From the NCBI GenBank assembly GCA_964551605.1, contig CAZKCV010000004.1, forward strand, positions 7,331 to 71,330: 64,000 nucleotides of DNA. Direction: 5' to 3'. This stretch comes from an uncultured Gammaproteobacteria bacterium (lineage in GTDB: Bacteria; Patescibacteriota; Microgenomatia; Daviesbacterales; UBA10151). Positions 1 to 64,000 of the stretch are shown here, piece after piece; within the stretch, counting starts at the first letter, position 1, and each line of letters begins with the position of its first letter. The translations under genes were made by a program, and so were the position numbers. The notes under the pieces are model-generated. The model had not been told where the DNA came from. It did not search any database and saw only the letters and a program-made list of their open reading frames with translations.

Positions 1-626
1 TTGGGATTATGGCAGTCTTAGCCCCGGGATTTTTGGAAAAATCGTTGCAAATTAAGGCTGCTGATGCCTCATACGTCCTGATTATTCCTTTAGGACTGGG
101 GATTGTCACAGGAGGGATCATTTTGGGTAGGTTCGGCAGCAGCTTGATTAAAAGAAAATTAGTGGCCCGGGCCATTCTTTTTATCGGGTTGCTGCTTTTT
201 CTGGTTGGTTTAGCCCCGCTGATTTCCCCGGCTATCCGTTATTTCCAGTCCCCTAAGCCGGTACCATTTTTATACCAACCGCCGCTTTCCAAAGTATTAG
301 TCATAGGGTCGTTTTTAATAGGGATGGCAGTGGTTTCAATCCTGATTCCTTCCCAAACAGTGCTTCAGCAAAATACGCCCGAAGCAGACCGGGGTAAGGT
401 TTTTGCTGTCTTAGGGGTAGCTATGTCTGCACTCTCTTTAGTCCCAATTTTTCTGGTAGGTATTTTGGCTGATGTTTTCGGCACCACCCCTATTTTTATC
501 GGACTGGGGGCTTTAGTGATTGCGGTGGGGCTCTTTGGGCTTAATCCCAGTTTATTCTTTCGCAAGCACGAGTTATCTTACCGGGTCAGGGAATTTTTGG
601 GATTGGGGCATTGGGAAGGCAAGTGA
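1..626 (+). CDS. MFS-type transporter, C-terminal part (5' end lies outside the window)
   Basis: Open frame from the window edge; multiple hydrophobic helices and an MFS-like C-terminal half. The ORF track starts at 9 but the frame is open upstream. Confidence 0.55.
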   Translation, partial: GIMAVLAPGFLEKSLQIKAADASYVLIIPLGLGIVTGGIILGRFGSSLIKRKLVARAILFIGLLLFLVGLAPLISPAIRYFQSPKPVPFLYQPPLSKVLVIGSFLIGMAVVSILIPSQTVLQQNTPEADRGKVFAVLGVAMSALSLVPIFLVGILADVFGTTPIFIGLGALVIAVGLFGLNPSLFFRKHELSYRVREFLGLGHWEGK

Positions 627-1684
627 TGTTTCTGAAAAAGCTGAACTTAACTAATTTTCGAAATTATGCTAGTTTAGAGCTGGAATTTGATCACAGGCCG
701 ACTATTTTAGTTGGCAATAACGCGGCCGGCAAATCGAATATCCTGGAAGCAGTTTATCTTTTATCAACCTCTAAATCCTTAAGGGTAGAAACAGAAGATG
801 AGTTAATAAAGCAGGGAGAAAGTTTTGCTAGAGCGGAAGGTTTCTTGGAAAACGCAGGAGATCTGGCACTATTGGTCATGATCAACAGACCCAGCAAAGA
901 AGTACTTTTTAGGAAGAAAGTACTGGTAAATGGAGTTTCCCGAAGAGTGGTGGATTTTATCGGAAACTTACCGGCAGTTATCTTCTATCCGTCTGACATT
1001 AATCTGGTGACCGGCTCACCCAGCCTTCGCCGCTGGCACCTGGATTTGAGCCTGGCTCAAATTGATCCGCAATATAAAAAGGCGCTGACTTCGTATGAAC
1101 AATTCCTGACTGCCAGGAATAGGGTTTTGAAAAGGATTAGGGAAGGGCATGGCAGAAAGGATGAATTAGATTATTGGACCGGCGAGCTGGTAAAAAATGG
1201 CCAGGTTATTTCGGAAAAAAGAATGGTATTTTTTAGTTTCATCAATCCGGCGGTTGCCGGACCTTTAGGAGAATTTCGGTTTGGATACAAGCCCAGTGAG
1301 GTCACTGTTGAGAAGTTGACTGAAACAAATGGCAGGGAGGTGGCAGCAGCAGCTACATTAATTGGTCCGCATAGGGATGATTTTGATATATTACTAGAGA
1401 ATCGCAATATTGCTCATTTCGGCTCCCGGGGTGAACAGAGAACCGGCACTTTGGCTTTTAAATTAGCTCAGCTTGAATATATGGCTAAAATATTGGGGAA
1501 GCGGCCAATACTTTTACTGGATGATGTTTTTTCTGAATTGGATGCCGACCATCGCGCTCATGTAGTGGCAGTGGTCAGCAAACAGCAAACCATTATTGCT
1601 ACAGTAGAGTTGGAAAATATCCCCCAGGATTTTCTAAATGCAGCCAGAATCTTGAGAGTAGAGGATGGGAAGATCAGCGCTTAA
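611..1684 (+). CDS. recF: DNA replication and repair protein RecF
   Basis: N-terminus LNLTNFRNY..LEF with a Walker A GNNAAGKSNILEA; C-terminal LLLDDV..ELD signature of SMC-like RecF; 357 aa. Confidence 0.9.
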   Translation: MGRQVMFLKKLNLTNFRNYASLELEFDHRPTILVGNNAAGKSNILEAVYLLSTSKSLRVETEDELIKQGESFARAEGFLENAGDLALLVMINRPSKEVLFRKKVLVNGVSRRVVDFIGNLPAVIFYPSDINLVTGSPSLRRWHLDLSLAQIDPQYKKALTSYEQFLTARNRVLKRIREGHGRKDELDYWTGELVKNGQVISEKRMVFFSFINPAVAGPLGEFRFGYKPSEVTVEKLTETNGREVAAAATLIGPHRDDFDILLENRNIAHFGSRGEQRTGTLAFKLAQLEYMAKILGKRPILLLDDVFSELDADHRAHVVAVVSKQQTIIATVELENIPQDFLNAARILRVEDGKISA

Positions 1685-2003
1685 GTCCCCACCTTTGAGC
1701 TAATCGGGAAAGCTGGAAAGTCACCAGTACACCCAATAAGGTAACTAAGATCGCATAGATAAATCTTGATAATACTCCTGAGCCGGGTACAGTAGGTTCG
1801 ATGAAGTCTTTAACTGTTTGTTGGATTGTTTCATTCCAGGCTAAAGCTGCGGCAAAACCAAAAGCAGACGTTGATAGGGTGACCAGTTGAGCTGTAAACT
1901 CCTTATAAGGAGACCTTGAAAGCTTGCTTGAAAGGTTTCCTTTCAAGCTTCGCTTATAGAAAACTAATCCATTCTTTTTCTTCTTGGCCATATCTTGTAT
2001 CAT
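1674..2003 (-). CDS. Small hypothetical membrane protein containing an in-frame palindromic insertion (family B)
   Basis: 109-aa ORF. Its N-terminal region (YKRSLKGNLSSKLS) is encoded by the palindrome cttgaaaggtttcctttcaag flanked by aagcttcgctta. Confidence 0.35.
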   Translation of the reverse strand: MIQDMAKKKKNGLVFYKRSLKGNLSSKLSRSPYKEFTAQLVTLSTSAFGFAAALAWNETIQQTVKDFIEPTVPGSGVLSRFIYAILVTLLGVLVTFQLSRLAQRWGLKR

Positions 2004-2010
2004 ATAACAA

Positions 2011-3066
2011 ATGACGAACTTAGTTAAACTGCCCGGTTTAATTGATCCTCATGTTCATCTTCGCGAGCCGGGTGCTACCCAGAAGGAGGATTTTGAAACC
2101 GGCACCAAGGCCGCTATTGCGGGAGGCTACACTACAGTTTTAGATATGCCTAATAACCCGATAGCCACAGTATCCCCGGAAGCTTTACAGGAAAAAATAA
2201 ATTTAGCCAGTAATAAAATCTACTGTGATGTGGGGTTTCACTTTGGGGCCAGCGGTAAAAGTGTCCAGTATTTTCAGGAAGTTGCCCCTAAAGTTTTCGG
2301 ACTGAAGGTTTATATGAACCAGACCACCGGAGATTTGTTAATTGAAGACGATAATATTTTAGAGTCAATTTTTTCTGCCTGGCCTAAAAATATACCGGTC
2401 ATGGTGCATGCAGAAGGGGATACGCTGCAAAAAGCTATTTCTTTAGCCAAAAAATTTAGTAATCGATTACATGTTTGTCATGTTTCCTTAAGAAAGGAGA
2501 TTGCAGCTATTAAAGCGGCCAAAGAAGCTGGTATGGAAATAAGCTGTGAAGTGAGCTGCCATCACCTGTTTTTAACTGATGAAGATGCAAAAAGATTGGG
2601 TCCATACGGACTAATGAAGCCACCGCTTTCGAGTAAAGAAGATCAAGTTGCCTTGTGGGATGGGTTAAAAGACGGGACTATTGATATGATTGCCTCTGAC
2701 CATGCTCCGCATACCAAAGAGGAGAAGCAAGGGGAAAAACCACCCTTTGGTGTACCGGGATTGGAAACTACGCTATCATTGCTTCTGACAGCTGTAAATA
2801 ATGGCCGGTTGACTGTTGAAAGGTTGATTGAGTTAACTTCCGTAAGTCCCCGGAAAGTTTTTGGCATTCCTGAACAAAATGATACTTATGTTGAGGTGGA
2901 TATGGAGGAGAATTGGACAATTAATGATAAGAACTTGCAAACTAAATGCGGCTGGACCCCCTTTGCAGGAATGAAAGTCACAGGGAAAGTGAAAAAGGTG
3001 GTTTTAAGAGGGAAAATGGTATTTGATGGGCAGACTATCTTTGGTCCATACGGACAGATTCTCTGA
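2011..3066 (+). CDS. pyrC: Dihydroorotase (amidohydrolase family, type I signature)
   Basis: DPHVHLREPG metal-binding signature, a second His cluster (VHAEG) and SDHAPH; 351 aa. Confidence 0.75.
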   Translation: MTNLVKLPGLIDPHVHLREPGATQKEDFETGTKAAIAGGYTTVLDMPNNPIATVSPEALQEKINLASNKIYCDVGFHFGASGKSVQYFQEVAPKVFGLKVYMNQTTGDLLIEDDNILESIFSAWPKNIPVMVHAEGDTLQKAISLAKKFSNRLHVCHVSLRKEIAAIKAAKEAGMEISCEVSCHHLFLTDEDAKRLGPYGLMKPPLSSKEDQVALWDGLKDGTIDMIASDHAPHTKEEKQGEKPPFGVPGLETTLSLLLTAVNNGRLTVERLIELTSVSPRKVFGIPEQNDTYVEVDMEENWTINDKNLQTKCGWTPFAGMKVTGKVKKVVLRGKMVFDGQTIFGPYGQIL

Positions 3067-3067
3067 A

Positions 3068-3096
3068 TTGACACTTTGGTTTTTTTGTGCTATATT
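3068..3096 (+). promoter_or_regulatory. Sigma70-type promoter: TTGACA (3068-3073), 17-nt spacer, TATATT (3091-3096)
   Basis: Consensus -35 hexamer with a good -10 at canonical spacing, directly upstream of the structured leader. Confidence 0.5.
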
Positions 3097-3099
3097 TTA

Positions 3100-3362
3100 T
3101 AGTTAAATGCGTTTGTTTGCGTAAGCAACGATAAGTCCGCCGCAGCGGACGAGCAGCATACATCAGCCTTCGGGTAGAGTATGACAGAAATTGAACTGTA
3201 TAAATACAATAAGCGTGTCGGTAGCGGAGCGCTAATGAGGATTACCTCAAACAGTCTCCGCCGAAAGGCGGATTTTAAATGGGTAATCGAATACAAGGTG
3301 GCACCACGGAGATCCCGTCCTTGAGTTTAACTTTAATGTTAAAGTCAGAGACGGGATTTTTT
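3100..3362 (+). promoter_or_regulatory. T-box-riboswitch-like leader in front of the argHGF operon
   Basis: The sequence aatacaaGGTGGCACCACGGag resembles the T-box consensus AAUUAGGGUGGUACCGCGG. It is preceded by a small hairpin (ccgcc gaaa ggcgg) and followed by a terminator. Stem I and the specifier were not resolved by eye. Confidence 0.45.
3312..3362 (+). terminator. Intrinsic terminator (putative T-box terminator)
   Basis: Stem atcccgtc(3312-3319)/gacgggat(3350-3357) with an internal hairpin, then TTTTT (3358-3362). The argH ATG at 3363 follows immediately. Confidence 0.55.
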
Positions 3363-4565
3363 ATGAAAAAATTATGGCAGAAAAGTGAATATAAGTTAGA
3401 CCCGGTTGTGGAAGCCTTTGAAACCAAAGGAGATCTTTTGATGGATCAAAAACTGCTCAAATTTGATGTGCAGGGTTCATTAGCCCATGCCAAAATGCTT
3501 TTTAAGATCGGAATTTTATCTAAAAAAGAACTGGAAAAGATAGAAAAAGCTCTTAAGGAGATTTTGGATTTGGATAGAGCCGGGAAGTTTAATTTGGAAA
3601 TGGGGGATGAAGACATACACACCAAGATTGAAAACTATATTACCGAAAAATATGGTGAAGTGGGTCAAAAGCTGCATACCGGCAGGTCCAGAAATGACCA
3701 AGTACTAACTATGATCAGGCTTTATGGTAAAGACCAATTAGAGGCTATTGAGCTTGAATTAAATAACCTAATCAAGAGTTTTACTGTTTTTTCCCAAAAA
3801 TATGGTGCCATTAAAATGCCAGGTTATACCCATATGCAAAAAGCCATGCCTTCTTCAATTAAGATTTGGTGTGGTAGCTTTTTAAGCTCGTTACAGGATG
3901 ATATGGTTTTGCTTAAAAGTGCGATGGAGTTAAATAATCAGTCGCCTTTAGGATCAGGAGCAGGTTATGGTGTGCCGCTTGATCTGGACAAGAAATATTC
4001 TGCCAAGCTATTAGGATTTTCAAAAGTGCAGGAAAATCCGCTTTATTGTCAAAACTCCAAAGGTAAAACTGAGGCAGTAGTAATTGCCGGTTTAATTAGT
4101 ATTCTGCAAACTATAAATAAGTTTGCTTCAGATATGTTGTTGTTTACAACTGCTGAATTTGGTTTCTTTGTAATGTCTGACAAGGTGACTACCGGTTCCA
4201 GTATTATGCCGCAGAAAAAGAATGTGGATTTAGCAGAGTTACTAAGGGGTAAAGTTTCCCTGGTGTTAGGAAATTATGTTCAAATGGTCAGCCTTACGAC
4301 TAACTTAATCTCCGGTTATAACCGGGATTTGCAGGATATTAAAAAACCTTTAATAGAAAGCTTGGAAACCACTTTGGACAGCCTGAAAGTAACTAAGATT
4401 TTACTGGAGAATTCAACTCCTAATCAGGAAGTCCTGGAAAAAGCCATGACTCCGGAAATATTTGCTGCTGAAAAAGCTTTGGATTTAGTTAAAAAAGGAA
4501 TGCCGTTTAGAATAGCATATCAAAGAATCGGAGAGGAGGTGGATAACAGTGAAACAAACAACTAG
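3363..4565 (+). CDS. argH: Argininosuccinate lyase
   Basis: N-terminus MKKLWQ.. matches the conserved MKLWGGRF start of ArgH. Fumarase/lyase family features, the GSS..PQKKN region and ~400 aa length. The ORF-track start at 3279 lies inside the leader/terminator and was rejected. Confidence 0.85.
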   Translation: MKKLWQKSEYKLDPVVEAFETKGDLLMDQKLLKFDVQGSLAHAKMLFKIGILSKKELEKIEKALKEILDLDRAGKFNLEMGDEDIHTKIENYITEKYGEVGQKLHTGRSRNDQVLTMIRLYGKDQLEAIELELNNLIKSFTVFSQKYGAIKMPGYTHMQKAMPSSIKIWCGSFLSSLQDDMVLLKSAMELNNQSPLGSGAGYGVPLDLDKKYSAKLLGFSKVQENPLYCQNSKGKTEAVVIAGLISILQTINKFASDMLLFTTAEFGFFVMSDKVTTGSSIMPQKKNVDLAELLRGKVSLVLGNYVQMVSLTTNLISGYNRDLQDIKKPLIESLETTLDSLKVTKILLENSTPNQEVLEKAMTPEIFAAEKALDLVKKGMPFRIAYQRIGEEVDNSETNN

Positions 4566-5805
4566 TTATATTAAAGTTGCTTCTCATGAAGGTAAAGTCG
4601 GGGAAGTTAAAAAGGTGCTCCTGCTTTATTCCGGAGGATTGGATACCTCAGTCATGCTGAAATGGATCCAGGACCAGTATAAATGTCAGGTAGTAACCTT
4701 AACAGCGGATTTAGGTCAGCAACACGATGATTTGGAGGCGATTAAGCAAAAAGCACTCAAGTTCGGAGCAAAAGAAGCAGTAGTTTTGGATTTAAAAGAT
4801 GAGTTTGCTAATGAATATATTAGTAAGGGCATTAAAGCTAATGCTTCTTACCAGGGTAATTATTATTTATCAACTCCGATGGGCAGGGCGGTTTTAGGGA
4901 AAGAGGTGGTGAAGGTTGCTAAAAAATATGGTTGTGATGCGATTGCGCATGGCTGTACGGGTAAAGGAAATGACCAGGTTAGAATTGAGAGCTATATTTT
5001 AACCCATGATCCGAAAATGAAAATTGTTGCCCCTGTCAGGGAGTGGGCTATGGATAGAAATGAAGAAATCGCTTATGCGAAGAAACATGGAATACCAATT
5101 CCGGCGACAGTGGATTTTCCATACAGCGATGATGACAATATGTGGGGGATTACCTGGGAAGGCGGAGAGATAACTGACCCTAGTTTAATCGTATCTGAGG
5201 AAAAATTTCTAACAACTTATACTTTACCTAGAGATGCTTCTGATAAAGAGGAATTAGTAAAGCTTAAATTTGAAAAAGGAATTCCGGTTGCTTTAAATGG
5301 GGAAAAATTGAGTTTAGCTAAGTTAGTTATCAGACTGAATAAACTGGCAGGTAAACATGGTGTGGGAACATTTCAGATTCTGGAAGACAGGTTAATCGGA
5401 CTTAAAAACAGGGGAGTGTATGAACATCCTGGTGCCCATGTCATTATTGAAGCTCACAAAAACCTGGAAAAGTATGTTTCTACCCGGGTATTAAATGAGC
5501 TAAAAGCAATAATGGATATTAAATGGGGATATTTGTGTTACGGGGCATTGTGGTTTGATCCGGCAATGAAGGCAATAAATGCTTTCAATGACCAGGTTAA
5601 CGAAAAAGTTACCGGCGAAGTAATTATTAAATTATTTAAGGGTAGTACTACGGTAGTGGCTGTAAAGTCACCTTTTGCCTTAGATTATGCCTCATTTAAT
5701 AATACTGAGGGGTATGAGTTTAATGTCAACGCTGCTGCCGGGTTTATTGAGACTTACTCTTTGCAAATGAAGCTGGCTAATCAAGTAGGGAAAGGAAAAA
5801 AGTGA
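4549..5805 (+). CDS. argG: Argininosuccinate synthase
   Basis: VLLLYSGGLDTSV PP-loop motif, ~418 aa, ArgG-type C-terminus. GTG start behind a GGAGAGGAGGTGG SD. Confidence 0.9.
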   Translation: MKQTTSYIKVASHEGKVGEVKKVLLLYSGGLDTSVMLKWIQDQYKCQVVTLTADLGQQHDDLEAIKQKALKFGAKEAVVLDLKDEFANEYISKGIKANASYQGNYYLSTPMGRAVLGKEVVKVAKKYGCDAIAHGCTGKGNDQVRIESYILTHDPKMKIVAPVREWAMDRNEEIAYAKKHGIPIPATVDFPYSDDDNMWGITWEGGEITDPSLIVSEEKFLTTYTLPRDASDKEELVKLKFEKGIPVALNGEKLSLAKLVIRLNKLAGKHGVGTFQILEDRLIGLKNRGVYEHPGAHVIIEAHKNLEKYVSTRVLNELKAIMDIKWGYLCYGALWFDPAMKAINAFNDQVNEKVTGEVIIKLFKGSTTVVAVKSPFALDYASFNNTEGYEFNVNAAAGFIETYSLQMKLANQVGKGKK

Positions 5806-6740
5806 GCAAAGTACAGCATCTTTTGTCCATTACTGATTTATCAGCCAAAGAAATTTGGTCAGTTTTTAAACTGGCCAAAAAGCTCAAACAGGAGCTTAAA
5901 AGCAAGGGTAGTAATAAGCCTTTTCTTAAAGGTAAATCCTTAGTGCTTATTTTTGAAAAGCAGTCGCTTCGCACCAGGATATCCTTTGAGATCGGCATGG
6001 CTCAGTTCGGCGGTCATACTCTTTATCTTGACCCGCGGGATACCGGGATTGGGGTCAGGGAGTCAGAAGCAGATATTGCCAGAGTACTTTCCGGCATGGC
6101 AGATATCATCGCAGCCAGGACTTACTCGCATCAGACAATCGTGGACATTGCCCAAAATGCCACGATTCCGGTAATTAACGCCTTGTCAGATATAGAACAC
6201 CCGTGTCAGGCATTAACAGACCTGTTTACTATTTGGGAAGTTAAAAATTATAAGAATTTATCCGGATTAACTGTTAGTTATGTGGGGGATGGAGATAATA
6301 ATGTGGCCCATTCTTTATGTCTGGGTACCGCAATGTTGGGGATGAATTTTAGGTGTGGATCACCAAAGGGTTATTCTTTGAATTCAGAAATAGTTAAAAG
6401 AGCCAGAAAATATCAGGCAAATATTTTGCAAACCGAAGATCCCAAAGAGGCAGTTTCAGGAGCCGATATAGTAGTGACTGATACTTGGATTAGTATGGGT
6501 GATACGGATAAAGAGGGTAGGATTAAAAAATTCAAAAAGTATCAGGTGACTCAGGCTTTAATGAGATATGCCAAGAAGGATGCCATTTTTATGCATTGTC
6601 TGCCAGCCTACAGGGGGAAGGAAGTGACTGCTGAAGTAATTGACGGTCCGCAGTCAGTGGTTTTCCAGGAAGCAGAAAATAGGCTTCATGTCCAGAAGGC
6701 TTTGATATTTTTCCTTTTAGGGAATAGAGCGAATCATTAA
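5802..6740 (+). CDS. argF: Ornithine carbamoyltransferase
   Basis: SLRTRISFE (STRTR-type carbamoyl-phosphate motif), DTWISMG and HCLPA, which distinguish OTC from ATCase. Confidence 0.85.
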   Translation: MSKVQHLLSITDLSAKEIWSVFKLAKKLKQELKSKGSNKPFLKGKSLVLIFEKQSLRTRISFEIGMAQFGGHTLYLDPRDTGIGVRESEADIARVLSGMADIIAARTYSHQTIVDIAQNATIPVINALSDIEHPCQALTDLFTIWEVKNYKNLSGLTVSYVGDGDNNVAHSLCLGTAMLGMNFRCGSPKGYSLNSEIVKRARKYQANILQTEDPKEAVSGADIVVTDTWISMGDTDKEGRIKKFKKYQVTQALMRYAKKDAIFMHCLPAYRGKEVTAEVIDGPQSVVFQEAENRLHVQKALIFFLLGNRANH

Positions 6741-6762
6741 TATGATAAAAGAAAAAGAAAGT

Positions 6763-7737
6763 TTATTTAACTAACTTATTACTAAAGACTTCAGCCAGCA
6801 TGCAACGGGCACTGCCGCCGCCGATTGTCTCTATGGTAGGAATGCTAACAGGGACAAGGTCACCATGATCTAGTAGTTGTTTTCTTTGATCTTTAGTAAA
6901 CGCATCATACGCCGTAACAGACATTATGATTTTATTCTTTCCTAAAATGGATCTTACCTGTAAGATGTTGCCGCAAAAAGAATGTAGTTGATCTAAGGTA
7001 ATCGGTATAGTTTCTAATCCCAATGTAGTCAGTTCCTTTTTAACAGTTTCGCGTTCTCTAACGTCTTTCATTGCCTCAAAACACACAGTAGAAAAATCTT
7101 CACCAATGGTCATTACTACATTCGTGTGATAAATTGGTTTTTTGTTTTTATCATATGCATGAAATTTGACTGGTCGGTAACCAGTTTTGTTGCAGAAATC
7201 ATCTAAAACTGAACAAGATGTTCTAGCAGATTCATGAGCAAAAGCTACTTTTCTTCTGCGATCAAGAATGAGGCTTCCGGTACCTTCAAGAAAAGACTCT
7301 GTTGCTTCATAATGAGTAAGATCCAAGATGGCTGAATGATCAATTTGAAGTCCCAGAGCCCGGCTGACATTGTCCAATTGTCTTTCAGCTCTCCTATTTG
7401 GAGCAAGCATAGGATACAGGATGATATTCGTGCTGCTTAATTCATTATGGAAGGAAATCCAGTTATTAGGAAAAACTGCATCAGGCGTGATTACATCTTC
7501 TCTGCTAGGACAGATTAAGACTCTGATATTATTCTTACGTAACGAAGCTACTGCGGCATTAAATTCTAACACAGCCTTATTACGGATTTCTTCGGAGTTA
7601 TGCGGTAAATTATTTTGGAAAGTATTAGTAGTGGCGGTTTGATTATTGAAACCAAATTGATCGGGGCTAATCATTAAGAGGGTATCTGTTAATTGGGCAG
7701 ACTTAGACGACAAGAGTGCTTCTGTTGTAGTAGTCAT
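6763..7737 (-). CDS. Amidinotransferase-superfamily hydrolase (CtlX/DDAH/arginine-deiminase-related), C-terminal catalytic Cys
   Basis: 324 aa; C-terminus GGGSARCMLAEVF is typical of the catalytic Cys of guanidino-group-modifying enzymes. Confidence 0.5.
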   Translation of the reverse strand: MTTTTEALLSSKSAQLTDTLLMISPDQFGFNNQTATTNTFQNNLPHNSEEIRNKAVLEFNAAVASLRKNNIRVLICPSREDVITPDAVFPNNWISFHNELSSTNIILYPMLAPNRRAERQLDNVSRALGLQIDHSAILDLTHYEATESFLEGTGSLILDRRRKVAFAHESARTSCSVLDDFCNKTGYRPVKFHAYDKNKKPIYHTNVVMTIGEDFSTVCFEAMKDVRERETVKKELTTLGLETIPITLDQLHSFCGNILQVRSILGKNKIIMSVTAYDAFTKDQRKQLLDHGDLVPVSIPTIETIGGGSARCMLAEVFSNKLVK

Positions 7738-7798
7738 AAGATTTAGGCAATGTATAGGATCTTATACCTCGGATTTAAGGTTGTCAATAATTCGCAAC

Positions 7799-8299
7799 TT
7801 AAAAAGTTGGTGTAGGATGGGTGGGGAAAGGACTGAGCGGATAAGGGAGAATAGTTACCCTTAGTCCGGTTGCCTGATCCACATGATCAGTGCCGCGCTT
7901 TGCGCCCAGCTTGATCATGGTCATAGATTTTAATATTTCTGGTGGGTATCTATTGTCGTTTCCGACAGCACATTTAACAGCTTCTGCAAGGGAAAAAGGA
8001 TCCTGATCTATAACCAAATATAGTCCTTCGCCGCATTGTTTTCTGCGTGAGTTGCACACCTGTAATATTTGTTCCGCTCTTTCCTGATCTGAATCGCATA
8101 CGACGAGAGGAGAGGGGTCTGGTATTCCGGCCTCAGTTAATAATTTGCCCGCTTCTTCTTTGATTATTGTATCAGGCAAGCCTTCTTTGCGACTAAGGAA
8201 ACTTCCGCCATACGAACAGTGGACTGTTTTTACAAAAGGACAAATATCTTGAATCCTTGTTTCTGTTGCATTACCAATTAAAATAATACGTTCAGCCAT
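7799..8299 (-). CDS. Hypothetical protein
   Basis: 166-aa ORF between argS and the amidinotransferase-like gene; no motif recognised. Confidence 0.3.
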   Translation of the reverse strand: MAERIILIGNATETRIQDICPFVKTVHCSYGGSFLSRKEGLPDTIIKEEAGKLLTEAGIPDPSPLVVCDSDQERAEQILQVCNSRRKQCGEGLYLVIDQDPFSLAEAVKCAVGNDNRYPPEILKSMTMIKLGAKRGTDHVDQATGLRVTILPYPLSPFPTHPTPTF

Positions 8300-8338
8300 A
8301 CAAGATTTCTATAACATATATGAAATATAATTTCAATA

Positions 8339-10246
8339 CTACATTCTATTAGGTGCCTCAATACATAGTAGGTTTAGACCTTTTTTGATAACTTGAGCAG
8401 CAGCCCTGGTTAGTCGGAGGCGAGTATTTCTTATATTTAAATCCGGTTCATTGAATACGCTGACTTGTTTATAAAAATCGCTGAATAAACCAGCGGTATG
8501 GTAAATATGATCCGCGATCACCTCCGGACTGTTTTTTGCTCCGGCTAACGCAACTATTTCGGGAAACTTACTTATTTGTTTAATCAATAGAAATTCTGAT
8601 TGGTCAGTTGTTTTAACGGGTATATCTGGCGCTAGTTTTATTGCTTCTTCTTCAGCGCGTCTTAGTAGTGCTGCCATTCTGGCGTGGGCATATTGGATAT
8701 AAGGAGCACTGTATCCGGTAAAAGATAAAGCTTTATCCCAGTCAAAACTGATTGATCTCTCTCTGTTTTGTCCAAGATCAAAAAAAGCCACCGCCCCAAC
8801 TCCTACTTGTTTTGCTATGATTTCTTTTTCCTCGGGAGGGAGGTTTTTATTAATCTCATTGATTTTTTGTCTGGCCCTATCAATAGCTTCATTTAGTACA
8901 TCCTCCAAAAATATCACTCTGCCGGCCCTGGTGGACATTTTGCCTTCCGGCAGCTTAATCATCCCAAAATGAAGATGTTCAAGATGCGGTCTTTTGCCGT
9001 CGGTCATTTTATCGAAAGTGGCAAAAACTTGCTGAAAGTAATCTTGTTGATCTTCGCCAACTACATAAAGGATGCGGTCCGGTTGAAACCAGGCGCACCG
9101 GGCAACCAGTGTAGCTAAATCACGGGTAGAATAGAGGCTTGTTCCGTCAGCCTTTTGAATGACTAAATTCTTAAGGTTCCTTTCCGATAAATCGACTATG
9201 GCAGCTCCTGTTTCATCGATAGTAGCAATACCCCGGTCTTTCGTATATTGCAAGACAGGAGGCAACATGCTGAAATAAAATGATTCGCCCAGCATGTATT
9301 CATACTTCGTTCCGAGCAAATCATAAACTTTCTGGAATTCGGTTAAACTTTGTTCAGTAGCCCACTTTAGTAGTTTTAATGCCTCTGTGTCACCTGCTTC
9401 TAGTCTTTGGAACCATTTTCTTCCTTCTCTCTCCAGAGGGGTTTCTACCTCGGCGTTAGGATCGCGCAATCTTGCTCTTTCTGCCGCTCTCTCTTTTTCA
9501 ACCTCATCATGTATACGGACGTACAGTTTGTATAAGCCTCTTACAGGGTCGGTATTATCGCGCAGTTCTTCGTAATCCTGACTCCAGAGTTCGTAAGCCC
9601 TTGTCAGCATGCCGAATTGGGTACCCCAATCTCCCAAGTGGTTATCACGGATAACGGTATAACCATTAGCACGATGTATCCGCGCAAGCGATTCCCCAAT
9701 GATAGTTGATCTGAGATGGCCAACACTCATATATTTGGCTACATTTGGAGAAGAGCAGTCAATAATAATTGTTTTACCGCCACCTGTTTTTTGCTCTCCA
9801 TACCGATCTTGATAGGTTTCAATTTCCGTAAGGACTTGGGAAGTAAACACCCCTGGATCAAGTTGAAAATTAAGGTATCCGCCTTCAGCATTGGCTTGTT
9901 TGATTGCTTGAGGGTGGGGTTCTTGATTAAAACCTGTAGCCAACTCTTGAGCAATTTGTGCTGGACTTTTTCTTAGAGTTTTTGCCATTCCGTGACAGAC
10001 TATAGTCAAGTCAGCTTGGATCCTGGAAGGTGGTTCGATTACTTGTATGCTTGTTTCTGTTAAAGCATGATTAAGACCTGTTAAATGAGTTTCTAATTCT
10101 TTCTGTAATTTTGCCCAGACATATTCGTTGTTTTCAGGTATTGTTGTCAGATTTGGTTCGACAACAGGAATCATGCTTTTTGGAAGGGGGGGGACAGGAA
10201 TTCCCAGATAGTGTAAATCAGATTCAGGATTTCCCTGTGTTTTCAT
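8339..10246 (-). CDS. argS: Arginine--tRNA ligase
   Basis: Class I HIGH-like SPNVAKYMSVGHLRS, a DALR anticodon-binding C-terminus and an Arg_tRNA_synt N-domain. The ORF track extends to 10279; the internal ATG at 10246-10244 gives a 4-nt overlap with the upstream gene, so the exact start is uncertain. Confidence 0.85.
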   Translation of the reverse strand: MKTQGNPESDLHYLGIPVPPLPKSMIPVVEPNLTTIPENNEYVWAKLQKELETHLTGLNHALTETSIQVIEPPSRIQADLTIVCHGMAKTLRKSPAQIAQELATGFNQEPHPQAIKQANAEGGYLNFQLDPGVFTSQVLTEIETYQDRYGEQKTGGGKTIIIDCSSPNVAKYMSVGHLRSTIIGESLARIHRANGYTVIRDNHLGDWGTQFGMLTRAYELWSQDYEELRDNTDPVRGLYKLYVRIHDEVEKERAAERARLRDPNAEVETPLEREGRKWFQRLEAGDTEALKLLKWATEQSLTEFQKVYDLLGTKYEYMLGESFYFSMLPPVLQYTKDRGIATIDETGAAIVDLSERNLKNLVIQKADGTSLYSTRDLATLVARCAWFQPDRILYVVGEDQQDYFQQVFATFDKMTDGKRPHLEHLHFGMIKLPEGKMSTRAGRVIFLEDVLNEAIDRARQKINEINKNLPPEEKEIIAKQVGVGAVAFFDLGQNRERSISFDWDKALSFTGYSAPYIQYAHARMAALLRRAEEEAIKLAPDIPVKTTDQSEFLLIKQISKFPEIVALAGAKNSPEVIADHIYHTAGLFSDFYKQVSVFNEPDLNIRNTRLRLTRAAAQVIKKGLNLLCIEAPNRM

Positions 10247-11472
10247 ATTTTTGATCTTCGCAATTGACCTGTCATGCAATGGGCTGCACCGTAGCCCTTG
10301 GTACTTTCGAATAGATCCGTATGAACTACTTTTTTACCTAACTTTTCCAACTGTTTAATCGTTTCGGTATTTCTAGATAGTGGCACGAATACAGAGCAGT
10401 CGCCGTTTGGCTCTTCTCCTTTGAGCAGAAAATTGCAGCCAAACCCTTTTTGCTCTTCTTGCGGGACGACTACGATATTGTCTTCTGTTTTCTCCAGATA
10501 AGCAATAAAAGTATCTGGGGTATCTTGTATAACCGTATCGCCGTTTACTGTGTTTAAAAATCTGACTCTTCTTTTTCTTGCCTCTTCTATGCAAACAGCA
10601 ATTTCGCTTTTGCCTATTGGATTCGAGAAGGTGTCGAGATGCATAGAGTCTTGTTGCTCGCTGAAGGATTTTTGAAAAGGATCCTCATCTTCGACGATGG
10701 CAAATTTTAGGCAGTATTGTTCTAGTTGTGGTTTGAGAGCTTGGTATACACTGATTACTGCACCCAAAGTAGTACGTGTTCCTACGCCGACAAATACAGT
10801 GCCGTTATGTATATAAGCGTCTCCGCCTTCAAAAGTTTCATTTGAAGGGATGATGATCGTATGGTGGGGCGCCAGATGTTGCTGATAGATGAGCTCATAA
10901 AGTCCGACTTCATGTTTTCTAATATCTTTAGCCATTCGTGAAACAACTCTTGCATCTAGCAAGACATTCATGTGATCTCTGCCGTAGAGACTATTGCCCA
11001 GAGGAAGTTGTGGGTCAACACTCAGTGCTTGATTTAATCTCAAAGCTTTTTCTTCTCCATATCGGACAACATCTTGTTCTACCAGTGTTGTTATTAAGTC
11101 ACTAGAATTTTGTACATGAGTATTATATTGACCTTGGATAGTTTTAGCTTTCCTATGCATAGCAGAAATTACATCGTCTTTTTTCAAATGTTTTTGGGGA
11201 CCTAGAGCATCCGCTAGAAGATCTCTTACCATAAGAACTCGGATGCCATGATCTTGTAAAGTCGCAGCATAGTTTAATCCTTCTTGTCGGGCTGTAACTG
11301 CGTCAAATGATTGGTGAAATAATGAGATTTGTATCGGATAGCATTGAGTTAAGATTGCTTCCGCTCCTATTGCACCCCAAGTGGCAACCGTTCTTAACGG
11401 TTCAGCTTCATCAAGAATCCCTATCTGCACAGATTTAAAAGGGAGGAGGGATTCAGGTGAATGTGAGGTCAT
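10243..11472 (-). CDS. arcA: Arginine deiminase-like enzyme (amidinotransferase superfamily)
   Basis: 409 aa; FEGGD, MHLDTF and a C-terminal GYGAAHCMTGQL catalytic-Cys motif, as in ADI. Confidence 0.6.
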   Translation of the reverse strand: MTSHSPESLLPFKSVQIGILDEAEPLRTVATWGAIGAEAILTQCYPIQISLFHQSFDAVTARQEGLNYAATLQDHGIRVLMVRDLLADALGPQKHLKKDDVISAMHRKAKTIQGQYNTHVQNSSDLITTLVEQDVVRYGEEKALRLNQALSVDPQLPLGNSLYGRDHMNVLLDARVVSRMAKDIRKHEVGLYELIYQQHLAPHHTIIIPSNETFEGGDAYIHNGTVFVGVGTRTTLGAVISVYQALKPQLEQYCLKFAIVEDEDPFQKSFSEQQDSMHLDTFSNPIGKSEIAVCIEEARKRRVRFLNTVNGDTVIQDTPDTFIAYLEKTEDNIVVVPQEEQKGFGCNFLLKGEEPNGDCSVFVPLSRNTETIKQLEKLGKKVVHTDLFESTKGYGAAHCMTGQLRRSKI

Positions 11473-11523
11473 CTTTTAGGATCAGTTATACTATCATTAA
11501 ATCAAGTTGTCAAATTTTAGGGG

Positions 11524-11552
11524 TTGACAGAAAATGGCTTCAGGATTAAACT
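11524..11552 (+). promoter_or_regulatory. Sigma70-type promoter: TTGACA (11524-11529), 17-nt spacer, TAAACT (11547-11552)
   Basis: Canonical -35 hexamer and spacing, upstream of the pyrB leader. Confidence 0.45.
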
Positions 11553-11563
11553 ATCTCAAGGTT

Positions 11564-11608
11564 ATGCTTAAGAAATGTTCTTATGAATTAGTTCTAGAAG
11601 TGTTCTGA
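11564..11608 (+). CDS. Putative 14-aa leader peptide (MLKKCSYELVLEVF) of a pyrB attenuator
   Basis: Short ORF starting ~5 nt after the predicted TSS. Its TGA (11606-11608) overlaps the base of the terminator hairpin. Confidence 0.3.
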   Translation: MLKKCSYELVLEVF

Positions 11609-11640
11609 TCCGCCAATGGGCGGATTTTTTTTAAAAAAAA
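11608..11640 (+). terminator. Intrinsic terminator/attenuator immediately upstream of pyrB
   Basis: Stem atccgcc/ggcggat with loop aatg, then T8 followed by A8 (11625-11640). The pyrB ATG is at 11642. Confidence 0.5.
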
Positions 11641-11641
11641 T

Positions 11642-12574
11642 ATGAACTTTAAAGGCAGGGACTTAATAGATATAAAAGATCTTTCCAAAGAGGAATTGTT
11701 ATATATCCTAAAAACTGCCAAAAGGTTTGATCCGGCTTTTGTCAAAAGAGATAGGTCAAATTACACTATTGCTCAAGGTAAGATTGCCGCTTTGCTTTTC
11801 TTTGAGCCATCTACCAGAACCCAGCAATCTTTTTCTTCAGCAGCTCAAAAGATAGGCATGGGTTTGATTGGATTTAATGATCCTGAGCTAACATCTATCC
11901 ATAAAGGCGAATCTTTTGCAGACACAATTAGAATAATGATGGCTTATGCAGATGTGATGATTATTAGACACCCGGAGCCTGGATCTGCCAGAAAAGCTGC
12001 AGATGTAGCTGATATACCGGTAATTAATGCCGGAGATGGTCCGAATAGCCACCCCACGCAAACACTTTTAGATATTTATACTATCTTAAAAGTTTTTAAG
12101 AGACTGGATAATTTAAAAATAGCTTTTGTGGGTGACCCTTTACACTACAGAACATTTCATGGACAGTTTGCAGCTTTATCAAAGTTTTCCGGTAATAAAT
12201 TTTATGGTGTTTCACCAAAAGGTTTGGAGATGCCTAAAGAATTTAGGAATAAAGATTATCATGATGTGGTGATCGATATGAAAAACCTAGATAAAACACT
12301 AGAGCAGCTTAAACCGGATATAGTTTCTGTTGGCAGAATTCCAAAAGAATATATTAAAGGAGATGCCACAAAATACAGTTTTCAAGTAACGATTAATACA
12401 GTTGAAAAATTACCTTCTCATTCAATTGTGATGCACCCGCTACCAAGGGTAAACGAGCTTGATCCGAAGATAGACAACAATCCAAAAGCTGTTTATTTTC
12501 AGCAAGCCAGAAACGGTTTATATATCAGGGAAGCATTGTTAGCTTTAGTATTAGGAAGAATTAATTCAAGGTAA
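11642..12574 (+). CDS. pyrB: Aspartate carbamoyltransferase catalytic chain
   Basis: STRTQ, HPTQ and HPLPR motifs (ATCase rather than OTC); 310 aa. Confidence 0.85.
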   Translation: MNFKGRDLIDIKDLSKEELLYILKTAKRFDPAFVKRDRSNYTIAQGKIAALLFFEPSTRTQQSFSSAAQKIGMGLIGFNDPELTSIHKGESFADTIRIMMAYADVMIIRHPEPGSARKAADVADIPVINAGDGPNSHPTQTLLDIYTILKVFKRLDNLKIAFVGDPLHYRTFHGQFAALSKFSGNKFYGVSPKGLEMPKEFRNKDYHDVVIDMKNLDKTLEQLKPDIVSVGRIPKEYIKGDATKYSFQVTINTVEKLPSHSIVMHPLPRVNELDPKIDNNPKAVYFQQARNGLYIREALLALVLGRINSR

Positions 12575-12588
12575 CAGGAAGGGAAATT

Positions 12589-12681
12589 ATGCAGGGTAAA
12601 TTAACTCTGTCCGATGGGACAGTTTTTTTAGGCGGACTGAAGCAAAAAACAATTAAAATAATGAAAAATTGTTTTTTGTAA
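12589..12681 (+). CDS. 30-aa upstream ORF mimicking the CarA N-terminus (MQGKLTLSDGTVFLGG..)
   Basis: Strong SD aggaaggga 5 nt upstream of the ATG. The peptide parallels the CarA start MIGKLILSDGTEFIGEG. Confidence 0.3.
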   Translation: MQGKLTLSDGTVFLGGLKQKTIKIMKNCFL

Positions 12682-12694
12682 AGGAGCCCGCTTG

Positions 12695-12721
12695 CAAAAA
12701 TTGTCTAAATGACAATTTTTG
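12695..12721. promoter_or_regulatory. Perfect 11-bp inverted repeat caaaaattgtc-taaat-gacaatttttg 13 nt upstream of the carA start
   Basis: Perfect palindrome between the uORF and carA; a candidate operator or pause hairpin. Confidence 0.35.
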
Positions 12722-12733
12722 ACAAGGGAAACT

Positions 12734-13822
12734 ATGATTGGCAAATTAATTTTATCAGATGGAACTGAATTTATAGGAGAGGGATTTGGTTTTCCCATTT
12801 CCACCTCAGGGGAGGTGGTTTTTAATACCGGCATGGTGGGTTACCCGGAATCTTTAACAGATCCGTCATATTTTGGCCAAATTTTGGTGTTAACTTATCC
12901 GCTGCAGGGAAACTACGGTGTGCCGGGGAAAGATTTTTGGGAATCCAAAAAAATACAGGTTAAGGGCCTGATTGTCCAAAACTATATAGATCATCCGTCT
13001 CACTTTGAAAGTCAGAAGACCTTAGGGAAGTGGCTGAAAGCGGAAGGAATTCCGGCACTACAGGGGATTGATACCAGGTCTTTAACTACTAAACTGAGAG
13101 AGCATGGGGTGATGCTTGGTCGGATTGAAACAGGTTACAGGCAACAGGTTACAGGCAACAGTATCTATGATCCTAACGGTGAGAATATTCTTCCTTATGT
13201 TAGCTGTAAAAAGGTGGAAGTTTATGGGGAAGGCAAGAAAAATATAGTTTTAATTGATTGCGGGGCTAAGGAAAATATCATCAGGAGTTTAGTTAAGAGG
13301 GGAGTTAAAGTAACCAGAGTGCCATGGGATTTTAATCCTTTGAAATTTATGGATTCCCGCCTGCGCGGGAATGACAAGGTAGAGAAGCTGGATTTTGACG
13401 GGGTATTAGTTTCCAATGGCCCGGGAGATCCTAAACAAGCTAAAGAAACTATAGAAACTGTCAGACAACTGCTGGCAGAGAGTATTCCCACCTTTGGTAT
13501 CTGTTTAGGCAGTCAGATTCTATCTTTAGCAGCCGGAGGCGAAACCTACAAATTAAAATTTGGCCACCGGGGTCAAAATCAACCGGTGCAGGATGTAATT
13601 ACCAAAAAAGCGGTAATTACTTCTCAAAACCACGGGTTTGCTGTAGATACTAAATCTTTAAGTAAAGACTGGACAGAGTGGTTTGTAAACTTAAATGACG
13701 GTACCAATGAGGGGATCAGACATAAAAAGAAGCCGTTTATGGCAGCACAGTTTCACCCGGAGGCCAACCCGGGTCCGACAGAGGGCGGCTATTTGTTTGA
13801 TGAATTTTTGGAATATGTCTAA
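12734..13822 (+). CDS. carA: Carbamoyl-phosphate synthase small (glutaminase) subunit
   Basis: N-terminus MIGKLILSDGT.., GATase catalytic triad region (ICLGSQ, HGF..); start moved to the ATG at 12734. Confidence 0.85.
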   Translation: MIGKLILSDGTEFIGEGFGFPISTSGEVVFNTGMVGYPESLTDPSYFGQILVLTYPLQGNYGVPGKDFWESKKIQVKGLIVQNYIDHPSHFESQKTLGKWLKAEGIPALQGIDTRSLTTKLREHGVMLGRIETGYRQQVTGNSIYDPNGENILPYVSCKKVEVYGEGKKNIVLIDCGAKENIIRSLVKRGVKVTRVPWDFNPLKFMDSRLRGNDKVEKLDFDGVLVSNGPGDPKQAKETIETVRQLLAESIPTFGICLGSQILSLAAGGETYKLKFGHRGQNQPVQDVITKKAVITSQNHGFAVDTKSLSKDWTEWFVNLNDGTNEGIRHKKKPFMAAQFHPEANPGPTEGGYLFDEFLEYV

Positions 13823-16800
13823 TAGGTCAAATCAGTCGGATAAGTCTAATATGCTTAGGAAAGTACTTGTTCTAGGTTCAGGAGCATTAAAGATCGGTGA
13901 GGCCGGTGAATTTGATTATTCCGGCTCACAAGCTTTAAAAGCCTTGAAAGAAGAAGGGATAAAGGCCGTTTTAATTAATCCTAATATTGCTACCATCCAA
14001 ACCTCAAAGGAATTAGCCGGTAAAATATATTTTTTGCCGGTGACCCCGTATTTTGTCCAAAAAGTCATTGAAAAAGAAAAGCCGGATGCGATCTTTTTAA
14101 GTTTTGGCGGGCAAACTGCCTTAAATTGCGGTTTAGCTCTTGATCACCAAGGTGTGTTTAAAAAAAATCAGGTAAAAGTTTTAGGGTCTCCTGTTAAAAG
14201 TATCCAGATTACGGAAGACCGGGAACTTTTTGCCAGGGAGCTGGAGAAGATTAATGTGAAAGTCCCCAAAGGTGGCTTTGCCCGCTCAATGGATGAGACT
14301 TTAAAGATTGCCAGTAAGTTGGGTTATCCGCTCCTGATCCGGAGTGGATTTTCTTTAGGTGGACTTGGTTCCGGAGTGATTCACAGTAAAGAGGAGTTGA
14401 TTAAAATGGTTGCCATTGCCTTAAAACAAACGCCGCAAATTGCCATTGAAGAATACTTAAAACACTGGAAAGAGGTGGAGTATGAAGTAGTCCGGGATAA
14501 TTTAGGCAACAAAATTACTGTTTGTAATATGGAAAATATGGATCCCTTAGGTATCCATACCGGAGAGAGCATTGTGGTTGCTCCTTCCCAAACCCTAAAC
14601 AATTACCAGTATCATTTCCTGCGTAGGATATCGCTACAGGTGATTGAACATTTGGGGATTGTCGGGGAATGTAATATCCAATTTGCCTTAAATCCTAAAA
14701 ACAATGATTACCGGGTAATTGAAGTAAATGCCCGGTTGTCCCGATCTTCAGCCTTGGCATCCAAAGCGACCGGTTATCCGTTGGCTTATATTGCGGCCAA
14801 AATTGGGTTAGGCTATAACCTGCCGGAACTTAAAAACAGTGTTACTTTATCTACTTCTGCCTTTTTTGAACCGGCCTTAGATTATATTGTTATTAAGATT
14901 CCCCGTTGGGATCTGCAGAAGTTTGTCGGGGCTAAAGAGGCGATTGGTTCAGAAATGAAAAGTGTCGGAGAAGTAATGGCAGTGGGGCGAAGTTTTCCGG
15001 AAGTGCTCCAGAAAGCGATCAGGATGTTAGAGACCGGTCAGGATGGGCTGCTTTCAAACGGCGCCGATGATACCCAGCTTTTACCGACTACAGAGCGGCT
15101 GTTTGCAGTAGCCAAAAGATTAGGTAAGGGTGAATCGGTGGAAGCAATTTATAAGGCTACTGGTATTGATCCCTGGTTTTTATACCAGATTCAGGAAATG
15201 GTGAAATTTGAAGGTAGTCTTCAGTCGTCAGCTTTCAGTCGACAGACAGTTTTTAGGGCGAAACAACTGGGTTTTTCAGATAAAATAATTGCCAAAGCCT
15301 TTAAGAAAACCGAACAGGAAGTGCGCGATTATCGCAAAAAGAATGACATAGTGCCTAAGGTAAAACATATTGATACTCTGGCAGCAGAGTACCCGGCCAA
15401 AACCAATTATCTTTATTTAACTTACCATGGGGAAGAGTCGGAAAGTCCAAAAGCCAAACAATTAAATAAAGAAAAGGCCATTGTTTTAGGTTCAGGGCCT
15501 TACCGGATTGGGTCATCAGTGGAATTTGATTGGTGTTCTGTTACAGCCGCCAAAACTTTAAGAGATAAAGGCTTGGAAACAATTATTATCAATTGTAATC
15601 CGGAAACAGTCTCTACTGATTTTGACTCGGCAGATAAATTATACTTTGAGCAATTAACCTTTGAGAGAGTCAGTGATATCTATGATATAGAATCAGAAAA
15701 TAAAGGGAATGTTTCGCTGGTATTAGGTTTTGGAGGGCAAGTTCCCAATAATTTGGCCATGAGCTGTTTCCGGGCCGGCTATAAAATCTTAGGCACTTCT
15801 CCGGAGAACATTGATCGGGCAGAGGATAGGAATAAATTCTCCAAGCTGTTGGATAAACTGGGGATTGAGCAGCCGGCTTGGCAAAGCTTGAAAACACCTA
15901 ATGAGGCAATAAGGTTTGCTGATAAAATCGGCTATCCGGTTTTAATCAGGCCTTCTTATGTATTATCAGGGTCAGCCATGAATGTGGCTTATTCAGCTGC
16001 TGATCTGAAGAAAGATTTAAAAAGTGCAACTGATGTATCAGCAGAACACCCGGTGGTAATTTCCAAATTTGTAGAAGGTGCCAAGGAGATCGAGGTAGAC
16101 GGGGTGGGACAGAAGGGGAAGCTATTGATTTATGCTATCTCAGAGCATGTAGAGAATGCCGGGGTCCATTCCGGAGATGCCACCATAGTTTTGCCGCCGC
16201 AGCGGTTATATCTGGAAACGGTCAGGAAAATTAAAGATGCCACCAGAAAGATTTTGGAATCCTTAAATATCAACGGGCCATTTAATATCCAGTTTTTGGC
16301 TAAAGATAATAAAATCCTGGTGATTGAGTTAAACCTGCGGGCTTCCCGGTCTTTTCCGTTTGTCTCTAAAGTAACCGGTTTTAACTTTGTAGAAATAGCT
16401 ACCCGGGCCATGTTTGGCGGAGAGCCATCCAGGCATTACAATACAGTTGGTCTAGATCATGTGGCTGTTAAAGCCCCTCAGTTTTCCTTTAGTAGGATCA
16501 AGGGTGCTGATCCAAGGCTTCGGGTGGAGATGTCTTCTACCGGAGAAGTAGCTTGTTTTGGAGATGACCTTCGGGAAGCCTACCTTAAAGCAATATTAGC
16601 TACCGGGTTTAAGATGCCTAAGAAGAGTGTATTCTTAACAATCGGCGGGGAAGAAAATAAATTAAACCTGCTTAATTCAGCAAAGGATTTGTCTTTATTA
16701 GGTTTTAAAATATATGCTACAGCCCAAACCCATGAATTTTTAAGCCAGAACGGAATTAAAAATACCAGAGCCTACAAAATTTCAGAAGAGGCTCATCCTT

Positions 16801-17030
16801 CGGTCTTGGATTTATTAATACAGGGAGCCATTGATTTGGTGATTAATATTTCGGAGCCGGGTTCTCAAAAAGGTGAGACAGACGGTTTTATTATCAGGAG
16901 AACCTGTGTAGATTTAGGTATTCCCTTAATTACCAATTTGCAGGCAGCAGAATTGTTGGTCTCTGCCCTGAAACTTAAAAAACTAGAGGACCTGGAAATT
17001 AAAAGCTGGGATGAATACGTAAGCAGTTGA
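13815..17030 (+). CDS. carB: Carbamoyl-phosphate synthase large subunit
   Basis: Two ATP-grasp halves (KVLVLGSGALKIGEAGEFDYSG and a second repeat) and an MGS-like C-terminus. Start is the ATG at 13815 (overlaps the carA stop) or 13851; the track start at 13695 was rejected. Confidence 0.85.
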   Translation: MSNRSNQSDKSNMLRKVLVLGSGALKIGEAGEFDYSGSQALKALKEEGIKAVLINPNIATIQTSKELAGKIYFLPVTPYFVQKVIEKEKPDAIFLSFGGQTALNCGLALDHQGVFKKNQVKVLGSPVKSIQITEDRELFARELEKINVKVPKGGFARSMDETLKIASKLGYPLLIRSGFSLGGLGSGVIHSKEELIKMVAIALKQTPQIAIEEYLKHWKEVEYEVVRDNLGNKITVCNMENMDPLGIHTGESIVVAPSQTLNNYQYHFLRRISLQVIEHLGIVGECNIQFALNPKNNDYRVIEVNARLSRSSALASKATGYPLAYIAAKIGLGYNLPELKNSVTLSTSAFFEPALDYIVIKIPRWDLQKFVGAKEAIGSEMKSVGEVMAVGRSFPEVLQKAIRMLETGQDGLLSNGADDTQLLPTTERLFAVAKRLGKGESVEAIYKATGIDPWFLYQIQEMVKFEGSLQSSAFSRQTVFRAKQLGFSDKIIAKAFKKTEQEVRDYRKKNDIVPKVKHIDTLAAEYPAKTNYLYLTYHGEESESPKAKQLNKEKAIVLGSGPYRIGSSVEFDWCSVTAAKTLRDKGLETIIINCNPETVSTDFDSADKLYFEQLTFERVSDIYDIESENKGNVSLVLGFGGQVPNNLAMSCFRAGYKILGTSPENIDRAEDRNKFSKLLDKLGIEQPAWQSLKTPNEAIRFADKIGYPVLIRPSYVLSGSAMNVAYSAADLKKDLKSATDVSAEHPVVISKFVEGAKEIEVDGVGQKGKLLIYAISEHVENAGVHSGDATIVLPPQRLYLETVRKIKDATRKILESLNINGPFNIQFLAKDNKILVIELNLRASRSFPFVSKVTGFNFVEIATRAMFGGEPSRHYNTVGLDHVAVKAPQFSFSRIKGADPRLRVEMSSTGEVACFGDDLREAYLKAILATGFKMPKKSVFLTIGGEENKLNLLNSAKDLSLLGFKIYATAQTHEFLSQNGIKNTRAYKISEEAHPSVLDLLIQGAIDLVINISEPGSQKGETDGFIIRRTCVDLGIPLITNLQAAELLVSALKLKKLEDLEIKSWDEYVSS

Positions 17031-17062
17031 CGTAGAATTTTTGCGGGAAATGTGCAAGAATA

Positions 17063-17130
17063 GGGGAAAGGGTGAAGGGTCAAGGGTGAAGTATTTATTT
17101 ACTTTTCCCTTTACGCTTTCCCCTTAACCC
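17063..17130. repeat. G-rich heptad repeat pair (family A): GGGGAAAGGGTGAAGGGTCAAGGGTGAAG, then a C-rich complement of the same heptad family (not an exact reverse complement)
   Basis: Four G3 tracts with 3-4-nt loops (a G-quadruplex-type motif) followed 12 nt later by the C-rich complement; lies between carB and the Fic gene. Confidence 0.5.
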
Positions 17131-17137
17131 TAACTTT

Positions 17138-18214
17138 ATGTTTATCCCCAAATACTCTATCACCAATAAAATTCTCAAAGATATCGGTACAGTTGAAGCA
17201 GCCCGGGAAGTGATTATGAATGCGCCTCTGGTACCGGCCTGGGAGGCCAAATTCCGCAAAGAGGCTATGGAGCGGACTGTCCATCACGGTACCCACCTGG
17301 AGGGTAATCCTCTATCACCCGAAGAAGTCAAGGATGTCTTGGAAGGGGAAGAAATAATTGCCCGGGACCGGGATGTCCAGGAGATTATCAATTACAGAAA
17401 TGTCTTAAAATTCATTGACGGCATTCACAGTCAGATTGGCTCTTCCGGCAGTTACAGCTTTACCATTGAAACTATACTGGAGATGCACAGGTTAACTACT
17501 GACAAAATTTTAGCGCCGGAATCTTCCGGCCAATTTAGAATTAGGCAGGTAGTGATCAAGAATACCAAAACCGGCCAGATTTCCTATACTCCGCCGCCGG
17601 CAGTGGAAGTGCCGTATTTGGTGGAAGATTTGGTCAATTGGATCAATTCCGATGAAGGCAGACAGGTCCATCCAATCATCAAGGCCGGGATTATCCATTA
17701 TGAACTGGCTAGGATCCATCCTTTTGTAGACGGTAACGGCCGGGTGGCGAGAGCCGTGGCTACCTTGATTTTGTTTTTAGACGGTTATGACATCCGGAAG
17801 TTTTTCTCTTTTGAAGAATACTTTGATGAAAACCCGATGCAGTATTACTTAACACTACAAGCCGTATCAAACCAGCTCGTTCTGGATACTCATGAGCGTG
17901 ATTTAACACCGTGGCTGGAATACTTTACGGAAGGGGTAGCTATTGAGCTAAACCGGGTGAAGGAAAAAGTACAGCGTATTTCGGTTGATGCCAGGATCAA
18001 GGATAAATTAGGCAAGCAACTGATGTTAAATGAGCGGCAAATGTTGATTATGGAATATATTCATCGGCACAAAGGCTTGTCTAATAAAGAGTTCCGTAAG
18101 ATTTTTCCGGATCATTCTGATGATACGGTTCTTAGAGAACTAAAATTCCTCCGCCAAAAAGGCCTGGTTAAAAAATCCGGCGGCACCAAAAAAGCGGTGT
18201 ATGTCTTAAAGTAA
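17138..18214 (+). CDS. Fic family protein (adenylyltransferase-type) with a C-terminal wHTH
   Basis: HPFVDGNGRVAR matches the Fic motif HPFx[DE]GNGR. Confidence 0.8.
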   Translation: MFIPKYSITNKILKDIGTVEAAREVIMNAPLVPAWEAKFRKEAMERTVHHGTHLEGNPLSPEEVKDVLEGEEIIARDRDVQEIINYRNVLKFIDGIHSQIGSSGSYSFTIETILEMHRLTTDKILAPESSGQFRIRQVVIKNTKTGQISYTPPPAVEVPYLVEDLVNWINSDEGRQVHPIIKAGIIHYELARIHPFVDGNGRVARAVATLILFLDGYDIRKFFSFEEYFDENPMQYYLTLQAVSNQLVLDTHERDLTPWLEYFTEGVAIELNRVKEKVQRISVDARIKDKLGKQLMLNERQMLIMEYIHRHKGLSNKEFRKIFPDHSDDTVLRELKFLRQKGLVKKSGGTKKAVYVLK

Positions 18215-18229
18215 GGAGTTGAGAAGATT

Positions 18230-18625
18230 GTGAGTTCTCATGCTGAACGACGACTAAGTGTATTGGTGGTTGAGGATGACGAGTCGATACGGGATTTGTT
18301 AAGAATAAGCTTAGAAGATGAGGGGTATGAAGTGACTGCTTTTGAAAGACCACCAGAGGTTGAGGCTTATTTATTGCAAGAAGCTGGTGATTCTCCCGAC
18401 ATCATACTGCATGATCTGGGACTGTGGAATTATGACGGAGTGAATTTGATGCAAAGGTTTAAGGAGAGACATCCAAACGCAATACTTATTGCCCTAACTG
18501 CAACTCCAGGTAATTTGCATTTGTCTTGTGATGGGGTAATTAAGAAGCCATTTGATCTTAATGGACTGCTTGATTCAATGAAGTATCTAGTACGGTTAAG
18601 ACTGCATGATCCGGGGTTTGAATAG
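18230..18625 (+). CDS. Stand-alone response-regulator receiver domain protein
   Basis: 131 aa; VLVVEDDESIRDLL..D..L; CheY-like fold with no output domain. Confidence 0.65.
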   Translation: MSSHAERRLSVLVVEDDESIRDLLRISLEDEGYEVTAFERPPEVEAYLLQEAGDSPDIILHDLGLWNYDGVNLMQRFKERHPNAILIALTATPGNLHLSCDGVIKKPFDLNGLLDSMKYLVRLRLHDPGFE

Positions 18626-18638
18626 TTTATAACCAAAT

Positions 18639-18974
18639 TTGCCATCTGGACAAAGCGCTTCTCATAGGGTATATATGTTTCTACGTAACCGGGTTTTTCT
18701 TGTAGGTTCTGTGGTAAATACTGATATGAGATTAGAAATTGAGTCGCATGATGGAGTATTTGCCCCAGCTGAGAAGAGAGCAAGAAGGGTTAAAGCTTAT
18801 AGAATAATAGCTAAGGTGCCCCGTTATGCACGTCTTTTCTTCAAGATCCAGAGGTTATTAGGTGCTTCTTCAGATGCGGATATTCAAGAACATTATCGTA
18901 GAACTGCAGATACGATTGAGAATGGTTATAGACAATATGAAGCAGAAAAAGCAAAAAGTGATGCAGGGGATTAG
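18639..18974 (+). CDS. Hypothetical protein
   Basis: 111-aa ORF with no recognised motif. Confidence 0.25.
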   Translation: MPSGQSASHRVYMFLRNRVFLVGSVVNTDMRLEIESHDGVFAPAEKRARRVKAYRIIAKVPRYARLFFKIQRLLGASSDADIQEHYRRTADTIENGYRQYEAEKAKSDAGD

Positions 18975-19092
18975 ACTGGAAAAGATATTAATGCTGGGTT
19001 AAGGAAATTTATATTCCTCATAAATTGACATTTTGATATTAAGCGCCTTGAGATTAATTGTCCAGTAATAGATTTGTAAGAGATTGCAGTAT

Positions 19093-19950
19093 TTATTTTG
19101 GTCTTGGTTGGAATGGAACCCGTTCCACAGTGATCTTCCCATTGTTTTGAGGACCTCTTTTTATAATACCTACTGTATTGCTGCCTTTTTCTTTAAAGGC
19201 GACCATATTTCTGCCGGCCTCTTTTGCTCCATACATAGCTGTGTCTGCCTCACGCATAATTCTTGTCGCTGTTTCCTGTACAACTTCATCGACTATTTGC
19301 CTATTTTTTGCATGGTCGTTTGGGTCTAAAGAAGCAAGCAGGGGGATCTCTCGAGGGTCAAAAGAGCTTACGCCTGAAGTGATTTCAATTTTAATATCCT
19401 CTCCACCAAAATGGGTAGTAGCTCCCTCTATATTTCTTCTTTGCCTTTCTGCTATACTAATTGCGGTATCTAAATCTACCGGTGTGATGGTTACGAATTC
19501 CTCTCCGCCATACCGAAAAACTCTATCGGACCCTCTTTTTGTACTATTTTCTAGAATTTTGGCAACATTTTTTAATACTGCATCCCCTGCTTGGTGATCA
19601 GTGTACTTATTATTAAAATCTCTAAAATGGTCTATATCATTCATAATGTAAGAAAATGGTCGGCCTGTACTAATTGAAGTTTCTATCGCTTTTACAATCT
19701 CTTCGTCATATGCTCTTTTGTTTCCTAATTCGGTTAAAGCATCAATTCGAGAGTTTTTTTCTGCTTCGGCTTTTTCTGCTTCTAGCTTTGCTTCTTTAGC
19801 ATCTCTTCTTTGTTCTTCTAAAGTAAGCTCTTCAGCCAGCTTTTCAGGAGGCGTAGTTCGGATCCTTTCCAAATAATGTTGCACCAGTTTAGGATCCGGT
19901 TTATTTTCAATAGCTTCTTCTGTGATTGTCCCTTTGTTTGTTTCAGGCAT
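19093..19950 (-). CDS. GGDEF-domain diguanylate cyclase with an N-terminal coiled coil
   Basis: RYGGEEF active-site motif with a DxLT region; the N-terminus is rich in E/K/A heptads. Confidence 0.8.
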   Translation of the reverse strand: MPETNKGTITEEAIENKPDPKLVQHYLERIRTTPPEKLAEELTLEEQRRDAKEAKLEAEKAEAEKNSRIDALTELGNKRAYDEEIVKAIETSISTGRPFSYIMNDIDHFRDFNNKYTDHQAGDAVLKNVAKILENSTKRGSDRVFRYGGEEFVTITPVDLDTAISIAERQRRNIEGATTHFGGEDIKIEITSGVSSFDPREIPLLASLDPNDHAKNRQIVDEVVQETATRIMREADTAMYGAKEAGRNMVAFKEKGSNTVGIIKRGPQNNGKITVERVPFQPRPK

Positions 19951-20107
19951 GCTTGTATTTTACAATATTCTCTGAATCTATTACAATCCAGATGCTGTCA
20001 TTGCGATCCGGCTCTGCCGGAGAAGCAATCTTGGTAGGATGATTTCCTGACCTAGATTGCCGCGTCGCTCACTTTGTTCGCTCCTCGCAATGACGAAATA
20101 AATCAAT

Positions 20108-21886
20108 ATGTTATTTTCTAAACTTGCACAGTATTTTGAAAAGTTGGAACAAACTTCCTCCCGTTTGGCTTTAATTGATATCTTGGCAGAATTGTTTGCA
20201 GAGGTGAATTTCAATGAGATTGGGCATGTGGCTTATTTAATTCAAGGCCGGGTAGCCCCGTTTTTTGAGCCCTTAGAAATAGGCATGAGCGAGAAGCTGG
20301 TAGCACACTCTATTGCCCGGGCTTATGAAGCGGAAAGAGCAGAAGTCTTAAAAGAGTACGGTAAAGTTGGGGATCTGGGGATAGTGGCTGAACGTCATTC
20401 TGGTAAGCGAAGCGCATCCAGAATCGATTCTGGACAAGTCCTTCGATCCCGAGGTCCTCAGGACCAAGGGGCCAGAATGACAGTTAATGAAGTTTTTGAA
20501 ACCTTAAGAGGGATAGCTAAGACAAGCGGTGAGGGCACAGTAGAAAAAAAGGTCTCTGCTTTAGCCGGGCTGCTTAAAAAGATGGATGATTTATCTGCCA
20601 AACACTTAGTCAGGATTCCTTTAGGGGTTTCCAGGTTAGGGGTAGGGGATCCGACTATTTTAGATGCTTTTGCCAAATTAAAACTGGGAGACAAAAGTAA
20701 AAGGAAGAGACTGGAAGGAGCATATAACCGGACTTCCGATCTAGGTTTAATCGGAGAAACTTTATGGAAAGGGGGGCTTCCCGGGGTAGAAAAACTAAAT
20801 GTGACAGTAGGCAGGCCAATCAGATCCCAGCTGGCAGAGCGGCTGCCGACTGCTGAAAAAGTGATTGAAAAGCTGGGAATGGTAAATTCTCAAAGGAAAT
20901 TGGATGGTTTCCGGGTTCAAGTGCACAAAGATGGGGACAGTGTCAGGCTATTTTCCCGGAATCTGGAAGAAACGACTCCGATGTTTCCGGAAATTGTGGA
21001 AGGGACCAAAAAACAAATTAAAGCCAAAACCGCCATTTTGGATTGCGAGGCAATTGGTTTTAACCCGGCTTCTGAGGAGTTTCTGCCTTTCCAGGAGACC
21101 ACCCAGCGGCGGCGAAAATACGGCATTGCAGAAATGGCAATAAAAATCCCTCTGAAGGCTTTTTGTTTTGATATTTTGTATAAGGATGGTAAATCTCTGA
21201 TTGAGTTGGAGCTTAAAGAAAGGTTGAAAATACTGGAGCAAACCATTAAGGCAGGGGATGTGTTGATGGTAGAAAAGGGGGAAATGGTAAGTGATGTCAA
21301 AAGATTACAAATCCTGCTTGATGATTCTATTTCCAAAGGGTTAGAGGGTTTGGTGGTTAAGCGGCCGGATTCAAAATATGAAGCCGGAGCCAGAAATTTT
21401 AATTGGGTAAAACTAAAAAGACATTCGGCAGGGGAGCTTAAAGATACGATTGATTGCGTGATTTTGGGATATATTTTCGGCCGGGGGAAGAGGGCGGAGT
21501 TTGGAGCAGGGTCTCTCTTGGTGGGAATTTATGACAGCGTGAAAGATGAGTTTGTGACAGTATCCAAGATTGGTACCGGTTTAACTGATGAGGAATGGAG
21601 GGAAATTCACAAGCGGGCGGATAAAATAAAGGTGGATCACAAACCGGCCAGGGTTAATTCAATTTTAAATCCCAGTGTTTGGATTAAGCCGGAGATTGTG
21701 ATTGAAGTTCTGGCAGACGAGATTACCCGGTCGCCAGTGCATACGGCCGGAAAAGAGGCTTCAGAGCCCGGCTATGCCCTCAGATTCCCCAGATTGGTTA
21801 AGTTCAGGGAAGCTGATAAGCAGGCAGAAGATGCTACGACTGTGAAAGAACTGGTCGAAATGTATAAGCTGCAGTATAAGAAATAA
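20108..21886 (+). CDS. lig: ATP-dependent DNA ligase (archaeal/eukaryotic type)
   Basis: KLDGFR adenylation motif I, EGLVVK motif and a DSKYEAG..W.KLK motif; 592 aa. Contains the in-frame palindromic insert GKRSASRIDSG. Confidence 0.8.
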   Translation: MLFSKLAQYFEKLEQTSSRLALIDILAELFAEVNFNEIGHVAYLIQGRVAPFFEPLEIGMSEKLVAHSIARAYEAERAEVLKEYGKVGDLGIVAERHSGKRSASRIDSGQVLRSRGPQDQGARMTVNEVFETLRGIAKTSGEGTVEKKVSALAGLLKKMDDLSAKHLVRIPLGVSRLGVGDPTILDAFAKLKLGDKSKRKRLEGAYNRTSDLGLIGETLWKGGLPGVEKLNVTVGRPIRSQLAERLPTAEKVIEKLGMVNSQRKLDGFRVQVHKDGDSVRLFSRNLEETTPMFPEIVEGTKKQIKAKTAILDCEAIGFNPASEEFLPFQETTQRRRKYGIAEMAIKIPLKAFCFDILYKDGKSLIELELKERLKILEQTIKAGDVLMVEKGEMVSDVKRLQILLDDSISKGLEGLVVKRPDSKYEAGARNFNWVKLKRHSAGELKDTIDCVILGYIFGRGKRAEFGAGSLLVGIYDSVKDEFVTVSKIGTGLTDEEWREIHKRADKIKVDHKPARVNSILNPSVWIKPEIVIEVLADEITRSPVHTAGKEASEPGYALRFPRLVKFREADKQAEDATTVKELVEMYKLQYKK

Positions 21887-22032
21887 AGCGGCTCGTCTGG
21901 CCGCAAAAAATCGCTCGCACGGTAGAGACTTGCTCGCTTGTGAGAATTTTGTGGATAGCTTAATACAGAATCATTAAGCCTGTCAGCACAAAATCCTCAA
22001 CATTTTTTGGCTGGCCTAAGACTTCGCCGCTT
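21886..22032 (+). ncRNA. Conserved ~147-nt structured intergenic element, copy 1 (candidate cis-regulatory or small RNA)
   Basis: Three nested helices: aagCggc/gccGctt, caaaaaat/attttttg and attttgtg/cacaaaat. Copy 2 has a compensatory change in the outer helix. Confidence 0.35.
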
Positions 22033-22057
22033 TTAGAGAATATGGTAGAATGCAGGC

Positions 22058-23389
22058 ATGGGCTATGTAGCTGATTTGCATATCCACTCCAGGTACTCCC
22101 GGGCCTGCTCACCGCAATTAAATGTGCCTAATCTGGTGGAATGGGGGAAACTTAAAGGGATTGATGTTTTGGGGACAGGGGACTGCTTGCACCCTCTTTG
22201 GTTTACCGAGCTAAAAAGCCAATTAAAAGAAAATGAGACAGGATTTTTAAGTTACGATAAAGACCCTGCAGTTAAATTTGTTTTGACAGTGGAAGTGGCC
22301 TCGATTTATTCGCATAAAGGGGCAGTCCGCAGGATCCATAATGTGATTATGCTGTCTTCGTTTGAATCAGTGGAGAAGTTACAAAAGGTCTTATTGGCCA
22401 GGCGGGCCAATCTTTCCTCTGACGGCCGGCCGATTGTAGGGATTCCCTCTAAAGAATTGCTCAGGATGTGCCTGGAAATAGATAAAAATGTGATCTTTAT
22501 GCCGGCCCATGCCTGGACGCCCTGGTTTGGCATTTTTGGTTCCCAATCAGGCTATGACAGCCTGCAGGATTGCTTTGAAGATTTAACAGAATATATTTAT
22601 GGTGTTGAAACCGGATTAAGCTCTGACCCGGCCATGAATTGGCGGATTAAGGAATTGGATAACCGCTCAATTATCTCTTGCTCTGATGCCCATTCTTTGC
22701 CTAATTTAGGCAGGGAGGCAACGGTTTTTGGGGGAAGTTTGGAAGATGGGTACGAAAGTTTATGGAAAGCTATTTCAAACAAGATTGCCACGTCGCCTTC
22801 GGCTCCTCGCAATGACGGAGTAGTGGGCACAATTGAGTTTTATCCGGAAGAGGGTAAATATCACTACACCGGCCACCGCAGTTGTAATGTGAAGTATTCG
22901 CCGGAAGATACAAAGGCTAAGGGAACTAAATGTCCGGTTTGCGGCAGGGGATTAACAGTGGGAGTAATGGAAAGAGTAGAAGAGATCGCTTCGCGATCGA
23001 GTGCAGAGTTAAGAGTTAAGAATGTGGAAGGAATGATAAAGAGCGACGAATTTTCTGACAGAGCAGGGTACAAAATGTTAGTGCCGCTTTTGCAGGTGAT
23101 TGCAGAAGCTTTGGGGACTGCCCCGACAACCCAAAAGGTTTTAACTGAATATAAAAAGTTAACAACTGCATTAGGCAGTGAAATTAAGATTTTAACTAAA
23201 GTTGATATTGGAGAGATTGCCAAAGTTTCCGGTTCAAGGGTGGCAGAAGGGGTAGATAAAGTGAGAAAGGGGGATTTGGTGATTGATCCTGGCTATGACG
23301 GGGTGTACGGGGTAGTAAAGATTTGGGATCATGGGAAGGAAACTGTCAAAGAGGCAGAGGAGGTTCCCCAGTTGGGGTTGTTTGATTAG
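22058..23389 (+). CDS. PHP-domain protein of the endonuclease Q-like (TIGR00375-like) family with a C-terminal Zn ribbon
   Basis: N-terminus ADLHIHSRYS..GTGD (PHP metal-binding) and C..CPVCGRG; 443 aa. Confidence 0.5.
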   Translation: MGYVADLHIHSRYSRACSPQLNVPNLVEWGKLKGIDVLGTGDCLHPLWFTELKSQLKENETGFLSYDKDPAVKFVLTVEVASIYSHKGAVRRIHNVIMLSSFESVEKLQKVLLARRANLSSDGRPIVGIPSKELLRMCLEIDKNVIFMPAHAWTPWFGIFGSQSGYDSLQDCFEDLTEYIYGVETGLSSDPAMNWRIKELDNRSIISCSDAHSLPNLGREATVFGGSLEDGYESLWKAISNKIATSPSAPRNDGVVGTIEFYPEEGKYHYTGHRSCNVKYSPEDTKAKGTKCPVCGRGLTVGVMERVEEIASRSSAELRVKNVEGMIKSDEFSDRAGYKMLVPLLQVIAEALGTAPTTQKVLTEYKKLTTALGSEIKILTKVDIGEIAKVSGSRVAEGVDKVRKGDLVIDPGYDGVYGVVKIWDHGKETVKEAEEVPQLGLFD

Positions 23390-23393
23390 TTTA

Positions 23394-23539
23394 AGTGGCT
23401 CGTCACAGTACAAAAAATCGCTCGCACGGTTGGGACTTGCTCTCTTGTGAGTATTTTGTGAATAGCAGTTGACTTTTATCATTAGGATATTCAGCACAAA
23501 ATCCTCAACATTTTTTGTTACTTTGTGACTTCGCCACTT
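23394..23539 (+). ncRNA. Conserved ~146-nt structured intergenic element, copy 2
   Basis: About 80% identical to copy 1. The outer helix aagTggc/gccActt covaries with copy 1; the inner helices are identical. Confidence 0.35.
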
Positions 23540-23552
23540 CTGAATCAATAGT

Positions 23553-24188
23553 ATGAAGATTTTTAGGGATCGTATTGCAGCCGGCGGATTGTTGGCCAAT
23601 AGACTAAAAGATATAAAAGCTGATTTAGTTCTGGGTATTCCCAGGGGTGGGGTAGTGGTGGCAGCGGCAGTGGCTAAAGAATTGAATCTACCTTTGGATA
23701 TTGTAGTGACCAGGAAAATCGGTGCCCCCGGCCAGGAAGAGCTGGCTTTGGGGGCAGTGGATCGGGATGGGGTGGTAGTGTGGGAGGAGAGGTTATTAGG
23801 AGAATTAGGGATAAAGATTGAGGATTTAAGAGAAAAGGTGGAAATAGAGCTGGCAGAGATAAAAAGAAGAGAGGAATTGTACCGGGGTAAGCGGGGAAAT
23901 CTGGAGGTTCTGGGGAAAACAGTGATTCTGGTAGATGACGGGATAGCCACCGGGGCCACTGCTTTAGCTGCCATTAACTTCTTAAGAAGGCATGGGGTCA
24001 GGAAGATGGTGGTTGCAGCCCCTGTGGCTAGCCAGGAGGCAGCCGGCAGGATAACCAGGGAATTAGGGGAAGTAGGGGAAATGATGGTTTTGGAAACACC
24101 GGGATATTTCCGGGCAGTAGGGCAATTTTACCATCAATTCGAGGTGGTAACGGATGAAGAGGTGGTACAATTGTTGGATGGAAGATGA
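23553..24188 (+). CDS. Phosphoribosyltransferase (type I PRTase fold)
   Basis: VILVDDGIATGAT PRPP-binding motif; 211 aa. Confidence 0.7.
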   Translation: MKIFRDRIAAGGLLANRLKDIKADLVLGIPRGGVVVAAAVAKELNLPLDIVVTRKIGAPGQEELALGAVDRDGVVVWEERLLGELGIKIEDLREKVEIELAEIKRREELYRGKRGNLEVLGKTVILVDDGIATGATALAAINFLRRHGVRKMVVAAPVASQEAAGRITRELGEVGEMMVLETPGYFRAVGQFYHQFEVVTDEEVVQLLDGR

Positions 24189-24957
24189 TTTCTTAAACAT
24201 AGCAAAGCAGGCAGCTTTAGAAGCCGGGGAAGTAATAAAAAAATATTCCGGCAAGTTAAGTCAGAAGAATATCAAACATGAAGATCCGGTCGATTATGCC
24301 ACTGAAGCAGATCTGGCCGCCGAAAAAGCCATTGTTAAAATCTTGACTGCTAATTTTCCGGACCATAATTTAATAGCCGAGGAAGCAGCCAGGATTGATA
24401 AAGAATCCGACTTTACCTGGTTAATAGATCCGATGGACGGCAGTATTTCTTTTGGTTCCGGCATCCCGTATTTTTCCGTTTCCATTGGTTTGTTGAAAAA
24501 AGGCGAGCCGTTGCTGGGAGTAGTATACAATGTCAGTTTCAACCAGTTGTATTGGGCAAAGAAAGGCGGGGGGGCATACTTAAACGGGAGGATGCTCCGT
24601 GTCAGTCAGAAAAAGACTTTGGCTGAATCAGTCGGAGTATTGGACTTCGGGCATAATGTCAAAAGGCAATATAAATTAGATCTTTATATCAATAAAGTCA
24701 TTACCAAAATTGGCTATATTTATTCTTTCGGGTCAGCAGCAGCTTCTTTAGGTTTAGTAGCAGACGGCACTCTGGATTTGTACCTCAACCATGCCTATCC
24801 TTGGGATTTTGCCGGAGGGCTGATTATTGTCAGGGAGGCCGGAGGGATGGTTACTGACTTTGAAGGTCAGGAGCCGGATTGGACTAAAGAGCGGATGAAT
24901 ATTTTAGCTTCAAACGGGTTGGTGCATGAAGAGATTCTGGGGGCGCTCAGGAAATGA
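24178..24957 (+). CDS. Inositol monophosphatase family protein
   Basis: WLIDPMDGS and WDFAGG motifs; start set at the internal ATG overlapping the PRTase stop. Confidence 0.7.
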   Translation: MEDDFLNIAKQAALEAGEVIKKYSGKLSQKNIKHEDPVDYATEADLAAEKAIVKILTANFPDHNLIAEEAARIDKESDFTWLIDPMDGSISFGSGIPYFSVSIGLLKKGEPLLGVVYNVSFNQLYWAKKGGGAYLNGRMLRVSQKKTLAESVGVLDFGHNVKRQYKLDLYINKVITKIGYIYSFGSAAASLGLVADGTLDLYLNHAYPWDFAGGLIIVREAGGMVTDFEGQEPDWTKERMNILASNGLVHEEILGALRK

Positions 24958-25544
24958 AATTGATAGTCGGGCTGGGAAATCCGGGAGATAAGCGAAGCTT
25001 GCGATCTGGCGATCTTAAATATGCCGGTACCAGGCATAATTTAGGGTTTGCTGTGGTGGACAAGTTAGGGGAAAGGGTTAAGAGGGAAGGGGGAAGCTGG
25101 AGAAATGAAGAAAAATTTAAGTCTGAGATTTTAGACTTTACCCTTAACGCTTCCCGCTTTACCCTTGTTAAGCCACAGACTTATATGAACAATTCCGGCA
25201 TGGCTGTTAAGTTGCTGGCTAATTATTATAAAATCGCACCGGAAGATATCATTATTATTCATGATGAGCTGGATTTGCCTTTAGGAAAAATTAAGGTTAG
25301 GAAGGGTGGGGCAGCGGCCGGACACCATGGAGTGGAATCAATTATTGCGTCTTTGGGAACAGATCAATTTTTAAGAGTGAGATTAGGTATTGGCCCGGCA
25401 GTCGGAATAGTGGAAAAATTTGTCCTGGAACCTTTCGGCTCAAAAGAAAAACCTGCAGTTAAACATCTGATCAAGCAGGCACTAAAAGCTATTGATTTAC
25501 TTTTGGAAAAAGGTTTAGAAAAAGCCCAAAATCAATATAACTGA
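24954..25544 (+). CDS. pth: Peptidyl-tRNA hydrolase
   Basis: LIVGLGNPG..Y..TRHN and HDELDLP motifs. The CDS carries a family-B palindrome (24989-25020) and a family-A G-rich inverted pair (25068-25167) in frame. Confidence 0.85.
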   Translation: MKLIVGLGNPGDKRSLRSGDLKYAGTRHNLGFAVVDKLGERVKREGGSWRNEEKFKSEILDFTLNASRFTLVKPQTYMNNSGMAVKLLANYYKIAPEDIIIIHDELDLPLGKIKVRKGGAAAGHHGVESIIASLGTDQFLRVRLGIGPAVGIVEKFVLEPFGSKEKPAVKHLIKQALKAIDLLLEKGLEKAQNQYN

Positions 25545-25583
25545 TGCTATTGACAGCGGGTTATTTTCTCTCTAGACTGTACA

Positions 25584-26339
25584 ATGATGGATCAAGCTAA
25601 CTCCTTTTTAACTATTCCCAGGGCGATTATTTTGGGATCAGTTATGATCTCTATTGCCATTTTGCTAAGCGGCGGGATTATTAAAATTGCCCCCAAGACA
25701 GCCGGTAATAAGGTAGCAGCGCCGGTTGCTTCACCGGCGGCTCTTCCAGCTCTCCAGCAGCCCACCACCGCTACAGTCTCGGTAGATGATGACCCGGTCT
25801 TAGGGAGCAAAGATGCGCCGGTAACTTTAATAGAGTTTTCCGATTATGAATGCCCGTTTTGCAAAAGGCATTTTGACCAGGTTTATCCGGACTTAAAGAA
25901 AGATTATATTGATACCGGTAAGGTCAAAATGGTGTTCCGGGATTATCCATTGCCTTTTCATGATCCGATGGCTACTTTTGAAGCTAAAGCTGCTAATTGC
26001 GCCGGAGAGCAGGGTGGAGATGAGGCTTACTTTAAATTCCATGATGCCATCTTTACCAAAACCAAATCAAATGGTAATGGTTTAACCAAGGATGAGGTTT
26101 ATCAGATGGCTGCTGATTTAGGCTTAAACCGAGCTAATCTCAAAGCCTGTGCAGATTCAGATAAATATGAGGAAGAGATTAAAAAAGACCTGGCTGACGG
26201 CGGCGCAGCCGGAGTTTCCGGTACTCCCACTTTCGTTATCGGCAAATCCGATCCTTCAGGTACTATTACCGGCAGTGTGGTAGTGGGTGCACAGCCTTAT
26301 TCTGCTTTCCCGGCTGTGCTAGATCCGCTTCTTAATTAA
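25584..26339 (+). CDS. DsbA-family thiol:disulfide oxidoreductase, membrane-anchored
   Basis: N-terminal TM helix; CPFC thioredoxin-fold active site in FSDYECPFCKRH. Confidence 0.65.
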   Translation: MMDQANSFLTIPRAIILGSVMISIAILLSGGIIKIAPKTAGNKVAAPVASPAALPALQQPTTATVSVDDDPVLGSKDAPVTLIEFSDYECPFCKRHFDQVYPDLKKDYIDTGKVKMVFRDYPLPFHDPMATFEAKAANCAGEQGGDEAYFKFHDAIFTKTKSNGNGLTKDEVYQMAADLGLNRANLKACADSDKYEEEIKKDLADGGAAGVSGTPTFVIGKSDPSGTITGSVVVGAQPYSAFPAVLDPLLN

Positions 26340-26421
26340 TTCTTACCAAATTCTCTTGTTTCTTTGACCATCATCACTAATACTTAAATAAGTTTTATTC
26401 CTTAAGAAGGGAGGTGAGAAG

Positions 26422-26844
26422 ATGAATAATAAAGTCTTAATTGCTATTATAGTCATTATTGCCCTTCTGGGATTAGGGTACTTTCTTTCCCAATCTGCCA
26501 ACCGGCAGCCAACGGTTCAAGTAGTCCCTTCCGCAAATCCGGAGCAAGTACAGGTATCGGAAGCTGTAAAAACCTTTGATGTAAAGGGGACGCCTTTTAA
26601 GTTTGAGCCGAATGAGATTAAGATCAAAAAGGGTGATCGGGTGAAGATCAATTTTAAGAACGAGCAAGGTATGCTGCATGACTTGACTATTGCAGACTTA
26701 AATGTCAGGACCAAACAAATTCCGGCCGGAGAGACGGATTCGATGGAGTTTGTAGCTGATAGAGCCGGAACATTTGACATGATCTGCAGCGTGCCAACAC
26801 ATGCTGATAAAGGGATGGTGGGGAAGTTTATTGTAGAAGAGTAA
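26422..26844 (+). CDS. Membrane-anchored cupredoxin-like (type-1 copper-like) protein
   Basis: N-terminal TM helix; H(MLHD)..C(ICSV)..H(THAD)..M(GMVG) ligand spacing. Its RBS AAGAAGGGAGGTGAGAAG is shared with the RiPP precursor ORF. Confidence 0.5.
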   Translation: MNNKVLIAIIVIIALLGLGYFLSQSANRQPTVQVVPSANPEQVQVSEAVKTFDVKGTPFKFEPNEIKIKKGDRVKINFKNEQGMLHDLTIADLNVRTKQIPAGETDSMEFVADRAGTFDMICSVPTHADKGMVGKFIVEE

Positions 26845-26847
26845 GTT

Positions 26848-27573
26848 TTACCGGATGTAAACTGCTTTGAAGTATTGTTTGAAGATATCCAGGGCTTCCT
26901 GGATATCTTCCTGTGTGGGCACAGGGCAATCTGCCAGGGGATTTTCTATACCCAGCTCTTTATACTTATAGAATCCGTAAGTATGGAAAGGTAAAATCTC
27001 CACTCTTTTAATGTTTCTATATTCAGTAAAGTACTTTCCCCATTTATGCAGAAACTCTGTCTGGTTGGTATATCCGGGTACCAGGACATAACGAAGCCAC
27101 ATGGGAATATTTTTTTCTTCTAAATATTTGGCAAACTGCAGCGTGGGTTCATTAGAAGCATTGGTGACTGTCTGATGCCAGACCGGGTCAATGTGTTTAA
27201 CATCAAGTAATACTAAATCTGTTACCTCTAAAAGTTTTTTGGCATCATCATCCAGAATAGAACCATTAGTATCTAAAGTAGTATTAAAGCCTAATTTTTT
27301 GGCTTTGGTAAAAAGGTCAAGTAATGGCTTTCTTTGCAGCAGTGATTCTCCGCCGGATACGGTCAGACCGCCTTTATCCTTAAAATAAGGCTCCTGTTTC
27401 TTAAGCAGTTCAATGATTTCTTCTGAGCGCATTAATTTACCGCCCTTGGTGGGCCTGGTATCCGGGTTGTGGCAATATAAACAGCGGAAATTACAGCCCT
27501 GCATAAAGACTACTAATCTGATGCCCGGTCCTTCATGGGTGCCGAGTGTCTCAATGGAGTGAACTTGGAGCAT
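26848..27573 (-). CDS. pflA: Pyruvate formate-lyase activating enzyme (radical SAM)
   Basis: GCNFRCLYCHN CX3CX2C motif near the N-terminus; 241 aa. Confidence 0.85.
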   Translation of the reverse strand: MLQVHSIETLGTHEGPGIRLVVFMQGCNFRCLYCHNPDTRPTKGGKLMRSEEIIELLKKQEPYFKDKGGLTVSGGESLLQRKPLLDLFTKAKKLGFNTTLDTNGSILDDDAKKLLEVTDLVLLDVKHIDPVWHQTVTNASNEPTLQFAKYLEEKNIPMWLRYVLVPGYTNQTEFLHKWGKYFTEYRNIKRVEILPFHTYGFYKYKELGIENPLADCPVPTQEDIQEALDIFKQYFKAVYIR

Positions 27574-27574
27574 A

Positions 27575-29800
27575 TTATTTCATTGACTCAAAGAAAGTTC
27601 TGGCTAAGACTTCCTGCTGGTGTTCCCGGGAAAGTTTGACAAAGTTCACGGCATAACCGGAAACCCTGATAGTTAATTGAGGGTATTCTTCCGGATGGGC
27701 CATAGCCAGAAGCAGCGTTTCCCGGTTTAGGACATTAACATTTAGATGTTGAGCCTTTTTATGAAAATAACCGTCAATTAAAGCCACCAGGTTATCAGTT
27801 TGTTCCTCTTTGCTTGCGCCTAAGGCCCGGGGGACAATGGAGAAGGTATTAGAAACGCCGTCCCTGGCGCTTTGATAATCAATTTTGGCTACGGAATTTA
27901 AGGAGGCGATAGCCCCCCGGCTGTCCCGGCCATGCATCGGGTTAGCCCCGGGAGCAAAAGGCTCACCGCCGGCTCTGCCGTCCGGAGTAGCGCCTGTTTT
28001 TTTGCCGTACATGACATTAGAAGTAATAGTTAAGATGGATAGGGTCGGAGTGGCATCCCGATAAATATAATGTTTCCGCAGTTCGTTATTAAAATCATCC
28101 ACCAGTTCCTTGGCGATTTTATCTACTTTATCATCATCATTGCCGTATTTAGGAAAATCACCTTCTATTCTAAAACCCTCAGTGATCCCGTTTTGATCGC
28201 GCAGGGGAGTGACTTTAGCATATTTGATGGCAGACAAAGAGTCAGCCGCCACTGATAAGCCGGCGATGCCAAAGGCCATGAGGCGGTCAAGGTCGCTGTC
28301 CAGAAGAGCCATCTGGACTCTTTCATAATAATATTTATCATGCATGTAATGGATAACATTCATGCTTTCTACATAAACTTTTACTACATGACTTAAGGTT
28401 TTTTTAAACTCCGTCATCACCTGGTTAAAGTCTAAGGCCCCATCATCAAGTCGCTTAATTACTTCGACCAAGGTTACACCGGTTTTTTCATCCTTACCCT
28501 CATTCAAAGCTAAAAGCAGGGTTTTAGGAAGGTTGCATCTGGCTCCAAAATACTGCATTTGGGAGCCGTTTTTTTGCTGGGAAACGCAGCAGGAGATGGC
28601 ATAATCATCGCAGTTGGCTATTTCCCTCATTAAATCGTCATTTTCATATTGAATGGCAGAGGTATCAATGGAGACTTTAGCTGCAAACTGCTTAAATTTT
28701 TCCGGCAGTTTCTCTGACCAGAGGACAGTGATATTAGGTTCTGGAGCCGGCCCCAGGTTATATAGAGATTGTAAAAAGCGGTAGGTGGTTTTAGTGACTT
28801 TGTGGCGGCCGTCTAAAAACATGCCGGCCAAGGATTCAGTCAGCCAGGTGGGGTCACCGGCAAAGATTTGGTCATAATCTTTGGTCCGAAGTTGCCTGAC
28901 TAATCTTAATTTAATAATGAATTGGTCCACTAATTCCTGGGCTTCTTCTTCAGTCAAGCGGCCCTCGCTAATATCTTTTTCGATATAAATATCAAAAAAG
29001 CTGCTGGTGTTACCTAAAGAAATGGCGGCGCCGTCCTGTTCTTTTAAGGCTGAGAGATACCCAAAATAAGTCCACTGGATTGCCTCTCTGGCAGTGGCAG
29101 CCGGTTGGCTGATATCAAAGCCGTAGGAGTCGGCTAATTCTTTGATTAAATGTAGGGCAGCAATTTGGTCACTGATTTCTTCCCGCTGCCTAATTGTCTC
29201 ATCAGTCATTGTGCCTGATTTTTGATCAAGATCTTTTTGTTTTGCTTCAATCAGCCGGTCAATACCATATAAAGCCACCCGGCGATAATCACCAATAATC
29301 CGGCCCCGGGCATAATTATCCGGCAGCCCGGTAATGACGCCAGTTGAGCGGTATTTTCTTACCTCTTCAGTATAAGCATCAAAAATGCCGTCGTTGTGGC
29401 TTTTGCGGTATTTGGAGAAGATTTCTTTAACTGCCGGATCAAGCTCAAAGCCATAATCTTTGCAGGCTTGTTCAACTACGCGGACTCCGCCAAAAGGTTT
29501 AATGGCCCGTTTTAGGGGTTCATCTGTTTGTAAACCGACAATTAGTTCCAAGTCTTTTTTGATATAGCCTGGTTTGTGACTGATGACAGTAGAAATGGTT
29601 TTAGTATCAATATCTAAAACTCCGCCTTTTGCTGCTTCTTTTTTAAGTAAAGTTTTGCAATAATCCCAGAGTTTTTCGGTTTTAGGGGAGGGACCCTTTA
29701 GAAACTCTGATCCGCCGTCATAAGGGGTTTGATTGTGGAATAAAAAATCCCGGACATCTATTACTTTCTCCCATTCGCCCTGTCTGAAGGGTTTATTCAT
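27575..29800 (-). CDS. pflB: Formate C-acetyltransferase (pyruvate formate-lyase; glycyl radical enzyme)
   Basis: 741 aa; C-terminal glycyl-radical motif [11 protein letters not shown]. Confidence 0.9.
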
Positions 29801-29881
29801 AGACTATTTATTATATCATTTTAAGAAACGGTAAACTCAAATTTTTACATTATTCTTACTTCTATTTGTTACAATAAATCC

Positions 29882-31051
29882 ATGATCCTTTATGAATATG
29901 AAGGCAAGAAGATGTTATCTGAGGCCGGAATTGCCGTTCCTAACGGACAAGTCATTGCATCTCCTGAACAAAAAGTACCATTAAATTACCCGATTGTATT
30001 AAAAGCTCAAGTTTTATCAGGGAAGCGGGCAGAAGCAGGCGGGATTGTAATGATTGAAAAACCCGGGGATTTAGAAAATAGCCTCAATAAATTACTTGGC
30101 AAGGTAGTTAATAGAGAAAAAGCAGAAAAAGTTTTAGCTGAGGAGAAAATAGATTTTGAAAAGGAATATTATGTTTCAATCTCTTATGATACTAATACCC
30201 GGGGACCAATCTTAACTATCTCCGAGCAGGGAGGAACGGGAGTAGAAAGTAGAGAGGTTAAAATTTACCCAATTGACCCCTTAGAACCCTTGAAAAACTT
30301 ATCTTTGAGCCTGGATCAGGAGCTTTTGAAGAAAATGCTAGATTTATTTTTTGCAGTAGACAGTTTGTTATTAGAAATTAATCCATTAGTGCTGACTAGG
30401 GCAGGGCTGTGGGTGGCACTGGATGCAAAAATCAAATTAGATGATGCGGCAGCCGGCCGCCACAGCGATTGGAATTTTCCCAGCCGCTCAGCCCCGGGCC
30501 ATACCCCGACTCAAAATGAAATTGAAGCCAAGAAAATAGATGAAGGTGATTACCGGGGAGTGGCCGGCTCAGCCTATTTTGATCTTCCCGGAGATATTGC
30601 CGTATTGGCTTCCGGCGGGGGAGCCTCTTTAGCTGCTATGGATGCATTAATTAAAGTTGGCGGCAAACCGGCTAATTACACTGAATACGGGGGCAACCCG
30701 CCCCGGGAGAAAGTGGCAAAGTTAACTAAAGTTGTCTTAGGTAAGCCAAACTTAAACGGTTTATGGGTGGTAGGGGCCTTGGCTAATTTTACCAATATTT
30801 ATGAAACTTTATCCGGGTTTATTGAGGGATTGCGGGAAGCAGAAAAACTCCTGGGTAAAAAATTTGATTTTCCGATTGTGATAAGAAGAGCCGGGCCGGA
30901 AGATCAAAAAGCCCGGCAGATGTTAAAAGAAGTCAAAGATTTTGACCTGCATGTTTACGGTGAAGAGACTTCCATTACTGAATCAGCAGTCATAATTGCC
31001 GGGTTAGCCAGGGAGTATGAAATGAGGAGGAAAAATGTTACTTCTTCCTGA
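29882..31051 (+). CDS. Succinyl-CoA synthetase beta-like ATP-grasp subunit (possible citryl-CoA synthetase large subunit)
   Basis: SucC-like N-terminus MILYEYEGKKML; ligase-CoA domain GDIAVLASGGGASLAAMDALIKVGGKPANYTEYGGN. Confidence 0.65.
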   Translation: MILYEYEGKKMLSEAGIAVPNGQVIASPEQKVPLNYPIVLKAQVLSGKRAEAGGIVMIEKPGDLENSLNKLLGKVVNREKAEKVLAEEKIDFEKEYYVSISYDTNTRGPILTISEQGGTGVESREVKIYPIDPLEPLKNLSLSLDQELLKKMLDLFFAVDSLLLEINPLVLTRAGLWVALDAKIKLDDAAAGRHSDWNFPSRSAPGHTPTQNEIEAKKIDEGDYRGVAGSAYFDLPGDIAVLASGGGASLAAMDALIKVGGKPANYTEYGGNPPREKVAKLTKVVLGKPNLNGLWVVGALANFTNIYETLSGFIEGLREAEKLLGKKFDFPIVIRRAGPEDQKARQMLKEVKDFDLHVYGEETSITESAVIIAGLAREYEMRRKNVTSS

Positions 31052-31928
31052 AAATGCCAAAATTATCGGCCAGGGGATTACCGGTGCAGAAGGATCGCAA
31101 GCCCTAGAATGGATGCAAAAATACGGCACTCAGGTGGTGGGCGGGGTGACGCCGGGTAAAGGCGGACAAGAGGTATTGGGAGTACCTATCTTTAATTCGG
31201 TTAAGGAATGCCTGGATCAGGTTAGCGGTGTAATAGGTTCAGTAATTTATGTGCCACCGCTTTTTGCCAAAAATGCCGTAATTGAGGCAATAGAGGCCGG
31301 TATAAAGTGGATTTTAATAGTAACGGAAAAAATTCCCACTGCTGATACAGCTTTTTTTTACAGGCTAGCCTGTAAAAATGGGGTCAGTATCATCGGTCCC
31401 AGCTCTGCCGGGATGATTTCACCGTCAAAGCGGATTAAGATAGGTTCTATCGGCGGACCACAGCCGCAAAGATCTTATGTACCGGGACATATTGCAGTGA
31501 TTTCCAAATCCGGCAGCATGACTTCAGAAATCAGTTTACATCTTAAAAACCATGGTTTAGGGGTTTCCTGGGCCACCTGTATTGGCGGAGACAGAATTAT
31601 TGGTACGGACTTTGCGGATTTACTGTTAGAGCTGGAAACAGATCCGGAAACTGTCGCCTCAGTTATTTTTGGAGAACTTGGGGGCACTTATGAGGAAAAA
31701 GTGGCAAAACTTAAAGCTTCAGGTAAACTTAAAAAACCGGTAGTTGCTTTTATCGGGGGGGAGTTTACCATGAGTTTGCCGTCTGAGATGCAATTTGGCC
31801 ATGCCGGTGCCATAATAGAAGGTAAGATAGGGCAGCCGGCTGAAAAAAGAAGGATTTTACGTGAGGCAGGTATTGCGGTAGCAGATAATCTGGATGATAT
31901 TGCCGGATTAGTGAAGGAGGCATTATGA
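31035..31928 (+). CDS. Succinyl-CoA synthetase alpha-like CoA-binding subunit with a phospho-His loop
   Basis: GQGITGAEGS..VGGVTPGKGG and the catalytic His in QFGHAGAIIEGK. Confidence 0.65.
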   Translation: MLLLPENAKIIGQGITGAEGSQALEWMQKYGTQVVGGVTPGKGGQEVLGVPIFNSVKECLDQVSGVIGSVIYVPPLFAKNAVIEAIEAGIKWILIVTEKIPTADTAFFYRLACKNGVSIIGPSSAGMISPSKRIKIGSIGGPQPQRSYVPGHIAVISKSGSMTSEISLHLKNHGLGVSWATCIGGDRIIGTDFADLLLELETDPETVASVIFGELGGTYEEKVAKLKASGKLKKPVVAFIGGEFTMSLPSEMQFGHAGAIIEGKIGQPAEKRRILREAGIAVADNLDDIAGLVKEAL

Positions 31929-32596
31929 GTAAAACAGTCATACATAATGAATCAGGAGAAGCTAAATTTGGGGAGCAGGATCATCTGCAGTTGGCTCGGA
32001 CAGTCAGTTTTTCTGCTTTAATTTTTGAACTGCTGTCAGAAAAATCTCCCACAAAAGAGGAGCTTAAGCTTTTTGATTTAATGCTTAATTTATCAATTGA
32101 TCACGGCCCGGATGCTCCGTCAGCAGCTGCTACCATTCAGGCAGCCAAAGAAGGTAAAGGCTTTGGTGAAGCAGTGGGAGAAGGAATTGCCCGGATAAAC
32201 GAGACTCATGGCGGGGCGATAGAACCATTGATGGAGATTTTGTATAGGCAACAGGAAACAGGCATCAGGATACAGGATTTGGTGAAGGAGTATATAGAAC
32301 AGGATAAAAAGATTCCGGGGTTAGGGCATAGATTGTATAAAGACAAAGACCCCCGGACTGAGATAATTTTTCAAACTGCCGGTAAGTTAAATATCGGGGA
32401 AGAATATATGCAAATTATCAAAGAAATCAGGGATGAATTTGAAAAACAGTCCGGAAAAAGTCTGGTGATAAATATTGACGGAGCGATAGCAGCAGTGTTG
32501 TGTGGTTTTGGCTGGCCAAGTAAATTAGGGAAAGCTGTATTCATTATTGCCCGGACTCCGGGTCTATGCGGCCACTTTCTGAACACTAAATCTTAG
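31925..32596 (+). CDS. Citrate synthase-like small protein (citryl-CoA lyase / ATP-citrate lyase C-domain-like)
   Basis: GLGHRLYKDKDPR resembles the citrate synthase GFGHRVYK His motif; 223 aa. Confidence 0.45.
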   Translation: MSKTVIHNESGEAKFGEQDHLQLARTVSFSALIFELLSEKSPTKEELKLFDLMLNLSIDHGPDAPSAAATIQAAKEGKGFGEAVGEGIARINETHGGAIEPLMEILYRQQETGIRIQDLVKEYIEQDKKIPGLGHRLYKDKDPRTEIIFQTAGKLNIGEEYMQIIKEIRDEFEKQSGKSLVINIDGAIAAVLCGFGWPSKLGKAVFIIARTPGLCGHFLNTKS

Positions 32597-32629
32597 CTTT
32601 TTGATACTCCAAGCGGTATAATTTGCAGA

Positions 32630-33364
32630 ATGAAAAACAGTTTGCAAATTAAGGGGTTGTCAGTGTCAGTGGAAGGAAAAACAGTAGTTGAAGGGGTAAA
32701 TTTAACAATTAATCCCGGGGAAGTACATGCCTTAATGGGGCCGAATGGCTCAGGCAAGTCCAGCTTAGCTTTATCCTTAATGGGTCATCCAGGTTACAAA
32801 ATAATAACCGGTCAGGCTACCATAGCGGGTGCTGACCTACTGGTTTTAGAACCAAACGAACGGGTCAAAAAAGGTTTATTCCTAACATTCCAAAATCCGG
32901 TTGCTGTGCCCGGAGTCACTTTAGGGCAGCTGACCTGGTCTGCATATCAAAATATTGCCGGTAAAAAGGCTATAGATTTAAGGGATTTTTATACGGAAGT
33001 TAAAAGGAAAGCTAAAGATTTAGGATTAAAAGAAGAAATTTTAGACAGATTTGTGAATGATGGTTTCTCCGGCGGGGAAAAGAAAAAGGCGGAAATACTC
33101 ATGCTTTTAAGTTTAACCCCGAAATTTGTGATTTTTGATGAAATAGATTCCGGTTTAGATATAGATAGCCTTAAAAGTATTACTACTGCTATTAGCAGAT
33201 TAATTAAAGATAATACCGGTATTTTACTGATTACCCATAATCAAAGAATCCTAAAACAGATAAAAGCTGACTTTGTACATGTTTTAAAAGCAGGAAGGAT
33301 TATCAAAAGTGGTAATCATCAGTTAGCAGTTCAGATTGAGGAAAAAGGTTATGCAAAAGTTTAA
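32630..33364 (+). CDS. sufC: Fe-S cluster assembly ATPase SufC
   Basis: Walker A GPNGSGKSS, ABC signature FSGGEKKK and Walker B FDEIDSGLD. Confidence 0.85.
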   Translation: MKNSLQIKGLSVSVEGKTVVEGVNLTINPGEVHALMGPNGSGKSSLALSLMGHPGYKIITGQATIAGADLLVLEPNERVKKGLFLTFQNPVAVPGVTLGQLTWSAYQNIAGKKAIDLRDFYTEVKRKAKDLGLKEEILDRFVNDGFSGGEKKKAEILMLLSLTPKFVIFDEIDSGLDIDSLKSITTAISRLIKDNTGILLITHNQRILKQIKADFVHVLKAGRIIKSGNHQLAVQIEEKGYAKV

Positions 33365-34679
33365 AGGTTTAAACAAACAAACTGTTAAAGATATTTCGGC
33401 TTACAAAAGCGAGCCGGAGTGGATGAAAAGCTTAAGATTGCAGGCTTTAGAGTATTTTGAAAAAATGCCCCTACTAACTTTTGGGGGAGATTTAAGTGGA
33501 TTGGATTTTGAAAAAATCCAGTATTTTGTTAAATCCACTGATGGAATTAAGCATTCCTGGAAGGATGTCCCCTCAGAGATTAAAAGGACTTATGAAAAAT
33601 TAGGCATCCCCAGGATCGAACAGAAGTTTTTGGCCGGGGTAAAAGCCCAATGGGACAGTGAAATGGTCTATGGATCGCTGTTGAAGGATCTGGAAGAGCA
33701 GGGGGTGGTATTTTTAAGTATGGATGAGGGGTTGCAGAAATATCCGGAACTGGTAAAACAATACTTTGGCACAGTTATAAAGCCTGATGAGCACAAGTTT
33801 GCTGCTTTAAATTCAGCTGTCTGGTCCGGCGGCTGTTTCATCTATGTGCCGCCTGAGGTTTCCATCAGCTTGCCGCTTCAGGCTTATTTCCGTCTGAGCG
33901 CCAAGAATATCGGCCAGTTTGAGCGGACTTTAATTATTGCCGATGAAGACAGTTTCATCCATTACATTGAAGGCTGCAGCAGCCCGGTTTATACCACGGA
34001 TAGCTTACATGCCGGTGTGGTAGAAATAATTGTTAAAAAAGGGGCCCGGGTGCGCTATACCACAGTTCAAAACTGGTCTAAAAATGTCTATAACCTGGTC
34101 AGTAAACGGGCTCTAGTGCAAGAGAATGGAATCATGGAATGGGTGGATTTTAACAGCGGGTCAAAACTCACCATGAAATACCCCTCAGCAGTGCTGGCCG
34201 GTAAAGGAGCCAGATTGGAAATGCTCTCTTTAGTCATGGCCGGACCTAAGCAATACTTAGATTGCGGCGGCAAAGCCATTCATCTGGCTTCAGATACTTC
34301 ATCCGTTATTAACTCTAAATCAGTCAGTTTCAAAGGAGGGATTACTTCATATCGGGGGTTGGTTAAAATAGCTTCAGGAGTCAAAGACGTCAGATCCAAA
34401 ACCGTTTGCCAGGCTTTGATTTTGGATGAAAAATCCAAATCTGAAACATATCCTGCTATTTCGGCTATTGGTCCAAACTCTGAAGTATCTCATGAAGCCA
34501 CAGTTTCCCGACTATCCGAAGAGCAGATTTTTTATCTGCAAAGCCGGGGGATTACTGAGAGTGAAGCCCAGGCGATGATTGTGAATGGTTTTATCAAGCC
34601 GCTGGTCAAAGAGTTGCCTTTTGAATATGCGGTGGAGTTAAACCAATTAATCAGGTTAGAAATGAAAGGAGCATTATGA
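33336..34679 (+). CDS. sufB: Fe-S cluster assembly protein SufB/SufD family
   Basis: SufB-like beta-helix region with conserved HxxxxxS..C motifs; 447 aa. Confidence 0.8.
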   Translation: MRKKVMQKFKGLNKQTVKDISAYKSEPEWMKSLRLQALEYFEKMPLLTFGGDLSGLDFEKIQYFVKSTDGIKHSWKDVPSEIKRTYEKLGIPRIEQKFLAGVKAQWDSEMVYGSLLKDLEEQGVVFLSMDEGLQKYPELVKQYFGTVIKPDEHKFAALNSAVWSGGCFIYVPPEVSISLPLQAYFRLSAKNIGQFERTLIIADEDSFIHYIEGCSSPVYTTDSLHAGVVEIIVKKGARVRYTTVQNWSKNVYNLVSKRALVQENGIMEWVDFNSGSKLTMKYPSAVLAGKGARLEMLSLVMAGPKQYLDCGGKAIHLASDTSSVINSKSVSFKGGITSYRGLVKIASGVKDVRSKTVCQALILDEKSKSETYPAISAIGPNSEVSHEATVSRLSEEQIFYLQSRGITESEAQAMIVNGFIKPLVKELPFEYAVELNQLIRLEMKGAL

Positions 34680-35851
34680 GAAAAGTTCAAAGTGATTTTC
34701 CAATACTTAATAAAAAAAGCAGAAAGCTTGTTTATTTGGATTCTGCTGCAACTTCTTTAAAACCAAAACAAGTGATTAAGTCTGTGACTGATTTTTATGA
34801 GAACTACTCAGCTAATGTGCATCGGGGTATATATCAGGAATCGGAAGAAGCGACAGAAAACTATGAAGGCGTCAGGGATAAAGTGGCTAAGTTAATAAAT
34901 TCAGACAGCAGTGAGGTGATTTTTACTAAAAATGCCACTGAAGCCATTAATCTGGTGGCTAAAACATGGGAAAGCGTAAAGCGTAAAGGGGAAAGGGGAA
35001 AGAAAATTTTAACTACAGTGATGGAGCATCACAGTAATTTAATTCCCTGGCAAAAGCTATTAGGTTCAAAATTAGTTTTCTTAGATATCAATAATAACGG
35101 AGAATTAGATTTATCTGATTTGGAAAATCAGCTAAAAGGAGTTTCTTTAGTAGCAGTTGCCCATGTGTCTAATGTTTTAGGAACCATTAATCCGGTAGAA
35201 AAGATTATTAAAGCAGCTCATGAGGATGGAGCTTTAGTCTTGATTGACGGCGCCCAGGCAGCCGGACATATGAGAGTGGATATTAAAAAATTAGGCTGTG
35301 ATTTTTATGTGTTTTCCGGCCATAAAATGTTAGGTCCAAGCGGGGTAGGGGTACTATGGATGAGAAAGGAAATTGCAGAGAGTCTGCCGCCATTTTTAAC
35401 CGGCGGGGGGATGGTGGGGCAGGACACACCATATAAGTTTGAAGCAGGTACCCCCAATATAGAAGGGGTAATCGGTTTGGGAGCAGCTATAGATTATTTA
35501 CGAAATGTAGGGATGGATAAAATCAGGGAGCATGAAAAAACATTAACTGAATATGCTCTGAAGAAGTTTTCCCGGGTAAGAGGTCTGACTGTATATGGCC
35601 CTTTGGATATAAATAAACGGGGAGGAGTAATTGCTTTTAATATTGAGGGTATTCACCCTCATGATCTGGCCAGTTTACTGGATAATGACGGTATTGCCAT
35701 CCGGGCCGGGCATCATTGCGCTATGCCATTGCATGAGAGATTGGGAATCAAAGCCTCTGCCCGGATCAGCTTTTATATCTATAACAGTATTAGAGACATA
35801 GACAGGTTGGTTGTTAGCCTGCAAAAGATCAAGCGCTTACTTAAAGTATAA
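34676..35851 (+). CDS. sufS: Cysteine desulfurase SufS
   Basis: PLP-Lys motif SGHKMLGPSG and class V aminotransferase fold. Contains an in-frame family-A G-rich insert (34968-35002, encoding KRKGERGKK). Confidence 0.85.
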   Translation: MRKVQSDFPILNKKSRKLVYLDSAATSLKPKQVIKSVTDFYENYSANVHRGIYQESEEATENYEGVRDKVAKLINSDSSEVIFTKNATEAINLVAKTWESVKRKGERGKKILTTVMEHHSNLIPWQKLLGSKLVFLDINNNGELDLSDLENQLKGVSLVAVAHVSNVLGTINPVEKIIKAAHEDGALVLIDGAQAAGHMRVDIKKLGCDFYVFSGHKMLGPSGVGVLWMRKEIAESLPPFLTGGGMVGQDTPYKFEAGTPNIEGVIGLGAAIDYLRNVGMDKIREHEKTLTEYALKKFSRVRGLTVYGPLDINKRGGVIAFNIEGIHPHDLASLLDNDGIAIRAGHHCAMPLHERLGIKASARISFYIYNSIRDIDRLVVSLQKIKRLLKV

Positions 35852-35853
35852 CT

Positions 35854-36249
35854 ATGGATTTAACACAGGAAATTATTTTGCAGCATGGAAGGCACTCTCC
35901 TTTTAAAGGGAAGCTTAAAAATCCTACTTTTAGTTCAAAGCTGGAAAATCCCCTGTGTGGTGATGAGATCAGGATTGAAATAAGGTTAGAAAAAGATCAG
36001 GTTGTAGAAATTGGTTTTACCGGGGACGGCTGTTTAATTTCTCAGGCAGCAGCCAGTTTATTAGTAGGGGAAGCAAAAAAGGTAAGAAACTTAAGTAAAA
36101 TTAAAAAATTTAATCAGGAAACAGTGCTTGAGCTTTTAGGTATTAAGTTAACTCTTTCCAGGATTCAATGCGCCATGTTGTCAGTAGAGGTTTTGCGAGA
36201 GATAGTTGGGTATTCATCTTCCAGCACCAAGTCAGCCAAGGTGGGTTGA
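35854..36249 (+). CDS. sufU: SufU/IscU-like Fe-S scaffold / sulfur acceptor
   Basis: CGDEI and GDGCLIS conserved Cys motifs; 131 aa. Confidence 0.7.
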   Translation: MDLTQEIILQHGRHSPFKGKLKNPTFSSKLENPLCGDEIRIEIRLEKDQVVEIGFTGDGCLISQAAASLLVGEAKKVRNLSKIKKFNQETVLELLGIKLTLSRIQCAMLSVEVLREIVGYSSSSTKSAKVG

Positions 36250-36438
36250 TGATCTGAGTCTGGTGGAACCTTTATAGCTTCCCAAGAGCTTTTAATCAGA
36301 CGCTTGAACCTCGAGCCAATACGAGGATCTTTTTCGCAACTTTTCATAATTGTTATTTTAACATACACTAATTAATGTATAATGTCAGGCTGTTGTGGGG
36401 TGTTAGTGTTTTTTTCGACTAACTAAAATAAGGGAGAT

Positions 36439-36960
36439 ATGGTAAACGGACAAATTATTTTAGCCTGTGATGAGGCAGGCGCATTTGAAGAATATATTCC
36501 CAAAGAAGTAGGTCATACCGGCGTAGGCAGGAGACATCAGGCAATTGCAGTATTGCTTCATAATGATAAAGCCGAGGTTTTGTTGCAAAGAAGAAAGCAC
36601 CAGGTATTTGATAATATCTGGGATATCACCGGAGCCACTCATCCGTTACACAAAGAAGACGGTAGAGATGAAACTTTAGAGGAAGCCACCAGGCGTTGTC
36701 TGAAAGATGAGTGGGATATTAAAGAAATAGGGGAACTTAGGGAAGTCGGAGTTTATAATTATTTTGCCAGATATAACGGATTTTGCGAGAACGAGTACTG
36801 CCACTTACTTACAGGAGAATATAATGGTGATTTTAAGTTAAATCCAGAGATCGGTTATGAATATAAATGGATAAAAAAAGGGGACTTTTTGGAAGACATT
36901 GGGAAAAATCCGCAAAAATATTCTCCCTGGGCTGTTAAAGCTGCAGAATTACTAGAATAA
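36439..36960 (+). CDS. Nudix hydrolase, type-1 IPP isomerase-like
   Basis: IDI-1-like HQAIAVLLHN..LLQRR..W.. and ENEYCHLL. The catalytic Cys position reads ITGATHP (Ala), so activity is uncertain. Confidence 0.5.
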   Translation: MVNGQIILACDEAGAFEEYIPKEVGHTGVGRRHQAIAVLLHNDKAEVLLQRRKHQVFDNIWDITGATHPLHKEDGRDETLEEATRRCLKDEWDIKEIGELREVGVYNYFARYNGFCENEYCHLLTGEYNGDFKLNPEIGYEYKWIKKGDFLEDIGKNPQKYSPWAVKAAELLE

Positions 36961-37968
36961 ATGTTCTTCAGAAAGCCTGGTGCCTTCTCCCGGAGTATTG
37001 ACGATAATATCTTTAACTTCTTCAAGTCCTTCTAATTTAGTTTTGACTTTATCAACATTTTCCTGCCCGCAGATTAAATGGACATCCTGGCCGGTATTGA
37101 TAGTAAAATAAACCGGAATGCCTTCATTCCGCCAGTGGCCGGTTAGTTTCATGATTCTAAGTGTCCCCGGAGTCCAGTAAATGAGCGGGGGAGTTTGGGT
37201 TAACATGATAGTATGAAGTTCCAGGGCTTCCTGTTCAATCAGTGGTCCCAGTTCCGCTAAGTTTTTCCCGGCAATCAGCTTTTTAACTTTTTCATTTTTT
37301 TCTTTCATCCGCGACATTCTAATGTCCATAAACGGGGAAGAGTGGGTAGCCTGCATGCCCCTGGAAGTGGGAACTTCTTTTTTACCCTCATTTACCACTG
37401 CCACTACATCTGCTATTGCCCAGTAATCAGCTGGGAAAAGTTGAGTAGCGTAAGACGTCTCGGAATTATCACCGTCCAGCCATTCCACAAAGCCGGAGGG
37501 GATGGAGCGACAAGCTGAGCCGGAGCCCTGCCTGGCTAGAATAGATAAATCTTTCTCGGATAGATTTAAGTCCGCAGCTTTTGAAGCAGCTAAACTAAGT
37601 GCTGCAAAGCCGGATGCAGAAGATGATAAACCGGTGCCGGAGGGGAAGTTATTATTAGAAACCACTTTAGCTTTTTGATCCATATTAGCCAGTTTTCTGA
37701 TCCGGTCCAGGTGTTTAATGATCCGTTCTGCTTCGCCTTCCTCCCCGCCTCGACTCGCACGCTCATCGGGCGAGGCGGGCAGGCCACCACCGTTAATAGT
37801 GATGTCGTCTTTGGAATAAGCGGGAGAGAATTCTACTGTGGTAGTGGTTAAGAGATTGCTTAAGCACATGGAGATGCTGCCGTTTTCCGGAAGCCTCAAT
37901 ATTTCATCTTTTTTACCCCAGTATTTGGTAAAAGCAATATTAGATGGTGCAATAGCGGTAGCTTTCAT
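36952..37968 (-). CDS. mvaD: Diphosphomevalonate decarboxylase
   Basis: NIAFTKYWGK, GLSSSASG and GSGSACRS (GHMP) motifs; 338 aa. Confidence 0.85.
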   Translation of the reverse strand: MKATAIAPSNIAFTKYWGKKDEILRLPENGSISMCLSNLLTTTTVEFSPAYSKDDITINGGGLPASPDERASRGGEEGEAERIIKHLDRIRKLANMDQKAKVVSNNNFPSGTGLSSSASGFAALSLAASKAADLNLSEKDLSILARQGSGSACRSIPSGFVEWLDGDNSETSYATQLFPADYWAIADVVAVVNEGKKEVPTSRGMQATHSSPFMDIRMSRMKEKNEKVKKLIAGKNLAELGPLIEQEALELHTIMLTQTPPLIYWTPGTLRIMKLTGHWRNEGIPVYFTINTGQDVHLICGQENVDKVKTKLEGLEEVKDIIVNTPGEGTRLSEEHLF

Positions 37969-38456
37969 AATATATTGATTTCTTTCAGGTTAGTAATCGC
38001 AAAAGGGGTCAGCTTCGATTGCATTTTCTTTAACTGGCTAATTGTAACAAATTTGACTCCGTCTGTTTCTTGTTTGTTGGGAGAAAACGGTCCATTGTAT
38101 GTAGCTTCGAAAAGGTAATTCATTTCAGTTTCAATATCTGTTTTAACAATAAATTTTTTCTTCTTAATAATAGAGAAGTTAATACCTAATTCCTCGAATA
38201 ATTCTCTTTTGGCAGTTTGTTGGTATGTTTCGCCTTTATCAACATGCCCAGCCACAGCTAAGGTATAAAGGCCTGGGTAGGTATCTTTATTCTTGCTTCT
38301 TTTTTGGAGTAATATTTCTCCTTTATCATTAAAGATAACTACTGAAATTGTTCTGTGAATGAGTTGTTTGTTGTGGTGGCAGTCAAAACGGGTGCGGTAG
38401 CCGATTATTTTATCATCTTGATCAACAACTACAAATAATTCATCTTGTTTATCCAT
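37965..38456 (-). CDS. Nudix hydrolase, type-1 IPP isomerase-like (second copy)
   Basis: HRTISVVIFNDKGEILLQKR...GHVDKGETYQQTAKRELFEELGI Nudix box; the IDI Cys position is again Ala. Confidence 0.5.
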   Translation of the reverse strand: MDKQDELFVVVDQDDKIIGYRTRFDCHHNKQLIHRTISVVIFNDKGEILLQKRSKNKDTYPGLYTLAVAGHVDKGETYQQTAKRELFEELGINFSIIKKKKFIVKTDIETEMNYLFEATYNGPFSPNKQETDGVKFVTISQLKKMQSKLTPFAITNLKEINIL

Positions 38457-39411
38457 CTATTCTGACCCCTTCTACATTAGCTTCAACATTTATGACTTGG
38501 CCTCCCGCAGAAGTAATTCCATCTTTAACAGCTTGAGTTTTATCATCTGGAGCTAGGGCTATCATGCAGTCTCCGCCGCCTGCGCCGGATAACTTTGTCC
38601 CGTATGCTCCGGCTTTTATAGCGCCTGAGATCATATCGTCAAGCTTTTGAATACTGACTCCGAGCTCTTTTAAGAGTTTTTGGTTGTCAGTCATGAGTAT
38701 TCCTAAGGCAGGCCAATCTTTGTTCAAAACAGCTGGTTTAGCCTGCTCTACTAATCTGCCAATTTCAGTATAAATTTGGTCAACAACAATTTGGTCTTTC
38801 TGTAATACCTGGTTCATTAAAGTAACAGTATCTGCTTTGACACCTGAATAACCCACGATTAAGGGGAGCGAGTCAATGTTCAAAGACTCAATTAGTTCAC
38901 CGCCTTTTTTAAAGTAAAGCGTGCCGCCGTAAACCGCGGCCGCTACATCAAAGCCGGAGCCTTTGCCCTGAATGTATAAGACAGTTTTGTAGGCAAGATC
39001 AAAAATGGCTTTGGTGTCTAGCTTGACCTCAGTTAATTCTGATAAAGCTTTAACTACACAAACAGTGGAAGCAGAGGAGGAACCAAAGCCAAATTGGGAA
39101 GAAAATTCTGAAGCGGTAGTAACATTTAATCCTCCTTGAATGGGATATTTTTCAATGAAATTTTTAACTGCAATTTCAACAAACTTGGCTCCTTTGGGAA
39201 TATCTCCTATTCCCAGCTGATCCATTGGTTTTTTGTAATCTGTAACAGCAACATCCGGGGCATTAAGAGAAAAAATAGGCTCATCAATCAGTTCTACAGT
39301 AGCTTTCATCCGTTGTCCGACAGCTGTAACAATACATGGCCGGCCGTATACCACAGCATGTTCTCCCAAAAGCATTAATTTTCCCGGCGCTGAAACAGTA
39401 ATTTTGCTCAT
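38449..39411 (-). CDS. mvk: Mevalonate kinase (GHMP kinase)
   Basis: APGKLMLLGEHAVVYG N-terminal motif and GFGSSSA ATP-binding motif; 320 aa. Confidence 0.75.
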   Translation of the reverse strand: MSKITVSAPGKLMLLGEHAVVYGRPCIVTAVGQRMKATVELIDEPIFSLNAPDVAVTDYKKPMDQLGIGDIPKGAKFVEIAVKNFIEKYPIQGGLNVTTASEFSSQFGFGSSSASTVCVVKALSELTEVKLDTKAIFDLAYKTVLYIQGKGSGFDVAAAVYGGTLYFKKGGELIESLNIDSLPLIVGYSGVKADTVTLMNQVLQKDQIVVDQIYTEIGRLVEQAKPAVLNKDWPALGILMTDNQKLLKELGVSIQKLDDMISGAIKAGAYGTKLSGAGGGDCMIALAPDDKTQAVKDGITSAGGQVINVEANVEGVRIDG

Positions 39412-40487
39412 ATTGTTTTTTGAGTCAATTCTGTTGTTATTTTATTAAACCATTTACCACTTATATATTCCATCATATCTGTTTGCCATTGTTTGGCAGT
39501 ATGATTTTGGGGTGTCCAGGTTTGAACAAGTTCTTCCAAAGATTTTTTATATTGGCTACTAAAATACGCTACAGCTTCTATTGCAGAGCGTGCCAAGTCT
39601 CCGTTTACAGCTTGAATTTTCTCATCAGATAACCCGCCTATTAAGTGAAGTCGTTTTGCCAGGTCAGCCCTGCTTAAAACAGGGAGATTCCTGGTTTGAA
39701 GATAATTGGGGTGATTTGGGTCTTCTATAAGCTTGGTTTCCAGTAATAATCTTGCCCCGCCGTCAAGATTCATTCCTGCCGCTGCGAATAATCCGTGCAG
39801 AAAGTCTCGCTGAGGATCATACATTCTGGAGGTTAAAGGTTTAAAAACAGGCGGGTAAATACCCTCAGGATTGATAAAAGCAATCCTGACTAGCCCTTCC
39901 AATAAAACTGCAGTATTTTCGTCTCTATTTGGTTGTAGGCCATATTTCGGCAAATCAGCACCATCCGCACGCAGTCTGGCACCGCCTACAAACTGCGATC
40001 TCCTGGCTATTACCCAGACACCATTTTGTTCCATCTTGTCCGCTACAAACAAGGCTGCAAGCACTTTCTCCTGTTGTGTCCATTGTTCCGGTAGGGGTCG
40101 ATCCCGGAAAAACTCCGGGGGACGGCCGTTTTTTAAAATGGAATCTTCCAGTGCTTTTCGTTCGCCATCCGTAGTGGAATAAAGTCCGGCTGAGTGCATA
40201 TGAATTGAAAAATCAGTTGAAGCTTCAGCGCTTTTGGCTTCGTCGCTTGTGGCATTTGTCTCATTCATAGATCTTTCAAAGTCATGAAACCAGCCGGCAA
40301 TTCGGGAAAGCTCAATATCTTTTGAGTCATAGCCTGCAGCCAGGCAGGCCAACGTGCTTAATTGAGCAACACTTCTTAAATGAGGTTCATCATGACCGGA
40401 GTAACTTTTATTAGGGTCGCGATGATCCCTAATATATTGGGTTGCGGATTTATCAATTAATTCAATATTTTCTAAATTTACAGACAT
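39408..40487 (-). CDS. Hypothetical protein (possible HD-type phosphohydrolase) within the mevalonate cluster
   Basis: H..HD-like WFHDFE motif; start placed at the internal Met to avoid overlap. Confidence 0.3.
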   Translation of the reverse strand: MSVNLENIELIDKSATQYIRDHRDPNKSYSGHDEPHLRSVAQLSTLACLAAGYDSKDIELSRIAGWFHDFERSMNETNATSDEAKSAEASTDFSIHMHSAGLYSTTDGERKALEDSILKNGRPPEFFRDRPLPEQWTQQEKVLAALFVADKMEQNGVWVIARRSQFVGGARLRADGADLPKYGLQPNRDENTAVLLEGLVRIAFINPEGIYPPVFKPLTSRMYDPQRDFLHGLFAAAGMNLDGGARLLLETKLIEDPNHPNYLQTRNLPVLSRADLAKRLHLIGGLSDEKIQAVNGDLARSAIEAVAYFSSQYKKSLEELVQTWTPQNHTAKQWQTDMMEYISGKWFNKITTELTQKTI

Positions 40488-40488
40488 A

Positions 40489-41535
40489 TTAACATGATAT
40501 ATGAAAGCGTTGACCAATTGTAACTTGCAATAGACTTGAGTTGTCTAAGAGAGGAAAGGGATTAGTGCGGATGTCCATTTCATCAAGCAGGGAGTTAATT
40601 CTGACAGTTTGGTTATGCAAGCCTGCCTCTCTCATTCCTTGTGAATATCGGTTTACGGGTCGGTGTCCTTCCAACGGCCAGATTGCATTTGGTCCTAAGT
40701 TTGCTCTGTCCGCGATATTTTTATATGCCAGCCAAAATCTGGTAATTTGTTTTCTGGCTCTTAGTTCCTCAGGGGTGATTTTAAGATTGCCATCCGGGTT
40801 ATTTCTAGTTTGTGGGTAAGCCTCTTTCCAGTTGGCAAGGCCCTCCTCTTTTTGTTCCCAATCGAATTTTTCAAGGAATCCCAGTACCCGGATAGGATGC
40901 TCCCAAAGATCGTGATGCCAGTCTGCAAAGATGGCAAAACCTCCTATTTTTAATACCCGCGCGTAATCTTTAAAAGGGATTCTTGCATGATGGTGGATGG
41001 AGGCAACGCCTGTTAGGATATCAATGGATTGTCTTCTTAATTCTCTTAGTACTTCTGTATCTGTGCCGATTAATACTTTATAGTTGACTTTCTGCTTTTC
41101 CATAAGCTGTGCTGCTGTTTTAAGGCTTTCTTTTGATGGGTCAACAAGAATCATTGTAGCTTTTTTTCTGATATTGTCTGGAAGCGTTTCAACTATGGCC
41201 AAGGCTGATGCTCCGGCACCTGCTCCAATATCTGCTATGACAGGAGATTTCAAAAAATAATTCCTTTCTATAATTCCTGCTACAATCTTAGCTGTTGCTT
41301 GTTGCAGTAGACAGTTAGCATTGGTCAGACCTGCTTCGTTTGAAGCTTGTAGCACTAAAGCCAGTTGCTCGGGTGTTCCATTTGCCCATTCTTTTTTGTA
41401 TGCTAGAGAAGCAGGAGTTTCATTAGTATACCCACCTAAGCCGTATTTGTTGTAAGCATAATCGGGAACACGGTAGGGGGAGCCCATGGTGATAGGCATT
41501 AATGCTTCATTGTGTGGTGTTAATAGCTCTGGCAT
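40489..41535 (-). CDS. Class I SAM-dependent methyltransferase
   Basis: Motif I VIADIGAGAGASA; 348 aa. Confidence 0.6.
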   Translation of the reverse strand: MPELLTPHNEALMPITMGSPYRVPDYAYNKYGLGGYTNETPASLAYKKEWANGTPEQLALVLQASNEAGLTNANCLLQQATAKIVAGIIERNYFLKSPVIADIGAGAGASALAIVETLPDNIRKKATMILVDPSKESLKTAAQLMEKQKVNYKVLIGTDTEVLRELRRQSIDILTGVASIHHHARIPFKDYARVLKIGGFAIFADWHHDLWEHPIRVLGFLEKFDWEQKEEGLANWKEAYPQTRNNPDGNLKITPEELRARKQITRFWLAYKNIADRANLGPNAIWPLEGHRPVNRYSQGMREAGLHNQTVRINSLLDEMDIRTNPFPLLDNSSLLQVTIGQRFHISC

Positions 41536-41586
41536 ACGCTTTTGGGCACTCGGTGATTATATTACTAAAGCTTATAATGCGCAAAT

Positions 41587-42657
41587 TCAGTGTTCTTGCC
41601 TTATTCCTTCAACTCCTAAAGCTGCGTTAAAATAGGGGAGCTTGTATGACTTAGCGATTTTTTCAATTTTAGTTTTATCCTGGTGATAAGCCAGCAATAT
41701 TCCGGTGGGGCCGATCGTGGAGCCGGCACCGCACATCTTGGCGGCTCCGCCGGTTTTTTCAATCTCCCTAATGATCTGTTGGGAAAATGCTGAAACCACT
41801 CCAATGTTTTCCAAATTTCTCTCTCCCTGTTTAATTATCCTCATAAACTCCCCGCTGTCTCCGTTTTTAACCACCGGTATTAGACTCTCTGCCAGTTGGC
41901 TTTGGCTTTGAAAAGCAGTATCAAAAAGTTTTGGATTTTCCTCACGGAGTTTCCTGACTAGACTGACCATCTCGCCGGTTGACTGCTGCGGGCTGCCGGT
42001 AGCAATTAAGACAAAGTTAGCGGCGAGTTTTTCCGGAATAGTAATTTTAAGTGGGGTAATGGTTTTGGGTTCCCTGATGAATTTAATAATTCCTCCGAAG
42101 GTGACTGTGGCATTATCAGCTCCTGACGGATTGCCGTGTCTTCTTTGCTCGCCGGCATAGGCAATTTCATTGATGGTTTTTTTGTCAAATTTCTTACCCA
42201 GGAAAAGAGCGGTAGCGGCAGCGATAGCTACGCTGGTGGCGGCAGAGGAGCCTAATCCGGCGTTAACCGGCACATCTGATTTTATTTCAAGGTTGAATCC
42301 GGATGAGGGTTTTTTACCAAAAAATTTAATGGTTTCACCAATGATAATGGCTGCAAAGTCCAATGGTTGGGCAGTCAGACTTTTAATTATGGCAATGTCA
42401 TTAGTTTTGGCAAATTTCTGCCAATTTGATTCGGCTTTGGCTCTTTTGGAGAGTAATTTATCTATTGTTAATCTGGCTTTTTTATTGAAATTTTCGGAGG
42501 AAATAACAATAGTTTTATCAGATCTGGGCACTAGTTTGACGACACATCTTAAGTTGACTGCTGCCAGTAGGGCCGGAGCCCCGTAAACTACAAAATGTTC
42601 TCCGAGCAGGTGGATTTTGCCGGGAGCAGATACTTTAATACTATTATGATTCTTCAT
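41587..42657 (-). CDS. GHMP kinase, second mevalonate-kinase-like copy (possibly phosphomevalonate kinase)
   Basis: APGKIHLLGEHFVVYG and PVNAGLGSSAA motifs; 356 aa. Confidence 0.7.
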   Translation of the reverse strand: MKNHNSIKVSAPGKIHLLGEHFVVYGAPALLAAVNLRCVVKLVPRSDKTIVISSENFNKKARLTIDKLLSKRAKAESNWQKFAKTNDIAIIKSLTAQPLDFAAIIIGETIKFFGKKPSSGFNLEIKSDVPVNAGLGSSAATSVAIAAATALFLGKKFDKKTINEIAYAGEQRRHGNPSGADNATVTFGGIIKFIREPKTITPLKITIPEKLAANFVLIATGSPQQSTGEMVSLVRKLREENPKLFDTAFQSQSQLAESLIPVVKNGDSGEFMRIIKQGERNLENIGVVSAFSQQIIREIEKTGGAAKMCGAGSTIGPTGILLAYHQDKTKIEKIAKSYKLPYFNAALGVEGIRQEH

Positions 42658-42664
42658 CTTCGTT

Positions 42665-42698
42665 CACCTCGAAGGAGTCAAAGCCCACCTTCGAGGTG
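42665..42698. repeat. Family-C 34-nt perfect palindromic element cacctcgaagg-agtcaaagccca-ccttcgaggtg (intergenic copy)
   Basis: Exact reverse complement of the copy at 46241-46274, which lies inside the HMG-CoA reductase CDS. Confidence 0.6.
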
Positions 42699-42701
42699 TT
42701 G

Positions 42702-43001
42702 CTAAATAGGTTTTGCTTTGATACCGTACTCAATTACTTCATCTAATTTAACTTTGCCTAATTTCCTGACTACAGTAATAATTTTCTGATTAGGCTTCAG
42801 ATGTTTTTCGGCGTATTCCACCAGTTGCAGAGGCATTCTCATGCCGTCTTTAAACTGCACAATAGCCACCGGGTAAGGGGCTTCATGCTCAAATCCGGCC
42901 GGAGCAATATAGACTTTAGTCCATACAATAATTTTACCTGTTTGTCCCAGGTAGTTTTTAATATTTTTATGATGTCTCCAAACTGTAACAGGACTACTCA
43001 T
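42702..43001 (-). CDS. DUF35-like OB-fold protein (partner of archaeal-type thiolase/HMG-CoA synthase)
   Basis: 99 aa. Gene order DUF35-thiolase-HMGCS is typical of the archaeal-type complex. Confidence 0.5.
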   Translation of the reverse strand: MSSPVTVWRHHKNIKNYLGQTGKIIVWTKVYIAPAGFEHEAPYPVAIVQFKDGMRMPLQLVEYAEKHLKPNQKIITVVRKLGKVKLDEVIEYGIKAKPI

Positions 43002-43018
43002 AGGTCGGTTTCGCCTCC

Positions 43019-43053
43019 AATGTAAAATGTAAAATGTAAAATTTAAAATTTAA
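43019..43053. repeat. Heptamer tandem repeat (AATGTAA)x3 (AATTTAA)x2
   Basis: Direct 7-nt periodicity in the intergenic region, followed by a family-B-like palindrome agcttgcgatctaaagatcttaa. Confidence 0.4.
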
Positions 43054-43105
43054 TTGTAAGCTGAGCTTGCGATCTAAAGATCTTAAATTGTACATTTGTA
43101 AATTG

Positions 43106-44257
43106 TTAATTTTGTAGTATGTGTACTACAACCGTGGCTCCGGTGCCTCCCACATTTTGGGTCAGGCCGATATTTGCATCTTTCACCTGTCGGCTGCCGG
43201 CATTTTTGCGCAGCTGTTCCGTAATTTCAATGATCTGTTTAACTCCGGTGGCGCCGACCGGATGCCCGCAGGCTTTCAAGCCGCCGGAGGTATTAACAGG
43301 AAGTTTTCCCCCTAATCTGGTATGGCCTTTGGTGATAAACTTGCCTCCTTCTCCTTCGGGACAAAAACCTAAATCTTCCATGGCCATAATTTCGGCTATA
43401 GTAAAGCAGTCATGAACCTCAGAGACTTTAATGTCTTTGATCTCTGCTCCGGCTTGTTTTAAAGCAAGCTTAGCTGCCAGCTGGGTAGCTTTTAATTCTG
43501 TTAAGCTGGATCTCTGCGCTAAGTCAATGGTATCCGAAGCCACAGCGCTGCCGGTAATATACACCTGCCTGCCGGCAGGCAGGCCCCTTGACGAGTCATC
43601 CCCGGAAAGTATAACTGCAGCGGCACCATCAGTAATAGGGGAGGAATCAAAAAGTGTAATCGGGTAAGAAATTAAACTACTGCTTAAAACTTTTTCGGCT
43701 GTTATCTCATACGGATAGTGGGCCTTTTTATTCAAAGAAGCATGGTAGTGATTTTTTACTGAGACATGGGCCAGATGTTCCCGGGTGGTGCCGTATTTTT
43801 GCATATGGGCCTGGGCCATTAATGCATACAGGGCGGGGAAAGTTAAGCCGGCTTTTCGCTCTTTAGAAGAGCTGGCCCCCATTAAAGCCCAGGTGATTTG
43901 ACTTGATGGGGCATCAGTCATTTTTTCCGCTCCCACTACCAGGACATTTTTATATGTCCCGGCTAAAATGCCCTGGATGGCTAAATGGACGGCCAGTCCT
44001 CCTGAGGCACAGGCACCTTCAATCCTAAAGGAGGCGCAGTTAAGTCCTAAAGAAGAGCTGATGACCGGTCCCAGGTGATCCTGACCGGCAATTTTACCAA
44101 TTAACATATTGCCGACAAAAACGGCATCGATTGTATTTTTATCAATTCCTGAATCTTTGATAGCATCAAGAGATGCTTCTAGCCCCAAATCAAGTAATGA
44201 TTTGTCCCAGAGTTCACCGAATTTTGTTAAACCTACTCCAGCTACCTTAATACGCAT
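43106..44257 (-). CDS. Acetyl-CoA C-acetyltransferase (archaeal-type thiolase)
   Basis: Thiolase fold with the catalytic Cys region ..GACASGG.. and a C-terminal GH/CG active site GGLKACGHPVGATG. Confidence 0.85.
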   Translation of the reverse strand: MRIKVAGVGLTKFGELWDKSLLDLGLEASLDAIKDSGIDKNTIDAVFVGNMLIGKIAGQDHLGPVISSSLGLNCASFRIEGACASGGLAVHLAIQGILAGTYKNVLVVGAEKMTDAPSSQITWALMGASSSKERKAGLTFPALYALMAQAHMQKYGTTREHLAHVSVKNHYHASLNKKAHYPYEITAEKVLSSSLISYPITLFDSSPITDGAAAVILSGDDSSRGLPAGRQVYITGSAVASDTIDLAQRSSLTELKATQLAAKLALKQAGAEIKDIKVSEVHDCFTIAEIMAMEDLGFCPEGEGGKFITKGHTRLGGKLPVNTSGGLKACGHPVGATGVKQIIEITEQLRKNAGSRQVKDANIGLTQNVGGTGATVVVHILQN

Positions 44258-44262
44258 AAATT

Positions 44263-45303
44263 TTATATCCTGTACTTATTTATTATGTTCCTGGCTACCA
44301 GTGAATAATCAATCATTTGTTTATTTTGTATTTGATTTTGGACATTTTTGCTGTTTTTCTTTTGGAATTGTTTTAACAGGGGAGTGGTTTCAAAGATAAA
44401 GGAATCAGAGCCGGCACCTGAGCCATAGGAGCACATAAAGATCTTTTGCTTAGGGTTAGCAATATCCAAAGTAGCTGCCAAGCCTATCATGGATGAGGCA
44501 GAATAAGGATTACCTATTTGAGAAACTATAAATCCGGGTTTTAATTGCTCATCTTTAAAGCCTAACCTTTTGGCTGCTTCTTTGGGGAACTTACCATTTG
44601 GCATATGGAAAACAGCAAACTTAAAGTCAGCCGGTTTTAGTTTCGCTTTTTCCAGTAACAGGTTGGAAGCACTAAGAACATGATTAAAGTAAGCCGGATC
44701 TCCGGTGAACCTGCCGCCGTGGGAGGGAAATTTTTCAGTATCCCTTCTCCAAAAGTCCGGAGTATCCGAACTGTAGGAAGTAAAATCTAAGATATTAGCA
44801 AGTGTATCCTTGTTGCCTAATATGAAACTGGCAGCAGCAGAGCCTGCAGTATATTCCAAAACATCAGATGGCTTGGATTGGGCTACATCAGAACCGATGG
44901 CTAAAACATATTTGGTATCTTTGCCAACTAAGCCTGATAATAGCTGCATTCCGGAGGTGCCGGCTTTGCAGGCAAATTCCAAGTCCACAGCCAGTAAATT
45001 CTCCGGCAGGCCTAAAATTCCGGCTACAGTGGTGGCAGTAGGTTTAACTGCATAAGGATGGGATTCTGAGCCTACTGTTATGGCGCCTATTTTACTGAGG
45101 TCAAAGTTAAGTGGCATAGCAGCATTAAGGGTAGCCTCAACTGCTAAAGTGACTGCATCTTCATCAACTGAGGCCACAGCTTTTTCAAAAACCCCTAAAG
45201 CTTTTTCTACTTCATTGACTTCCTTGCCCCAGGCATGAGCGATTTGAGAGGGCTTGATGCGGTATTTTGGAATATAAGTTCCGTATGAAACAATGCCTGT
45301 CAT
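44263..45303 (-). CDS. mvaS: Hydroxymethylglutaryl-CoA synthase
   Basis: N-terminus GIVSYGTYIPKYRI and catalytic Cys region EFACKAGTS; 346 aa. Confidence 0.85.
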   Translation of the reverse strand: MTGIVSYGTYIPKYRIKPSQIAHAWGKEVNEVEKALGVFEKAVASVDEDAVTLAVEATLNAAMPLNFDLSKIGAITVGSESHPYAVKPTATTVAGILGLPENLLAVDLEFACKAGTSGMQLLSGLVGKDTKYVLAIGSDVAQSKPSDVLEYTAGSAAASFILGNKDTLANILDFTSYSSDTPDFWRRDTEKFPSHGGRFTGDPAYFNHVLSASNLLLEKAKLKPADFKFAVFHMPNGKFPKEAAKRLGFKDEQLKPGFIVSQIGNPYSASSMIGLAATLDIANPKQKIFMCSYGSGAGSDSFIFETTPLLKQFQKKNSKNVQNQIQNKQMIDYSLVARNIINKYRI

Positions 45304-46469
45304 TTTTTTCTTCCAAGTTTTTGATGTGCTTTTGCCAAACTGCCTTCTGCTAAGCTGGCAATCAAAGATAGTTCACCGGCCAAGACCGTTGCGCCTAAAA
45401 CTTGAGCATATTCTAACACACCCTTCACATTCATAACCTTCAGAGCTTCCTGCTGGGTAGGAAGGTGTGTCCCGCCGCCGACAGTGCCAACTATTAAAGA
45501 GGGGAGATAGACAGAAAAATAAAGGCTATTGTTTTCCAATACCTCGGCGCTGGTTATTCCTAAACTGGCTTCTGTTACATGTGCTAAATCCTGACCGGTG
45601 GCAGCAAAAACCGCTGCCGCAATATTGGCAAAGTGGCTGTTATAGCCAAGGGAGCCTGACATTATTGAGCCCAGATGGCATTTCCGTTCAGTTACTTCGA
45701 CAACTTTCTCCGGGGTAGTTTTGAGGACATTGGTTACTACCTTTTTAGGTAATATGCATTCTGCCCAGACTTTTTTGCCGCGGCCTAAAATGAAATTTAG
45801 CCAGGAAGGTTTTTTATCTATATCAAAGTTACCTGCTAAAGAAATGCATTTGGCGGAGGTCTTTTCTTCAATGATTTTTACCATTGCTTCAGTGGCAATA
45901 GTGGCCATATTCATTCCCATGGCATCGCCGGTATCAAAATAGAACCTGACAAATAGGTTTCTGCCGACGATTCTATAATCTGCCTTTAATAATTTTAGAT
46001 GGGAAGAAGTGGCTTCAGCCGCCTTGGCCAAAGCTTTGAAGTTTTTTTCAATCCAGATTTTGGTTTTCATGGCTCTGCTTAAGTCTTTAAGTTTAAAAAC
46101 CGGCCCCCGGGTAATACCGACATTCTCTATAAAAACCATTATTCCACCGGATTCCTTGGTGGCTTTGCAGCCCCGGGAAACAGAAGCTACCAGAGCGCCT
46201 TCTGTTGTTGCTAACGGAATAAAATAATTTTTCTCTCTTACACCTCGAAGGTGGGCTTTGACTCCTTCGAGGTGGACTAATAATGGCCCGGCAATACCAA
46301 GGGGGATTTGGGCAGCGCCGATTAAATTTTCAATATTTCGGCCAACTGCAGCCTCTTCCGGAAAGCTGAAATCGCCAATATTATCCAGTTTAATATTTAG
46401 CTTTTTTTCTAGAAACTGCCGCCTTTTTTGTGCAGATGTAAAGCCACGAAGTGAGGTTTGATCTTTCAT
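45300..46469 (-). CDS. mvaA: HMG-CoA reductase
   Basis: ATTEGALVAS, the GTVGGGT region and DAMGMN motifs. Contains the family-C 34-nt palindrome in frame (VKAHLRGV). Confidence 0.85.
   Translation of the reverse strand: MKDQTSLRGFTSAQKRRQFLEKKLNIKLDNIGDFSFPEEAAVGRNIENLIGAAQIPLGIAGPLLVHLEGVKAHLRGVREKNYFIPLATTEGALVASVSRGCKATKESGGIMVFIENVGITRGPVFKLKDLSRAMKTKIWIEKNFKALAKAAEATSSHLKLLKADYRIVGRNLFVRFYFDTGDAMGMNMATIATEAMVKIIEEKTSAKCISLAGNFDIDKKPSWLNFILGRGKKVWAECILPKKVVTNVLKTTPEKVVEVTERKCHLGSIMSGSLGYNSHFANIAAAVFAATGQDLAHVTEASLGITSAEVLENNSLYFSVYLPSLIVGTVGGGTHLPTQQEALKVMNVKGVLEYAQVLGATVLAGELSLIASLAEGSLAKAHQKLGRKK
46241..46274. repeat. Family-C 34-nt palindromic element inside the HMG-CoA reductase CDS
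   Basis: cacctcgaaggtgggctttgactccttcgaggtg, reverse complement of 42665-42698; 11-bp arms with a 12-nt loop. Confidence 0.6.
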
Positions 46470-46619
46470 TGGTAGTCAATTCTACCAGAAACGACATTGG
46501 TAACCAAGTTGCTATTCGGCAGCACCTATGATAGATTTCTCCTATGGCTGAAAGAAGTTTTTCTGAGCATACTCTAATGGAGTATCGTAATCAAGGGCTT
46601 CATGAGGGCTGTAGGAGAA

Positions 46620-47174
46620 TTAAAATCTGGTTAAGGTAATTTTCTTTTGACCTAGAGGTGGATAAAAATTAAGTGATTCAAGTTTTAAAGTTTTACCGGT
46701 TAGCTTCTCCTGAAAATATTTTAAAATTTCGGTTGGATATCTATTATCCTGATTTTTAATGTAGCATAAAGCTAAATGAGGATCAAAAGGCAAAGATTCA
46801 GAAACAATCTCATTATTTTGTCTGACCCAGGAGTCAAACAAGAGAATATTCTGATCTATCTCCGGAATGGCAACAACAATATAATATTCCCCCTTGTATC
46901 CTAAATTGATTTGTATATTTTTAATTTTAATATTTTGTTGCCAGTTTAATTTTAACTTTGCAGCTTTAAATCTTTTTTCCAGGTCCAGATTTTTAATTCC
47001 GTAACAAATTGTCAAATGGCCTTTCAGGCTAACATTTCCATTAATATAAGTGTAGCCAGGATCGAATGATTGAAAATAATCTTTTCCCGGAATCTTCTGG
47101 GAGATGATGTCAAAAAGCATCTGCCTACTGGTACCGGAAAGGTCAATAACAACATAACCTAAATCATTACTCAT
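46620..47174 (-). CDS. 2H phosphoesterase family protein (LigT/ThpR-like)
   Basis: Two H-x-T/S-x motifs (GHLTI and PHLAL) at typical spacing; 184 aa. Confidence 0.5.
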   Translation of the reverse strand: MSNDLGYVVIDLSGTSRQMLFDIISQKIPGKDYFQSFDPGYTYINGNVSLKGHLTICYGIKNLDLEKRFKAAKLKLNWQQNIKIKNIQINLGYKGEYYIVVAIPEIDQNILLFDSWVRQNNEIVSESLPFDPHLALCYIKNQDNRYPTEILKYFQEKLTGKTLKLESLNFYPPLGQKKITLTRF

Positions 47175-47196
47175 ATATATAAGGATACTAGCATAA

Positions 47197-47814
47197 TTGC
47201 TTTGTATCTGGGTACCTATCAGAAAATTATATTCAGTGGGATTGACAACTGTACAAGGTTTTATTCCTTTTCACCCTTTGATGGACGAAGCGGAGTTAAG
47301 TGAAAATTTGAAATTTATCGAAAGACATCCCGAAGATATTACCCCTTCTCTTGATAATCCTTTAGGATTCTTAAGAGTTAACCCACGTACCGCGTATCTT
47401 GGTCATGTTTTAAAACAGCAAGAAGAGCGACATGTCCGTTTGATTAAAGAGTTCGATCCAAATACTCTAAGTTATCACTGTGGTTATCTTGATCCAAAGT
47501 TAGGTCTTCTAGCAAGTTTTTTATATTCGCTTAAGGCTCTTACACGATCGGAAATAAAACACATTCAATGGGATGACGACATAAACAGTCGACTTATTCG
47601 TATGAGATATATTAATTTTGATTTGCTTAGCTCCTCTTATCGGTATTTTACTGAATCAACATCTACTCATTCACTAGAAATACAACTTGTAACAGACCTT
47701 CTTCCTTGGTATCACAAAACTGTTGCTAAGGTTGGATTAGACGGAGTTGGAGAAGATTTTGAAGATCGCTTCGCTCATGAATTCGAGAGAAATAAATCAA
47801 TCCTCCTTGTTTAA
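47197..47814 (+). CDS. Hypothetical protein
   Basis: 205-aa ORF with no motif recognised. Confidence 0.25.
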   Translation: MLCIWVPIRKLYSVGLTTVQGFIPFHPLMDEAELSENLKFIERHPEDITPSLDNPLGFLRVNPRTAYLGHVLKQQEERHVRLIKEFDPNTLSYHCGYLDPKLGLLASFLYSLKALTRSEIKHIQWDDDINSRLIRMRYINFDLLSSSYRYFTESTSTHSLEIQLVTDLLPWYHKTVAKVGLDGVGEDFEDRFAHEFERNKSILLV

Positions 47815-47858
47815 CAACCTAATGTGCAAGAACTGGGATTATATGGTAAATTTAGGCA

Positions 47859-48806
47859 ATGGAATTTGAGGAATTTAGAAAAAGCGTCACTTTGCAGATT
47901 GAAAAGCAGTTAAAGAAGCTACTGAGAGACTGGAGGAGCGAGGTGGAAAAAATTGACACTAAGCTTTTGCCACTGGTAGATAAATTTATCGCCGGTTGTC
48001 AGGGAGGGAAGATGATCAGAGGTATATTGGTGGTGCTGGGGAATGAGATTGCGAGGGGTGGAGATCACCTCGGAGGAGTCATGGCTTCGCAAGCTCAGCC
48101 TGCCACCATCCGAGGAGATCTTGATAGGGAGATTTTTAAAGTTGCAGCGACTTATGAAATAATGCACAGCGCGATTTTGGCTCATGATGATATCATAGAC
48201 CAAAGCCCGGAAAGGCGGGGCCAGTCTTCTTTATTTAAAGCTATTGGCCAGGGTCATTATGGAATATCCCAGGCGATCAGTTTAGGGGACGCCGGTTTTT
48301 TCCTGGCAATGAAGATTATTTCTGGAGCTAATTTTCCCAAAGAAAGAAAAATTCCCGCCCTGAAACTGCTTTCTACAGTAATGTTGGATACAGCTTTGGG
48401 GGAAATATTGGATTTAGAGAAAGTTGATCCGTTGGTTGTGACAAAGCTTAAAACGGCGTACTATACGATCTCCGGGCCGCTGCAGTTGGGAGCAATTTTA
48501 GGGGGGGCCGAATCTCACCTCGGAGGAGTCAAAGCCCACCTAATACGTGCTCAAAGAGAGCAACGAGGTGTAAAACTACTTAACAATTTGGCAAAATTTG
48601 GAGAGGGCTTAGGGATTGCTTTTCAGATCCAGGATGATATTTTGGATTCTGAAGTAGATTTTTGGGGAGGGGCTGATAAGGCTAAAAAGGAAGCGGATAA
48701 GTTTAAAAATAAAGCATTGAAGATATTGCCGGAGATTACCAAAGATCCCCAAATGAGTAAATTGTTGGAACAGTTATCGAAATACTTAATCGAAAGAACA
48801 GAATGA
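47859..48806 (+). CDS. Polyprenyl diphosphate synthase (trans-isoprenyl diphosphate synthase)
   Basis: DDxxD motifs (AHDDIID and QIQDDILD). Carries two degenerate family-C-derived in-frame inserts (48066-48125 and 48514-48567). Confidence 0.8.
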   Translation: MEFEEFRKSVTLQIEKQLKKLLRDWRSEVEKIDTKLLPLVDKFIAGCQGGKMIRGILVVLGNEIARGGDHLGGVMASQAQPATIRGDLDREIFKVAATYEIMHSAILAHDDIIDQSPERRGQSSLFKAIGQGHYGISQAISLGDAGFFLAMKIISGANFPKERKIPALKLLSTVMLDTALGEILDLEKVDPLVVTKLKTAYYTISGPLQLGAILGGAESHLGGVKAHLIRAQREQRGVKLLNNLAKFGEGLGIAFQIQDDILDSEVDFWGGADKAKKEADKFKNKALKILPEITKDPQMSKLLEQLSKYLIERTE

Positions 48807-49492
48807 AAAATATTCCACAACATATTGCCATAATTATGGACGGAAACCGCCGTTGGGCCCGGTCAAAGGGTCTGCCGGATATTAGGGGCCACGAGAAGGG
48901 CACGGATATTCTGGAAGAGGTGGTGGAAGCTGCAGAGGGTTTAGGAGTAAAAGCCATCACAGTTTATGCTTTGTCTACAGAAAACATTAAAGAGCGGGCT
49001 AAAAGGGAGGTCTTGGGGCTGTTTAACCTGATCAGGAGGGGTTATCATATAAAGCTTAAGAAGATGATGCAAAGAGGGGTACGGATCAGTATTTTAGGGG
49101 AAATGCAGGGCCTGCCGGGAACCATAAAAAGACTGATTGAGCAGGTGAAAAAAACCTATATCAAAAATGAATCCATCAAGCTCAATATAGCCTTAAATTA
49201 TGGCGGGAAAAGAGAGCTGGTAGAGGCTGTAAAAGATCTGATTAAAGAAGGAATTGATGTAAGTAAATTAAATGAGAAAACAATAGAAAAATATCTTTAT
49301 ACTAATGGCCAGCCTGATCCGGAGCTGGTGATCAGAACCGGCGGCAGGTCCAGGTTATCTAACTTCCTGCTTTGGCAAACAGCTTATTCGGAATTTTATT
49401 TTACTAAAACATTATGGCCGGATTTTGATAAAAAGGAATTTAAAAAAGCTTTAGCCTGGTACCAGGAGCAGAAAAGAAATTTTGGTAAGTAG
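48803..49492 (+). CDS. uppS: Undecaprenyl diphosphate synthase (cis-prenyltransferase)
   Basis: HIAIIMDGNRRWA, E..YALSTEN and RTGG..RLS motifs; 229 aa. Confidence 0.85.
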   Translation: MKNIPQHIAIIMDGNRRWARSKGLPDIRGHEKGTDILEEVVEAAEGLGVKAITVYALSTENIKERAKREVLGLFNLIRRGYHIKLKKMMQRGVRISILGEMQGLPGTIKRLIEQVKKTYIKNESIKLNIALNYGGKRELVEAVKDLIKEGIDVSKLNEKTIEKYLYTNGQPDPELVIRTGGRSRLSNFLLWQTAYSEFYFTKTLWPDFDKKEFKKALAWYQEQKRNFGK

Positions 49493-49493
49493 C

Positions 49494-50294
49494 TTACTGA
49501 ACCTCTGACCAACGTTGAAGGGTATCGGCAAATAAATCCCTTAAAATCACCACATATTTCGGCTGGTGGACTATCTTTTCCGCAGCCACTGTATTATCAG
49601 TCAGGCTGCGGCAGAAAACTATTTTACCCGGGCTTAGACTGATTAAACTGCCATAAATAGTTAAAGTGTTGGCTACAGTGGAATTAGTAGTACAAGGATA
49701 ACCGGCAGTATAAATTTTATCTGAAGAAATGATCACCGAATATATTTGAGTCACAGTTTGAGTGATACTAACGTAGCCCTTAACGACAAAGACTATGCCG
49801 GAGCTTGCGTCTCCGAAATTACTGTTAAAGGTTAAATCTCCGTCTACAAAGATAACAGCAGCGGTTTTGGAGGGCCCACCTAGAGGGGAATTAATATCTA
49901 CATTTCCATTAACTAATACAATGTCATAACTGTTTAATAGGGACCTTAAAGTGCCTTGGTTGGCGGTGGCAGTTGATGTTTTAGCGGCTTTAGATTGGGT
50001 GTAATAGAGTGATTTTAGATCTTCATAAGTAGGGATTTTATAGGAGACAAAAGCAGCTTTTAAGTCAATCACGCAATTACCGGTGGTATTGCTGAATTTA
50101 GTAGAAACTGTCGGAGCACTAATTAAGCCGCCGGCCCGGGGATTGGTGGATTGGGTTGGGCAGGCATTTTGGGCATAAACGGTTGGTAGTATAAATAAAG
50201 CTACGACAATCAAATAAGCTGCCAAAATAACTGTACCCTGTAACCTAAGACCTTTAGGTCGCAAGCTTCGCTTATACCCTGTACCCTTTATCAT
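49494..50294 (-). CDS. Secreted/membrane-anchored hypothetical protein
   Basis: N-terminal hydrophobic segment after the family-B-encoded KRSLRPKGLRL; Thr/Ser/Asn-rich body. Confidence 0.4.
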   Translation of the reverse strand: MIKGTGYKRSLRPKGLRLQGTVILAAYLIVVALFILPTVYAQNACPTQSTNPRAGGLISAPTVSTKFSNTTGNCVIDLKAAFVSYKIPTYEDLKSLYYTQSKAAKTSTATANQGTLRSLLNSYDIVLVNGNVDINSPLGGPSKTAAVIFVDGDLTFNSNFGDASSGIVFVVKGYVSITQTVTQIYSVIISSDKIYTAGYPCTTNSTVANTLTIYGSLISLSPGKIVFCRSLTDNTVAAEKIVHQPKYVVILRDLFADTLQRWSEVQ

Positions 50295-51898
50295 TATGGT
50301 CCTCCCGGAGCCTGGATAGCTTTATTGGAGTGGACATCACCGCCCTCTGTTTGTACCCAAGGGGTGATGCAGGCCCTGAGGTTACAAGTTTGGGTTTCTC
50401 TCAAACCCCTGGTGCCGTCTGCTTTCAGGCACTGCAGCCCGCCGTAGGCCGGAACCGGACTAATGCAATTTCTGGTTTTGAAGCCAGGCCCGCAGGTTTC
50501 AGTACACATAGAATTCCAAACCGGCCCGTCCGGAAAGTCCCAGCCGCCATCAACAGGGCAACGCGGAATGTTACAAGTCACAGTCTGGGAAGAAGGGCCG
50601 GAACAGGGGGCGCCGTTGTTTGAAGGCGGAGTGCAGGTTCTGGTCCTGGTGGTTGTATCGGAACCGTCCCCGCAGGCCGGACAGGCACTCCAGGGGCTCC
50701 AGGCAGACCAGACACCATCCGTAGGACACAGCGGGAGTTTGATAATAGATACTGCGCTATGCCAGCCAAAATTGCCGTTAAACCAGTATGTGCTCCAGTT
50801 GGAGGAAGCATCATAGCCGAATAAACGGACGTAATAAGTATGGTCGGGTTGAATAGTCAGGGGGCCGGAAACTCCTGAGGCGCCATTAAAGCCGATAGGG
50901 GCATCCGTGTAAGTAGCGCCCGCAGGAACTCCTTTATTATAAAAAGTGGCAAAGTTAGGGTCTTCGCTGATATCCACCCAGTTGATTTGGCGTGCCGGAT
51001 TGGAGGTGGGGAAATAGATCCTGGCCAGGACAGAATTAGTGGCATTTGAAGTTAAGCAGGTGCCATAGTTAGTCAGAGTGTAATCATACTGGATATTCGG
51101 CGCCGGCATTTGGTATCTAAACCCGGAGGCGCAGGTATTGGCAAGCTCTGTTTCTACACTTTGGTTGTTCCAGTTAGTAGTCCTTTGTATAAGGCTATAT
51201 TTAGTGCCAATGGTATAGTAAGGGTTATTAAAGGCAATACTTTGGCTTGAGTATCCAGTTGACCAATTCCGGGTACATAATCCTGAGGATCCCCATCGGG
51301 TATCACAGACTGTCCAGTCCCAGTTGTTCCAGTTATCATGAGCCTTGACATAGAAGTTAGTTACTGTCCAGGGATAAACCCAATCATAAAGATTGATTGT
51401 GCAACGGTTATCCCACCAGTTCATCCAGCAGTACCCGCTGCTGGACCAGATATAGGCTTTATTCCAAGTGTAAGCGCCGCATTGGGGAGGGGCCGGAGGA
51501 GGCTGCGGAGGGTTATTCAGGGTAATATTAATGGAGGAACAACTACCGGTGTTGCCGGCGGCATTAGGCGAGACAATAGTGGCGGTTATATGATGAGGAG
51601 GAGTACCGGTAGATTGTCCGGTTGTATTCCAAGTTACACTGGGCTTGATAGCAGGTACAGTGTCCCCCGGGGCGGGCCAAATCCTGGTATTATCAACTAA
51701 AATAGCGGTTACTCCTTGAGTATTAGTGGTATCCACCGTAATAATAATTGATTCACCGATAGTGGCACTTGTTTTGGCAGTGATATTACAGGTGGGGGTA
51801 CTAAAGTCAGTATTCCAGTCAGCCAGGGCCGGGGAGATAAAGTATAGAGTATAAAGTATAAAGTATAGTGGGAAATAAAGCAGCAGGCGGCAGGGCAT
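50294..51898 (-). CDS. Secreted Trp/Cys-rich protein with two thrombospondin type-1-like repeats
   Basis: Signal-peptide-like N-terminus; WSAWSPWSACPACGDGSDTTTRTRTC and a second CxxTCGPG..R.C repeat; GC-rich relative to its surroundings. Confidence 0.5.
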   Translation of the reverse strand: MPCRLLLYFPLYFILYTLYFISPALADWNTDFSTPTCNITAKTSATIGESIIITVDTTNTQGVTAILVDNTRIWPAPGDTVPAIKPSVTWNTTGQSTGTPPHHITATIVSPNAAGNTGSCSSINITLNNPPQPPPAPPQCGAYTWNKAYIWSSSGYCWMNWWDNRCTINLYDWVYPWTVTNFYVKAHDNWNNWDWTVCDTRWGSSGLCTRNWSTGYSSQSIAFNNPYYTIGTKYSLIQRTTNWNNQSVETELANTCASGFRYQMPAPNIQYDYTLTNYGTCLTSNATNSVLARIYFPTSNPARQINWVDISEDPNFATFYNKGVPAGATYTDAPIGFNGASGVSGPLTIQPDHTYYVRLFGYDASSNWSTYWFNGNFGWHSAVSIIKLPLCPTDGVWSAWSPWSACPACGDGSDTTTRTRTCTPPSNNGAPCSGPSSQTVTCNIPRCPVDGGWDFPDGPVWNSMCTETCGPGFKTRNCISPVPAYGGLQCLKADGTRGLRETQTCNLRACITPWVQTEGGDVHSNKAIQAPGGP

Positions 51899-51958
51899 GA
51901 CTTATTATTGGCATATTAGAAAATGTTTTGCAAGGCGACAAGGTGGTATAATAAATTT

Positions 51959-52255
51959 ATGACACAATCACAAAAACGTCTGGAAAAAATCAAAACCAAA
52001 ATCCTTCCCATACTCAAACAGGCAGGAGTTAAAAGAAGCAGCCTGTTTGGTTCTTATGTCAGGGGAGAGGAAACAAAAGATAGTGATATTGATATTTTAG
52101 TAGAACTTCCTAAAGGAAAAAGTCTGTTTGATTTTGTAGACTTACAATTAAAATTAGAGGAAATGTTAAACAGGAAGGTTGATTTGGTGGAATACTCCAC
52201 AATTAAACCCCGCCTCAAACCTTATATTTTGGATAACCAGCTGCAGATCCTATGA
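51959..52255 (+). CDS. Nucleotidyltransferase antitoxin (MNT family)
   Basis: GSYVRGEETKDSDIDILV minimal nucleotidyltransferase motif. Confidence 0.65.
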   Translation: MTQSQKRLEKIKTKILPILKQAGVKRSSLFGSYVRGEETKDSDIDILVELPKGKSLFDFVDLQLKLEEMLNRKVDLVEYSTIKPRLKPYILDNQLQIL

Positions 52256-52608
52256 AAAAGCGGGATATTGGTGTTTTTCTTGAGGATATTTTAGAGAGCA
52301 TTGACAGGATAGAAGAATACACCAAAGATATCCCGGAAGAAGGATTTTACAGTACAGTTTCACTCCAAGATGCAGTCATCAGACGCTTTGAGATTATCGG
52401 AGAGGCAGTTAAACATATTCCCCAGAAAGTGAAGGACAAATACTCAGAGGTTCCATGGAAAGAAATCTCAGGCACCAGAGATATATTAATTCATGAATAT
52501 TTTGGAGTAAATTTAGAAAGAATCTGGAAAACCATCCAAAAAGATGTCCTGCCCTTTAAAAAGCAACTTCAACAGATGCTCCGCGATATTGATGAACAGG
52601 CTTCGTAA
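52252..52608 (+). CDS. HepT-like (DUF86) toxin
   Basis: R-x4-HxY-like RDILIHEYF motif; overlaps the MNT gene by 4 nt. Confidence 0.65.
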   Translation: MKKRDIGVFLEDILESIDRIEEYTKDIPEEGFYSTVSLQDAVIRRFEIIGEAVKHIPQKVKDKYSEVPWKEISGTRDILIHEYFGVNLERIWKTIQKDVLPFKKQLQQMLRDIDEQAS

Positions 52609-52777
52609 TTAATCTGTTAAGCTACATTTTGATCTATATTATATTTGGATCTATTTTCAGGATGGCAGATGCGATAGTGGGGAAGTGGTATAATTAGATT
52701 TGATTGACAAAGTTGCTTTTTCATGCATATAGTGGTACTATAGGATCATAAACTTTAGCTTTGAGCAGAGGCTAACT

Positions 52778-54370
52778 ATGAATACCATTGAAATGGATGG
52801 GGTAAAGGTTGAGAATCCATCAAGCTTAAATCCGTCCGACGGGCAACCGCCTGATTCCTCCGTGGTGTCACAACATCATCGACGGTCTCACCCTTGGGCT
52901 AAGAGACTGATACGGTGGGGTTTAGGGCTACTGACAGTGGCAGCCCCGGCAGCAGATACCGGTGTCAATATCTCTAAAACTGCAGCACAAGAATTTTCCC
53001 AGCCGCAGCCAGCCCCAACCCTGGAACTAAAGGCCTCCCCTCACGGCTCTATTGCTGAAGACATAGAAGCTGTTAAATCCCTGCAATATTCCAAGCCAGC
53101 CGAGCCTGCTTCTCAGGTTAAGATAGAAGCTTCAGGCTCCTTGACTGATACATTGAAAGCGCCATTGGTAGTGAGCAGGGAGTGGGTAGAAAGGAACCCC
53201 CAAAATATAGTGGCAGAAGTAGATGTAACGGATAATAACGGCGATTTAACTAAGCAGTTTACAGTGCTTGGTAGTAGTGTTCCCTATGAAACACATTTAG
53301 ACGGAAATGTTTTTACTGAGCGCAGAGCCCTGACTAAAATCCCCATGGGAAATGTTCAATCGCTTGGTGTGACTACAGACGGACAGACTTTAATAGCAGG
53401 CGGGACAGTAGCAAGAGACAATAATGCTGCTGGGATGGTTTTCCTGTCTTCTGACCAGGGGCAAACTTGGGTAGACAAGTCTTCAAAGTTCAATAATCTG
53501 GAAGGATTTACCAATCAGGTAAGGACTGCCGGGAATACTTTTATGGCAAATAATGCTAGATTTGAAGCTGGTTCTAATCAATTCCTTTATGACGTGGTAA
53601 ACGGGGATATAGTGAATGTGCGGGATATTACCTATCAAGACCAAAATGGTAACCCTGTGGCAGTAGGTTATGCAGGGGCTATGGGTAAGATGTCAGTGGA
53701 TAATGGTATTGCCACCATAGTTACGAATGGCTCTAATTTACTGGAGGATGGCTTGCTGGTATTAAGAGTAGATACTAATGCCGGATCTGGTACTGTACAA
53801 CACATCACACAAGTGAGGGTTGGTAATACATTGACTAACTTGGGCTACCTTTACGGTAAAGCTTTTTATACGGATCCAGCTGGTGACCCTCATGTTAAGG
53901 CTTTTAATTTTACGAGAAGGATAGTTTTTGATATAAATCTGAGAACGCTGAACGCTACAGAAACCAATGTGGCGGGCGTATTAAATGGTAAAGGTATCAA
54001 AGACTACCAGCTCAATACCTTTTATGCAAATGATCTCCGCGTTGATATAGATGCCCAACGTAATATTAGAACTCGTGTTGCAGGGGCTTACAGTACTACC
54101 AATGGTGACGCGCGGGCAGCCGTGGTAACTTTGGAAACAGGAGATGGGTTTAGCGATTTATTCCCAGCAACAAGATCTATTATAGGTGAAGGTGGCATGC
54201 AATTAAAACGGATCAATGGTCAACTGGTGGAGGACTTTACAATTATAGGAAGAGGTAAGGCTATCCTGCTTCCGGACGGGCAACTATTATTTACAGATGG
54301 CGGTTTTCCGGGCCAAATTACGGCCAGAGCTTATTTACCTCTAGTCACTAAATCTTCCTCGGGTTGGTAG
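52778..54370 (+). CDS. Secreted hypothetical protein (Thr/Gly/Asn-rich)
   Basis: N-terminal TM/signal segment LGLLTVAAPAA; 530 aa. Confidence 0.4.
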   Translation: MNTIEMDGVKVENPSSLNPSDGQPPDSSVVSQHHRRSHPWAKRLIRWGLGLLTVAAPAADTGVNISKTAAQEFSQPQPAPTLELKASPHGSIAEDIEAVKSLQYSKPAEPASQVKIEASGSLTDTLKAPLVVSREWVERNPQNIVAEVDVTDNNGDLTKQFTVLGSSVPYETHLDGNVFTERRALTKIPMGNVQSLGVTTDGQTLIAGGTVARDNNAAGMVFLSSDQGQTWVDKSSKFNNLEGFTNQVRTAGNTFMANNARFEAGSNQFLYDVVNGDIVNVRDITYQDQNGNPVAVGYAGAMGKMSVDNGIATIVTNGSNLLEDGLLVLRVDTNAGSGTVQHITQVRVGNTLTNLGYLYGKAFYTDPAGDPHVKAFNFTRRIVFDINLRTLNATETNVAGVLNGKGIKDYQLNTFYANDLRVDIDAQRNIRTRVAGAYSTTNGDARAAVVTLETGDGFSDLFPATRSIIGEGGMQLKRINGQLVEDFTIIGRGKAILLPDGQLLFTDGGFPGQITARAYLPLVTKSSSGW

Positions 54371-56470
54371 TTATTTAACTGGTTCTCTTGGGATGCTCCG
54401 TTCGCCGCCGGTCCAATTGATATAGCTGTAAGTTCCCCACCTACGATTACCTAAGGCATTGTAAAGCGTTACGGAAAATTGAGGAGGCGTAGATGGTAAA
54501 CTGACCCCCCTGTCTCGCGCAAGTGCCGTTATACCAATGGATTGATTCTCATGAGCTATTGTCCTGGTAAAATTATGCCAACCATCCTTTAAATAGATGT
54601 AGTACGTGTCAAAGCAGAAATTATAACCATTGCAGCCTGACTGGTTAGAACCAGTTCCTGGTGTCGGTCCTCCGGCATAAGAAGTATTTTTGTTGGCATA
54701 GATAAGTACAAACCCATTTGTATTGTTATTGTAGTTTGAACTTCGCATTAGCTCTGAGAGGGTATTGTTATTAGGGGCGGGGGGTGAAACCTGGCTGGTA
54801 AAGGCGGCTCCGACTAGTTTTATATCGCTGCCATTTGTATTATCTACATTGGGGATGATGGTAATAGCATTATAGTAATTACTACCTCCTTGATTTGAGT
54901 CGGACCTTAAACCGCTAATAGTATAAGTCCCTGCTTCTTGTGAGCCGGTGGCCGAGTCAGGTTTGATTTGTAGGGTTCCTGGAGTTGGAGCGGTACAGGT
55001 AACGGATTTGGGAGAACCGGGGAGAAGAGTATGGGTGCCGGAACCAATGTTAATGCCATAGGCATAGATATTATGGGATCTGCCGTCCCTGAGGGAGTTG
55101 GCAGGAATAGTAAAGGAAAAGCCATGATTGGGGTTGCCGCCGCACTGGTTAGCTACTGCTGTTTCCCTGGGCAGATTGGCAGTGGCAGAGCCTAAGCCTG
55201 TGCCAGTGCCGGCCGGGCCATCCGCATAGAAATCTACCCTTAGGGAAGCATTGTAATTATCCCCGTCACAGGTCCAGCCGGTGATGGCCGCGCAAGTCCC
55301 GCCTTCCAGATTCCCCACCGGATTATAGGTGGCTTCCCCGTAAATCTGCAGGTTGGCCATATCTCCGGTTGCTGCATTGTAGCCGGAGGTGGGAGGATAA
55401 CCCGGGGGAGAATAATAAAAAGTATTAAAGTAGGCCCGGCCAGAAGTATAGGCATTCCGGGTATTGATGCCGTTGATAAAGACATTGCCCTTGCCGCAGA
55501 AAGGATTATCCAGCCTGACCTGGGAGCCGGAGGTATTAGTGCCATACAGGTCAATCTGGCGGGGTTCATTGGGCCGGTCGCAGTTATATCTGCCTTGTTC
55601 CCAGTAACCGCCTTCTTCAGAGCCTCTGTTTTGATCCAGATGGGATTGTTGGATGGAGAGGAAATGTTGCCCGGGTTGCAATTGATGATTGGGGATTGTG
55701 ACGGTTAAGTTGCCTCCGTCAAAAGTCCAATTGGGTCCGGTGTATTTTGAGGGCACGTCACCTTTGTAGTATTGGTCGGCTTGCACTGTATTATAGGAGG
55801 CGGGAGCAGGGGTCCAGTCAAAGGTAGACTCGCCAAAGATCACACCGCTGCCATATGGCACGCCCCACTGTGACCATTCATCCCGGAGACCCTGTTGATT
55901 ATCGGATAACATCTGATATGCCCTGGTCCATTCGGAGGCCCGGGGGCAGGGCCGCTGGGGATCATTAATGATCATTCTTCTTAAGAATAAAGCTTCAATG
56001 GAGTTCTGGTCCACTCCGCAAAGGCTGGCCAAATCATTGGCTAACTCACCACCGATAAAAATCCGTTCCTCCCTGGCTAACATCGGCCCGGTAGGAGAAA
56101 TAACCGTGGTCCGGCCTTCATAGCCAAACGGGCTGGATTGTCCTTCGGGAGAAGTAGCCACTTGAGTAGAAGCAGTTGGTTCTCCGGCAAATACAGCCAC
56201 AGAAACTATCCCACCGGTGTTGCCTCCGGCATGGCCCAGTTTAAAGTCGGTTAACCTGATCCGGTTGACTTTGACCACTCCCGAAGGGGCGGCAAAGCTT
56301 TGGCCGGCCAGGTGGTTATCGGTCCAGCCTGCCTCAGTAGTATTGCTGCCGGCCGGACCATTGCCCGGGAAAATTTCAATTTCAGCGGCTGAGGCCGGGG
56401 AGGGAAGAATAAGTAATATAAGTAATAAGAATAAACATGTAATGCTGAATAAAGCTTTAAGTTTGCTCAT
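54371..56470 (-). CDS. Large secreted hypothetical protein (Gly/Asn/Thr/Pro-rich)
   Basis: Signal peptide MSKLKALFSITCLFLLLILLILPSPASA; 699 aa. Confidence 0.4.
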   Translation of the reverse strand: MSKLKALFSITCLFLLLILLILPSPASAAEIEIFPGNGPAGSNTTEAGWTDNHLAGQSFAAPSGVVKVNRIRLTDFKLGHAGGNTGGIVSVAVFAGEPTASTQVATSPEGQSSPFGYEGRTTVISPTGPMLAREERIFIGGELANDLASLCGVDQNSIEALFLRRMIINDPQRPCPRASEWTRAYQMLSDNQQGLRDEWSQWGVPYGSGVIFGESTFDWTPAPASYNTVQADQYYKGDVPSKYTGPNWTFDGGNLTVTIPNHQLQPGQHFLSIQQSHLDQNRGSEEGGYWEQGRYNCDRPNEPRQIDLYGTNTSGSQVRLDNPFCGKGNVFINGINTRNAYTSGRAYFNTFYYSPPGYPPTSGYNAATGDMANLQIYGEATYNPVGNLEGGTCAAITGWTCDGDNYNASLRVDFYADGPAGTGTGLGSATANLPRETAVANQCGGNPNHGFSFTIPANSLRDGRSHNIYAYGINIGSGTHTLLPGSPKSVTCTAPTPGTLQIKPDSATGSQEAGTYTISGLRSDSNQGGSNYYNAITIIPNVDNTNGSDIKLVGAAFTSQVSPPAPNNNTLSELMRSSNYNNNTNGFVLIYANKNTSYAGGPTPGTGSNQSGCNGYNFCFDTYYIYLKDGWHNFTRTIAHENQSIGITALARDRGVSLPSTPPQFSVTLYNALGNRRWGTYSYINWTGGERSIPREPVK

Positions 56471-56473
56471 AGT

Positions 56474-56911
56474 TTATTTAATCTCCGGATCCAGAATCAC
56501 TATCAGGTTTGTTTCCAGAAGGCCTTCTGTATTTGCGGCAGCAGAAATTGATACAGAACTGCCTATTTGGGCAGAAGAGGAAGCCGGTACTGTGCCAATG
56601 GAATTGGGGCCGAAACGCTGCTGTTTTAAGATAGCGGCGCCGGTAGCAATCCGGATGTCTATTTCCTGGTCATCACTTACTTTTACGGTTAATACATTGT
56701 CTTCAATCCGGCTGATTTCACCTTCCACCAGTTCAGAGGTGGGTAGCTCTGTATCTTCCGGTGCAGCAGTTTCTTCAGTAATGTTACTTTTCTGTTGGGT
56801 TAAAAAGTAAGTAGCAGCCAAACCCAGACCTGAAAGCAGGATGGCAGTAATAATAATTAAGCTGATCCGGTTTAAGAAGATATTTTTTAATAGATTAAGT
56901 TTAGAATCCAT
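56474..56911 (-). CDS. Membrane-anchored hypothetical protein
   Basis: Start placed at the internal Met MDSKLN..; one TM helix. The track's TTG start at 57001 was rejected. Confidence 0.35.
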   Translation of the reverse strand: MDSKLNLLKNIFLNRISLIIITAILLSGLGLAATYFLTQQKSNITEETAAPEDTELPTSELVEGEISRIEDNVLTVKVSDDQEIDIRIATGAAILKQQRFGPNSIGTVPASSSAQIGSSVSISAAANTEGLLETNLIVILDPEIK

Positions 56912-57000
56912 AAATTTATTATGGCTTTTTTTATGCAGGATATGCAAGTGTCTCTTGGCAGTTTTTTTCACCTTAACTTTATAATACAATATCTGCCGCA

Positions 57001-57165
57001 ATGGTCAAGTTGAATGCAAAGCAATTAAGGAAGGGTAAAGGGGAAAGCGTAAAGGGTGAAGTAAGAAAGAACAACATCTATATTATCCTGGATAATGTTT
57101 TAGATACCTATAATATTGGTTCTATCTTCAGGCTGGCAGATGCAACTTTGAAGATTTTACATTGA
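57001..57165 (+). pseudogene. Duplicated 5' fragment of the TrmH-family methyltransferase gene (48 codons + 6 novel codons)
   Basis: 57001-57143 matches 59764-59906. A 53-bp core is identical; a 42-nt G-rich heptad block differs. Confidence 0.5.
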
Positions 57166-57219
57166 CATATTGGTTAAGAATGAGGTATCTTGCAAATATT
57201 CCTGCCTGATAGAGGTTGA

Positions 57220-58551
57220 ATGACAAAACAAGAGATTTCTATTTCGGATCATCAAGAGCCTAATTTATTGAGATTACGCGGTGGAGTTTTTCTTGTTGAA
57301 GGATCTAAACGGGCAGCTCTATATGATACAAACAGCGGTAATGTCTATTCGCTTAACCAAGAAGCAACTCAAACAGTAAAAGGAGAAGCTAATTATCCCG
57401 AATTTTGGTCAAAACTTGCTTCTATGCAACTGGTTGTTGCCAGACAAGATTCCGCAACTGAGTTGATCATTTCAGAAGTTGAAATTCCGAAACCAACCTT
57501 GCAATTTGCATGGTTAGAACTTACTGAATTGTGTAATGAACGTTGTCTTCACTGCTATGGCAGTTTTTCTCCAGATAAGCAAGATAAAATTGCTAGATCT
57601 CTTGATCATACAGAATGGAAAGATACTATACAATCGTTGGCAGAAAATGGCTGTAAACAAATTCAATTTATCGGCGGAGAACCTTTTAGGTACCGCGGTG
57701 AGACAAAAACACAAACTGTTTTAGATTTGGCTGACTTTGCTAAAGAGCAGGATTTTAGTTTAGTTGAGATATTTACTAATGGAACGTTGATCTCGGCAGA
57801 AATTGTTAAAAGAATAAAAGATCTTGAAGTTTCAGTTGCTCTTTCGCTCTATTCATCAAACGCTGCGATTCATGACAATATAACACAAACCCCTGGAAGT
57901 TACAGAAAAACTCTTAGGGCAATTAATATGTTGAGAGAAGCAGATGTTTCGCTGAGAGCAGCTATTATTGTAATGAAACAAAATGAAGATACTATTGAAC
58001 AAACATTAGAGATGGCTCAAAATTTAGGCTTGAACGTTAGAGTCCCTGATGCAGTGCGCCCCAGTGGGAGGGCACAAGAAACAGATATAATTCCAAGTGT
58101 CGAAATGCTCATAAAATATGGGCTTATCACAAAACCGAATTTCTCAACCGATCCAGTTAGCTTTCAGCGAAACCACCTGTATCACAGTTGTTTAGCCGGT
58201 AAGGTTGCAATTACTAGGGATAGACAAGTCATCCCTTGTATTTTCTCAAGAGATAACACATTAGGTAATCTTAGAGATCAAAAATTGGCAGATGTACTTG
58301 AGTCTCCAGTTCTAAAAGAAACTTGGGAATTAACCAAAGATAAAGTTTTGGTTTGTAGAGACTGCGAATACCGTTACGCTTGTTCTGACTGCCGTCCGCT
58401 TGCTGAAGGTTCAAATTGCGGAAAAGGCTATTCAAGCGCTCCCTTTCCAAGATGTACCTATAATCCGTATACTGGTGAATGGGGATCCGGTGTGTGGAGG
58501 ATGAACAGTCAGGGAGAAATTGTTTATGAAGAATTGCCAATACAAAAGTAA
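57220..58551 (+). CDS. Radical SAM / SPASM-domain peptide-modifying enzyme with an N-terminal RRE-like extension
   Basis: ELCNERCLHCYG CX3CX2C motif; a C-terminal Cys-rich twitch/SPASM-like region (C..CRDCEYRYACSDCRP..CGKG..CTY); ~90 aa precede the rSAM core. Confidence 0.8.
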   Translation: MTKQEISISDHQEPNLLRLRGGVFLVEGSKRAALYDTNSGNVYSLNQEATQTVKGEANYPEFWSKLASMQLVVARQDSATELIISEVEIPKPTLQFAWLELTELCNERCLHCYGSFSPDKQDKIARSLDHTEWKDTIQSLAENGCKQIQFIGGEPFRYRGETKTQTVLDLADFAKEQDFSLVEIFTNGTLISAEIVKRIKDLEVSVALSLYSSNAAIHDNITQTPGSYRKTLRAINMLREADVSLRAAIIVMKQNEDTIEQTLEMAQNLGLNVRVPDAVRPSGRAQETDIIPSVEMLIKYGLITKPNFSTDPVSFQRNHLYHSCLAGKVAITRDRQVIPCIFSRDNTLGNLRDQKLADVLESPVLKETWELTKDKVLVCRDCEYRYACSDCRPLAEGSNCGKGYSSAPFPRCTYNPYTGEWGSGVWRMNSQGEIVYEELPIQK

Positions 58552-58572
58552 AAAGAAGGGAGGTGAAGAAAT

Positions 58573-58782
58573 ATAAAAGAAAATACCGAAATTTTAGCTC
58601 AACAAGCGGCTAGTAGGCAGGTTGGTTCTGGACCCACAATTGAATTGGTAACACCTAAAGCTGGAATGGGCATGGAACCAAGTGGAGTTTGTCCTCCAGA
58701 TTGTGCTCCAGGTGCAATTTGTCCTCCAAATTGCTTACCGAATTGTCAGCCGTCGTGTCCGCCGACAATATTTCCAAGATAG
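58573..58782 (+). CDS. Cys-rich candidate RiPP precursor peptide (core ..VCPPDCAPGAICPPNCLPNCQPSCPPTIFPR)
   Basis: Frame open from 58567 to TAG 58780-58782. A strong SD GGGAGGTGA lies directly after the rSAM stop. The codon at the canonical start position is ATA (58573); alternative starts are TTG 58645 and ATG 58666. Confidence 0.4.
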   Translation: MKENTEILAQQAASRQVGSGPTIELVTPKAGMGMEPSGVCPPDCAPGAICPPNCLPNCQPSCPPTIFPR

Positions 58783-58817
58783 CCTGAATCTTCCAAGCAG
58801 CCTAAACTACCGCCGAA

Positions 58818-59729
58818 CTAAGGCGGAATATGTAGCGTATTGGGGGTGGGGGCAATCAGGAATTGTGGCCAGGTTTTAGGGTATAGAGTCATGATAATTT
58901 TGCCGAAAACAAAGGCGAAATCGTGAGGGTATTTGCGTGGTTCTAATACAGAATCTACTTGGTCGAGATTATTTTCTTTTTCGACCTTTAGTAGGTATCC
59001 CATTGTATTGGCAGCAAAGATATCAAAGTTTCGTTTATGAGTCGGCCAAAAAATCATACTTGCCTGATATTCACAACAGAAAGCAAAGAGCTCGGTTATT
59101 CCTTCAACGGCGGGAAACCGAATTGGCAATTTTGCAAATTTTTCGCTCTTGGAGTGAGATGAATTTTTTACTTCGGAGTAGAGCTGTTTAACGGTTTTCA
59201 ACAGCAGGAGATTTTCCTTCTTATTTGAGTAATACCAAAGTTTGTGTTGGTGCCAGTAAGCGTGTCCGAATTCGTGGACAATAGTAGCCATGTAACTCTC
59301 GCGGGTGGTATAGGGGTTGTTTTTACGTCTTTTCATTTTCTTTTGGAGTTCAGTAAAAGGTATTAATAATCCTCCGGAGATAAAAGAAGTTATCAACTCA
59401 TTAGTTTTTAGTTTTGAGAGAAGTAACCGAGTTAGTTTCGGTAGTTTTAGACCTGCTCTCCACCAGTATTGATAATCATCGGAGATTTTAAGTTTATGGA
59501 GAATTTTGTAGGCAAAATATTGTTTCAGGCTGCATTTAATAGAGGTAAGCTTGGGAAATTTTGCCTGTGACCAAAGATAAATATTTTCGCAGTCATAACT
59601 GACAACAATTACCTTTTCAATTAACTTTTTGTTCTTAAACACAAAATTTAGTTTGGGATGCCAAACTGAATTTATTCCTTCTTCAATTGCCTCGAAGTCT
59701 TCTTTTACCGCTTTGTAGTTTTCAAACAT
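58818..59729 (-). CDS. Putative zinc metallopeptidase (HExxH)
   Basis: ATIVHEFGHAYWHQH motif; 303 aa; convergent with the precursor ORF. Confidence 0.5.
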   Translation of the reverse strand: MFENYKAVKEDFEAIEEGINSVWHPKLNFVFKNKKLIEKVIVVSYDCENIYLWSQAKFPKLTSIKCSLKQYFAYKILHKLKISDDYQYWWRAGLKLPKLTRLLLSKLKTNELITSFISGGLLIPFTELQKKMKRRKNNPYTTRESYMATIVHEFGHAYWHQHKLWYYSNKKENLLLLKTVKQLYSEVKNSSHSKSEKFAKLPIRFPAVEGITELFAFCCEYQASMIFWPTHKRNFDIFAANTMGYLLKVEKENNLDQVDSVLEPRKYPHDFAFVFGKIIMTLYPKTWPQFLIAPTPNTLHIPP

Positions 59730-59763
59730 AACGCAATTTTACCATTAATGATAAAATCATGGC

Positions 59764-60297
59764 ATGGTAAAACTTAATGCAAAGCAATTGAGAAAGGGTA
59801 CAGGGTACAGGGTACAGGGTACAGTTAAGCGCAATGAGATCTATATTGTTTTGGATAATGTTTTAGATACCTATAATATTGGTTCTATCTTCAGGCTGGC
59901 AGATGCGGTGGCAGCCAAAAAGATTTACCTTTGCGGGGGAACAGAGACTCCGCCCAATCACCGGATTAAGAAAGCTTCCATTAATACCACCGAAGTAGTG
60001 GAGTGGGAGTACTTCGAAACAGCCCTGGAAGCAGTTTCAAGGGTAAAGCGTGAAGCGAAAAGGGTAAAGATAATAGCGATAGAACAGAGCCCTAAATCAA
60101 TCCAATATAATACTTTTGAGTATAAATTGCCCATATGTTTGGTGGTAGGGCATGAAAGTAACGGGGTAAGCAGGGAAGTTTTGGAAATTTCTGATGCCAT
60201 TGTTGAAATTCCCATGTTCGGGGTTAATATTTCTTTAAATGTTGTGGTTTCTTTAGGGATAGTATTGTATGAAGTTATTAAGAAGAGTGATAATTAA
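59764..60297 (+). CDS. TrmH/SpoU-family RNA 2'-O-methyltransferase
   Basis: SpoU motifs NIGSIFR...GTE and a C-terminal LNV..S; contains the (GGGTACA)x4 in-frame repeat. Confidence 0.7.
   Translation: MVKLNAKQLRKGTGYRVQGTVKRNEIYIVLDNVLDTYNIGSIFRLADAVAAKKIYLCGGTETPPNHRIKKASINTTEVVEWEYFETALEAVSRVKREAKRVKIIAIEQSPKSIQYNTFEYKLPICLVVGHESNGVSREVLEISDAIVEIPMFGVNISLNVVVSLGIVLYEVIKKSDN
59796..59824. repeat. (GGGTACA)x4 heptamer tandem repeat (family A variant; G4 motif) in frame in the trmH-like CDS
   Basis: Perfect 7-nt repeats. The duplicated fragment at 57033-57061 carries GGGTAAAGGGGAAAGCGTAAAGGGTGAAG at the same place. Confidence 0.6.
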
Positions 60298-60301
60298 AAT
60301 T

Positions 60302-60955
60302 ATGTCGGGAGATTCTAGGATAAGTATTATGCAAGCTTCAGGTAGACTAGGGCCATACTTAAGCAGTATCCGCAAGAGTGCGCAAGAGGCGGTTTCCAAG
60401 ATTGAAGCAAAGATCCCCTTAACTGGTGTTGATGTTGTTATCTGTGATAATCCTAGAGCTACAATTCCACATTTGGGTATCGGTGGTCAAACTGTGACAT
60501 CTAATCTGGTGATAGTATCGCTAAACCCAAGCTCTAAATTCTTAATAAACAAAATTGAAGAGGCGATACTGAGAACCTTGGCCCACGAGCTAAACCATTG
60601 CGCAAGATGGGAATGCGTAGGATACGGAAAGACTCTCCTGGAGGCGATGATTTCAGAAGGATTAGCAGATCATTTTGATGAAGAGATTTCAAAGGGAGAA
60701 CCGCAATCCTGGAGTAAATCTCTAAGTCTCAGGCAGATAGAACGATTTTTAGGGCTGGCTAAGGAAGATTTACATAACAAGAACTATAATCATACGGATT
60801 GGTTTTTTGGGTCAAAAACCAAAAAAATCCCAAAATGGACAGGTTACAGCCTGGGATATTATCTGGTAGAGGAGTATCTGAAGAGGAATTCCGGTAAGCA
60901 GCCGTCCGACATTTACAATTTAACTGCATTACAGTTTATTAAATCAGATGATTGA
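60302..60955 (+). CDS. Putative Zn-dependent protease (DUF2268-like, HExxH)
   Basis: LAHELNHCARW motif; start placed at the internal Met after the trmH stop. Confidence 0.45.
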   Translation: MSGDSRISIMQASGRLGPYLSSIRKSAQEAVSKIEAKIPLTGVDVVICDNPRATIPHLGIGGQTVTSNLVIVSLNPSSKFLINKIEEAILRTLAHELNHCARWECVGYGKTLLEAMISEGLADHFDEEISKGEPQSWSKSLSLRQIERFLGLAKEDLHNKNYNHTDWFFGSKTKKIPKWTGYSLGYYLVEEYLKRNSGKQPSDIYNLTALQFIKSDD

Positions 60956-61199
60956 GATAGTTTTTGAATCACATTCAACAAGCATGGATAATGAGAATCA
61001 TCTTTCATCAGGATGGAATGATGTTGAACTCTCGCCATTAGGAATACAACAAGCAAAGGATTTAGGAAAACGAAGAAAAGATGAAAAATTTGATGCAATT
61101 TTTTGTTCAGATCTTCAAAGATCTTATAAAACAGCTGAGATTGCTTTTGGCAATAAATTTCCAATAATTCGTGATGAAAGATTAAGGGACTGCAGTTAG
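60948..61199 (+). CDS. Histidine-phosphatase (PGAM-like) family fragment, probably truncated
   Basis: Only 83 aa; N-terminal IVFESHSTS..GW.D..LS..G..QA..LG resembles the RHG region, but the motif is degenerate and the C-terminal half is absent. Confidence 0.3.
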   Translation: MIEIVFESHSTSMDNENHLSSGWNDVELSPLGIQQAKDLGKRRKDEKFDAIFCSDLQRSYKTAEIAFGNKFPIIRDERLRDCS

Positions 61200-61258
61200 A
61201 AGAAATTATTGCTGCTTCTTGGAAGTGGCAGCCCGGGTGGGAATATAGGCTGGAGTCA

Positions 61259-61852
61259 TTATAGTCTTATCTTTAATTCCTTGAGCTTCCTTGTAAGATC
61301 TAATGCAGATGTAAAAAGTATTGTTTTAAAGTCTAATCTTTCGGCAACTTCGATATTTTTTATATAATCATCAATGAATAGGCACTCTTGCGGTTTTAGT
61401 TGAAGTTTTTTTAAGACAAGCAGGAAAATTTCTTTATTTGGTTTTGTTAATCCTACCTGGAAAGAGTAAACAACATGTTTAAAAAGTTTATGGTATGAGT
61501 ATTTTTTTTCACAGTATTCTACCCATTCTTTACCATGATTTGATAGCAAAATGAGGGTATAATCCTCTTTTTTAAGTTTTTCTATAATTTCCCGTGTTCC
61601 TTTTATTTCTGTAAAGTTTTTTCTGGCTGCATTTTTCAGTTGGTCAACAGGAATATCCCATGAGTTTTCTTTAATAACAGATTTCCAGTAGTTATCTTCT
61701 GATATTTGTCCAGTCACAAACTTCTCATAATATTCGTTATAAAAATATTCCTCTGAAACAGTAGCACTCAATTCTTTTTCAAAATATTTATGACTTCCTA
61801 AAATCCCTTCCAAATACACATTAGAGAGATCAAATATTATTGTGGTAATCAT
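61259..61852 (-). CDS. HAD-superfamily hydrolase
   Basis: IIFDLSNV motif I-like, LLSN motif II and FIDD motif IV-like; 197 aa. Confidence 0.55.
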   Translation of the reverse strand: MITTIIFDLSNVYLEGILGSHKYFEKELSATVSEEYFYNEYYEKFVTGQISEDNYWKSVIKENSWDIPVDQLKNAARKNFTEIKGTREIIEKLKKEDYTLILLSNHGKEWVEYCEKKYSYHKLFKHVVYSFQVGLTKPNKEIFLLVLKKLQLKPQECLFIDDYIKNIEVAERLDFKTILFTSALDLTRKLKELKIRL

Positions 61853-61955
61853 TTTAAATTTGCGCCAATATGTTTAGATTACCAGAAAGACAAACTATAT
61901 TCATACTTCAACAGGTAGTATCAATACAGCCGTTGCAGTGTGGTAGTATAAATTT

Positions 61956-62402
61956 ATGGTAAATTCTATTATCTTTGATTGGAAAAGGACTTTGTATGAT
62001 CCGGATCGGAAGGTTCTAATTGATGGGGCCTTGGAACTTTTGGATTTGATTAAAGCTAAAAATATCCCTATGGTCTTAATCGGTAAAGGGGCGGAAGATA
62101 TGCAGCGGGAGGTAAAACGCCTGGGGGTAGATAAGTATTTCAGGCAGATTGTATTTGCTGAGGGAGATAAAGACCCGCAAGTTTTTATGCCATTTGTCTT
62201 AAAAGCTGATCCTGAAAGAACACTTTTTATTGGAGATCGGGTCAGATCTGAGCTAGAAATTGGTAAAAAACTGGGGGCTGTAACTGTCTGGGTCAGGCAG
62301 GGTAAATTTGCCTCAGAGACGCCTCAAAATCACGATCAGAAACCAGATTATGCCGTTTCATCATTAAGAGATTGCTTGAGTGTAATTTCAGGTCTGAATT
62401 AG
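61956..62402 (+). CDS. HAD-superfamily hydrolase (small)
   Basis: IIFDWKRTL N-terminus and FIGDR..E C-terminal motif; 148 aa. Confidence 0.5.
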   Translation: MVNSIIFDWKRTLYDPDRKVLIDGALELLDLIKAKNIPMVLIGKGAEDMQREVKRLGVDKYFRQIVFAEGDKDPQVFMPFVLKADPERTLFIGDRVRSELEIGKKLGAVTVWVRQGKFASETPQNHDQKPDYAVSSLRDCLSVISGLN

Positions 62403-63560
62403 GGTGTAGCCGATCTTTTTGTGGCTTTCAATAATGTAATTATTAGCCTGCATAAAGGGATGTTTCCGCAGGCGGTAGATAAGCGCATCCAGGGCCCAGT
62501 CTGTAGCACCTTCTCCGGCATCTGCCGGATCCCAAACTGCGGTAAAGATTTCATCTTTTGATACAGTCCGACCGATGTTATTTCTTAATAGTTTGAATAA
62601 CCTGGCTTCCTTAACTGGTAACTTAACCGGCATATTGGTTTTGATAAAGTCCCCTAACAGGGGAGTAAAAAGCTCAAATTTTACACCCCCGGGGTGTAAT
62701 CGCATTTTTTCCACCCCGGGGGTGAACTGTCTAACCATGCCGACTCCCAAAAGATAATCGTCAATTTCCCCAAAGTTATAACCCTGAGCTTGCCGAAGGG
62801 CTATCTTTTGCAGGGTCTTGCGCTGGTGGTAATCTAAATAATCAATTAGCTCTTTTATTTGCATTTTGACAAACCTATCCAAGAGCAGGTTTTGTTTAGG
62901 AGAAGCCAGAAGGAGATGCAAAAGCTGGTTATGGCCGCCGGAAAGCTCGATCAATTCATTCAAGGTTTGGGTAGAGCTCGTAGGTTCGGGATCAAGGTTG
63001 AGGAGTTTTTTTAGATCGCTTGCCGAGTAAGGCTTAAAATACAAATATTTGGAATAAAAAGTAAGGTTCCCGCCGCTGACAGCCTCCGGTGCCAAGTCAT
63101 GCAAAGGCTTAGTGGAAGTAAAAATGAGCACGATCCTACCCGATTGGATTGCGGTTAAGCTTTGCAAATTAGATAGAAAATTGGCATCAAACGCCTTCGC
63201 TAATTGATCAAACCGGCTAAAGATTATTACCACTTTTTCATGCTTGGCAGCTAAATTTTTTATGATTTCTTTAGTTTCGATAAAAACCTGCTCGTCTGAT
63301 TTGCCGTCAGGATTACCTTTTAAGTCCCTTAAAAACATTCTGTAAAACTCATGTTGGTTTAAAGTAGGCAAAGAGTAAAGGTCGACATGGACAAAATAGG
63401 CAAAGCTTTGGCAAGCCAGGTATTTTAGGAAATAAGATACTCCCACTCCCGGCATGGAAACGGTGACAAAAGACACTCCGGCATCAATCAAGGCTTTAAA
63501 TTCTTTGAGTTTGTCTGAGGCAAAGTTGGGTCCCAGTTCAGCTTCTTTAAAGTTATACAT
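62388..63560 (-). CDS. ATPase-like N-domain + OmpR/PhoB-type winged-helix transcriptional regulator
   Basis: C-terminal LFKLLRNNIGRTVSKDEIFTAVWD...ALDALIYRLRK matches the trans_reg_C wHTH; the N-terminus has a degenerate P-loop/Walker B (VVIIFSRFD). Confidence 0.5.
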   Translation of the reverse strand: MYNFKEAELGPNFASDKLKEFKALIDAGVSFVTVSMPGVGVSYFLKYLACQSFAYFVHVDLYSLPTLNQHEFYRMFLRDLKGNPDGKSDEQVFIETKEIIKNLAAKHEKVVIIFSRFDQLAKAFDANFLSNLQSLTAIQSGRIVLIFTSTKPLHDLAPEAVSGGNLTFYSKYLYFKPYSASDLKKLLNLDPEPTSSTQTLNELIELSGGHNQLLHLLLASPKQNLLLDRFVKMQIKELIDYLDYHQRKTLQKIALRQAQGYNFGEIDDYLLGVGMVRQFTPGVEKMRLHPGGVKFELFTPLLGDFIKTNMPVKLPVKEARLFKLLRNNIGRTVSKDEIFTAVWDPADAGEGATDWALDALIYRLRKHPFMQANNYIIESHKKIGYTLIQT

Positions 63561-63760
63561 GGTTTTTCAGAATGACTCAGAAAACTCAGATAACCAGAAT
63601 ATCCGATGATCAGAATTTCTGACACTCTGATTCTCTGGTACGCCGAGTCATCCCGAGTTTTCCGAACCTATTCTCATCAGGATTATATCAGTTTAATATC
63701 AAGCAGTCAAGCCAGATTTAGTTTAGAGTTATTAGTTGGTAGTTTGTAGTAAAGGAAAAA

Positions 63761-64000
63761 TATGGGTATTGAAGGTGGAGGAATAGGTGGAGCAGTTGGA
63801 GGAGTTGGCGGCGTTGGATTAGGTATATCTTCCGGAATAGAAGCCGGAGGTTTGGCGGCAGGAGTAGCTTCTGCTGCGGCTGGCTTGGAAACCAGATTTG
63901 GTCCGGTTATGGGGCCTGTTGATACCGGCCTAATCGGAAGTGAAGGAGTTTTTAAGGGATCGATGGCAGATTTTAATCCGATTACGCTGCCAGTTCCTGA
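63761..64000 (+). CDS. Gly-rich hypothetical protein (3' end outside the window)
   Basis: ATG behind an AAGGA SD; 80 codons open to the window end: MGIEGGGIGGAVGGVGGVGLG.. Confidence 0.35.

Follow-up and report, generated by a model that had tools for sequence, protein, structure and literature searches.

The argH-argG-argF operon of this Microgenomates genome is preceded by a leader of ~260 nt (~3103–3362), and the question was whether this RNA, for which no canonical Stem I or specifier loop could be folded, is a T-box. Taken together, the evidence makes it highly probable that this is a reduced form of T-box riboswitch, which senses tRNA(Arg) and controls argH-argG-argF mainly by transcription attenuation. 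The operon lies at 3363–6740 on the forward strand of the window (the whole 64,000-nt stretch of DNA that was analysed), and it comprises argH (3363–4565; TIGR00838, 338 bits), argG (4549–5805; NF001770, 472 bits) and argF (5802–6740; NF001986, 407 bits), with overlapping reading frames and with every score over its cut-off. The sigma-70-type promoter that the sequence-only reading had described was found at 3068–3096 (forward strand), with TTGACA at 3068–3073 as the -35 element, a TG at 3088–3089, TATATT at 3091–3096 as the -10 element and a 17-nt spacer, and it matches the consensus at 11/12 positions. The promoter alone is not above chance (2 sites vs. 1.8 ± 1.4 in shuffled sequences); its position is kept, with a promoter of at least 9/12 lying 7–24 nt upstream of the leader in 28 of the 31 related leaders. 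Transcription probably starts near 3103. The entire leader folds better than shuffled sequences (z = -5.5, 0/200).

The 3′ end of the leader, where a T-box-like UGGC had been pointed out, indeed carries the T-box sequence AAGGUGGCACCACGG at 3295–3309, with GGTGGCACCACGG at 3297–3309 and UGGC at 3299–3302. The antiterminator, or discriminator (3295–3322, forward strand), consists of helix A1, in which AAGG (3295–3298) pairs with CCUU (3319–3322), and helix A2, in which ACGG (3306–3309) pairs with CCGU (3315–3318); the 7-nt bulge between them, UGGCACC (3299–3305), has the T-box form UGGNACC. Over 29 leaders, all four A2 pairs covary, and the A1 pair alternates between AU and GC. Within the bulge, nothing varies but the N of UGGN, which is C (14) or U (18) only; bacterial tRNA(Arg) has G73 or A73, and the two fit each other. 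As judged from its sequence, the UGGC bulge of the window would pair with a tRNA 3′ end GCCA. A search for tRNA genes found none in the window and none for Arg in 56 loci, and looking up the proteins encoded at both ends of the window, in order to lengthen the contig, gave no record. The intrinsic terminator (3311–3362, forward strand) is made up of a hairpin at 3311–3358 and a U-run at 3357–3362, which touches the argH ATG at 3363, as had been claimed. The accompanying claim that the ribosome-binding site is occluded is only plausible, since there is no clear Shine–Dalgarno (SD) sequence, just GGGA (3353–3356) in the 3′ arm of the terminator. Terminator (-26.1 kcal/mol) and antiterminator (-8.1 kcal/mol) share 3313–3322 and are mutually exclusive; the same arrangement was observed in all relatives, most of which have an SD and a spacer 3′ of the terminator. 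A second exact GGTGGAACC at 36262 was rejected as a T-box, being inside a coding region and without an Rfam match.

When the window was searched with RF00230 at the gathering threshold, no match was found anywhere in it. In a local search by E-value, the leader scored 33.4 bits (E 9.6e-6), where the gathering score is 93. The alignment is credible in its Stem III/antiterminator part alone (3240–3325, as Stem III plus T-box); for the Stem I region it is spurious, extending as it does into the gene upstream. The 12 class-A leaders to which RF00230 was applied all stayed under the gathering score as well (best 43.4 bits), and 7 of them were undetected at E ≤ 0.01. The sequence-only reading had proposed this search, and the outcome, by itself, comes near to what it had named as the mark of a simple attenuator. 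Nevertheless, argH leaders of relatives at the same position grade into canonical T-boxes: they score up to 97.8 bits (L013, over the gathering score), their specifiers are AGA, AGG, AGG and CGA, and the elbow platform is present in L013, L042 and L047. The proposal of a T-box leader for argH-argG-argF was therefore right in kind; what it had overlooked is that the decoding module in the 5′ half is reduced, departs from the canonical form and includes additional conserved elements. The Arg codon sits in the tip of a tiny hairpin, and therefore the standard database model misses the leader.

To describe this module, related leaders were compared. About 36 of them, mostly upstream of argH in Microgenomates MAGs, share an architecture of K-turn-like junction, 6-bp ultrashort Stem I with CGC-A, Stem II, IIA/B, UGUCGGNAACGGAG, Stem III and antiterminator/terminator. 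In ~45 of 80 Microgenomates-type loci, the motif GTGG[CT]ACC lies 60–130 nt ahead of argH or of a small gene that itself precedes argH. The gene downstream is argH in most members and an OTCase gene in one (L106); in two (L003, L026) a GNAT gene comes first and argH after it. When 31 pairs were scored over 29 leaders in our own structure-guided alignment, whose parsing favours pairing but not compensatory change, 98.1% were paired, as compared with 78.9 ± 0.9 in shuffles (0/500), and compensatory change was found in 21 of the 31 pairs (176 cells vs. 51 ± 5.5 in shuffles, 0/500); sliding the partner by 1–3 columns left 21–46% paired. A covariance model built without the window recovered 3124–3233 at 73.5 bits (E 6e-19), and its match at 34571–34675 (13 bits) was set aside as noise inside a gene. 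What is shown directly are the elements in the sequence, the covariation of the helices, the mutual exclusion of terminator and antiterminator and the register of the codon, together with an association with arg genes in many genomes. Scanning metagenomes with GTGTCGGNARCGGAGC gave 120 stretches, of which only 7 were true family members, and the 91 stretches that it gave in viral contigs included no real one.

The 5′ half opens with a K-turn-like junction and Stem I (3108–3155, forward strand), which covary in the related leaders. The basal helix P0 pairs UGC (3108–3110) with GCA (3153–3155), its third pair varying between AU, UA and GC. The junction bulge GUUUG bears a lineage-specific mini-hairpin (UUGC-GUAA-GCAA, 3117–3128), and tandem purines follow (AA 3133–3134, GA 3151–3152). 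Stem I pairs 3135–3140 with 3145–3150 (6 bp), with compensatory changes in 5/6 pairs. The order of a covarying basal helix of 3 bp, the bulge, the tandem purines and then Stem I fits the geometry of a K-turn; tandem GA/GA pairs occur in some family members only, and the junction is a candidate K-turn at most, because the window (AA/GA) has A·A where G·A is expected. Stem I is a hairpin of 16 nt (3135–3150), and the distal platform (IDTM), in which two interdigitated T-loops (AG bulge plus distal loop) stack on the tRNA elbow, is absent in the window.

The apical loop of Stem I, CGCA (3141–3144, forward strand), contains the specifier CGC (Arg) at 3141–3143 and then the conserved purine A3144. 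CGC was found in the Stem I loop of 27 of the 29 full class-A leaders; an exception is the arg leader L024, in which the loop AGCA reads as a Ser codon. A sister leader (L171/L201) has a Stem I that is identical save for the loop, CCUA, and precedes a homologue of glutamate 5-kinase, a gene whose NCBIfam matches are proB and P5CS only and whose eight PDB matches are all glutamate 5-kinases or P5C synthases. Since CCU-A stands before this proline gene, the codon register is fixed and CGC is the Arg specifier; in both leaders the codon and the regulated gene belong to one and the same amino acid, and a purine comes next. Further leaders of the Pro type were sought around the GH130 neighbours P0002 and P0003, which do not keep the synteny, and a search for homologues of the proB-like protein at E ≤ 1e-30, too strict a threshold, returned the self match only. 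An Arg codon in the specifier loop had been suggested as a check by the earlier reading; no canonical loop could be folded, and the codon was found in the apical loop of the covarying 6-bp Stem I. The C at the third position of the specifier fits both the “C rule” imposed by Stem II (PMC7583486) and the 3′-C preference of Arg T-boxes (PMC7778990). If the covarying closing pair is formed, the loop that holds the specifier is left with only 4 nt; this is small for a kissing contact of three base pairs, and the closing pair would therefore have to open.

Stem II (3157–3183, forward strand) has a lower helix of CAUAC (3157–3161) with GUAUG (3179–3183), in which all 5 pairs covary, a purine-rich internal loop (AUCAG 3162–3166/UAGA 3175–3178) and a CC-UUCG-GG cap (3167–3174). 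The internal loop, GAGAAA/AUUA in relatives, differs from the AGUA/GAA consensus of the canonical S-turn (loop E), by which Stem II reads the minor groove between codon and anticodon. In the variant 2 leaders (Stem I loop GUCGCGA), Stem II carries a CAAAAU terminal loop. The Stem IIA/B pseudoknot (3185–3210, forward strand) is formed by IIA, CAG (3185–3187) with CUG (3196–3198), and by IIB, in which the loop AUUG (3190–3193) pairs with CAAU (3207–3210). It includes, within CAG...CUG-UAUAAA, the F-box-like CUGUAUAAA at 3196–3204 (family form CYGUAAAA); the F-box of T-boxes is CCGUYA-like. The middle pair of IIA is GC in 19 and AU in 10 sequences. For IIB, the helix between each loop and its own downstream strand has a mean of 3.36 bp, as compared with 2.74 for non-cognate combinations (0/5000 permutations as high), with complementary pairs such as GUCA/UGAC, UCUG/CAGA, UUUGG/CCAAA and AGGAU/AUCCU. 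An extra conserved hairpin follows at 3212–3233 (forward strand; AGCG-UGUCGGUAGCGGAG-CGCU, family consensus UGUCGGNAACGGAG), the core of which is invariant while the stem covaries (AGCG/CGCU, AGUG/CACU, ACAUG/CAUGU, AGAG/CUCU, CGCA/UGCG). This hairpin is the same in Arg and Pro leaders, and it is absent among the parts of described T-boxes. A pairing of the 5′ GCGU with its 3′ strand was dropped for want of covariation, and a complementarity of its loop to the T- or D-loop of tRNA was dropped because it is not conserved.

Downstream of the extra hairpin, a small hairpin X:X′ (3236–3249, forward strand; UGAGG 3236–3240/CCUCA 3245–3249) overlaps the 5′ strand of Stem III, and it is predicted by folding to form ahead of Stem III in nearly all family members. 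Stem III (3240–3288, forward strand; -21.6 kcal/mol), which Rfam aligns as such, has an outer helix of GAUUACC (3240–3246) with GGUAAUC (3282–3288) and encloses an inner hairpin. The short stem-III-like hairpin of the earlier reading was thus a Stem III, but a long one (3240–3246/3281–3288), around a GC hairpin and U-run (3257–3276). This inner, terminator-like or pause-like element (forward strand) consists of UCCGCC-GAAA-GGCGGA (3257–3272) and UUUU (3273–3276); it was flagged by a terminator scan, and its energy is -11 to -11.8 kcal/mol, according to how much of the flanks is included in the fold. The standard T-box model makes no provision for a terminator-like hairpin ahead of the T-box sequence. 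One may speculate that the inner element is a programmed pause, which would give a platform-less Stem I time for tRNA capture. A homology of its 3′ arm (GGUGGA) to the T-box sequence was rejected, as it concerns a subset only and is probably a consequence of GC-rich hairpins.

The Rfam score below threshold and the lack of a canonical Stem I would both suit an attenuator without any tRNA sensor, plain or controlled by a protein or metabolite, whose likeness to a T-box arose by chance. We regard this as extremely improbable, given that the UGGNACC bulge and the A1/A2 geometry are invariant over ~45 loci, that a graded series connects the element with leaders above the Rfam threshold, that the IIA/B pseudoknot has an F-box-like sequence and that the loop triplet changes with the regulated pathway. 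Nor is there a leader peptide: attenuation of that kind was dropped, with no conserved short ORF and no run of Arg codons, and the sole ORF in the leader is in frame with argH and not conserved. If a tRNA is sensed, it could be another one, for the loop, when read one base later, presents an alanine codon (GCA, or GCG where the loop is GUCGCGA) with a purine after it. Both registers give a codon plus purine in both loop variants, and L024 keeps GCA and loses CGC. Yet in the shifted register the proB-linked leader would read CUA (Leu) instead of CCU (Pro). UGGC, as read in half of the leaders, requires G73 and clashes with the A73 of tRNA(Ala); moreover, relatives with a canonical specifier loop at the same genomic position read AGA, AGG or CGA, and the regulated genes are arginine genes. 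An alanine sensor is accordingly very unlikely.

As for the read-out, no spacer separates the U-run from the ATG, such SD-like bases as there are lie within the 3′ arm of the hairpin, and every described T-box with an apical-loop specifier is translational (PMC7583486); the 3′ hairpin could on these grounds be a sequestrator of the start region and the control mainly translational. We consider this rather improbable. With its GC-rich base, its -26 kcal/mol and its six U, the hairpin is a textbook example of an intrinsic terminator, and in most relatives 10–30 nt with a separate SD lie between the U-run and the start codon, so that sequestration cannot be the conserved mechanism. Transcription attenuation may also involve two checkpoints, in which 3257–3276 would act as a genuine terminator, or as a strong pause, to be overcome only with a tRNA-bound decoding module, and the T-box terminator would then check charging. 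The distribution of the GC hairpin with 4–7 U in Stem III speaks for such a scheme: it was found in 26 of the 29 class-A leaders and 6–8 of the 10 reduced class-B leaders, and it is absent in 5/5 leaders that keep the elbow platform. The competing hairpin X:X′ just upstream is conserved, and slow tRNA capture is expected without the IDTM (PMC7583486). However, a search for an antiterminator of the inner hairpin found no complementarity and no alternative pairing able to block it, and the U-run of the window has four U only. The element is also missing in 6 of the 7 partial class-A leaders, which lack the IDTM as well, and the association may therefore simply be inherited. Two checkpoints are thus a real possibility, but not a probable one.

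On the preferred reading, a reduced T-box, the 5′ half is a compact decoding module (K-turn-like junction, 6-bp Stem I presenting CGC and a purine, Stem II and IIA/B pseudoknot) without the distal platform (IDTM) for the tRNA elbow, and the 3′ half is an ordinary T-box discriminator, with Stem III stacking under the antiterminator. Pairing of the bulge UGGC would be possible with an uncharged tRNA(Arg) that has G73 and so ends in GCCA. The suggested mechanism is that, under arginine shortage, such a tRNA contacts CGC through the anticodon and UGGC through the free 3′ end; it would thereby hold the weak antiterminator (-8 kcal/mol), and RNA polymerase would read into argH. With charged tRNA(Arg), the antiterminator would not be stabilised, the -26 kcal/mol terminator would form, and transcription would stop at the U-run; in any full-length RNA, the start region would be buried too. 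We infer tRNA binding, charge sensing and a transcriptional rather than translational read-out from this arrangement.

The T-box is the classic example of one RNA reading another. With the canonical class I T-boxes of RF00230 (B. subtilis tyrS, glyQS), the leader shares the UGGN bulge, A1/A2, Stem III and a mutually exclusive intrinsic terminator, as well as Stem II, IIA/B with an F-box-like sequence, the purine after the specifier, a K-turn-like base of Stem I and genes of the matching amino acid. In contrast to them, it is without the long Stem I, the internal specifier loop with S-turn and the AG bulge/distal-loop platform; its specifier is in an apical loop of 4–6 nt, an extra hairpin stands between pseudoknot and Stem III, and Stem III contains a hairpin with a U-run. 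Closely related are also the canonical and intermediate argH leaders of other Microgenomates (L013, L042, L047, L028, L030, L022), which have the same position, the same discriminator and the Arg specifiers AGA, AGG and CGA. They keep the internal specifier loop, and five of them the distal platform; none has the UGUCGGNAACGGAG hairpin, and the platform-bearing ones have no inner hairpin with U-run.

According to current reviews, apical-loop specifiers belong to slow translational switches of Actinobacteria, and transcriptional T-boxes need the long Stem I platform for fast tRNA capture. An ultrashort Stem I has reportedly been described in the actinobacterial ileS T-boxes. Those of M. tuberculosis and N. 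farcinica (PMC7583486, PMC11297988), here compared by description only, share with the leader the short Stem I, the apical-loop specifier and the lack of an elbow platform, and their decoding relies on Stem II and IIA/B (PMC7583486), both of which the leader has. They are translational through an SD sequestrator and read tRNA(Ile), whereas the Microgenomates/CPR leader has a strong hairpin with U6 instead of the SD sequestrator of class II translational T-boxes, would read tRNA(Arg) (Pro in the sister) as judged from its specifier, and contains two added modules. Transcriptional T-boxes generally need the IDTM, as reviewed in PMC7583486. The apical-loop specifier together with a transcription terminator in CPR is a new combination. 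We tentatively propose that these leaders form a CPR (Microgenomates) subclass of T-boxes, transcriptional without an elbow platform, in which two new modules may make up for the loss (the UGUCGGNAACGGAG hairpin through a new contact, either structural or with the tRNA, and the Stem III hairpin with U-run as a programmed pause or first checkpoint), and which may have diversified to at least Arg and Pro and be invisible to RF00230 and TBDB-style searches.

To our knowledge, gene regulation in CPR/Patescibacteria is almost unstudied, and a search of the available literature found no paper joining T-boxes with CPR/Patescibacteria. The leaders indicate that these bacteria use T-boxes on genes of arginine and proline synthesis or salvage. 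The curated Rfam threshold misses the lineage entirely, and catalogues built on that threshold therefore miss it too. Because ~36 leaders join an apical-loop specifier, a strong terminator and two conserved added parts, they are a natural test case for the timing of tRNA capture in transcription. The earlier remark that T-box control of arginine biosynthesis is uncommon was a fair one; it has reportedly been described for Clostridium difficile, in leaders of biosynthesis and transport genes. The Firmicutes Arg T-boxes (argS and the C. difficile leaders) likewise have an Arg specifier and act by antitermination of arginine-related genes, with a long canonical Stem I and detectable by RF00230. 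Unlike in those, it is here the biosynthetic/salvage operon that has the leader, and argS has none. The argS gene (8339–10279, reverse strand), which had been placed 3 kb away, lies farther off, its end being 1.6 kb past argF and 5 kb away from the leader; that it is without a leader of its own was borne out, as neither a T-box motif nor a model match was found upstream of it. Gene callers put start codons within leaders of this family, as in the ORF 3279–4565 here and in the gene call at 7304 in L201.

The leader lies directly downstream of a short dihydroorotase-like gene (pyrC-like, 351 aa, 2011-3066), with recF farther upstream (611-1684), and precedes argH (3363-4565), argG (4549-5805) and argF (5802-6740), an operon leading from ornithine and citrulline to arginine. 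With most profiles the dihydroorotase-like gene matched in two stretches, and its start fell near profile positions 45-48, which may reflect truncation or a compact variant. An arginine/citrulline cluster on the minus strand (6763-11472) faces the operon, and comprises ctlX (citrulline utilisation hydrolase, 6763-7737; 351 bits), a 166-aa ORF without family, argS (8339-10279; 471 bits) and an amidinotransferase-like gene (10243-11472) with a weak arcA match (82 bits, where the cut-off is 489). As the sequence-only reading had noted, argS has no leader of its own: neither a T-box motif nor a model match was found upstream of it, and it is located 1.6 kb beyond argF on the opposite strand. Homologues of argH begin with MKKLWQK (3363). 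An ATG in the same frame at 3279 lengthens the argH frame by 84 nt, so that it spans the T-box and terminator (ORF 3279-4565), and automatic annotation may thus put the argH start within the leader.

The source of the window is a Microgenomates (CPR/Patescibacteria) bacterium. Its argH was 73% identical to the homologue in a Candidatus Daviesbacteria MAG, and almost all of the 30 nearest loci belonged to Daviesbacteria, Levybacteria, Gottesmanbacteria or unplaced MAGs of the same group. Many contigs with a clearly Microgenomates-like argH and leader (L004, L005, L007, L011-L016 and others) are titled "uncultured Gammaproteobacteria" or "Micrarchaeota"; these titles are probably taxonomic mislabels of the source assemblies. 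In several relatives, a small gene is inserted between leader and argH. It encodes a GNAT acetyltransferase in L003 (2588-3004; 80 bits) and is weakly GNAT-like in L026, where the ORF lies ∼52 nt past the T-box motif, and the GNAT may be a short N-acetylglutamate synthase; in L018 (2501-3001) and L005 it encodes a 158-166-aa protein without assignment.

The T-box reading of the argH-argG-argF leader was supported; the Rfam T-box model by itself would not decide it. RF00230 gave no match at the gathering threshold (93 bits) in the whole window, while in E-value mode on 2950-3500 it matched with 33.4 bits (E = 9.6e-6). The 3' part of this alignment is credible, with Stem III as GAUUACC...GGGUAAUC and the T-box as AAGGUGGCACC-ACGG-AGAUC-CCGU-CCUU; the 5' part overlaps the preceding gene and has no meaning. 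A second exact GGTGGAACC at 36262-36270 was rejected as a chance match, as it falls in an unlisted coding stretch (35855-36250 region) that looks NifU/IscU-like on inspection and has no Rfam match.

The near-consensus promoter described before the leader was found (TTGACA 3068-3073, a 17-nt spacer with TG, TATATT 3091-3096; 11 of 12 positions). A single site of this quality is no more than the chance expectation in an AT-rich region; in 28 of 31 relatives, however, a promoter matching at least 9/12 positions precedes the conserved start of the leader by 7-24 nt. The leader folds far more stably than its shuffles (z = -5.5). The antiterminator consists of helix A1 (AAGG 3295-3298 with CCUU 3319-3322), the T-box bulge UGGCACC (3299-3305) and helix A2 (ACGG 3306-3309 with CCGU 3315-3318). 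The terminator, likewise as first read, adjoins the argH ATG: its hairpin (3311-3358) re-uses antiterminator bases 3313-3322, and U6 (3357-3362) is followed immediately by the start codon. The antiterminator folds with -8.1 kcal/mol and the terminator with -26.1 kcal/mol, an imbalance of the usual T-box kind, in which tRNA would be needed to tip the RNA toward the antiterminator. Given that in relatives a spacer and a separate SD come after the terminator, the conserved read-out would be termination rather than sequestration; in the window, where the ATG adjoins the U-run, both may act. Large, internally repetitive insertions were observed in the A2 loop of two relatives (L002:2843-2930, ∼85 nt; L004:2304-2350, ∼45 nt), of a kind that a review describes for translational T-boxes.

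The motif GTGG[CT]ACC occurred 60-130 nt 5' of argH, or of the small gene preceding it, in ∼45 of 80 related loci, and two groups of these leaders can be distinguished. In group B there is a gradation toward canonical T-boxes: L013 scored 97.8 bits with RF00230, above the gathering score, and includes an entire distal Stem I; scores were 64-77 bits for L042, L047 and L028, and 33-54 bits for the others. The specifiers of this group, read by position (AGA-G, AGG-G, AGG-G and CGA-G), are all arginine codons. Group A, to which the window belongs, has 29 full members, seven of which came from metagenomes searched with the pattern GTGTCGGNARCGGAGC; RF00230 scored it at 43.4 bits or less and missed 7 of the 12 tested.

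In window coordinates, the group A architecture begins with a basal helix P0 (UGC 3108-3110 with GCA 3153-3155) and a GUUUG bulge, at which the window carries a GNRA-capped mini-hairpin (3117-3128). Tandem purines then lead to Stem I (3135-3140 with 3145-3150; loop CGCA), followed by Stem II (3157-3161 with 3179-3183) with a purine-rich internal loop, IIA (CAG with CUG, then UAUAAA), the IIB pseudoknot (loop AUUG 3190-3193 with CAAU 3207-3210), an invariant hairpin AGCG-UGUCGGNAACGGAG-CGCU (3212-3233), a small hairpin X:X' (3236-3249) and Stem III (3240-3246 with 3282-3288), which encloses a GC hairpin and U-run (3257-3276); the discriminator and then the terminator form the 3' end. For the covariation analysis, paired segments were excised with conserved flanks as anchors and joined, and MAFFT left the 87 columns ungapped. 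Across 31 pairs, 98.1% of cells were paired (shuffles 78.9±0.9, 0/500), a percentage inflated because the parse placed some segments by complementarity; with partners slid by 1-3 columns, 21-46% were paired. Compensatory changes were found in 21 of the 31 pairs (176 cells; shuffles 51±5.5, 0/500), and the parse does not inflate how many kinds of pair occur at a fixed position. Covarying pairs included 5/5 in Stem II, 4/4 in A2 and 5/6 in Stem I. When each IIB loop was matched against the downstream strand of its own leader and against those of other leaders, the mean helix was 3.36 bp for cognate and 2.74 bp for non-cognate combinations (0/5000 permutations as high), with complementary examples such as GUCA/UGAC, UCUG/CAGA, UUUGG/CCAAA and AGGAU/AUCCU. 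A 5'-domain covariance model built from 18 relatives, with the window left out, matched 3124-3233 (73.5 bits, E = 6e-19) and gave no other credible match in the 64 kb.

The Stem I loop was CGCA in 20 leaders, GUCGCG(A/U/C) in eight (a 5-bp stem variant), AGCA in one and CCUA in one, and a codon followed by a purine can be read in two registers, as CGC (Arg) or as GCA/GCG (Ala). The CCUA leader (L171), as read from its loop and downstream gene, is what decides between them. Since L171 lies at a contig end, the analysis turned to a 32.9-kb contig (L201) whose GH130 gene is 99% identical to the one upstream of the L171 leader; on it the leader (L201:7060-7372, the sequence of L171:1-320, minus strand) lies 5' of an AA_kinase gene. 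The sole NCBIfam matches of this gene were proB (95 bits, E = 5e-27) and P5CS, and all eight PDB matches were glutamate 5-kinases or P5C synthases; it starts at 7373, 3' of the terminator, the automatic call at 7304 being inside the T-box. This leader is thus a proline-type member of the reduced class, with bulge UGGU, and the glutamate 5-kinase homologue that it precedes is divergent. Its Stem I (GUCUAU-CCUA-AUAGAC) differs from that of arginine leaders such as L031 (GUCUAU-CGCA-AUAGAC) at two loop bases only. CCU is a proline codon, whereas the other register would give CUA (Leu). Loop positions 1-3 therefore hold the codon, which in the window is CGC, the arginine specifier that had been sought. 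In bacteria, tRNA(Arg) carries G73 or A73, and tRNA(Ala) carries A73. At N of UGGN, 14 leaders have C and 18 have U, which would agree with the Arg register, and UGGU in the proline leader fits the expected A73 of tRNA(Pro). The third-position C of CGC also fits the Stem II "C rule" (PMC7583486) and the preference for a 3' C in Arg T-boxes (PMC7778990). One leader (L024), with loop AGCA although argH comes next, is an exception to the Arg reading.

These results support a new structural variant of the T-box riboswitch which, by sequence logic, would be specific for tRNA(Arg) and would control argH-argG-argF. T-boxes in which an ultrashort Stem I carries the specifier in its apical loop have been described for actinobacterial ileS, where they act on translation (PMC7583486, PMC11297988). 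Its decoding module resembles that of the ultrashort class and its expression platform that of the transcriptional class, an apical-loop Stem I being joined to a terminator. The TBDB collection was compiled from searches with RF00230 and with a class II model, the latter applied to Actinobacteria and to class-I-detected sequences whose Stem I is truncated (PMC7778990). Our literature search found no paper treating T-boxes together with CPR/Patescibacteria; the two modules are thus united in a phylum where, in the literature searched, neither has been described.

Several conserved modules accompany this architecture. The UGUCGGNAACGGAG hairpin has an invariant core and a covarying stem, tolerates hairpins inserted between GG and AAC, and matched no Rfam family; as it is identical in Arg and Pro leaders, it is not an identity element. 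The GC hairpin with 4-7 U inside Stem III resembles an intrinsic terminator and was flagged by the terminator scan; an antiterminator for it was sought and none was found. It was present in 26/29 full group A members, 6-8/10 reduced group B leaders, 0/5 elbow-platform leaders and 1/7 partial group A leaders. A programmed pause offsetting slow tRNA capture would be an attractive guess, but the association may be simply inherited. By folding, X:X' is predicted in nearly all members to form first and to need displacing before Stem III can form. In reduced group B leaders 5' of argH (L022, L032, L039, L040, L045, L050, L053 and L074), a hairpin with the sequence CUGUCAAGGC...ACAG is conserved inside Stem III and runs on into AUUUUU, at the same place as the hairpin and U-run of the window's class.

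Follow-up and report, generated by a model that had tools for sequence, protein, structure and literature searches.

Short heptanucleotide arrays at fixed positions in housekeeping genes of Candidatus Daviesbacteria

Short arrays of heptanucleotide units hold fixed positions in housekeeping genes of Candidatus Daviesbacteria (pth, trmH, sufS, carA and the DNA ligase gene), where their length is kept and their sequence turns over. The G-rich family GGGKNAA is the commonest member of this wider, heptad-specific class in the window, that is, the whole 64,000-nucleotide (64 kb) stretch of DNA analyzed here, but it is not the whole phenomenon. Our preferred reading, to which we give about an even chance, is that the blocks form a lineage-wide class of short heptanucleotide arrays (4–6 units, ~28–40 nt) acting as DNA-level repeat cassettes, copied or homogenized at permissive sites.

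Period-7 arrays in the window

Homologs of the Pth, TrmH and SufS proteins of the window were those of Candidatus Daviesbacteria (Patescibacteria/CPR). Gene content was ordinary, with arginine and pyrimidine metabolism, Suf, pyruvate formate-lyase, an ATP-citrate-lyase-like set and the mevalonate pathway, and the G+C content was 42%. A cyanobacterial origin, or HIP1, was considered and rejected, since GCGATCGC was absent from the window and the homologs were from Daviesbacteria. An exact look-up of the Pth sequence of the window yielded no record.

An earlier note on this DNA had described G-rich heptad blocks dispersed in both orientations. All seven blocks that it listed were present at its coordinates and were recovered by both regular-expression and heptad weight-matrix scans, and the same two scans yielded an eighth, previously unlisted G[G/C]GNNAA block within trmH (60041–60069). 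The family is real, dispersed and non-random, with eight blocks in the 64 kb window and both orientations represented. Its enrichment beyond chance was borne out for the window by two shuffle comparisons: exact GSGNNAA x4 matches numbered 6 versus 0.00 in 100 dinucleotide-preserving shuffles, and the weight-matrix scan gave 8 arrays versus 0.19 in Markov shuffles. The size of 4–5 heptads also held, seven of the eight blocks having four units and one having five. As counted from the unit sequences of the eight blocks, GCG took the place of GGG in 9 of 33 units. The G-rich strand was the + strand in six blocks; in the other two (17103–17130 and 25137–25164) it was the − strand, and each of these formed the 3′ arm of an inverted pair, 17063/17103 in one case and 25068/25137 in the other. 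Five blocks lay in intact genes and one in a gene fragment, with G on the sense strand except in the pth partner arm. The in-frame copies described for pth, sufS and trmH were confirmed, and coding copies used all three codon phases, always in frame. Incidentally, blocks 25137 and 60041 share a GGG-GCG-GCG-GGG order, a likeness that we judged not significant given common motif constraints.

Tandem Repeats Finder detected further period-7 arrays in the window, of 4–5 units each, whose units were unrelated to the G-rich family. In carA, an AACAGGT/TACAGGC array (13129–13161, + strand) codes for ETGYRQQVTGNS, part of the linker that joins the CPSase and GATase domains, and a citryl-CoA-lyase-like gene bears an AGGCAAC/AGGAAAC array (32246–32277, +) coding for RQQETGIRIQD. 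Five AATGTAA units (43019–43053, +) are intergenic, between an OB-fold gene and a thiolase gene. Together with a second A/T-rich array, of period 7/8 (43084–43116, +), they flank one copy (43057–43083) of the 27-nt mini-element TAAGCGAAGCTTGCGATCTGGCGATCT; the fold of this A/T-rich region was weak (z = −1.8). Finally, a TSP1-domain protein has a signal peptide (LYFPLYFILYTLYFI) whose hydrophobic core is encoded by an ATAAAGT x4.4 array (51837–51867, −). When periods 4–12 were scanned in the window under one criterion, period 7 gave 7 arrays versus 0.1 expected and alone stood far above shuffles. At a looser threshold, period 6 showed a modest rise (7 versus 1.75).

Position, turnover and inverted pairing in related DNA

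The census was extended to loci of relatives, namely loci syntenic via Pth (L001–L006 and L206–L208; L002 and L003 were identical in sequence, so that the pair bore no strain-level information) and 80 trmH loci from metagenomes. In this non-redundant 511 kb sample, which is skewed to loci fetched via pth and trmH and in which related sequences are not independent, we counted 106 period-7 arrays versus 1 in shuffles. Periods 5 and 8–10 were not enriched, and period 6 gave 20 versus 8. Array length was narrowly distributed: among 101 arrays, 21 had four units, 62 had five, 17 had six and a single one had seven, and the range was equal for G-rich and A/T-only units. GGG or CCC occurred in 16 of the 101 arrays, and 63 had at most two G/C per unit. 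Most arrays (83/101) lay inside ORFs, and their density outside trmH was ~7 per 100 kb at the stringency used. An inverted partner within 150 nt was detectable in only 16 of 101. Unrelated loci drew on a common vocabulary of units; AGTGCAA occurred in sufS (P0245), pth (L206) and trmH (L193), and CAGTCGT was found both in an intergenic hairpin of L004 and in trmH.

The turnover was best seen in trmH, which carries two arrays. Site 1 (59796–59824, +; codons 11–20) consists in the window of four perfect GGGTACA units and codes for GTGYRVQGTV, in the N-terminal tail that precedes the SpoU domain. Among orthologs it was hypervariable between nearly invariant flanks, and it mostly occupied the same 30 nt, with lengths differing by multiples of 3. 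Units found there were GGGTACA x4, mixes of GGGGAAA and GGGTAAA, GGTTACA, CAGCTAT/CAGTCGT, GAAATAC, AAATTGA and others, and peptides ranged from KGKGERVKGK to SYQSSAISRQ to GNTKYEIRNTK. Array identity and flank identity were uncorrelated (r = 0.09). Between the window and L133, 32 of 33 array bases were identical at 80% flank identity, and loci of different clades, L132 and L134, had an identical CAGCTAT/CAGTCGT array, the clade-mates of L134 having GGG-type arrays. The window also holds a truncated 5′ copy of trmH (ORF 57001–57165) with an array of its own (57033–57061, +). The array had been called hypervariable between these duplicates, and this was borne out: 57033 and 59796 differed at 7 of 29 array positions, and the next ~65 nt were nearly identical. 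Relative to 57033, one A-to-C change was repeated in all four units of 59796, which is a signature of concerted change.

Site 2 of trmH (60041–60069, +; codons 93–103) reads GGGTAAA GCGTGAA GCGAAAA GGGTAAA G in the window and codes for RVKREAKRVK within a native helix. Most listed orthologs had a heptad array at this position, with very different units such as CAAATCT, AATTTAA, CGATTAA, AAGTTCA or GGGTAAA/GCGTGAA; one clade had no visible 7-nt period. The 7-residue period of the peptide generates an I..L...I..L pattern, and the segment aligned to the native helix of a solved TrmH.

The coding copies had been described as inserts forming G/K/E/R-rich loops. In frame they are, but pure insertions they are not: alignment to solved homologues revealed that they largely take the place of native residues and lengthen the protein by 0 to 4 residues net. 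In pth, arm 1 (25068–25097, +; GERVKREGGS) brought a net four residues relative to the solved Pth 7y52 and was absent in the 34-residue ortholog type. Arm 2, which is complementary to arm 1 (25136–25167, −; FTLNASRFTL), aligned without gaps to native residues of 7y52, and no residue was gained. Compared with solved homologues, the carA array added four residues in the inter-domain linker, the five-unit sufS array (34967–35002, +; ESVKRKGERGK) added two, and the array of the citryl-CoA-lyase-like gene left net length unchanged. When orthologous Pth and SufS were compared, the repeat was absent from some Pth and most SufS orthologs, and other heptad units stood in others. Most SufS orthologs retained the native WGEVNIKKGS, two carried an AGTGCAA-type array and one a 39-residue palindromic insert. 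Since one and the same unit family was read in all three codon phases, the repeat is a feature of the DNA that proteins tolerate, not a selected peptide.

A direct view of such rewriting was given by L002, ~87% identical to the window over aligned stretches, as a mosaic of 72–94%. In sufS, a ~60-nt patch was rewritten between the two, with a net difference of +18 nt in the window and almost identical flanks. This 18-nt block and a 70-nt hairpin between carB and fic were the largest indels in or beside conserved genes.

The carB–fic hairpin lies in a spacer, carB ending at 17030 and fic starting at 17138. Its G-rich arm (17063–17091, +) reads GGGGAAA GGGTGAA GGGTCAA GGGTGAA G and fits the canonical G-quadruplex (G4) motif; its partner (17103–17130, −) reads GGGTTAA GGGGAAA GCGTAAA GGGAAAA on the − strand, with three G3 tracts. 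The suggestion that inverted pairs could form long hairpins was upheld by the predicted fold of 17055–17138, at −37.9 kcal/mol (z = −5.1). We checked this hairpin for an intrinsic terminator or a promoter, and found none. The 70-nt element was missing from L002, which is 88% identical over that stretch, and neither L001 nor L002 had a carB–fic hairpin. At the same spot, L004 had a hairpin made of TCGTCAG/CTGAxAG heptads, and its z was likewise −5.1. Mismatches in the stems of the hairpins were regularly spaced.

In pth, the two arms are separated by conserved coding sequence, ~38 nt long in the window and 30–45 nt across orthologs. Arms from seven orthologs fell into five unit families (GGGNNAA, GGTTACA, AAGTGCA, AGCGTNN and GTAGTTG-like), and they covaried: the duplex energy averaged −27.2 kcal/mol with the own partner versus −14.7 kcal/mol with arms of other families, and the own partner was the best in every ortholog. 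Ungapped complementarity counts allowing G–T pairs did not discriminate own from foreign arms, and duplex energies were used instead. Among 111 Pth orthologs, which are not phylogenetically independent and whose families were inferred from peptides, 46 arm pairs matched and 3 were mismatched; ~20 orthologs lacked both arms and ~18 had a single one. Pairing of an array with an inverted partner is therefore a strong tendency and not a requirement. Because inverted blocks tend to stay complementary, a single strand, either mRNA or unwound DNA, would fold into a long, regularly mismatched hairpin.

Small palindromes were nested in some arrays. They interrupted trmH site 1 in L130, L139, L144, L193, L155 and L201, the palindrome being CTCGCTTCGCGAAGCGAG in L130 and CCCTTCGRCTKCGCTCAGGGCRAG in L144, L193 and L155. 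The pth gene of the window contained another copy of the 27-nt element seen between the two A/T-rich arrays; it was identical in the pth gene of L001, despite a gene identity of ~72%, and was missing from 21 of 24 aligned pth orthologs. Depending on the genome, a single codon of the DNA ligase gene was occupied by a heptad array or by any of several palindromic mini-elements.

Possible origins of the arrays

A possible scenario for the cassette reading is as follows. Arrays would arise at permissive spots, such as domain linkers, N-terminal tails, surface helices, signal peptides and intergenic spacers. They would overwrite native sequence of about equal length, so that the reading frame would survive. 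Out-of-register copying, by slippage, template switching or gene conversion, would then homogenize the units, and a wholesale swap to another unit family could occur. We infer this copying, as well as any cellular role that the hairpins may have, from the sequences. Something beyond simple slippage is suggested by the cross-locus vocabulary of units, by the bounded length of the arrays and by arms that switch together. Indeed, plain slippage fails to explain the narrow length, the sharing of units between loci and the switch of both arms around an unchanged coding sequence. Two points count against the cassette reading. First, no enzyme or template was identified in the window: a Pfam scan of ~55 of its ORFs (64 kb of genome) gave no match to reverse transcriptase, transposase or Y1-transposase families. 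Second, one-unit slippage intermediates in essential single-copy genes would be frameshifts. In addition, arm covariation could equally well result if a functional stem, of RNA or DNA, were under selection.

Another possibility, for which we see perhaps one chance in several, is that an active mobile or gene-conversion process is at work and that the blocks are very small mobile elements. Blocks of ~30 nt would be copied from masters by a trans-acting machinery, possibly via RNA, as proposed for the SDR elements of cyanobacteria, with the arrays acting as landing pads or cargo. Several observations speak in favor of this: the same unit families at unrelated loci and across genomes, several sites filled with one family in the window and empty in L002, near-identical arrays in diverged backgrounds, the sharply bounded block length, and the mini-palindromes nested in arrays (L130, L139, L144, L193 and L201). 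The 27-nt element kept identical in two pth genes, and the alternation of different mini-elements and a heptad array at one ligase codon, point the same way. However, we saw no target-site duplications, clean ends or candidate enzyme, and sequence was replaced, not added. Besides, the trmH sites were occupied in almost all orthologs, which resembles in-place turnover, and recombination between strains could spread alleles without transposition; window–L002 identity is a mosaic.

Somewhat less probable, in our opinion, is that the arrays are stem-loops under selection as RNA or DNA signals for mRNA stability or processing, pausing or protein binding, the heptad period mirroring a periodic binding partner. 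The strong folds formed by unrelated heptads at one intergenic spot, both with z = −5.1, would fit such a role, as would the covariation of pth arms over five families and the regular spacing of stem mismatches. Moreover, heptamer repeats near starts were suggested in a preprint to influence the expression of repair genes in Nostoc (bioRxiv 10.1101/2022.06.06.494920). Yet the rarity of inverted partners (16/101 arrays), the Pth orthologs with no arm (~20 of 111) or a single one (~18), and the lack of the carB–fic hairpin in L001 and L002 are at odds with a selected stem. Nor did the carB–fic hairpin have a terminator-like tail or an Rfam match, and a search of the whole window returned no Rfam family at gathering score.

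We regard as unlikely the idea that the blocks are G4 or i-motif elements, in which four G3 tracts fold, with an i-motif on the partner strand, and regulate replication, transcription or translation, and in which there are four units because a G4 needs four tracts. The earlier note stated that each block fits G3+N1–7 repeated to four G3 tracts, which turned out to be true for only three of the eight (17063, 25068 and 59796). The other five have 2–3 G3 tracts, because GCG stands for GGG. The window did hold 5 canonical motifs versus 1.3 expected, the G strand was the sense strand in all five solo G-rich blocks, and comparable four-unit G-rich heptamers formed G4 in vitro (Rehm et al. 2015, PMC4692102). 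As a unifying principle, however, G4/i-motif formation did not hold up, since arrays of the same length at orthologous positions in relatives were made of GGKTACA, CAGTCGT/CAGCTAT, AGTGCAA, AGCGTNN or A/T-only units; in relatives, non-G units occupied trmH site 2, pth and the carB–fic spacer. The fact that 85 of 101 arrays had neither GGG nor CCC, and still 4–6 units, indicated that the length preference does not need G4. Furthermore, in paired blocks the hairpin competes with G4. On our preferred cassette reading, G4 potential would be a by-product of one unit family. There is slight room for a G4 function at a subset of sites, for instance trmH site 1. There, a pattern G.G.R..G, with GGG every 7 nt and the other four bases varying, recurred in many orthologs, which may point to selection on G tracts, and, among the 44 distinct ortholog sequences that were listed, we read at least four G3 tracts in 14.

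Last, protein-level selection for flexible G/K/E/R-rich loops, of which the nucleotide repeat would be a mere side effect, is largely refuted and hardly credible: low-complexity peptides do sit in tolerant regions and the I..L...I..L pattern of trmH site 2 does fit a native helix, but each of the three phases is used to read one DNA unit, peptides at a single site (trmH site 1) vary widely, intergenic DNA and a pseudogene fragment hold arrays too, and 7 nt is not a codon multiple.

A bolder reading, which we put forward as a tentative idea of low probability, is that an active templated process exists in Daviesbacteria, and perhaps in many of the bacteria that have heptamer repeats. It would write 4–6 heptads (~30 nt) over the DNA already present at preferred sites, keeping length and frame, draw on a shared vocabulary of units, and copy the block onto a nearby inverted partner. 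If so, it would constitute a very small mobile or gene-conversion system rewriting short stretches of housekeeping proteins, and it would account for the four-unit preference of bacterial heptamer repeats without G-quadruplexes. Bacterial heptanucleotide repeats remain unexplained (PMC4692102). G-quadruplex formation has been the one concrete idea for their four-unit preference, for which the window and its relatives are a natural test. The length preference of A/T-only arrays, the fixed positions with swapped sequence and the joint switching of partners point to something independent of G4, either copying at the level of DNA or a constraint that lies in structure. These arrays also show that candidate-phyla proteins tolerate the rewriting of short segments, including linkers, a helix and a signal peptide. 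Experiments could take hold at the pth stem, at both trmH sites and at the carB–fic spacer. A warning for annotation is that low-complexity peptide patches in these proteomes stem from DNA repeats.

Comparison with known repeat systems

A literature search retrieved no paper connecting heptameric repeats with Patescibacteria. The closest counterparts are the genome-dispersed heptamers of Xanthomonas (GGGAATC) and Nostoc (GGGGA(C/T)T), whose function was given as unknown (Rehm et al. 2015, PMC4692102). They share with the present blocks the tandem 7-nt units with a G3–4 tract and the preference for four units (seven of eight blocks here, 4–6 units in relatives), and some are inverted and could form stem-loops or G4 (PMC4692102). 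They are, however, more frequent than expected between genes, and less so in coding sequence and on the coding strand (PMC4692102), whereas here most copies lie within housekeeping genes and have the G strand as their sense strand. The consensus is also different, being GGGKNAA with GCG often replacing GGG, and non-G arrays of the same architecture coexist with it. In a scan of one genome per species, GSGNNAA x4 arrays occurred at at least 119 loci in many phyla, Daviesbacteria not being among the matches listed. Three Nostoc loci among these listed matches (L013, L039 and L083) had a GGGTAAA/GGGGAAA array, a loop and the inverse array, that is, a hairpin of the same design as here.

Bacterial heptanucleotide repeats have been on record for decades, the STRR repeats of cyanobacteria having reportedly been described by Mazel and colleagues in 1990. 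Tiny elements termed SDR, from the work of Elhai and colleagues in 2008, are said to be nested in heptamer arrays of Nostocaceae. As far as a later paper citing that work relays it, SDR are confined to Nostocaceae (PMC5861425). Like STRR/SDR, the present system comprises several families of heptamer units in one genome, arranged as short tandem arrays, with mini-palindromes of ~20–27 nt embedded in them; the likeness is one of architecture. Since the lineage here belongs to Patescibacteria, the cyanobacterial STRR/SDR are at most an analogue. To our knowledge, occupancy of coding regions and conserved positions are not part of the STRR/SDR description.

The TAACTGA direct repeats of Beggiatoaceae, Cyanobacteria and Bacteroidetes come in 2–6 copies and are very abundant, with a patchy phylogeny (MacGregor 2015, PMC4679880). 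They differ from the arrays studied here in that one unit dominates, most of them lie just upstream of start codons, and a single indirect repeat was reported (PMC4679880); here, in contrast, units are many, mostly genic, and inverted pairs were found for 16 of 101 arrays. REP/REPIN elements are likewise short, imperfectly palindromic, dispersed and paired in inverted orientation, but they are extragenic and tied to a RAYT transposase (PMC3116915), whereas most copies here are genic and no Y1 (RAYT) transposase was matched among ~55 ORFs of the 64 kb window.

As in the contingency loci with phase-variable simple sequence repeats, coding tandem units have a length that is not a multiple of three. 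Phase variation was considered and rejected, given that the unit number is nearly fixed (4–6), that ortholog lengths change by multiples of 3 and that the hosts are housekeeping genes. Rickettsia palindromic elements are selfish palindromes of ~100–150 bp that are tolerated in frame at permissive sites of housekeeping genes, to which they add residues, and they have no heptad periodicity. The present arrays resemble them as in-frame repeat DNA at structurally permissive spots of housekeeping genes. Unlike them, blocks measure 28–35 nt, pairs flank native coding sequence, and residues are overwritten. Taken together, the arrays are a known but unexplained kind of bacterial repeat, notable here because they hold conserved positions within the housekeeping genes of a lineage that belongs to a candidate phylum.

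Mini-elements in the ligase gene, pth, and elsewhere

The DNA ligase gene (20108-21886) carries, in frame, a composite palindromic insert of 89 nt at 20393-20481, made up of CGTCATTCTGG...CCAGAATGAC together with a nested element. Other occupants were found at the same codon in loci from relatives: a simple version of the palindromic insert in L206, other mini-palindromes of the CATCCTG... type in L001, L004, and L207, and a heptad array of six CAGAGTT units in the close relative L002. On comparison of these sequences, the codon looks like a hot spot common to different mini-elements.

Upstream of the ligase gene, an intergenic hairpin, GATTGCC...GCAATGAC (20055-20094), is related to a 33-nt in-frame insert, TTGCCACGTCGCCTTCGGCTCCTCGCAATGACG, located at 22785-22817 in the gene spanning 22058-23389. 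The latter insert is absent from L002, and copies similar to the insert or to the hairpin occur in L001, L134, L158, and L162.

Another family is a 27-nt mini-element, TAAGCRAAGCTTGCGATCTnnCGATCT, which sits in frame and codes for the peptide K[RQ]SLRSxDL. Its copies lie at 24989-25015 and 43057-43083 in the window, at ~10038 in L001, at ~8367 in L004, in L153, and twice in L201. The copy in the window pth does not differ from that in the L001 pth, while the host genes are only ~72% identical, and 21 of the 24 aligned Pth orthologs are devoid of the element. The second window copy, at 43057-43083, is flanked on either side by an A/T-rich heptad array.

Incidentally, we noticed that identity between 13860-36655 and L002 is mosaic, ranging from 72% to 94% by segment, with the 5′ region of pth within a low-identity segment. 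The alignment suggests recombination between Daviesbacteria lineages.

The trmH region and the array at 51837

Ahead of the full trmH, the stretch 57001-59763 comprises, in order, a truncated copy of the trmH 5′ end (54 codons, 57001-57165), the radical SAM/SPASM gene at 57220-58551, and, on the minus strand, an ORF without assigned function (58818-59729). This arrangement looks like the result of an insertion, with the 5′ end of trmH either duplicated or recombined.

At trmH site 2, the heptad array at 60041-60069, and in its counterparts in loci L126-L205, the DNA repeats every 7 nt; read through the three codon phases, this gives a peptide period of 7 residues. Hydrophobic residues fall at i, i+3, and i+7 (I..L...I..L), which fits the native amphipathic helix; because of this match, only some heptads may be tolerated there.

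As a separate observation, an ATAAAGT heptad array codes for the signal-peptide core of a 534-residue TSP_1 (thrombospondin type 1) domain protein, here in a CPR bacterium (50294-51898, minus strand). A nucleotidyltransferase/HepT-like toxin-antitoxin pair (51923-52608) adjoins this array at 51837.

Palindromes in a coding region and within heptad arrays

A perfect 16-nt palindrome, CCTGCCGGCAGGCAGG, lies in the coding region of the thiolase gene (43568-43583, minus strand) and is also present in L164 and L168.

Small palindromic inserts of 18-27 nt were found within heptad arrays, at trmH site 1 (the N-terminal tail array) in L130, L139, L144, L155, L193, and L201, and also in Pth orthologs P0040, P0047, and P0059 and TrmH orthologs P0147 and P0154. 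Examples are CTCGCTTCGCGAAGCGAG, CCCTTCGRCTKCGCTCAGGGCRAG, and the CCTGCCGGCA type, coding LPAG(K/R). Such nesting within Daviesbacteria arrays is akin to that reported for the small dispersed repeat (SDR) elements in cyanobacterial heptamer arrays.

Follow-up and report, generated by a model that had tools for sequence, protein, structure and literature searches.

The spacers at positions 21886-22032 and 23393-23539 of the window, that is, of the whole 64-kb stretch of DNA that was analysed, are members of a lineage-specific family of interspersed palindromic repeats of ~150 nt in Candidatus Daviesbacteria (CPR/Patescibacteria). In addition to fragments, 25 copies were found across Ca. Daviesbacteria genomes and metagenomes, occupying at least 17 distinct loci and measuring 147-160 nt. 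Regarding their role, we give about an even chance to the reading that they constitute an interspersed repeat of the MITE, ERIC or SPRITE kind, which would act as a co-transcribed RNA hairpin at gene ends and between cistrons.

The genomes of CPR/Patescibacteria are tiny and densely packed, and the ending, processing and insulation of their transcripts are, to our knowledge, almost wholly uncharted. The present family indicates that a structured interspersed repeat is found even in a genome of ~1 Mb, and that, as judged from sequence comparisons, purifying selection keeps it at the ends of orthologous genes even between species with saturated synonymous sites. Moreover, it provides a covariance model ready for the annotation of Daviesbacteria genomes, as well as a defined RNA with a candidate protein-binding loop for biochemistry.

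Members of the repeat family

Two duplicated spacer elements on the + strand had been proposed in a first-pass annotation of the window, and both were confirmed, flanking the EndoQ-family gene. Their identity, previously put at ~80%, corresponds to a mean column identity of 84% in a MAFFT alignment of the two spacers; the statement that one of them is ~18 nt longer was wrong, both being 147 nt long. A 26-mer (CAGCACAAAATCCTCAACATTTTTTG) and a 20-mer (CAAAAAATCGCTCGCACGGT) common to both copies have exactly two occurrences each in the 64-kb window, against 0.00-0.01 in shuffles. A search for copies in relatives, which the same annotation had suggested as a check, recovered more copies, with the helices preserved rather than broken; covariance model R1 scored copy 1 at 163 bits and copy 2 at 166 bits. 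Besides the main subfamily, divergent copies were also found, and a further model (R2), built from two divergent copies, retrieved no additional members. Copies are dispersed, with a maximum of two per 64 kb, no near-identical paralogous copies occur inside any one genome, and the genes neighbouring the 25 copies share no theme (ATP synthase, purB/purE, EF-P and dCTP deaminases, among others). L005, although labelled Gammaproteobacteria, contains Daviesbacteria-like genes and two copies, and was treated as mis-binned; a match of the genome scan in L007 (Planctomycetota) was considered a chance pattern match and left out.

Comparison against Rfam, also proposed earlier, matched no family on the repeats: Rfam 15 at gathering thresholds gave 0 matches over the whole window, and at E<=10 the interval 21800-23650 gave only three chance matches, all inside the EndoQ ORF. 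No copies were present in the viral contigs searched. Full-text searches of the literature on repeats or structured RNAs of CPR and Daviesbacteria found no description of the present repeat, and we consider the family previously undescribed. There is no conserved ORF in any frame, and a small protein encoded by the repeat was ruled out by stops in all six frames and frame shifts between copies. A search for stand-alone basal hairpins returned only an internally deleted remnant (L011 1288-1351) and a second, GC-rich repeat family.

Architecture and covariation of the hairpin

The consensus fold is a long, branched and bulged hairpin, along which P1, the loop GC-UC-G / C-UUC-GC, the covarying helix P1b, an A6/U6 helix, P4, P5 and a variable tip are arranged in this order; the rod also bears one side hairpin and is therefore a three-way junction overall. 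The three helices named in the first-pass annotation (aagYggc/gccRctt, caaaaaat/attttttg and attttgtg/cacaaaat) all appear both in the MFE structures and in the consensus, and P1 does show the reported C-G to T-A covariation. They are part of this branched structure rather than simply nested, as had been described, and P1b, located between P1 and the A6/U6 helix, had been overlooked. The distinction previously drawn from a simple REP-like palindrome was correct, since the element is a single 150-nt branched hairpin with an asymmetric side arm.

Copy 1 (21884-22035, + strand) extends from the ligase stop codon TAA (21884-21886, which shares the first A of P1) through the U-tract plus TA (CTTTTA). 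The 5' arm of its basal stem (21886-21904) comprises P1 AAGCGGC (21886-21892), the loop TC (21893-21894) and P1b GTCTGGCCGC (21895-21904). It is followed by an A6(T) tract (21905-21911), whose partner (A)T6 lies at 22002-22008, the pairs being A-U in 22-25 of the 25 copies. The side arm, borne on the 5' strand only (21912-21938; CGC-TC-GCACGGT-[AGAG]-ACTTGC-TC-GCT), is a hairpin with a variable tetraloop whose closing module is a second GC/UC/GC; pairs of the side-arm region across copies include 34-92 (GC in 22, AU in 2) and 35-91 (CG in 16, UA in 3, other in 5). The 5' strands of P4 (T.GTGAG) and P5 (ATTTTGTG) occupy 21939-21953, a stretch including TGTGAGAAT, and precede a variable apical region of ~33 nt (21954-21986) with a semi-conserved ATTAAG/ATTGAG, which is 47-89% identical between orthologues. 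The invariant 3' strand CACAAAATCCTCAACATTTTTT (21987-22008) completes P5 and P4 and continues into the U6 tract, a run located immediately 3' of the P4/P5 hairpin. Finally, the 3' arm of the basal stem (22009-22035) consists of GGCTGGCCTAAGAC, the loop TTC and P1 GCCGCTT (22026-22032), followed by TTA.

Copy 2 (23390-23541, + strand) is found 3 nt past the EndoQ stop codon TAG (23387-23389), with P1 formed by AAGTGGC (23393-23399) and GCCACTT (23533-23539). Its P1b, composed of the 5' arm GTCACAGTAC (23402-23411) and the partner GTTACTTTGTGAC (23517-23529), is wholly unlike the copy 1 sequence (GTCTGGCCGC/GGCTGGCCTAAGAC), with the pairing retained. Each copy had been reported to end ~15-25 nt before the next start codon; the distances are 25 nt for copy 1 and 13 nt for copy 2, which is followed by the PRTase ATG at 23553.

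Compensatory changes affect all helices of the 23 additional copies and strongly bear out the selection on structure that had been postulated from the initial pair. Helix cells are paired in 96.5-96.8% of cases versus 38-47% with slid partners (about 44%), 21-23 pairs display double changes, and none of 500 shuffles attained the observed values. Among the copies, at least 10 different sequence versions of P1b were counted, each of them complementary, and the inner helices of divergent copies are compensated as well (GAG/CUC to GAA/UUC, GAU/AUC or GGAG/CUUC). More than 60 positions are invariant and concentrated in junctions and loops, the peripheral stems being variable and covarying. The ends of the repeat, (T)AAG-YR-GCTCGTC and GACTTCGC-YR-CTT(TTA), pair as P1, whose two variable positions covary rather than being fixed, which is unusual for terminal repeats recognised by a transposase; fixed boxes in the arms are only short (GCTCGTC / GACTTCGC), and the remaining arm sequence varies with compensation. 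P1 holds 4-5 G-C pairs, and the tail past it has 4-7 U within 8 nt in 16/25 copies and at least 3 U in 22/25. The module GC-UC-G/C-U(U)C-GC is present at the base and in the side arm of every copy, at the L024 tip and in the second, unrelated, GC-rich repeat family.

As to the strand, 29 G-U cells versus 5 A-C cells favour the sense strand, with the limitation that strand-biased C-to-T mutation could inflate the G-U excess, GC skew being positive throughout the window. Single-sequence folding on the + strand surpassed that of shuffled sequences, with z = -4.4 for copy 1 and -2.4 for copy 2, and the corresponding folding energies of the antisense strand are slightly lower. Other candidate features were tried and rejected, namely an alternative long hairpin CUCGCA/UGUGAG replacing P4 (the GAG changes in L025, L005b and L022a are compensated in the 3' strand, not in CUCGCA), an antisense-strand kink-turn (the loop is 3x2, not 5x2, and the G-U counts favour the sense strand), and a CRP-like TGTGA-N6-TCACA site (the two TGTG blocks are direct repeats, not inverted).

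Gene-end position, turnover and selection

Every one of the 25 copies has the orientation of its upstream gene. The distance from the stop codon of that gene is usually about 10 nt or less and reaches ~45 nt; in other cases the gene reads into the repeat, and some copies supply the stop codon themselves. In the pth-dsbA spacer, the repeat sits between the stop codon and a conserved TTGACA-N17-TAGACT promoter. Copy 1 is similarly placed with respect to TGGTAGAAT (22043-22051, + strand), a putative extended -10 promoter of the EndoQ-family gene that lies outside the repeat and 6 nt before the ATG (22058), its pattern TRTGNTARAAT being conserved in the window and L020-L026 (8 genomes); because this predicted promoter is downstream of copy 1, the copy would be outside the 5' UTR of the EndoQ gene. 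Corresponding spacers in other genomes carry other long hairpins, which provides a natural system in which differing hairpin classes swap at one gene boundary. Several copies are found inside evident operons with no space for a downstream promoter (atpB-atpF, purB-purE and EndoQ-PRTase, the latter with 13 nt to the ATG), where a strong terminator would be harmful; therefore, termination would be at best partial. A terminator consensus scan of 21700-23700 did not call the repeat on the + strand; the U-tail has only a few residues, some of which pair with A residues farther upstream.

Orthologous copies are 92-99% identical in the core, whereas identity at four-fold degenerate sites in the genes on either side is only 23-50%, synonymous sites there being saturated. 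The outer stems are 56-66% identical at the dCTP-deaminase locus, with pairing kept, and 89-94% in two closer pairs. These sequence comparisons indicate that the core of orthologous copies is under purifying selection, which would argue for a sequence-specific partner. The repeat may also be a small RNA or a protein-binding site, as the first-pass annotation had suggested. The repeat also turns over: both window copies are absent from the closest relative, which has one copy in a spacer that is empty in the window, and such presence/absence polymorphism between close relatives is accompanied by truncated and nested copies.

In most copies, TA is found 0-2 nt away from either end. One filled site, AAGAAA[TA]AAGCGGC..GCCGCTTT[TA]GAGAA, corresponds to the empty site AAGAAATAGATAT of L020; another, AAT[TA]AAGTGTCGC..CTTTC[TA]AATATTGACA of L022, has its empty counterpart AATTAAGGGATTGACA in L026. 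Both comparisons fit a duplication of TA, a dinucleotide that is self-complementary, common in AT-rich spacers and indistinguishable from two extra inverted-repeat pairs. As expected of a MITE, the repeat is <300 bp, non-coding, dispersed in many copies and bounded by terminal inverted repeats; the scanned window ORFs and called genes of L020-L026, about 330 kb, contained no autonomous relative encoding a transposase with the same ends, and no transposase or other mobilising gene.

According to the gene-end hairpin reading, the repeat would be transcribed as the 3' UTR or intercistronic spacer of the upstream gene and would fold into a long bulged rod with a side hairpin and a U-rich tail at the end. 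Such a module may serve as a partial intrinsic terminator and/or as a stabiliser, that is, a barrier to 3'-exonucleases, separating the expression of neighbouring cistrons, and the invariant core together with the recurring pyrimidine loop would be the probable docking site for a putative factor. Spread may have proceeded by a TA-directed, MITE-like cut-or-copy mechanism, individual copies being later retained by the host. A plain hairpin function leaves the invariant core unexplained.

Known elements and alternative readings

Among described elements, SPRITEs are likewise interspersed repeats of <200 bp with tens of copies per genome near the 3' ends of CDSs, in which a predicted long stem is followed by a U-rich tract; they also have A-run/T-run termini, an unresolved TSD, no known mobilising enzyme and a proposed co-option as terminators (2011, PMC3049150). 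However, the two are unrelated in sequence, and SPRITEs consist of a plain duplex of 18 bp, have a long U-rich tail and favour one strand only mildly (63% leading strand) (PMC3049150). The Daviesbacteria repeat, in contrast, forms a three-way junction of 150 nt that covaries heavily around an invariant core, and 25/25 copies are in sense orientation. ERIC elements occur in both orientations and are not known to carry a side arm or U-tail. They resemble the present family in being imperfect palindromes of similar size (~127 bp, also known as IRU) of transcribed intergenic regions that are much better conserved across species than the surrounding DNA, and they act in RNA in an orientation-dependent manner, as with the RNase E site exposed at Yersinia gene 3' ends (PMC10969869). 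Nevertheless, no sequence similarity exists, as blastn at a word size of 11 matched copy 1 to none of the complete E. coli genomes (5,426). Correia elements of Neisseria (CREE/NEMIS) are 100-200 bp MITEs with TA at both ends that are co-transcribed as a long hairpin, which is cleaved by RNase III, and can carry promoters (PMC10969869). They differ in their conserved 26-bp terminal inverted repeats, recognised by sequence, in occurring in both orientations and in being often located upstream of genes. Intrinsic terminators share with the repeat a G-C-closed stem followed by a U-run past the stop codon, and its A-tract/U-tract pairing recalls bidirectional terminators; however, the Daviesbacteria hairpin has about ten times the usual size, is AU-rich and branches, unrelated loci and species share its conserved sequence, its U-tail is only 3-6 nt long and some copies lie within operons.

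A more specific reading, which we consider improbable but the strongest of those that follow, is that the invariant three-way-junction core and the recurring loop 5'-GC-UC-G / 5'-C-U(U)C-GC serve for recognition, or as the active site, in an RNA system specific to Daviesbacteria, which could be a dedicated RNA-binding protein or nuclease punctuating polycistronic transcripts, or a new class of self-cleaving ribozyme. If so, the host would be maintaining the repeats as functional RNAs, and they would not represent mobile DNA in decay.

Somewhat less probable again is a functional structured RNA in general, whether as 3'-UTR-derived small RNAs, RNP scaffolds or a new self-cleaving ribozyme that would cut polycistronic transcripts between cistrons, its active core being formed by the junction and the invariant strands. 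The combination of >60 invariant junction and loop positions with covarying variable stems is the usual signature of ribozymes and protein-binding RNAs, and the purifying selection on the core and the recurrence of the pyrimidine-loop module point in the same direction; with no Rfam match, it would be a new class. However, copies start within or directly after coding sequence with no promoter upstream, their distribution is narrow (one candidate class-level lineage), degenerate, truncated and nested copies are repeat-like, and the sequence shows no sign of any known catalytic core.

On a par with the latter we place a single-stranded DNA hairpin of the REPIN, IS200/IS605-PATE or attC type, which would form on the template of the lagging strand and whose structure would be read by a tyrosine or HUH recombinase, any effect in RNA being incidental. 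REP/REPIN elements are 20-40 nt palindromic units, single or in inverted doublets, associated with a RAYT (Y1 transposase) gene, and attC sites carry R''(RYYYAAC) and R'(GTTRRRY) boxes at their ends in arrays that adjoin intI. Like them, the repeat is a long imperfect hairpin, strand-specific and with unpaired bases on one arm, the asymmetric 3'-arm bulges being reminiscent of attC extrahelical bases; recognition of structure would account for covarying stems and conserved loop and bulge positions, and presence/absence polymorphism suits a mobile element. Given the positive GC skew across the window, the folding strand corresponds to the leading-strand sequence and is thus the lagging-strand template, so that orientation alone is insufficient against this model. 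Nevertheless, the repeat greatly exceeds a REP doublet in length and bears an asymmetric side arm of 27 nt, R boxes are missing in 25/25 copies on both strands, the copies are dispersed rather than arrayed, and no integrase or Y1 (RAYT) transposase was found among the called genes of L020-L026 or the scanned window ORFs; an attC identity was rejected for want of the R boxes. Furthermore, TA at both flanks suggests a duplication of the DDE type, a kind not produced by HUH elements, and old orthologous copies with an intact core are not predicted by selfish mobilisation alone.

Clearly less likely is a terminator-promoter insulator, in which the full hairpin would stop upstream transcripts and an internal extended -10 element (TTGTGAGAAT/TTGTGAGTAT, P4 5' strand) would start a fresh transcript that runs into the downstream gene, lacks the 5' arm and is therefore unable to re-form the terminator. 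The stretch TGTGAGAAT (21939-21953) does resemble an extended -10 box, the EndoQ promoter TGGTAGAAT and the local consensus TRTGNTARAAT, and is invariant in the main subfamily, although its reading as a promoter is speculative. This arrangement would account for the strict orientation, the placement in operons without other promoters and the sequence conservation, and Correia elements offer a precedent for promoter-bearing MITEs (PMC10969869). Against it, the hexamer starts with G instead of T, a -35 box is missing, a two-hexamer promoter scan was negative in both copies, the box is not preserved in L024 and L022a, and pairing with the invariant 3' strand explains the invariance equally well.

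Lastly, the 5'-UTR cis-regulator that the first-pass annotation had proposed for structured copies 25 and 13 nt upstream of start codons, here a riboswitch or leader specific to the EndoQ-like and PRTase genes, is highly improbable, since the genes downstream of the 25 copies are unrelated, the repeat is anchored to the upstream stop codon instead of the following start codon, the dsbA promoter and the putative EndoQ promoter are located downstream of it, and the EndoQ/PRTase orthologues of L020, L023, L024, L025 and L026 lack it, as does the closest relative at both window positions; in genome annotation, spacers bearing this repeat should not be taken as gene-specific regulators.

Two copies of a hairpin repeat and their conserved fold

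Our results establish that two spacers of the window harbor members of a new lineage-specific interspersed repeat of Candidatus Daviesbacteria, which is located at gene ends and whose sense strand has a conserved secondary structure of the RNA type. Both copies lie on the + strand and span 147 nt: the first base of copy 1 (21886-22032) is also the final A of the TAA stop codon (21884-21886) that ends an ATP-dependent DNA ligase gene (20108-21886), and copy 2 (23393-23539) begins 3 nt past the stop of ORF 22058-23389, an endonuclease Q family gene (EndoQ, PF27218), and precedes a phosphoribosyltransferase (PRTase) gene starting at 23553. The aligned spacers display 84% column identity, and their invariant 26-nt and 20-nt blocks occur exactly twice each in the window, against a chance expectation of none; no third copy was found there, even by two covariance-model searches. 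Both elements, three helices in each of them and a C-G to T-A swap had been reported in the first-pass annotation, and all were found on the window sequence as described, except that one copy is not 18 nt longer than the other. A further helix, located between P1 and A6/U6, is the most telling one and had been overlooked; here the two copies are wholly different in sequence and both complementary (GTCTGGCCGC/GGCTGGCCTAAGAC versus GTCACAGTAC/GTTACTTTGTGAC).

The fold obtained with RNAalifold on a MAFFT alignment is one long imperfect hairpin, and covariation of the outer stem was already visible in this alignment. In the alignment of 25 copies, whose pairing figures are those of an alignment fitted to the covariance model, standard pairs occupied 96.5-96.8% of helix cells, versus 38-47% with 3' partners slid by 1-3 columns; both sides had changed in 21-23 of 40-42 pairs, and the observed values were equaled by none of 500 shuffles. 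Compensation can also be read straight from the sequences, in the inner helices (GAG/CUC to GAA/UUC, GAU/AUC or GGAG/CUUC, and A6/U6 to AAAGCA/UGCUUU). Helix cells contain 29 G-U versus 5 A-C combinations; therefore, it is the + strand that folds, which is the sense strand of the neighboring genes.

From base to tip, the repeat comprises the basal helix P1, (A)AG-YR-GC; an invariant 2x3 loop, GC-UC-GUC / GAC-UUC-GC; P1b, for which 10 or more different complementary versions exist; the A6/U6 helix; a side arm of 27 nt that is confined to the 5' strand and forms a hairpin of its own, closed by a GC/UC-UC/GC module (pair 34-92: GC in 22 copies, AU in 2); P4, UGUGAG/CUCAACA; P5, AUUUUGUG/CACAAAAU; and a variable tip of ~30 nt. 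This layout makes the fold a three-way junction, in which the A6/U6 helix has P4 stacked on it. The loop module, GC-UC-G / C-U(U)C-GC, is found at the base of the repeat, again in its side arm and, for the L024 copy, in the tip, and also in a second, GC-rich repeat family of the same genomes (TGCTCGGGGTCCTG..GCTCG ... CTTCGC..CACCCCTCGCA; L014 1543-1641, L022 9871-9968 and possibly L021 11296-11445), which nests with the AU-rich repeat, forming a shell around the copy at L010 1333-1485.

Family membership, conservation and turnover

Neither element matched any family of Rfam 15, whether gathering thresholds or a cut-off of E<=10 were applied, and no published description was found in the full-text literature on CPR/Daviesbacteria repeats or structured RNAs. 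Pattern scans of species-representative genomes and JGI metagenomes yielded 17 more distinct copies, whose sources were without exception Candidatus Daviesbacteria or groundwater contigs lacking a label; one further match was dismissed as chance, and one contig, L005 (CAZYPW010000004.1), was labelled 'uncultured Gammaproteobacteria'. This contig carries two copies of the repeat and genes with 71-88% identity to Daviesbacteria orthologues, and is probably mis-binned or mislabelled. The covariance model R1, built from 19 copies, recovered further members: divergent copies in L005 (1542-1701), L022 (12068-12229), L024 (3709-3869) and L025 (5519-5678), a full copy in L020 (13443-13601), a copy in L022 (13600-13704) from which the apical region and both helices P4 and P5 are missing, and a remnant with an internal deletion in L011 (1288-1351). 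Zero copies were found in the viral contigs and E. coli genomes searched.

Orthologous copies were recognized in the dcd-dcd spacer (L001/L005/L019), between the Jag and ligase genes (L002/L017), between purB and purE (L006/L015), and after carB (L024/L025). At the first three loci, where flanking genes were compared, their four-fold degenerate sites were saturated (23-50% identity), with 92-99% identity in the element core and 47-89% in the tip; outer stems displayed 56-66% identity at the dcd locus, with pairing retained, and were 89-94% identical in the other two pairs, which are closer. After carB, where only the element was compared, the core was 86% identical. No copies within a genome were near-identical in their variable parts (maximum 0.83). 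No recent burst has thus taken place, and purifying selection acts on the core at individual old copies.

The syntenic block carA/B-Fic-ligase-EndoQ-PRTase-IMPase-pth-dsbA was also retrieved from seven other genomes. L020, the closest relative, whose EndoQ is 85% identical, lacks the repeat at both window sites and carries one copy between pth and dsbA, a spacer that is empty in the window (25545-25583). In L022, copies follow the PRTase gene and pth; L024 and L025 have one each, after carB, and L021, L023 and L026 none in the block. Remnants of the repeat's 5' part persist between ligase and EndoQ in L021 and L022, and one of its 3' part after EndoQ in L014; partial copies adjoin full ones in L008, L009, L024 and L025. 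Filled and empty sites (AAGAAA[TA]AAGCGGC...GCCGCTTT[TA]GAGAA in the window versus AAGAAATAGATAT in L020; AAT[TA]AAGTGTCGC...CTTTC[TA]AATATTGACA in L022 versus AATTAAGGGATTGACA in L026) would fit insertion at TA, often that of a stop codon, with duplication, TA being self-complementary and the duplication hence ambiguous. The copy upstream of EndoQ in L014 (57-215) is chimeric, its 5' P1b arm resembling copy 1 (TGGAC/TGGCC) and its tip and 3' arm being nearly identical to copy 2, so that P1b now pairs poorly, which suggests an exchange between the two EndoQ-flanking copies through recombination or gene conversion.

Gene context and possible function

All 25 copies share the orientation of the upstream gene, whose end usually lies within ~10 nt (maximum ~45 nt). 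In four copies (L001 ~2800-2844, L005 ~2380-2423, L019 ~9155-9198, L009 299-343) an upstream dCTP-deaminase-like or MGMT-like ORF runs ~45 nt into the repeat, which provides the stop codon, the TAG of the side-arm loop, and a basic C-terminal tail (..SSSARKKSLAR; ending in KKSLAR or similar). The downstream gene usually begins no more than 40 nt away and, for at least 24 of the 25 copies, is encoded on the same strand. Promoters recognizable by conservation lie downstream of the element, such as that of dsbA (TTGACA-N17-TAGACT) and the extended -10 box of EndoQ (TRTGNTARAAT; window 22043-22051), 6-9 nt before the ATG in eight genomes, which places copy 1 outside the EndoQ 5' UTR. The EndoQ start region (window 22043-22060 and equivalents in L020-L026) has no Shine-Dalgarno sequence; together with the box position, this suggests a leaderless or near-leaderless mRNA.

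As the most economical mechanism, we infer that the element is co-transcribed and acts as a 3'-end or intercistronic hairpin. Its two nested hairpin-plus-U-run units, P4/P5 followed by U6 and the whole rod followed by CUUUUUA, could lead to partial termination and/or protection from 3' exonucleases, and the invariant core and pyrimidine loops might constitute the docking site of a putative factor; copies inside operons and the short U-tail weaken this proposal. The closest analogues are the SPRITE, ERIC and Correia elements, small structured repeats acting on co-transcribed mRNAs (PMC3049150, PMC10969869); in contrast to these, the Daviesbacteria repeat is strictly sense-oriented (25/25 copies), its fold is branched, its stems covary instead of being fixed, and its core is under purifying selection.

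A mechanism acting on single-stranded DNA would be compatible with the orientation, as GC skew is positive throughout the window and the folding strand is thus also the lagging-strand template; however, the copies lack attC motifs, and the window ORFs scanned and the called genes of L020-L026 revealed no recombinase; we consider this mechanism improbable. As minority options, the element would be a ribozyme or RNP scaffold of a new kind, or a cassette of terminator and promoter with TGTGAGAAT as extended -10 box. The gene-specific leader or riboswitch is ruled out, since the neighboring genes share no functional theme: two dCTP-deaminase-like genes, Jag and an O-antigen-ligase-like protein, purB/purE, atpC, atpB/atpF, EF-P/galU, LemA/HtpX, Ni-superoxide dismutase and its peptidase, TrpRS, tpiA, a NUDIX protein, carB, pth/dsbA, a PRTase/IMPase pair, DNA ligase and EndoQ.

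Other repeats and insertions

In genomes lacking the element, the same spacers often carry other long hairpins (heptad-periodic, AT-rich or of the GC-rich family). The heptad-periodic hairpins, long intergenic structures of ~7-nt units (5 paired and 2 unpaired nt, e.g., AGGGTAAAGGGGAAAGCGTAAAGGGTGAAG), are found at window 17062-17139, 57001-57143, 59764-59906 and 60038-60071 and at L020 11345-11437, fold much better than shuffled sequences (z -4.2 to -4.4), and in other genomes fill the gene-end spacers used by the 150-nt repeat. The ligase-EndoQ spacer, home of copy 1, has a '23S rRNA intervening-sequence protein' gene (PF05635) inserted in three relatives (L020 9078-9599, L023 9451-9996, L024 9399-9929), with TTATAA-type repeats ahead of the gene (ATATAACGGTTATAATAGTTATAAAAATTATAAAA).

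A palindromic mini-repeat of ~30 nt (TAAGCGAAGCTTGCGATCTnnnGATCTTA) lies in frame (24987-25016) inside the peptidyl-tRNA hydrolase gene pth (24954-25544), adding nine residues (DKRSLRSGD) missing in three orthologues; related copies (43057-43088, 50246-50275) are intergenic or at gene ends. Finally, a 35-41-nt palindrome (CACCTCGAAGGAGTCAAAGCCCACCTTCGAGGTG) has one spacer copy (42659-42699) and three in frame inside enzymes of the mevalonate/isoprenoid cluster, namely HMG-CoA reductase (46240-46280; ORF 45300-46469) and polyprenyl synthetase (48515-48541 and 48065-48091; ORF 47859-48806). The inserts that it encodes are HL(E/G)GVKAHL-like and recall the palindromic elements of Rickettsia.
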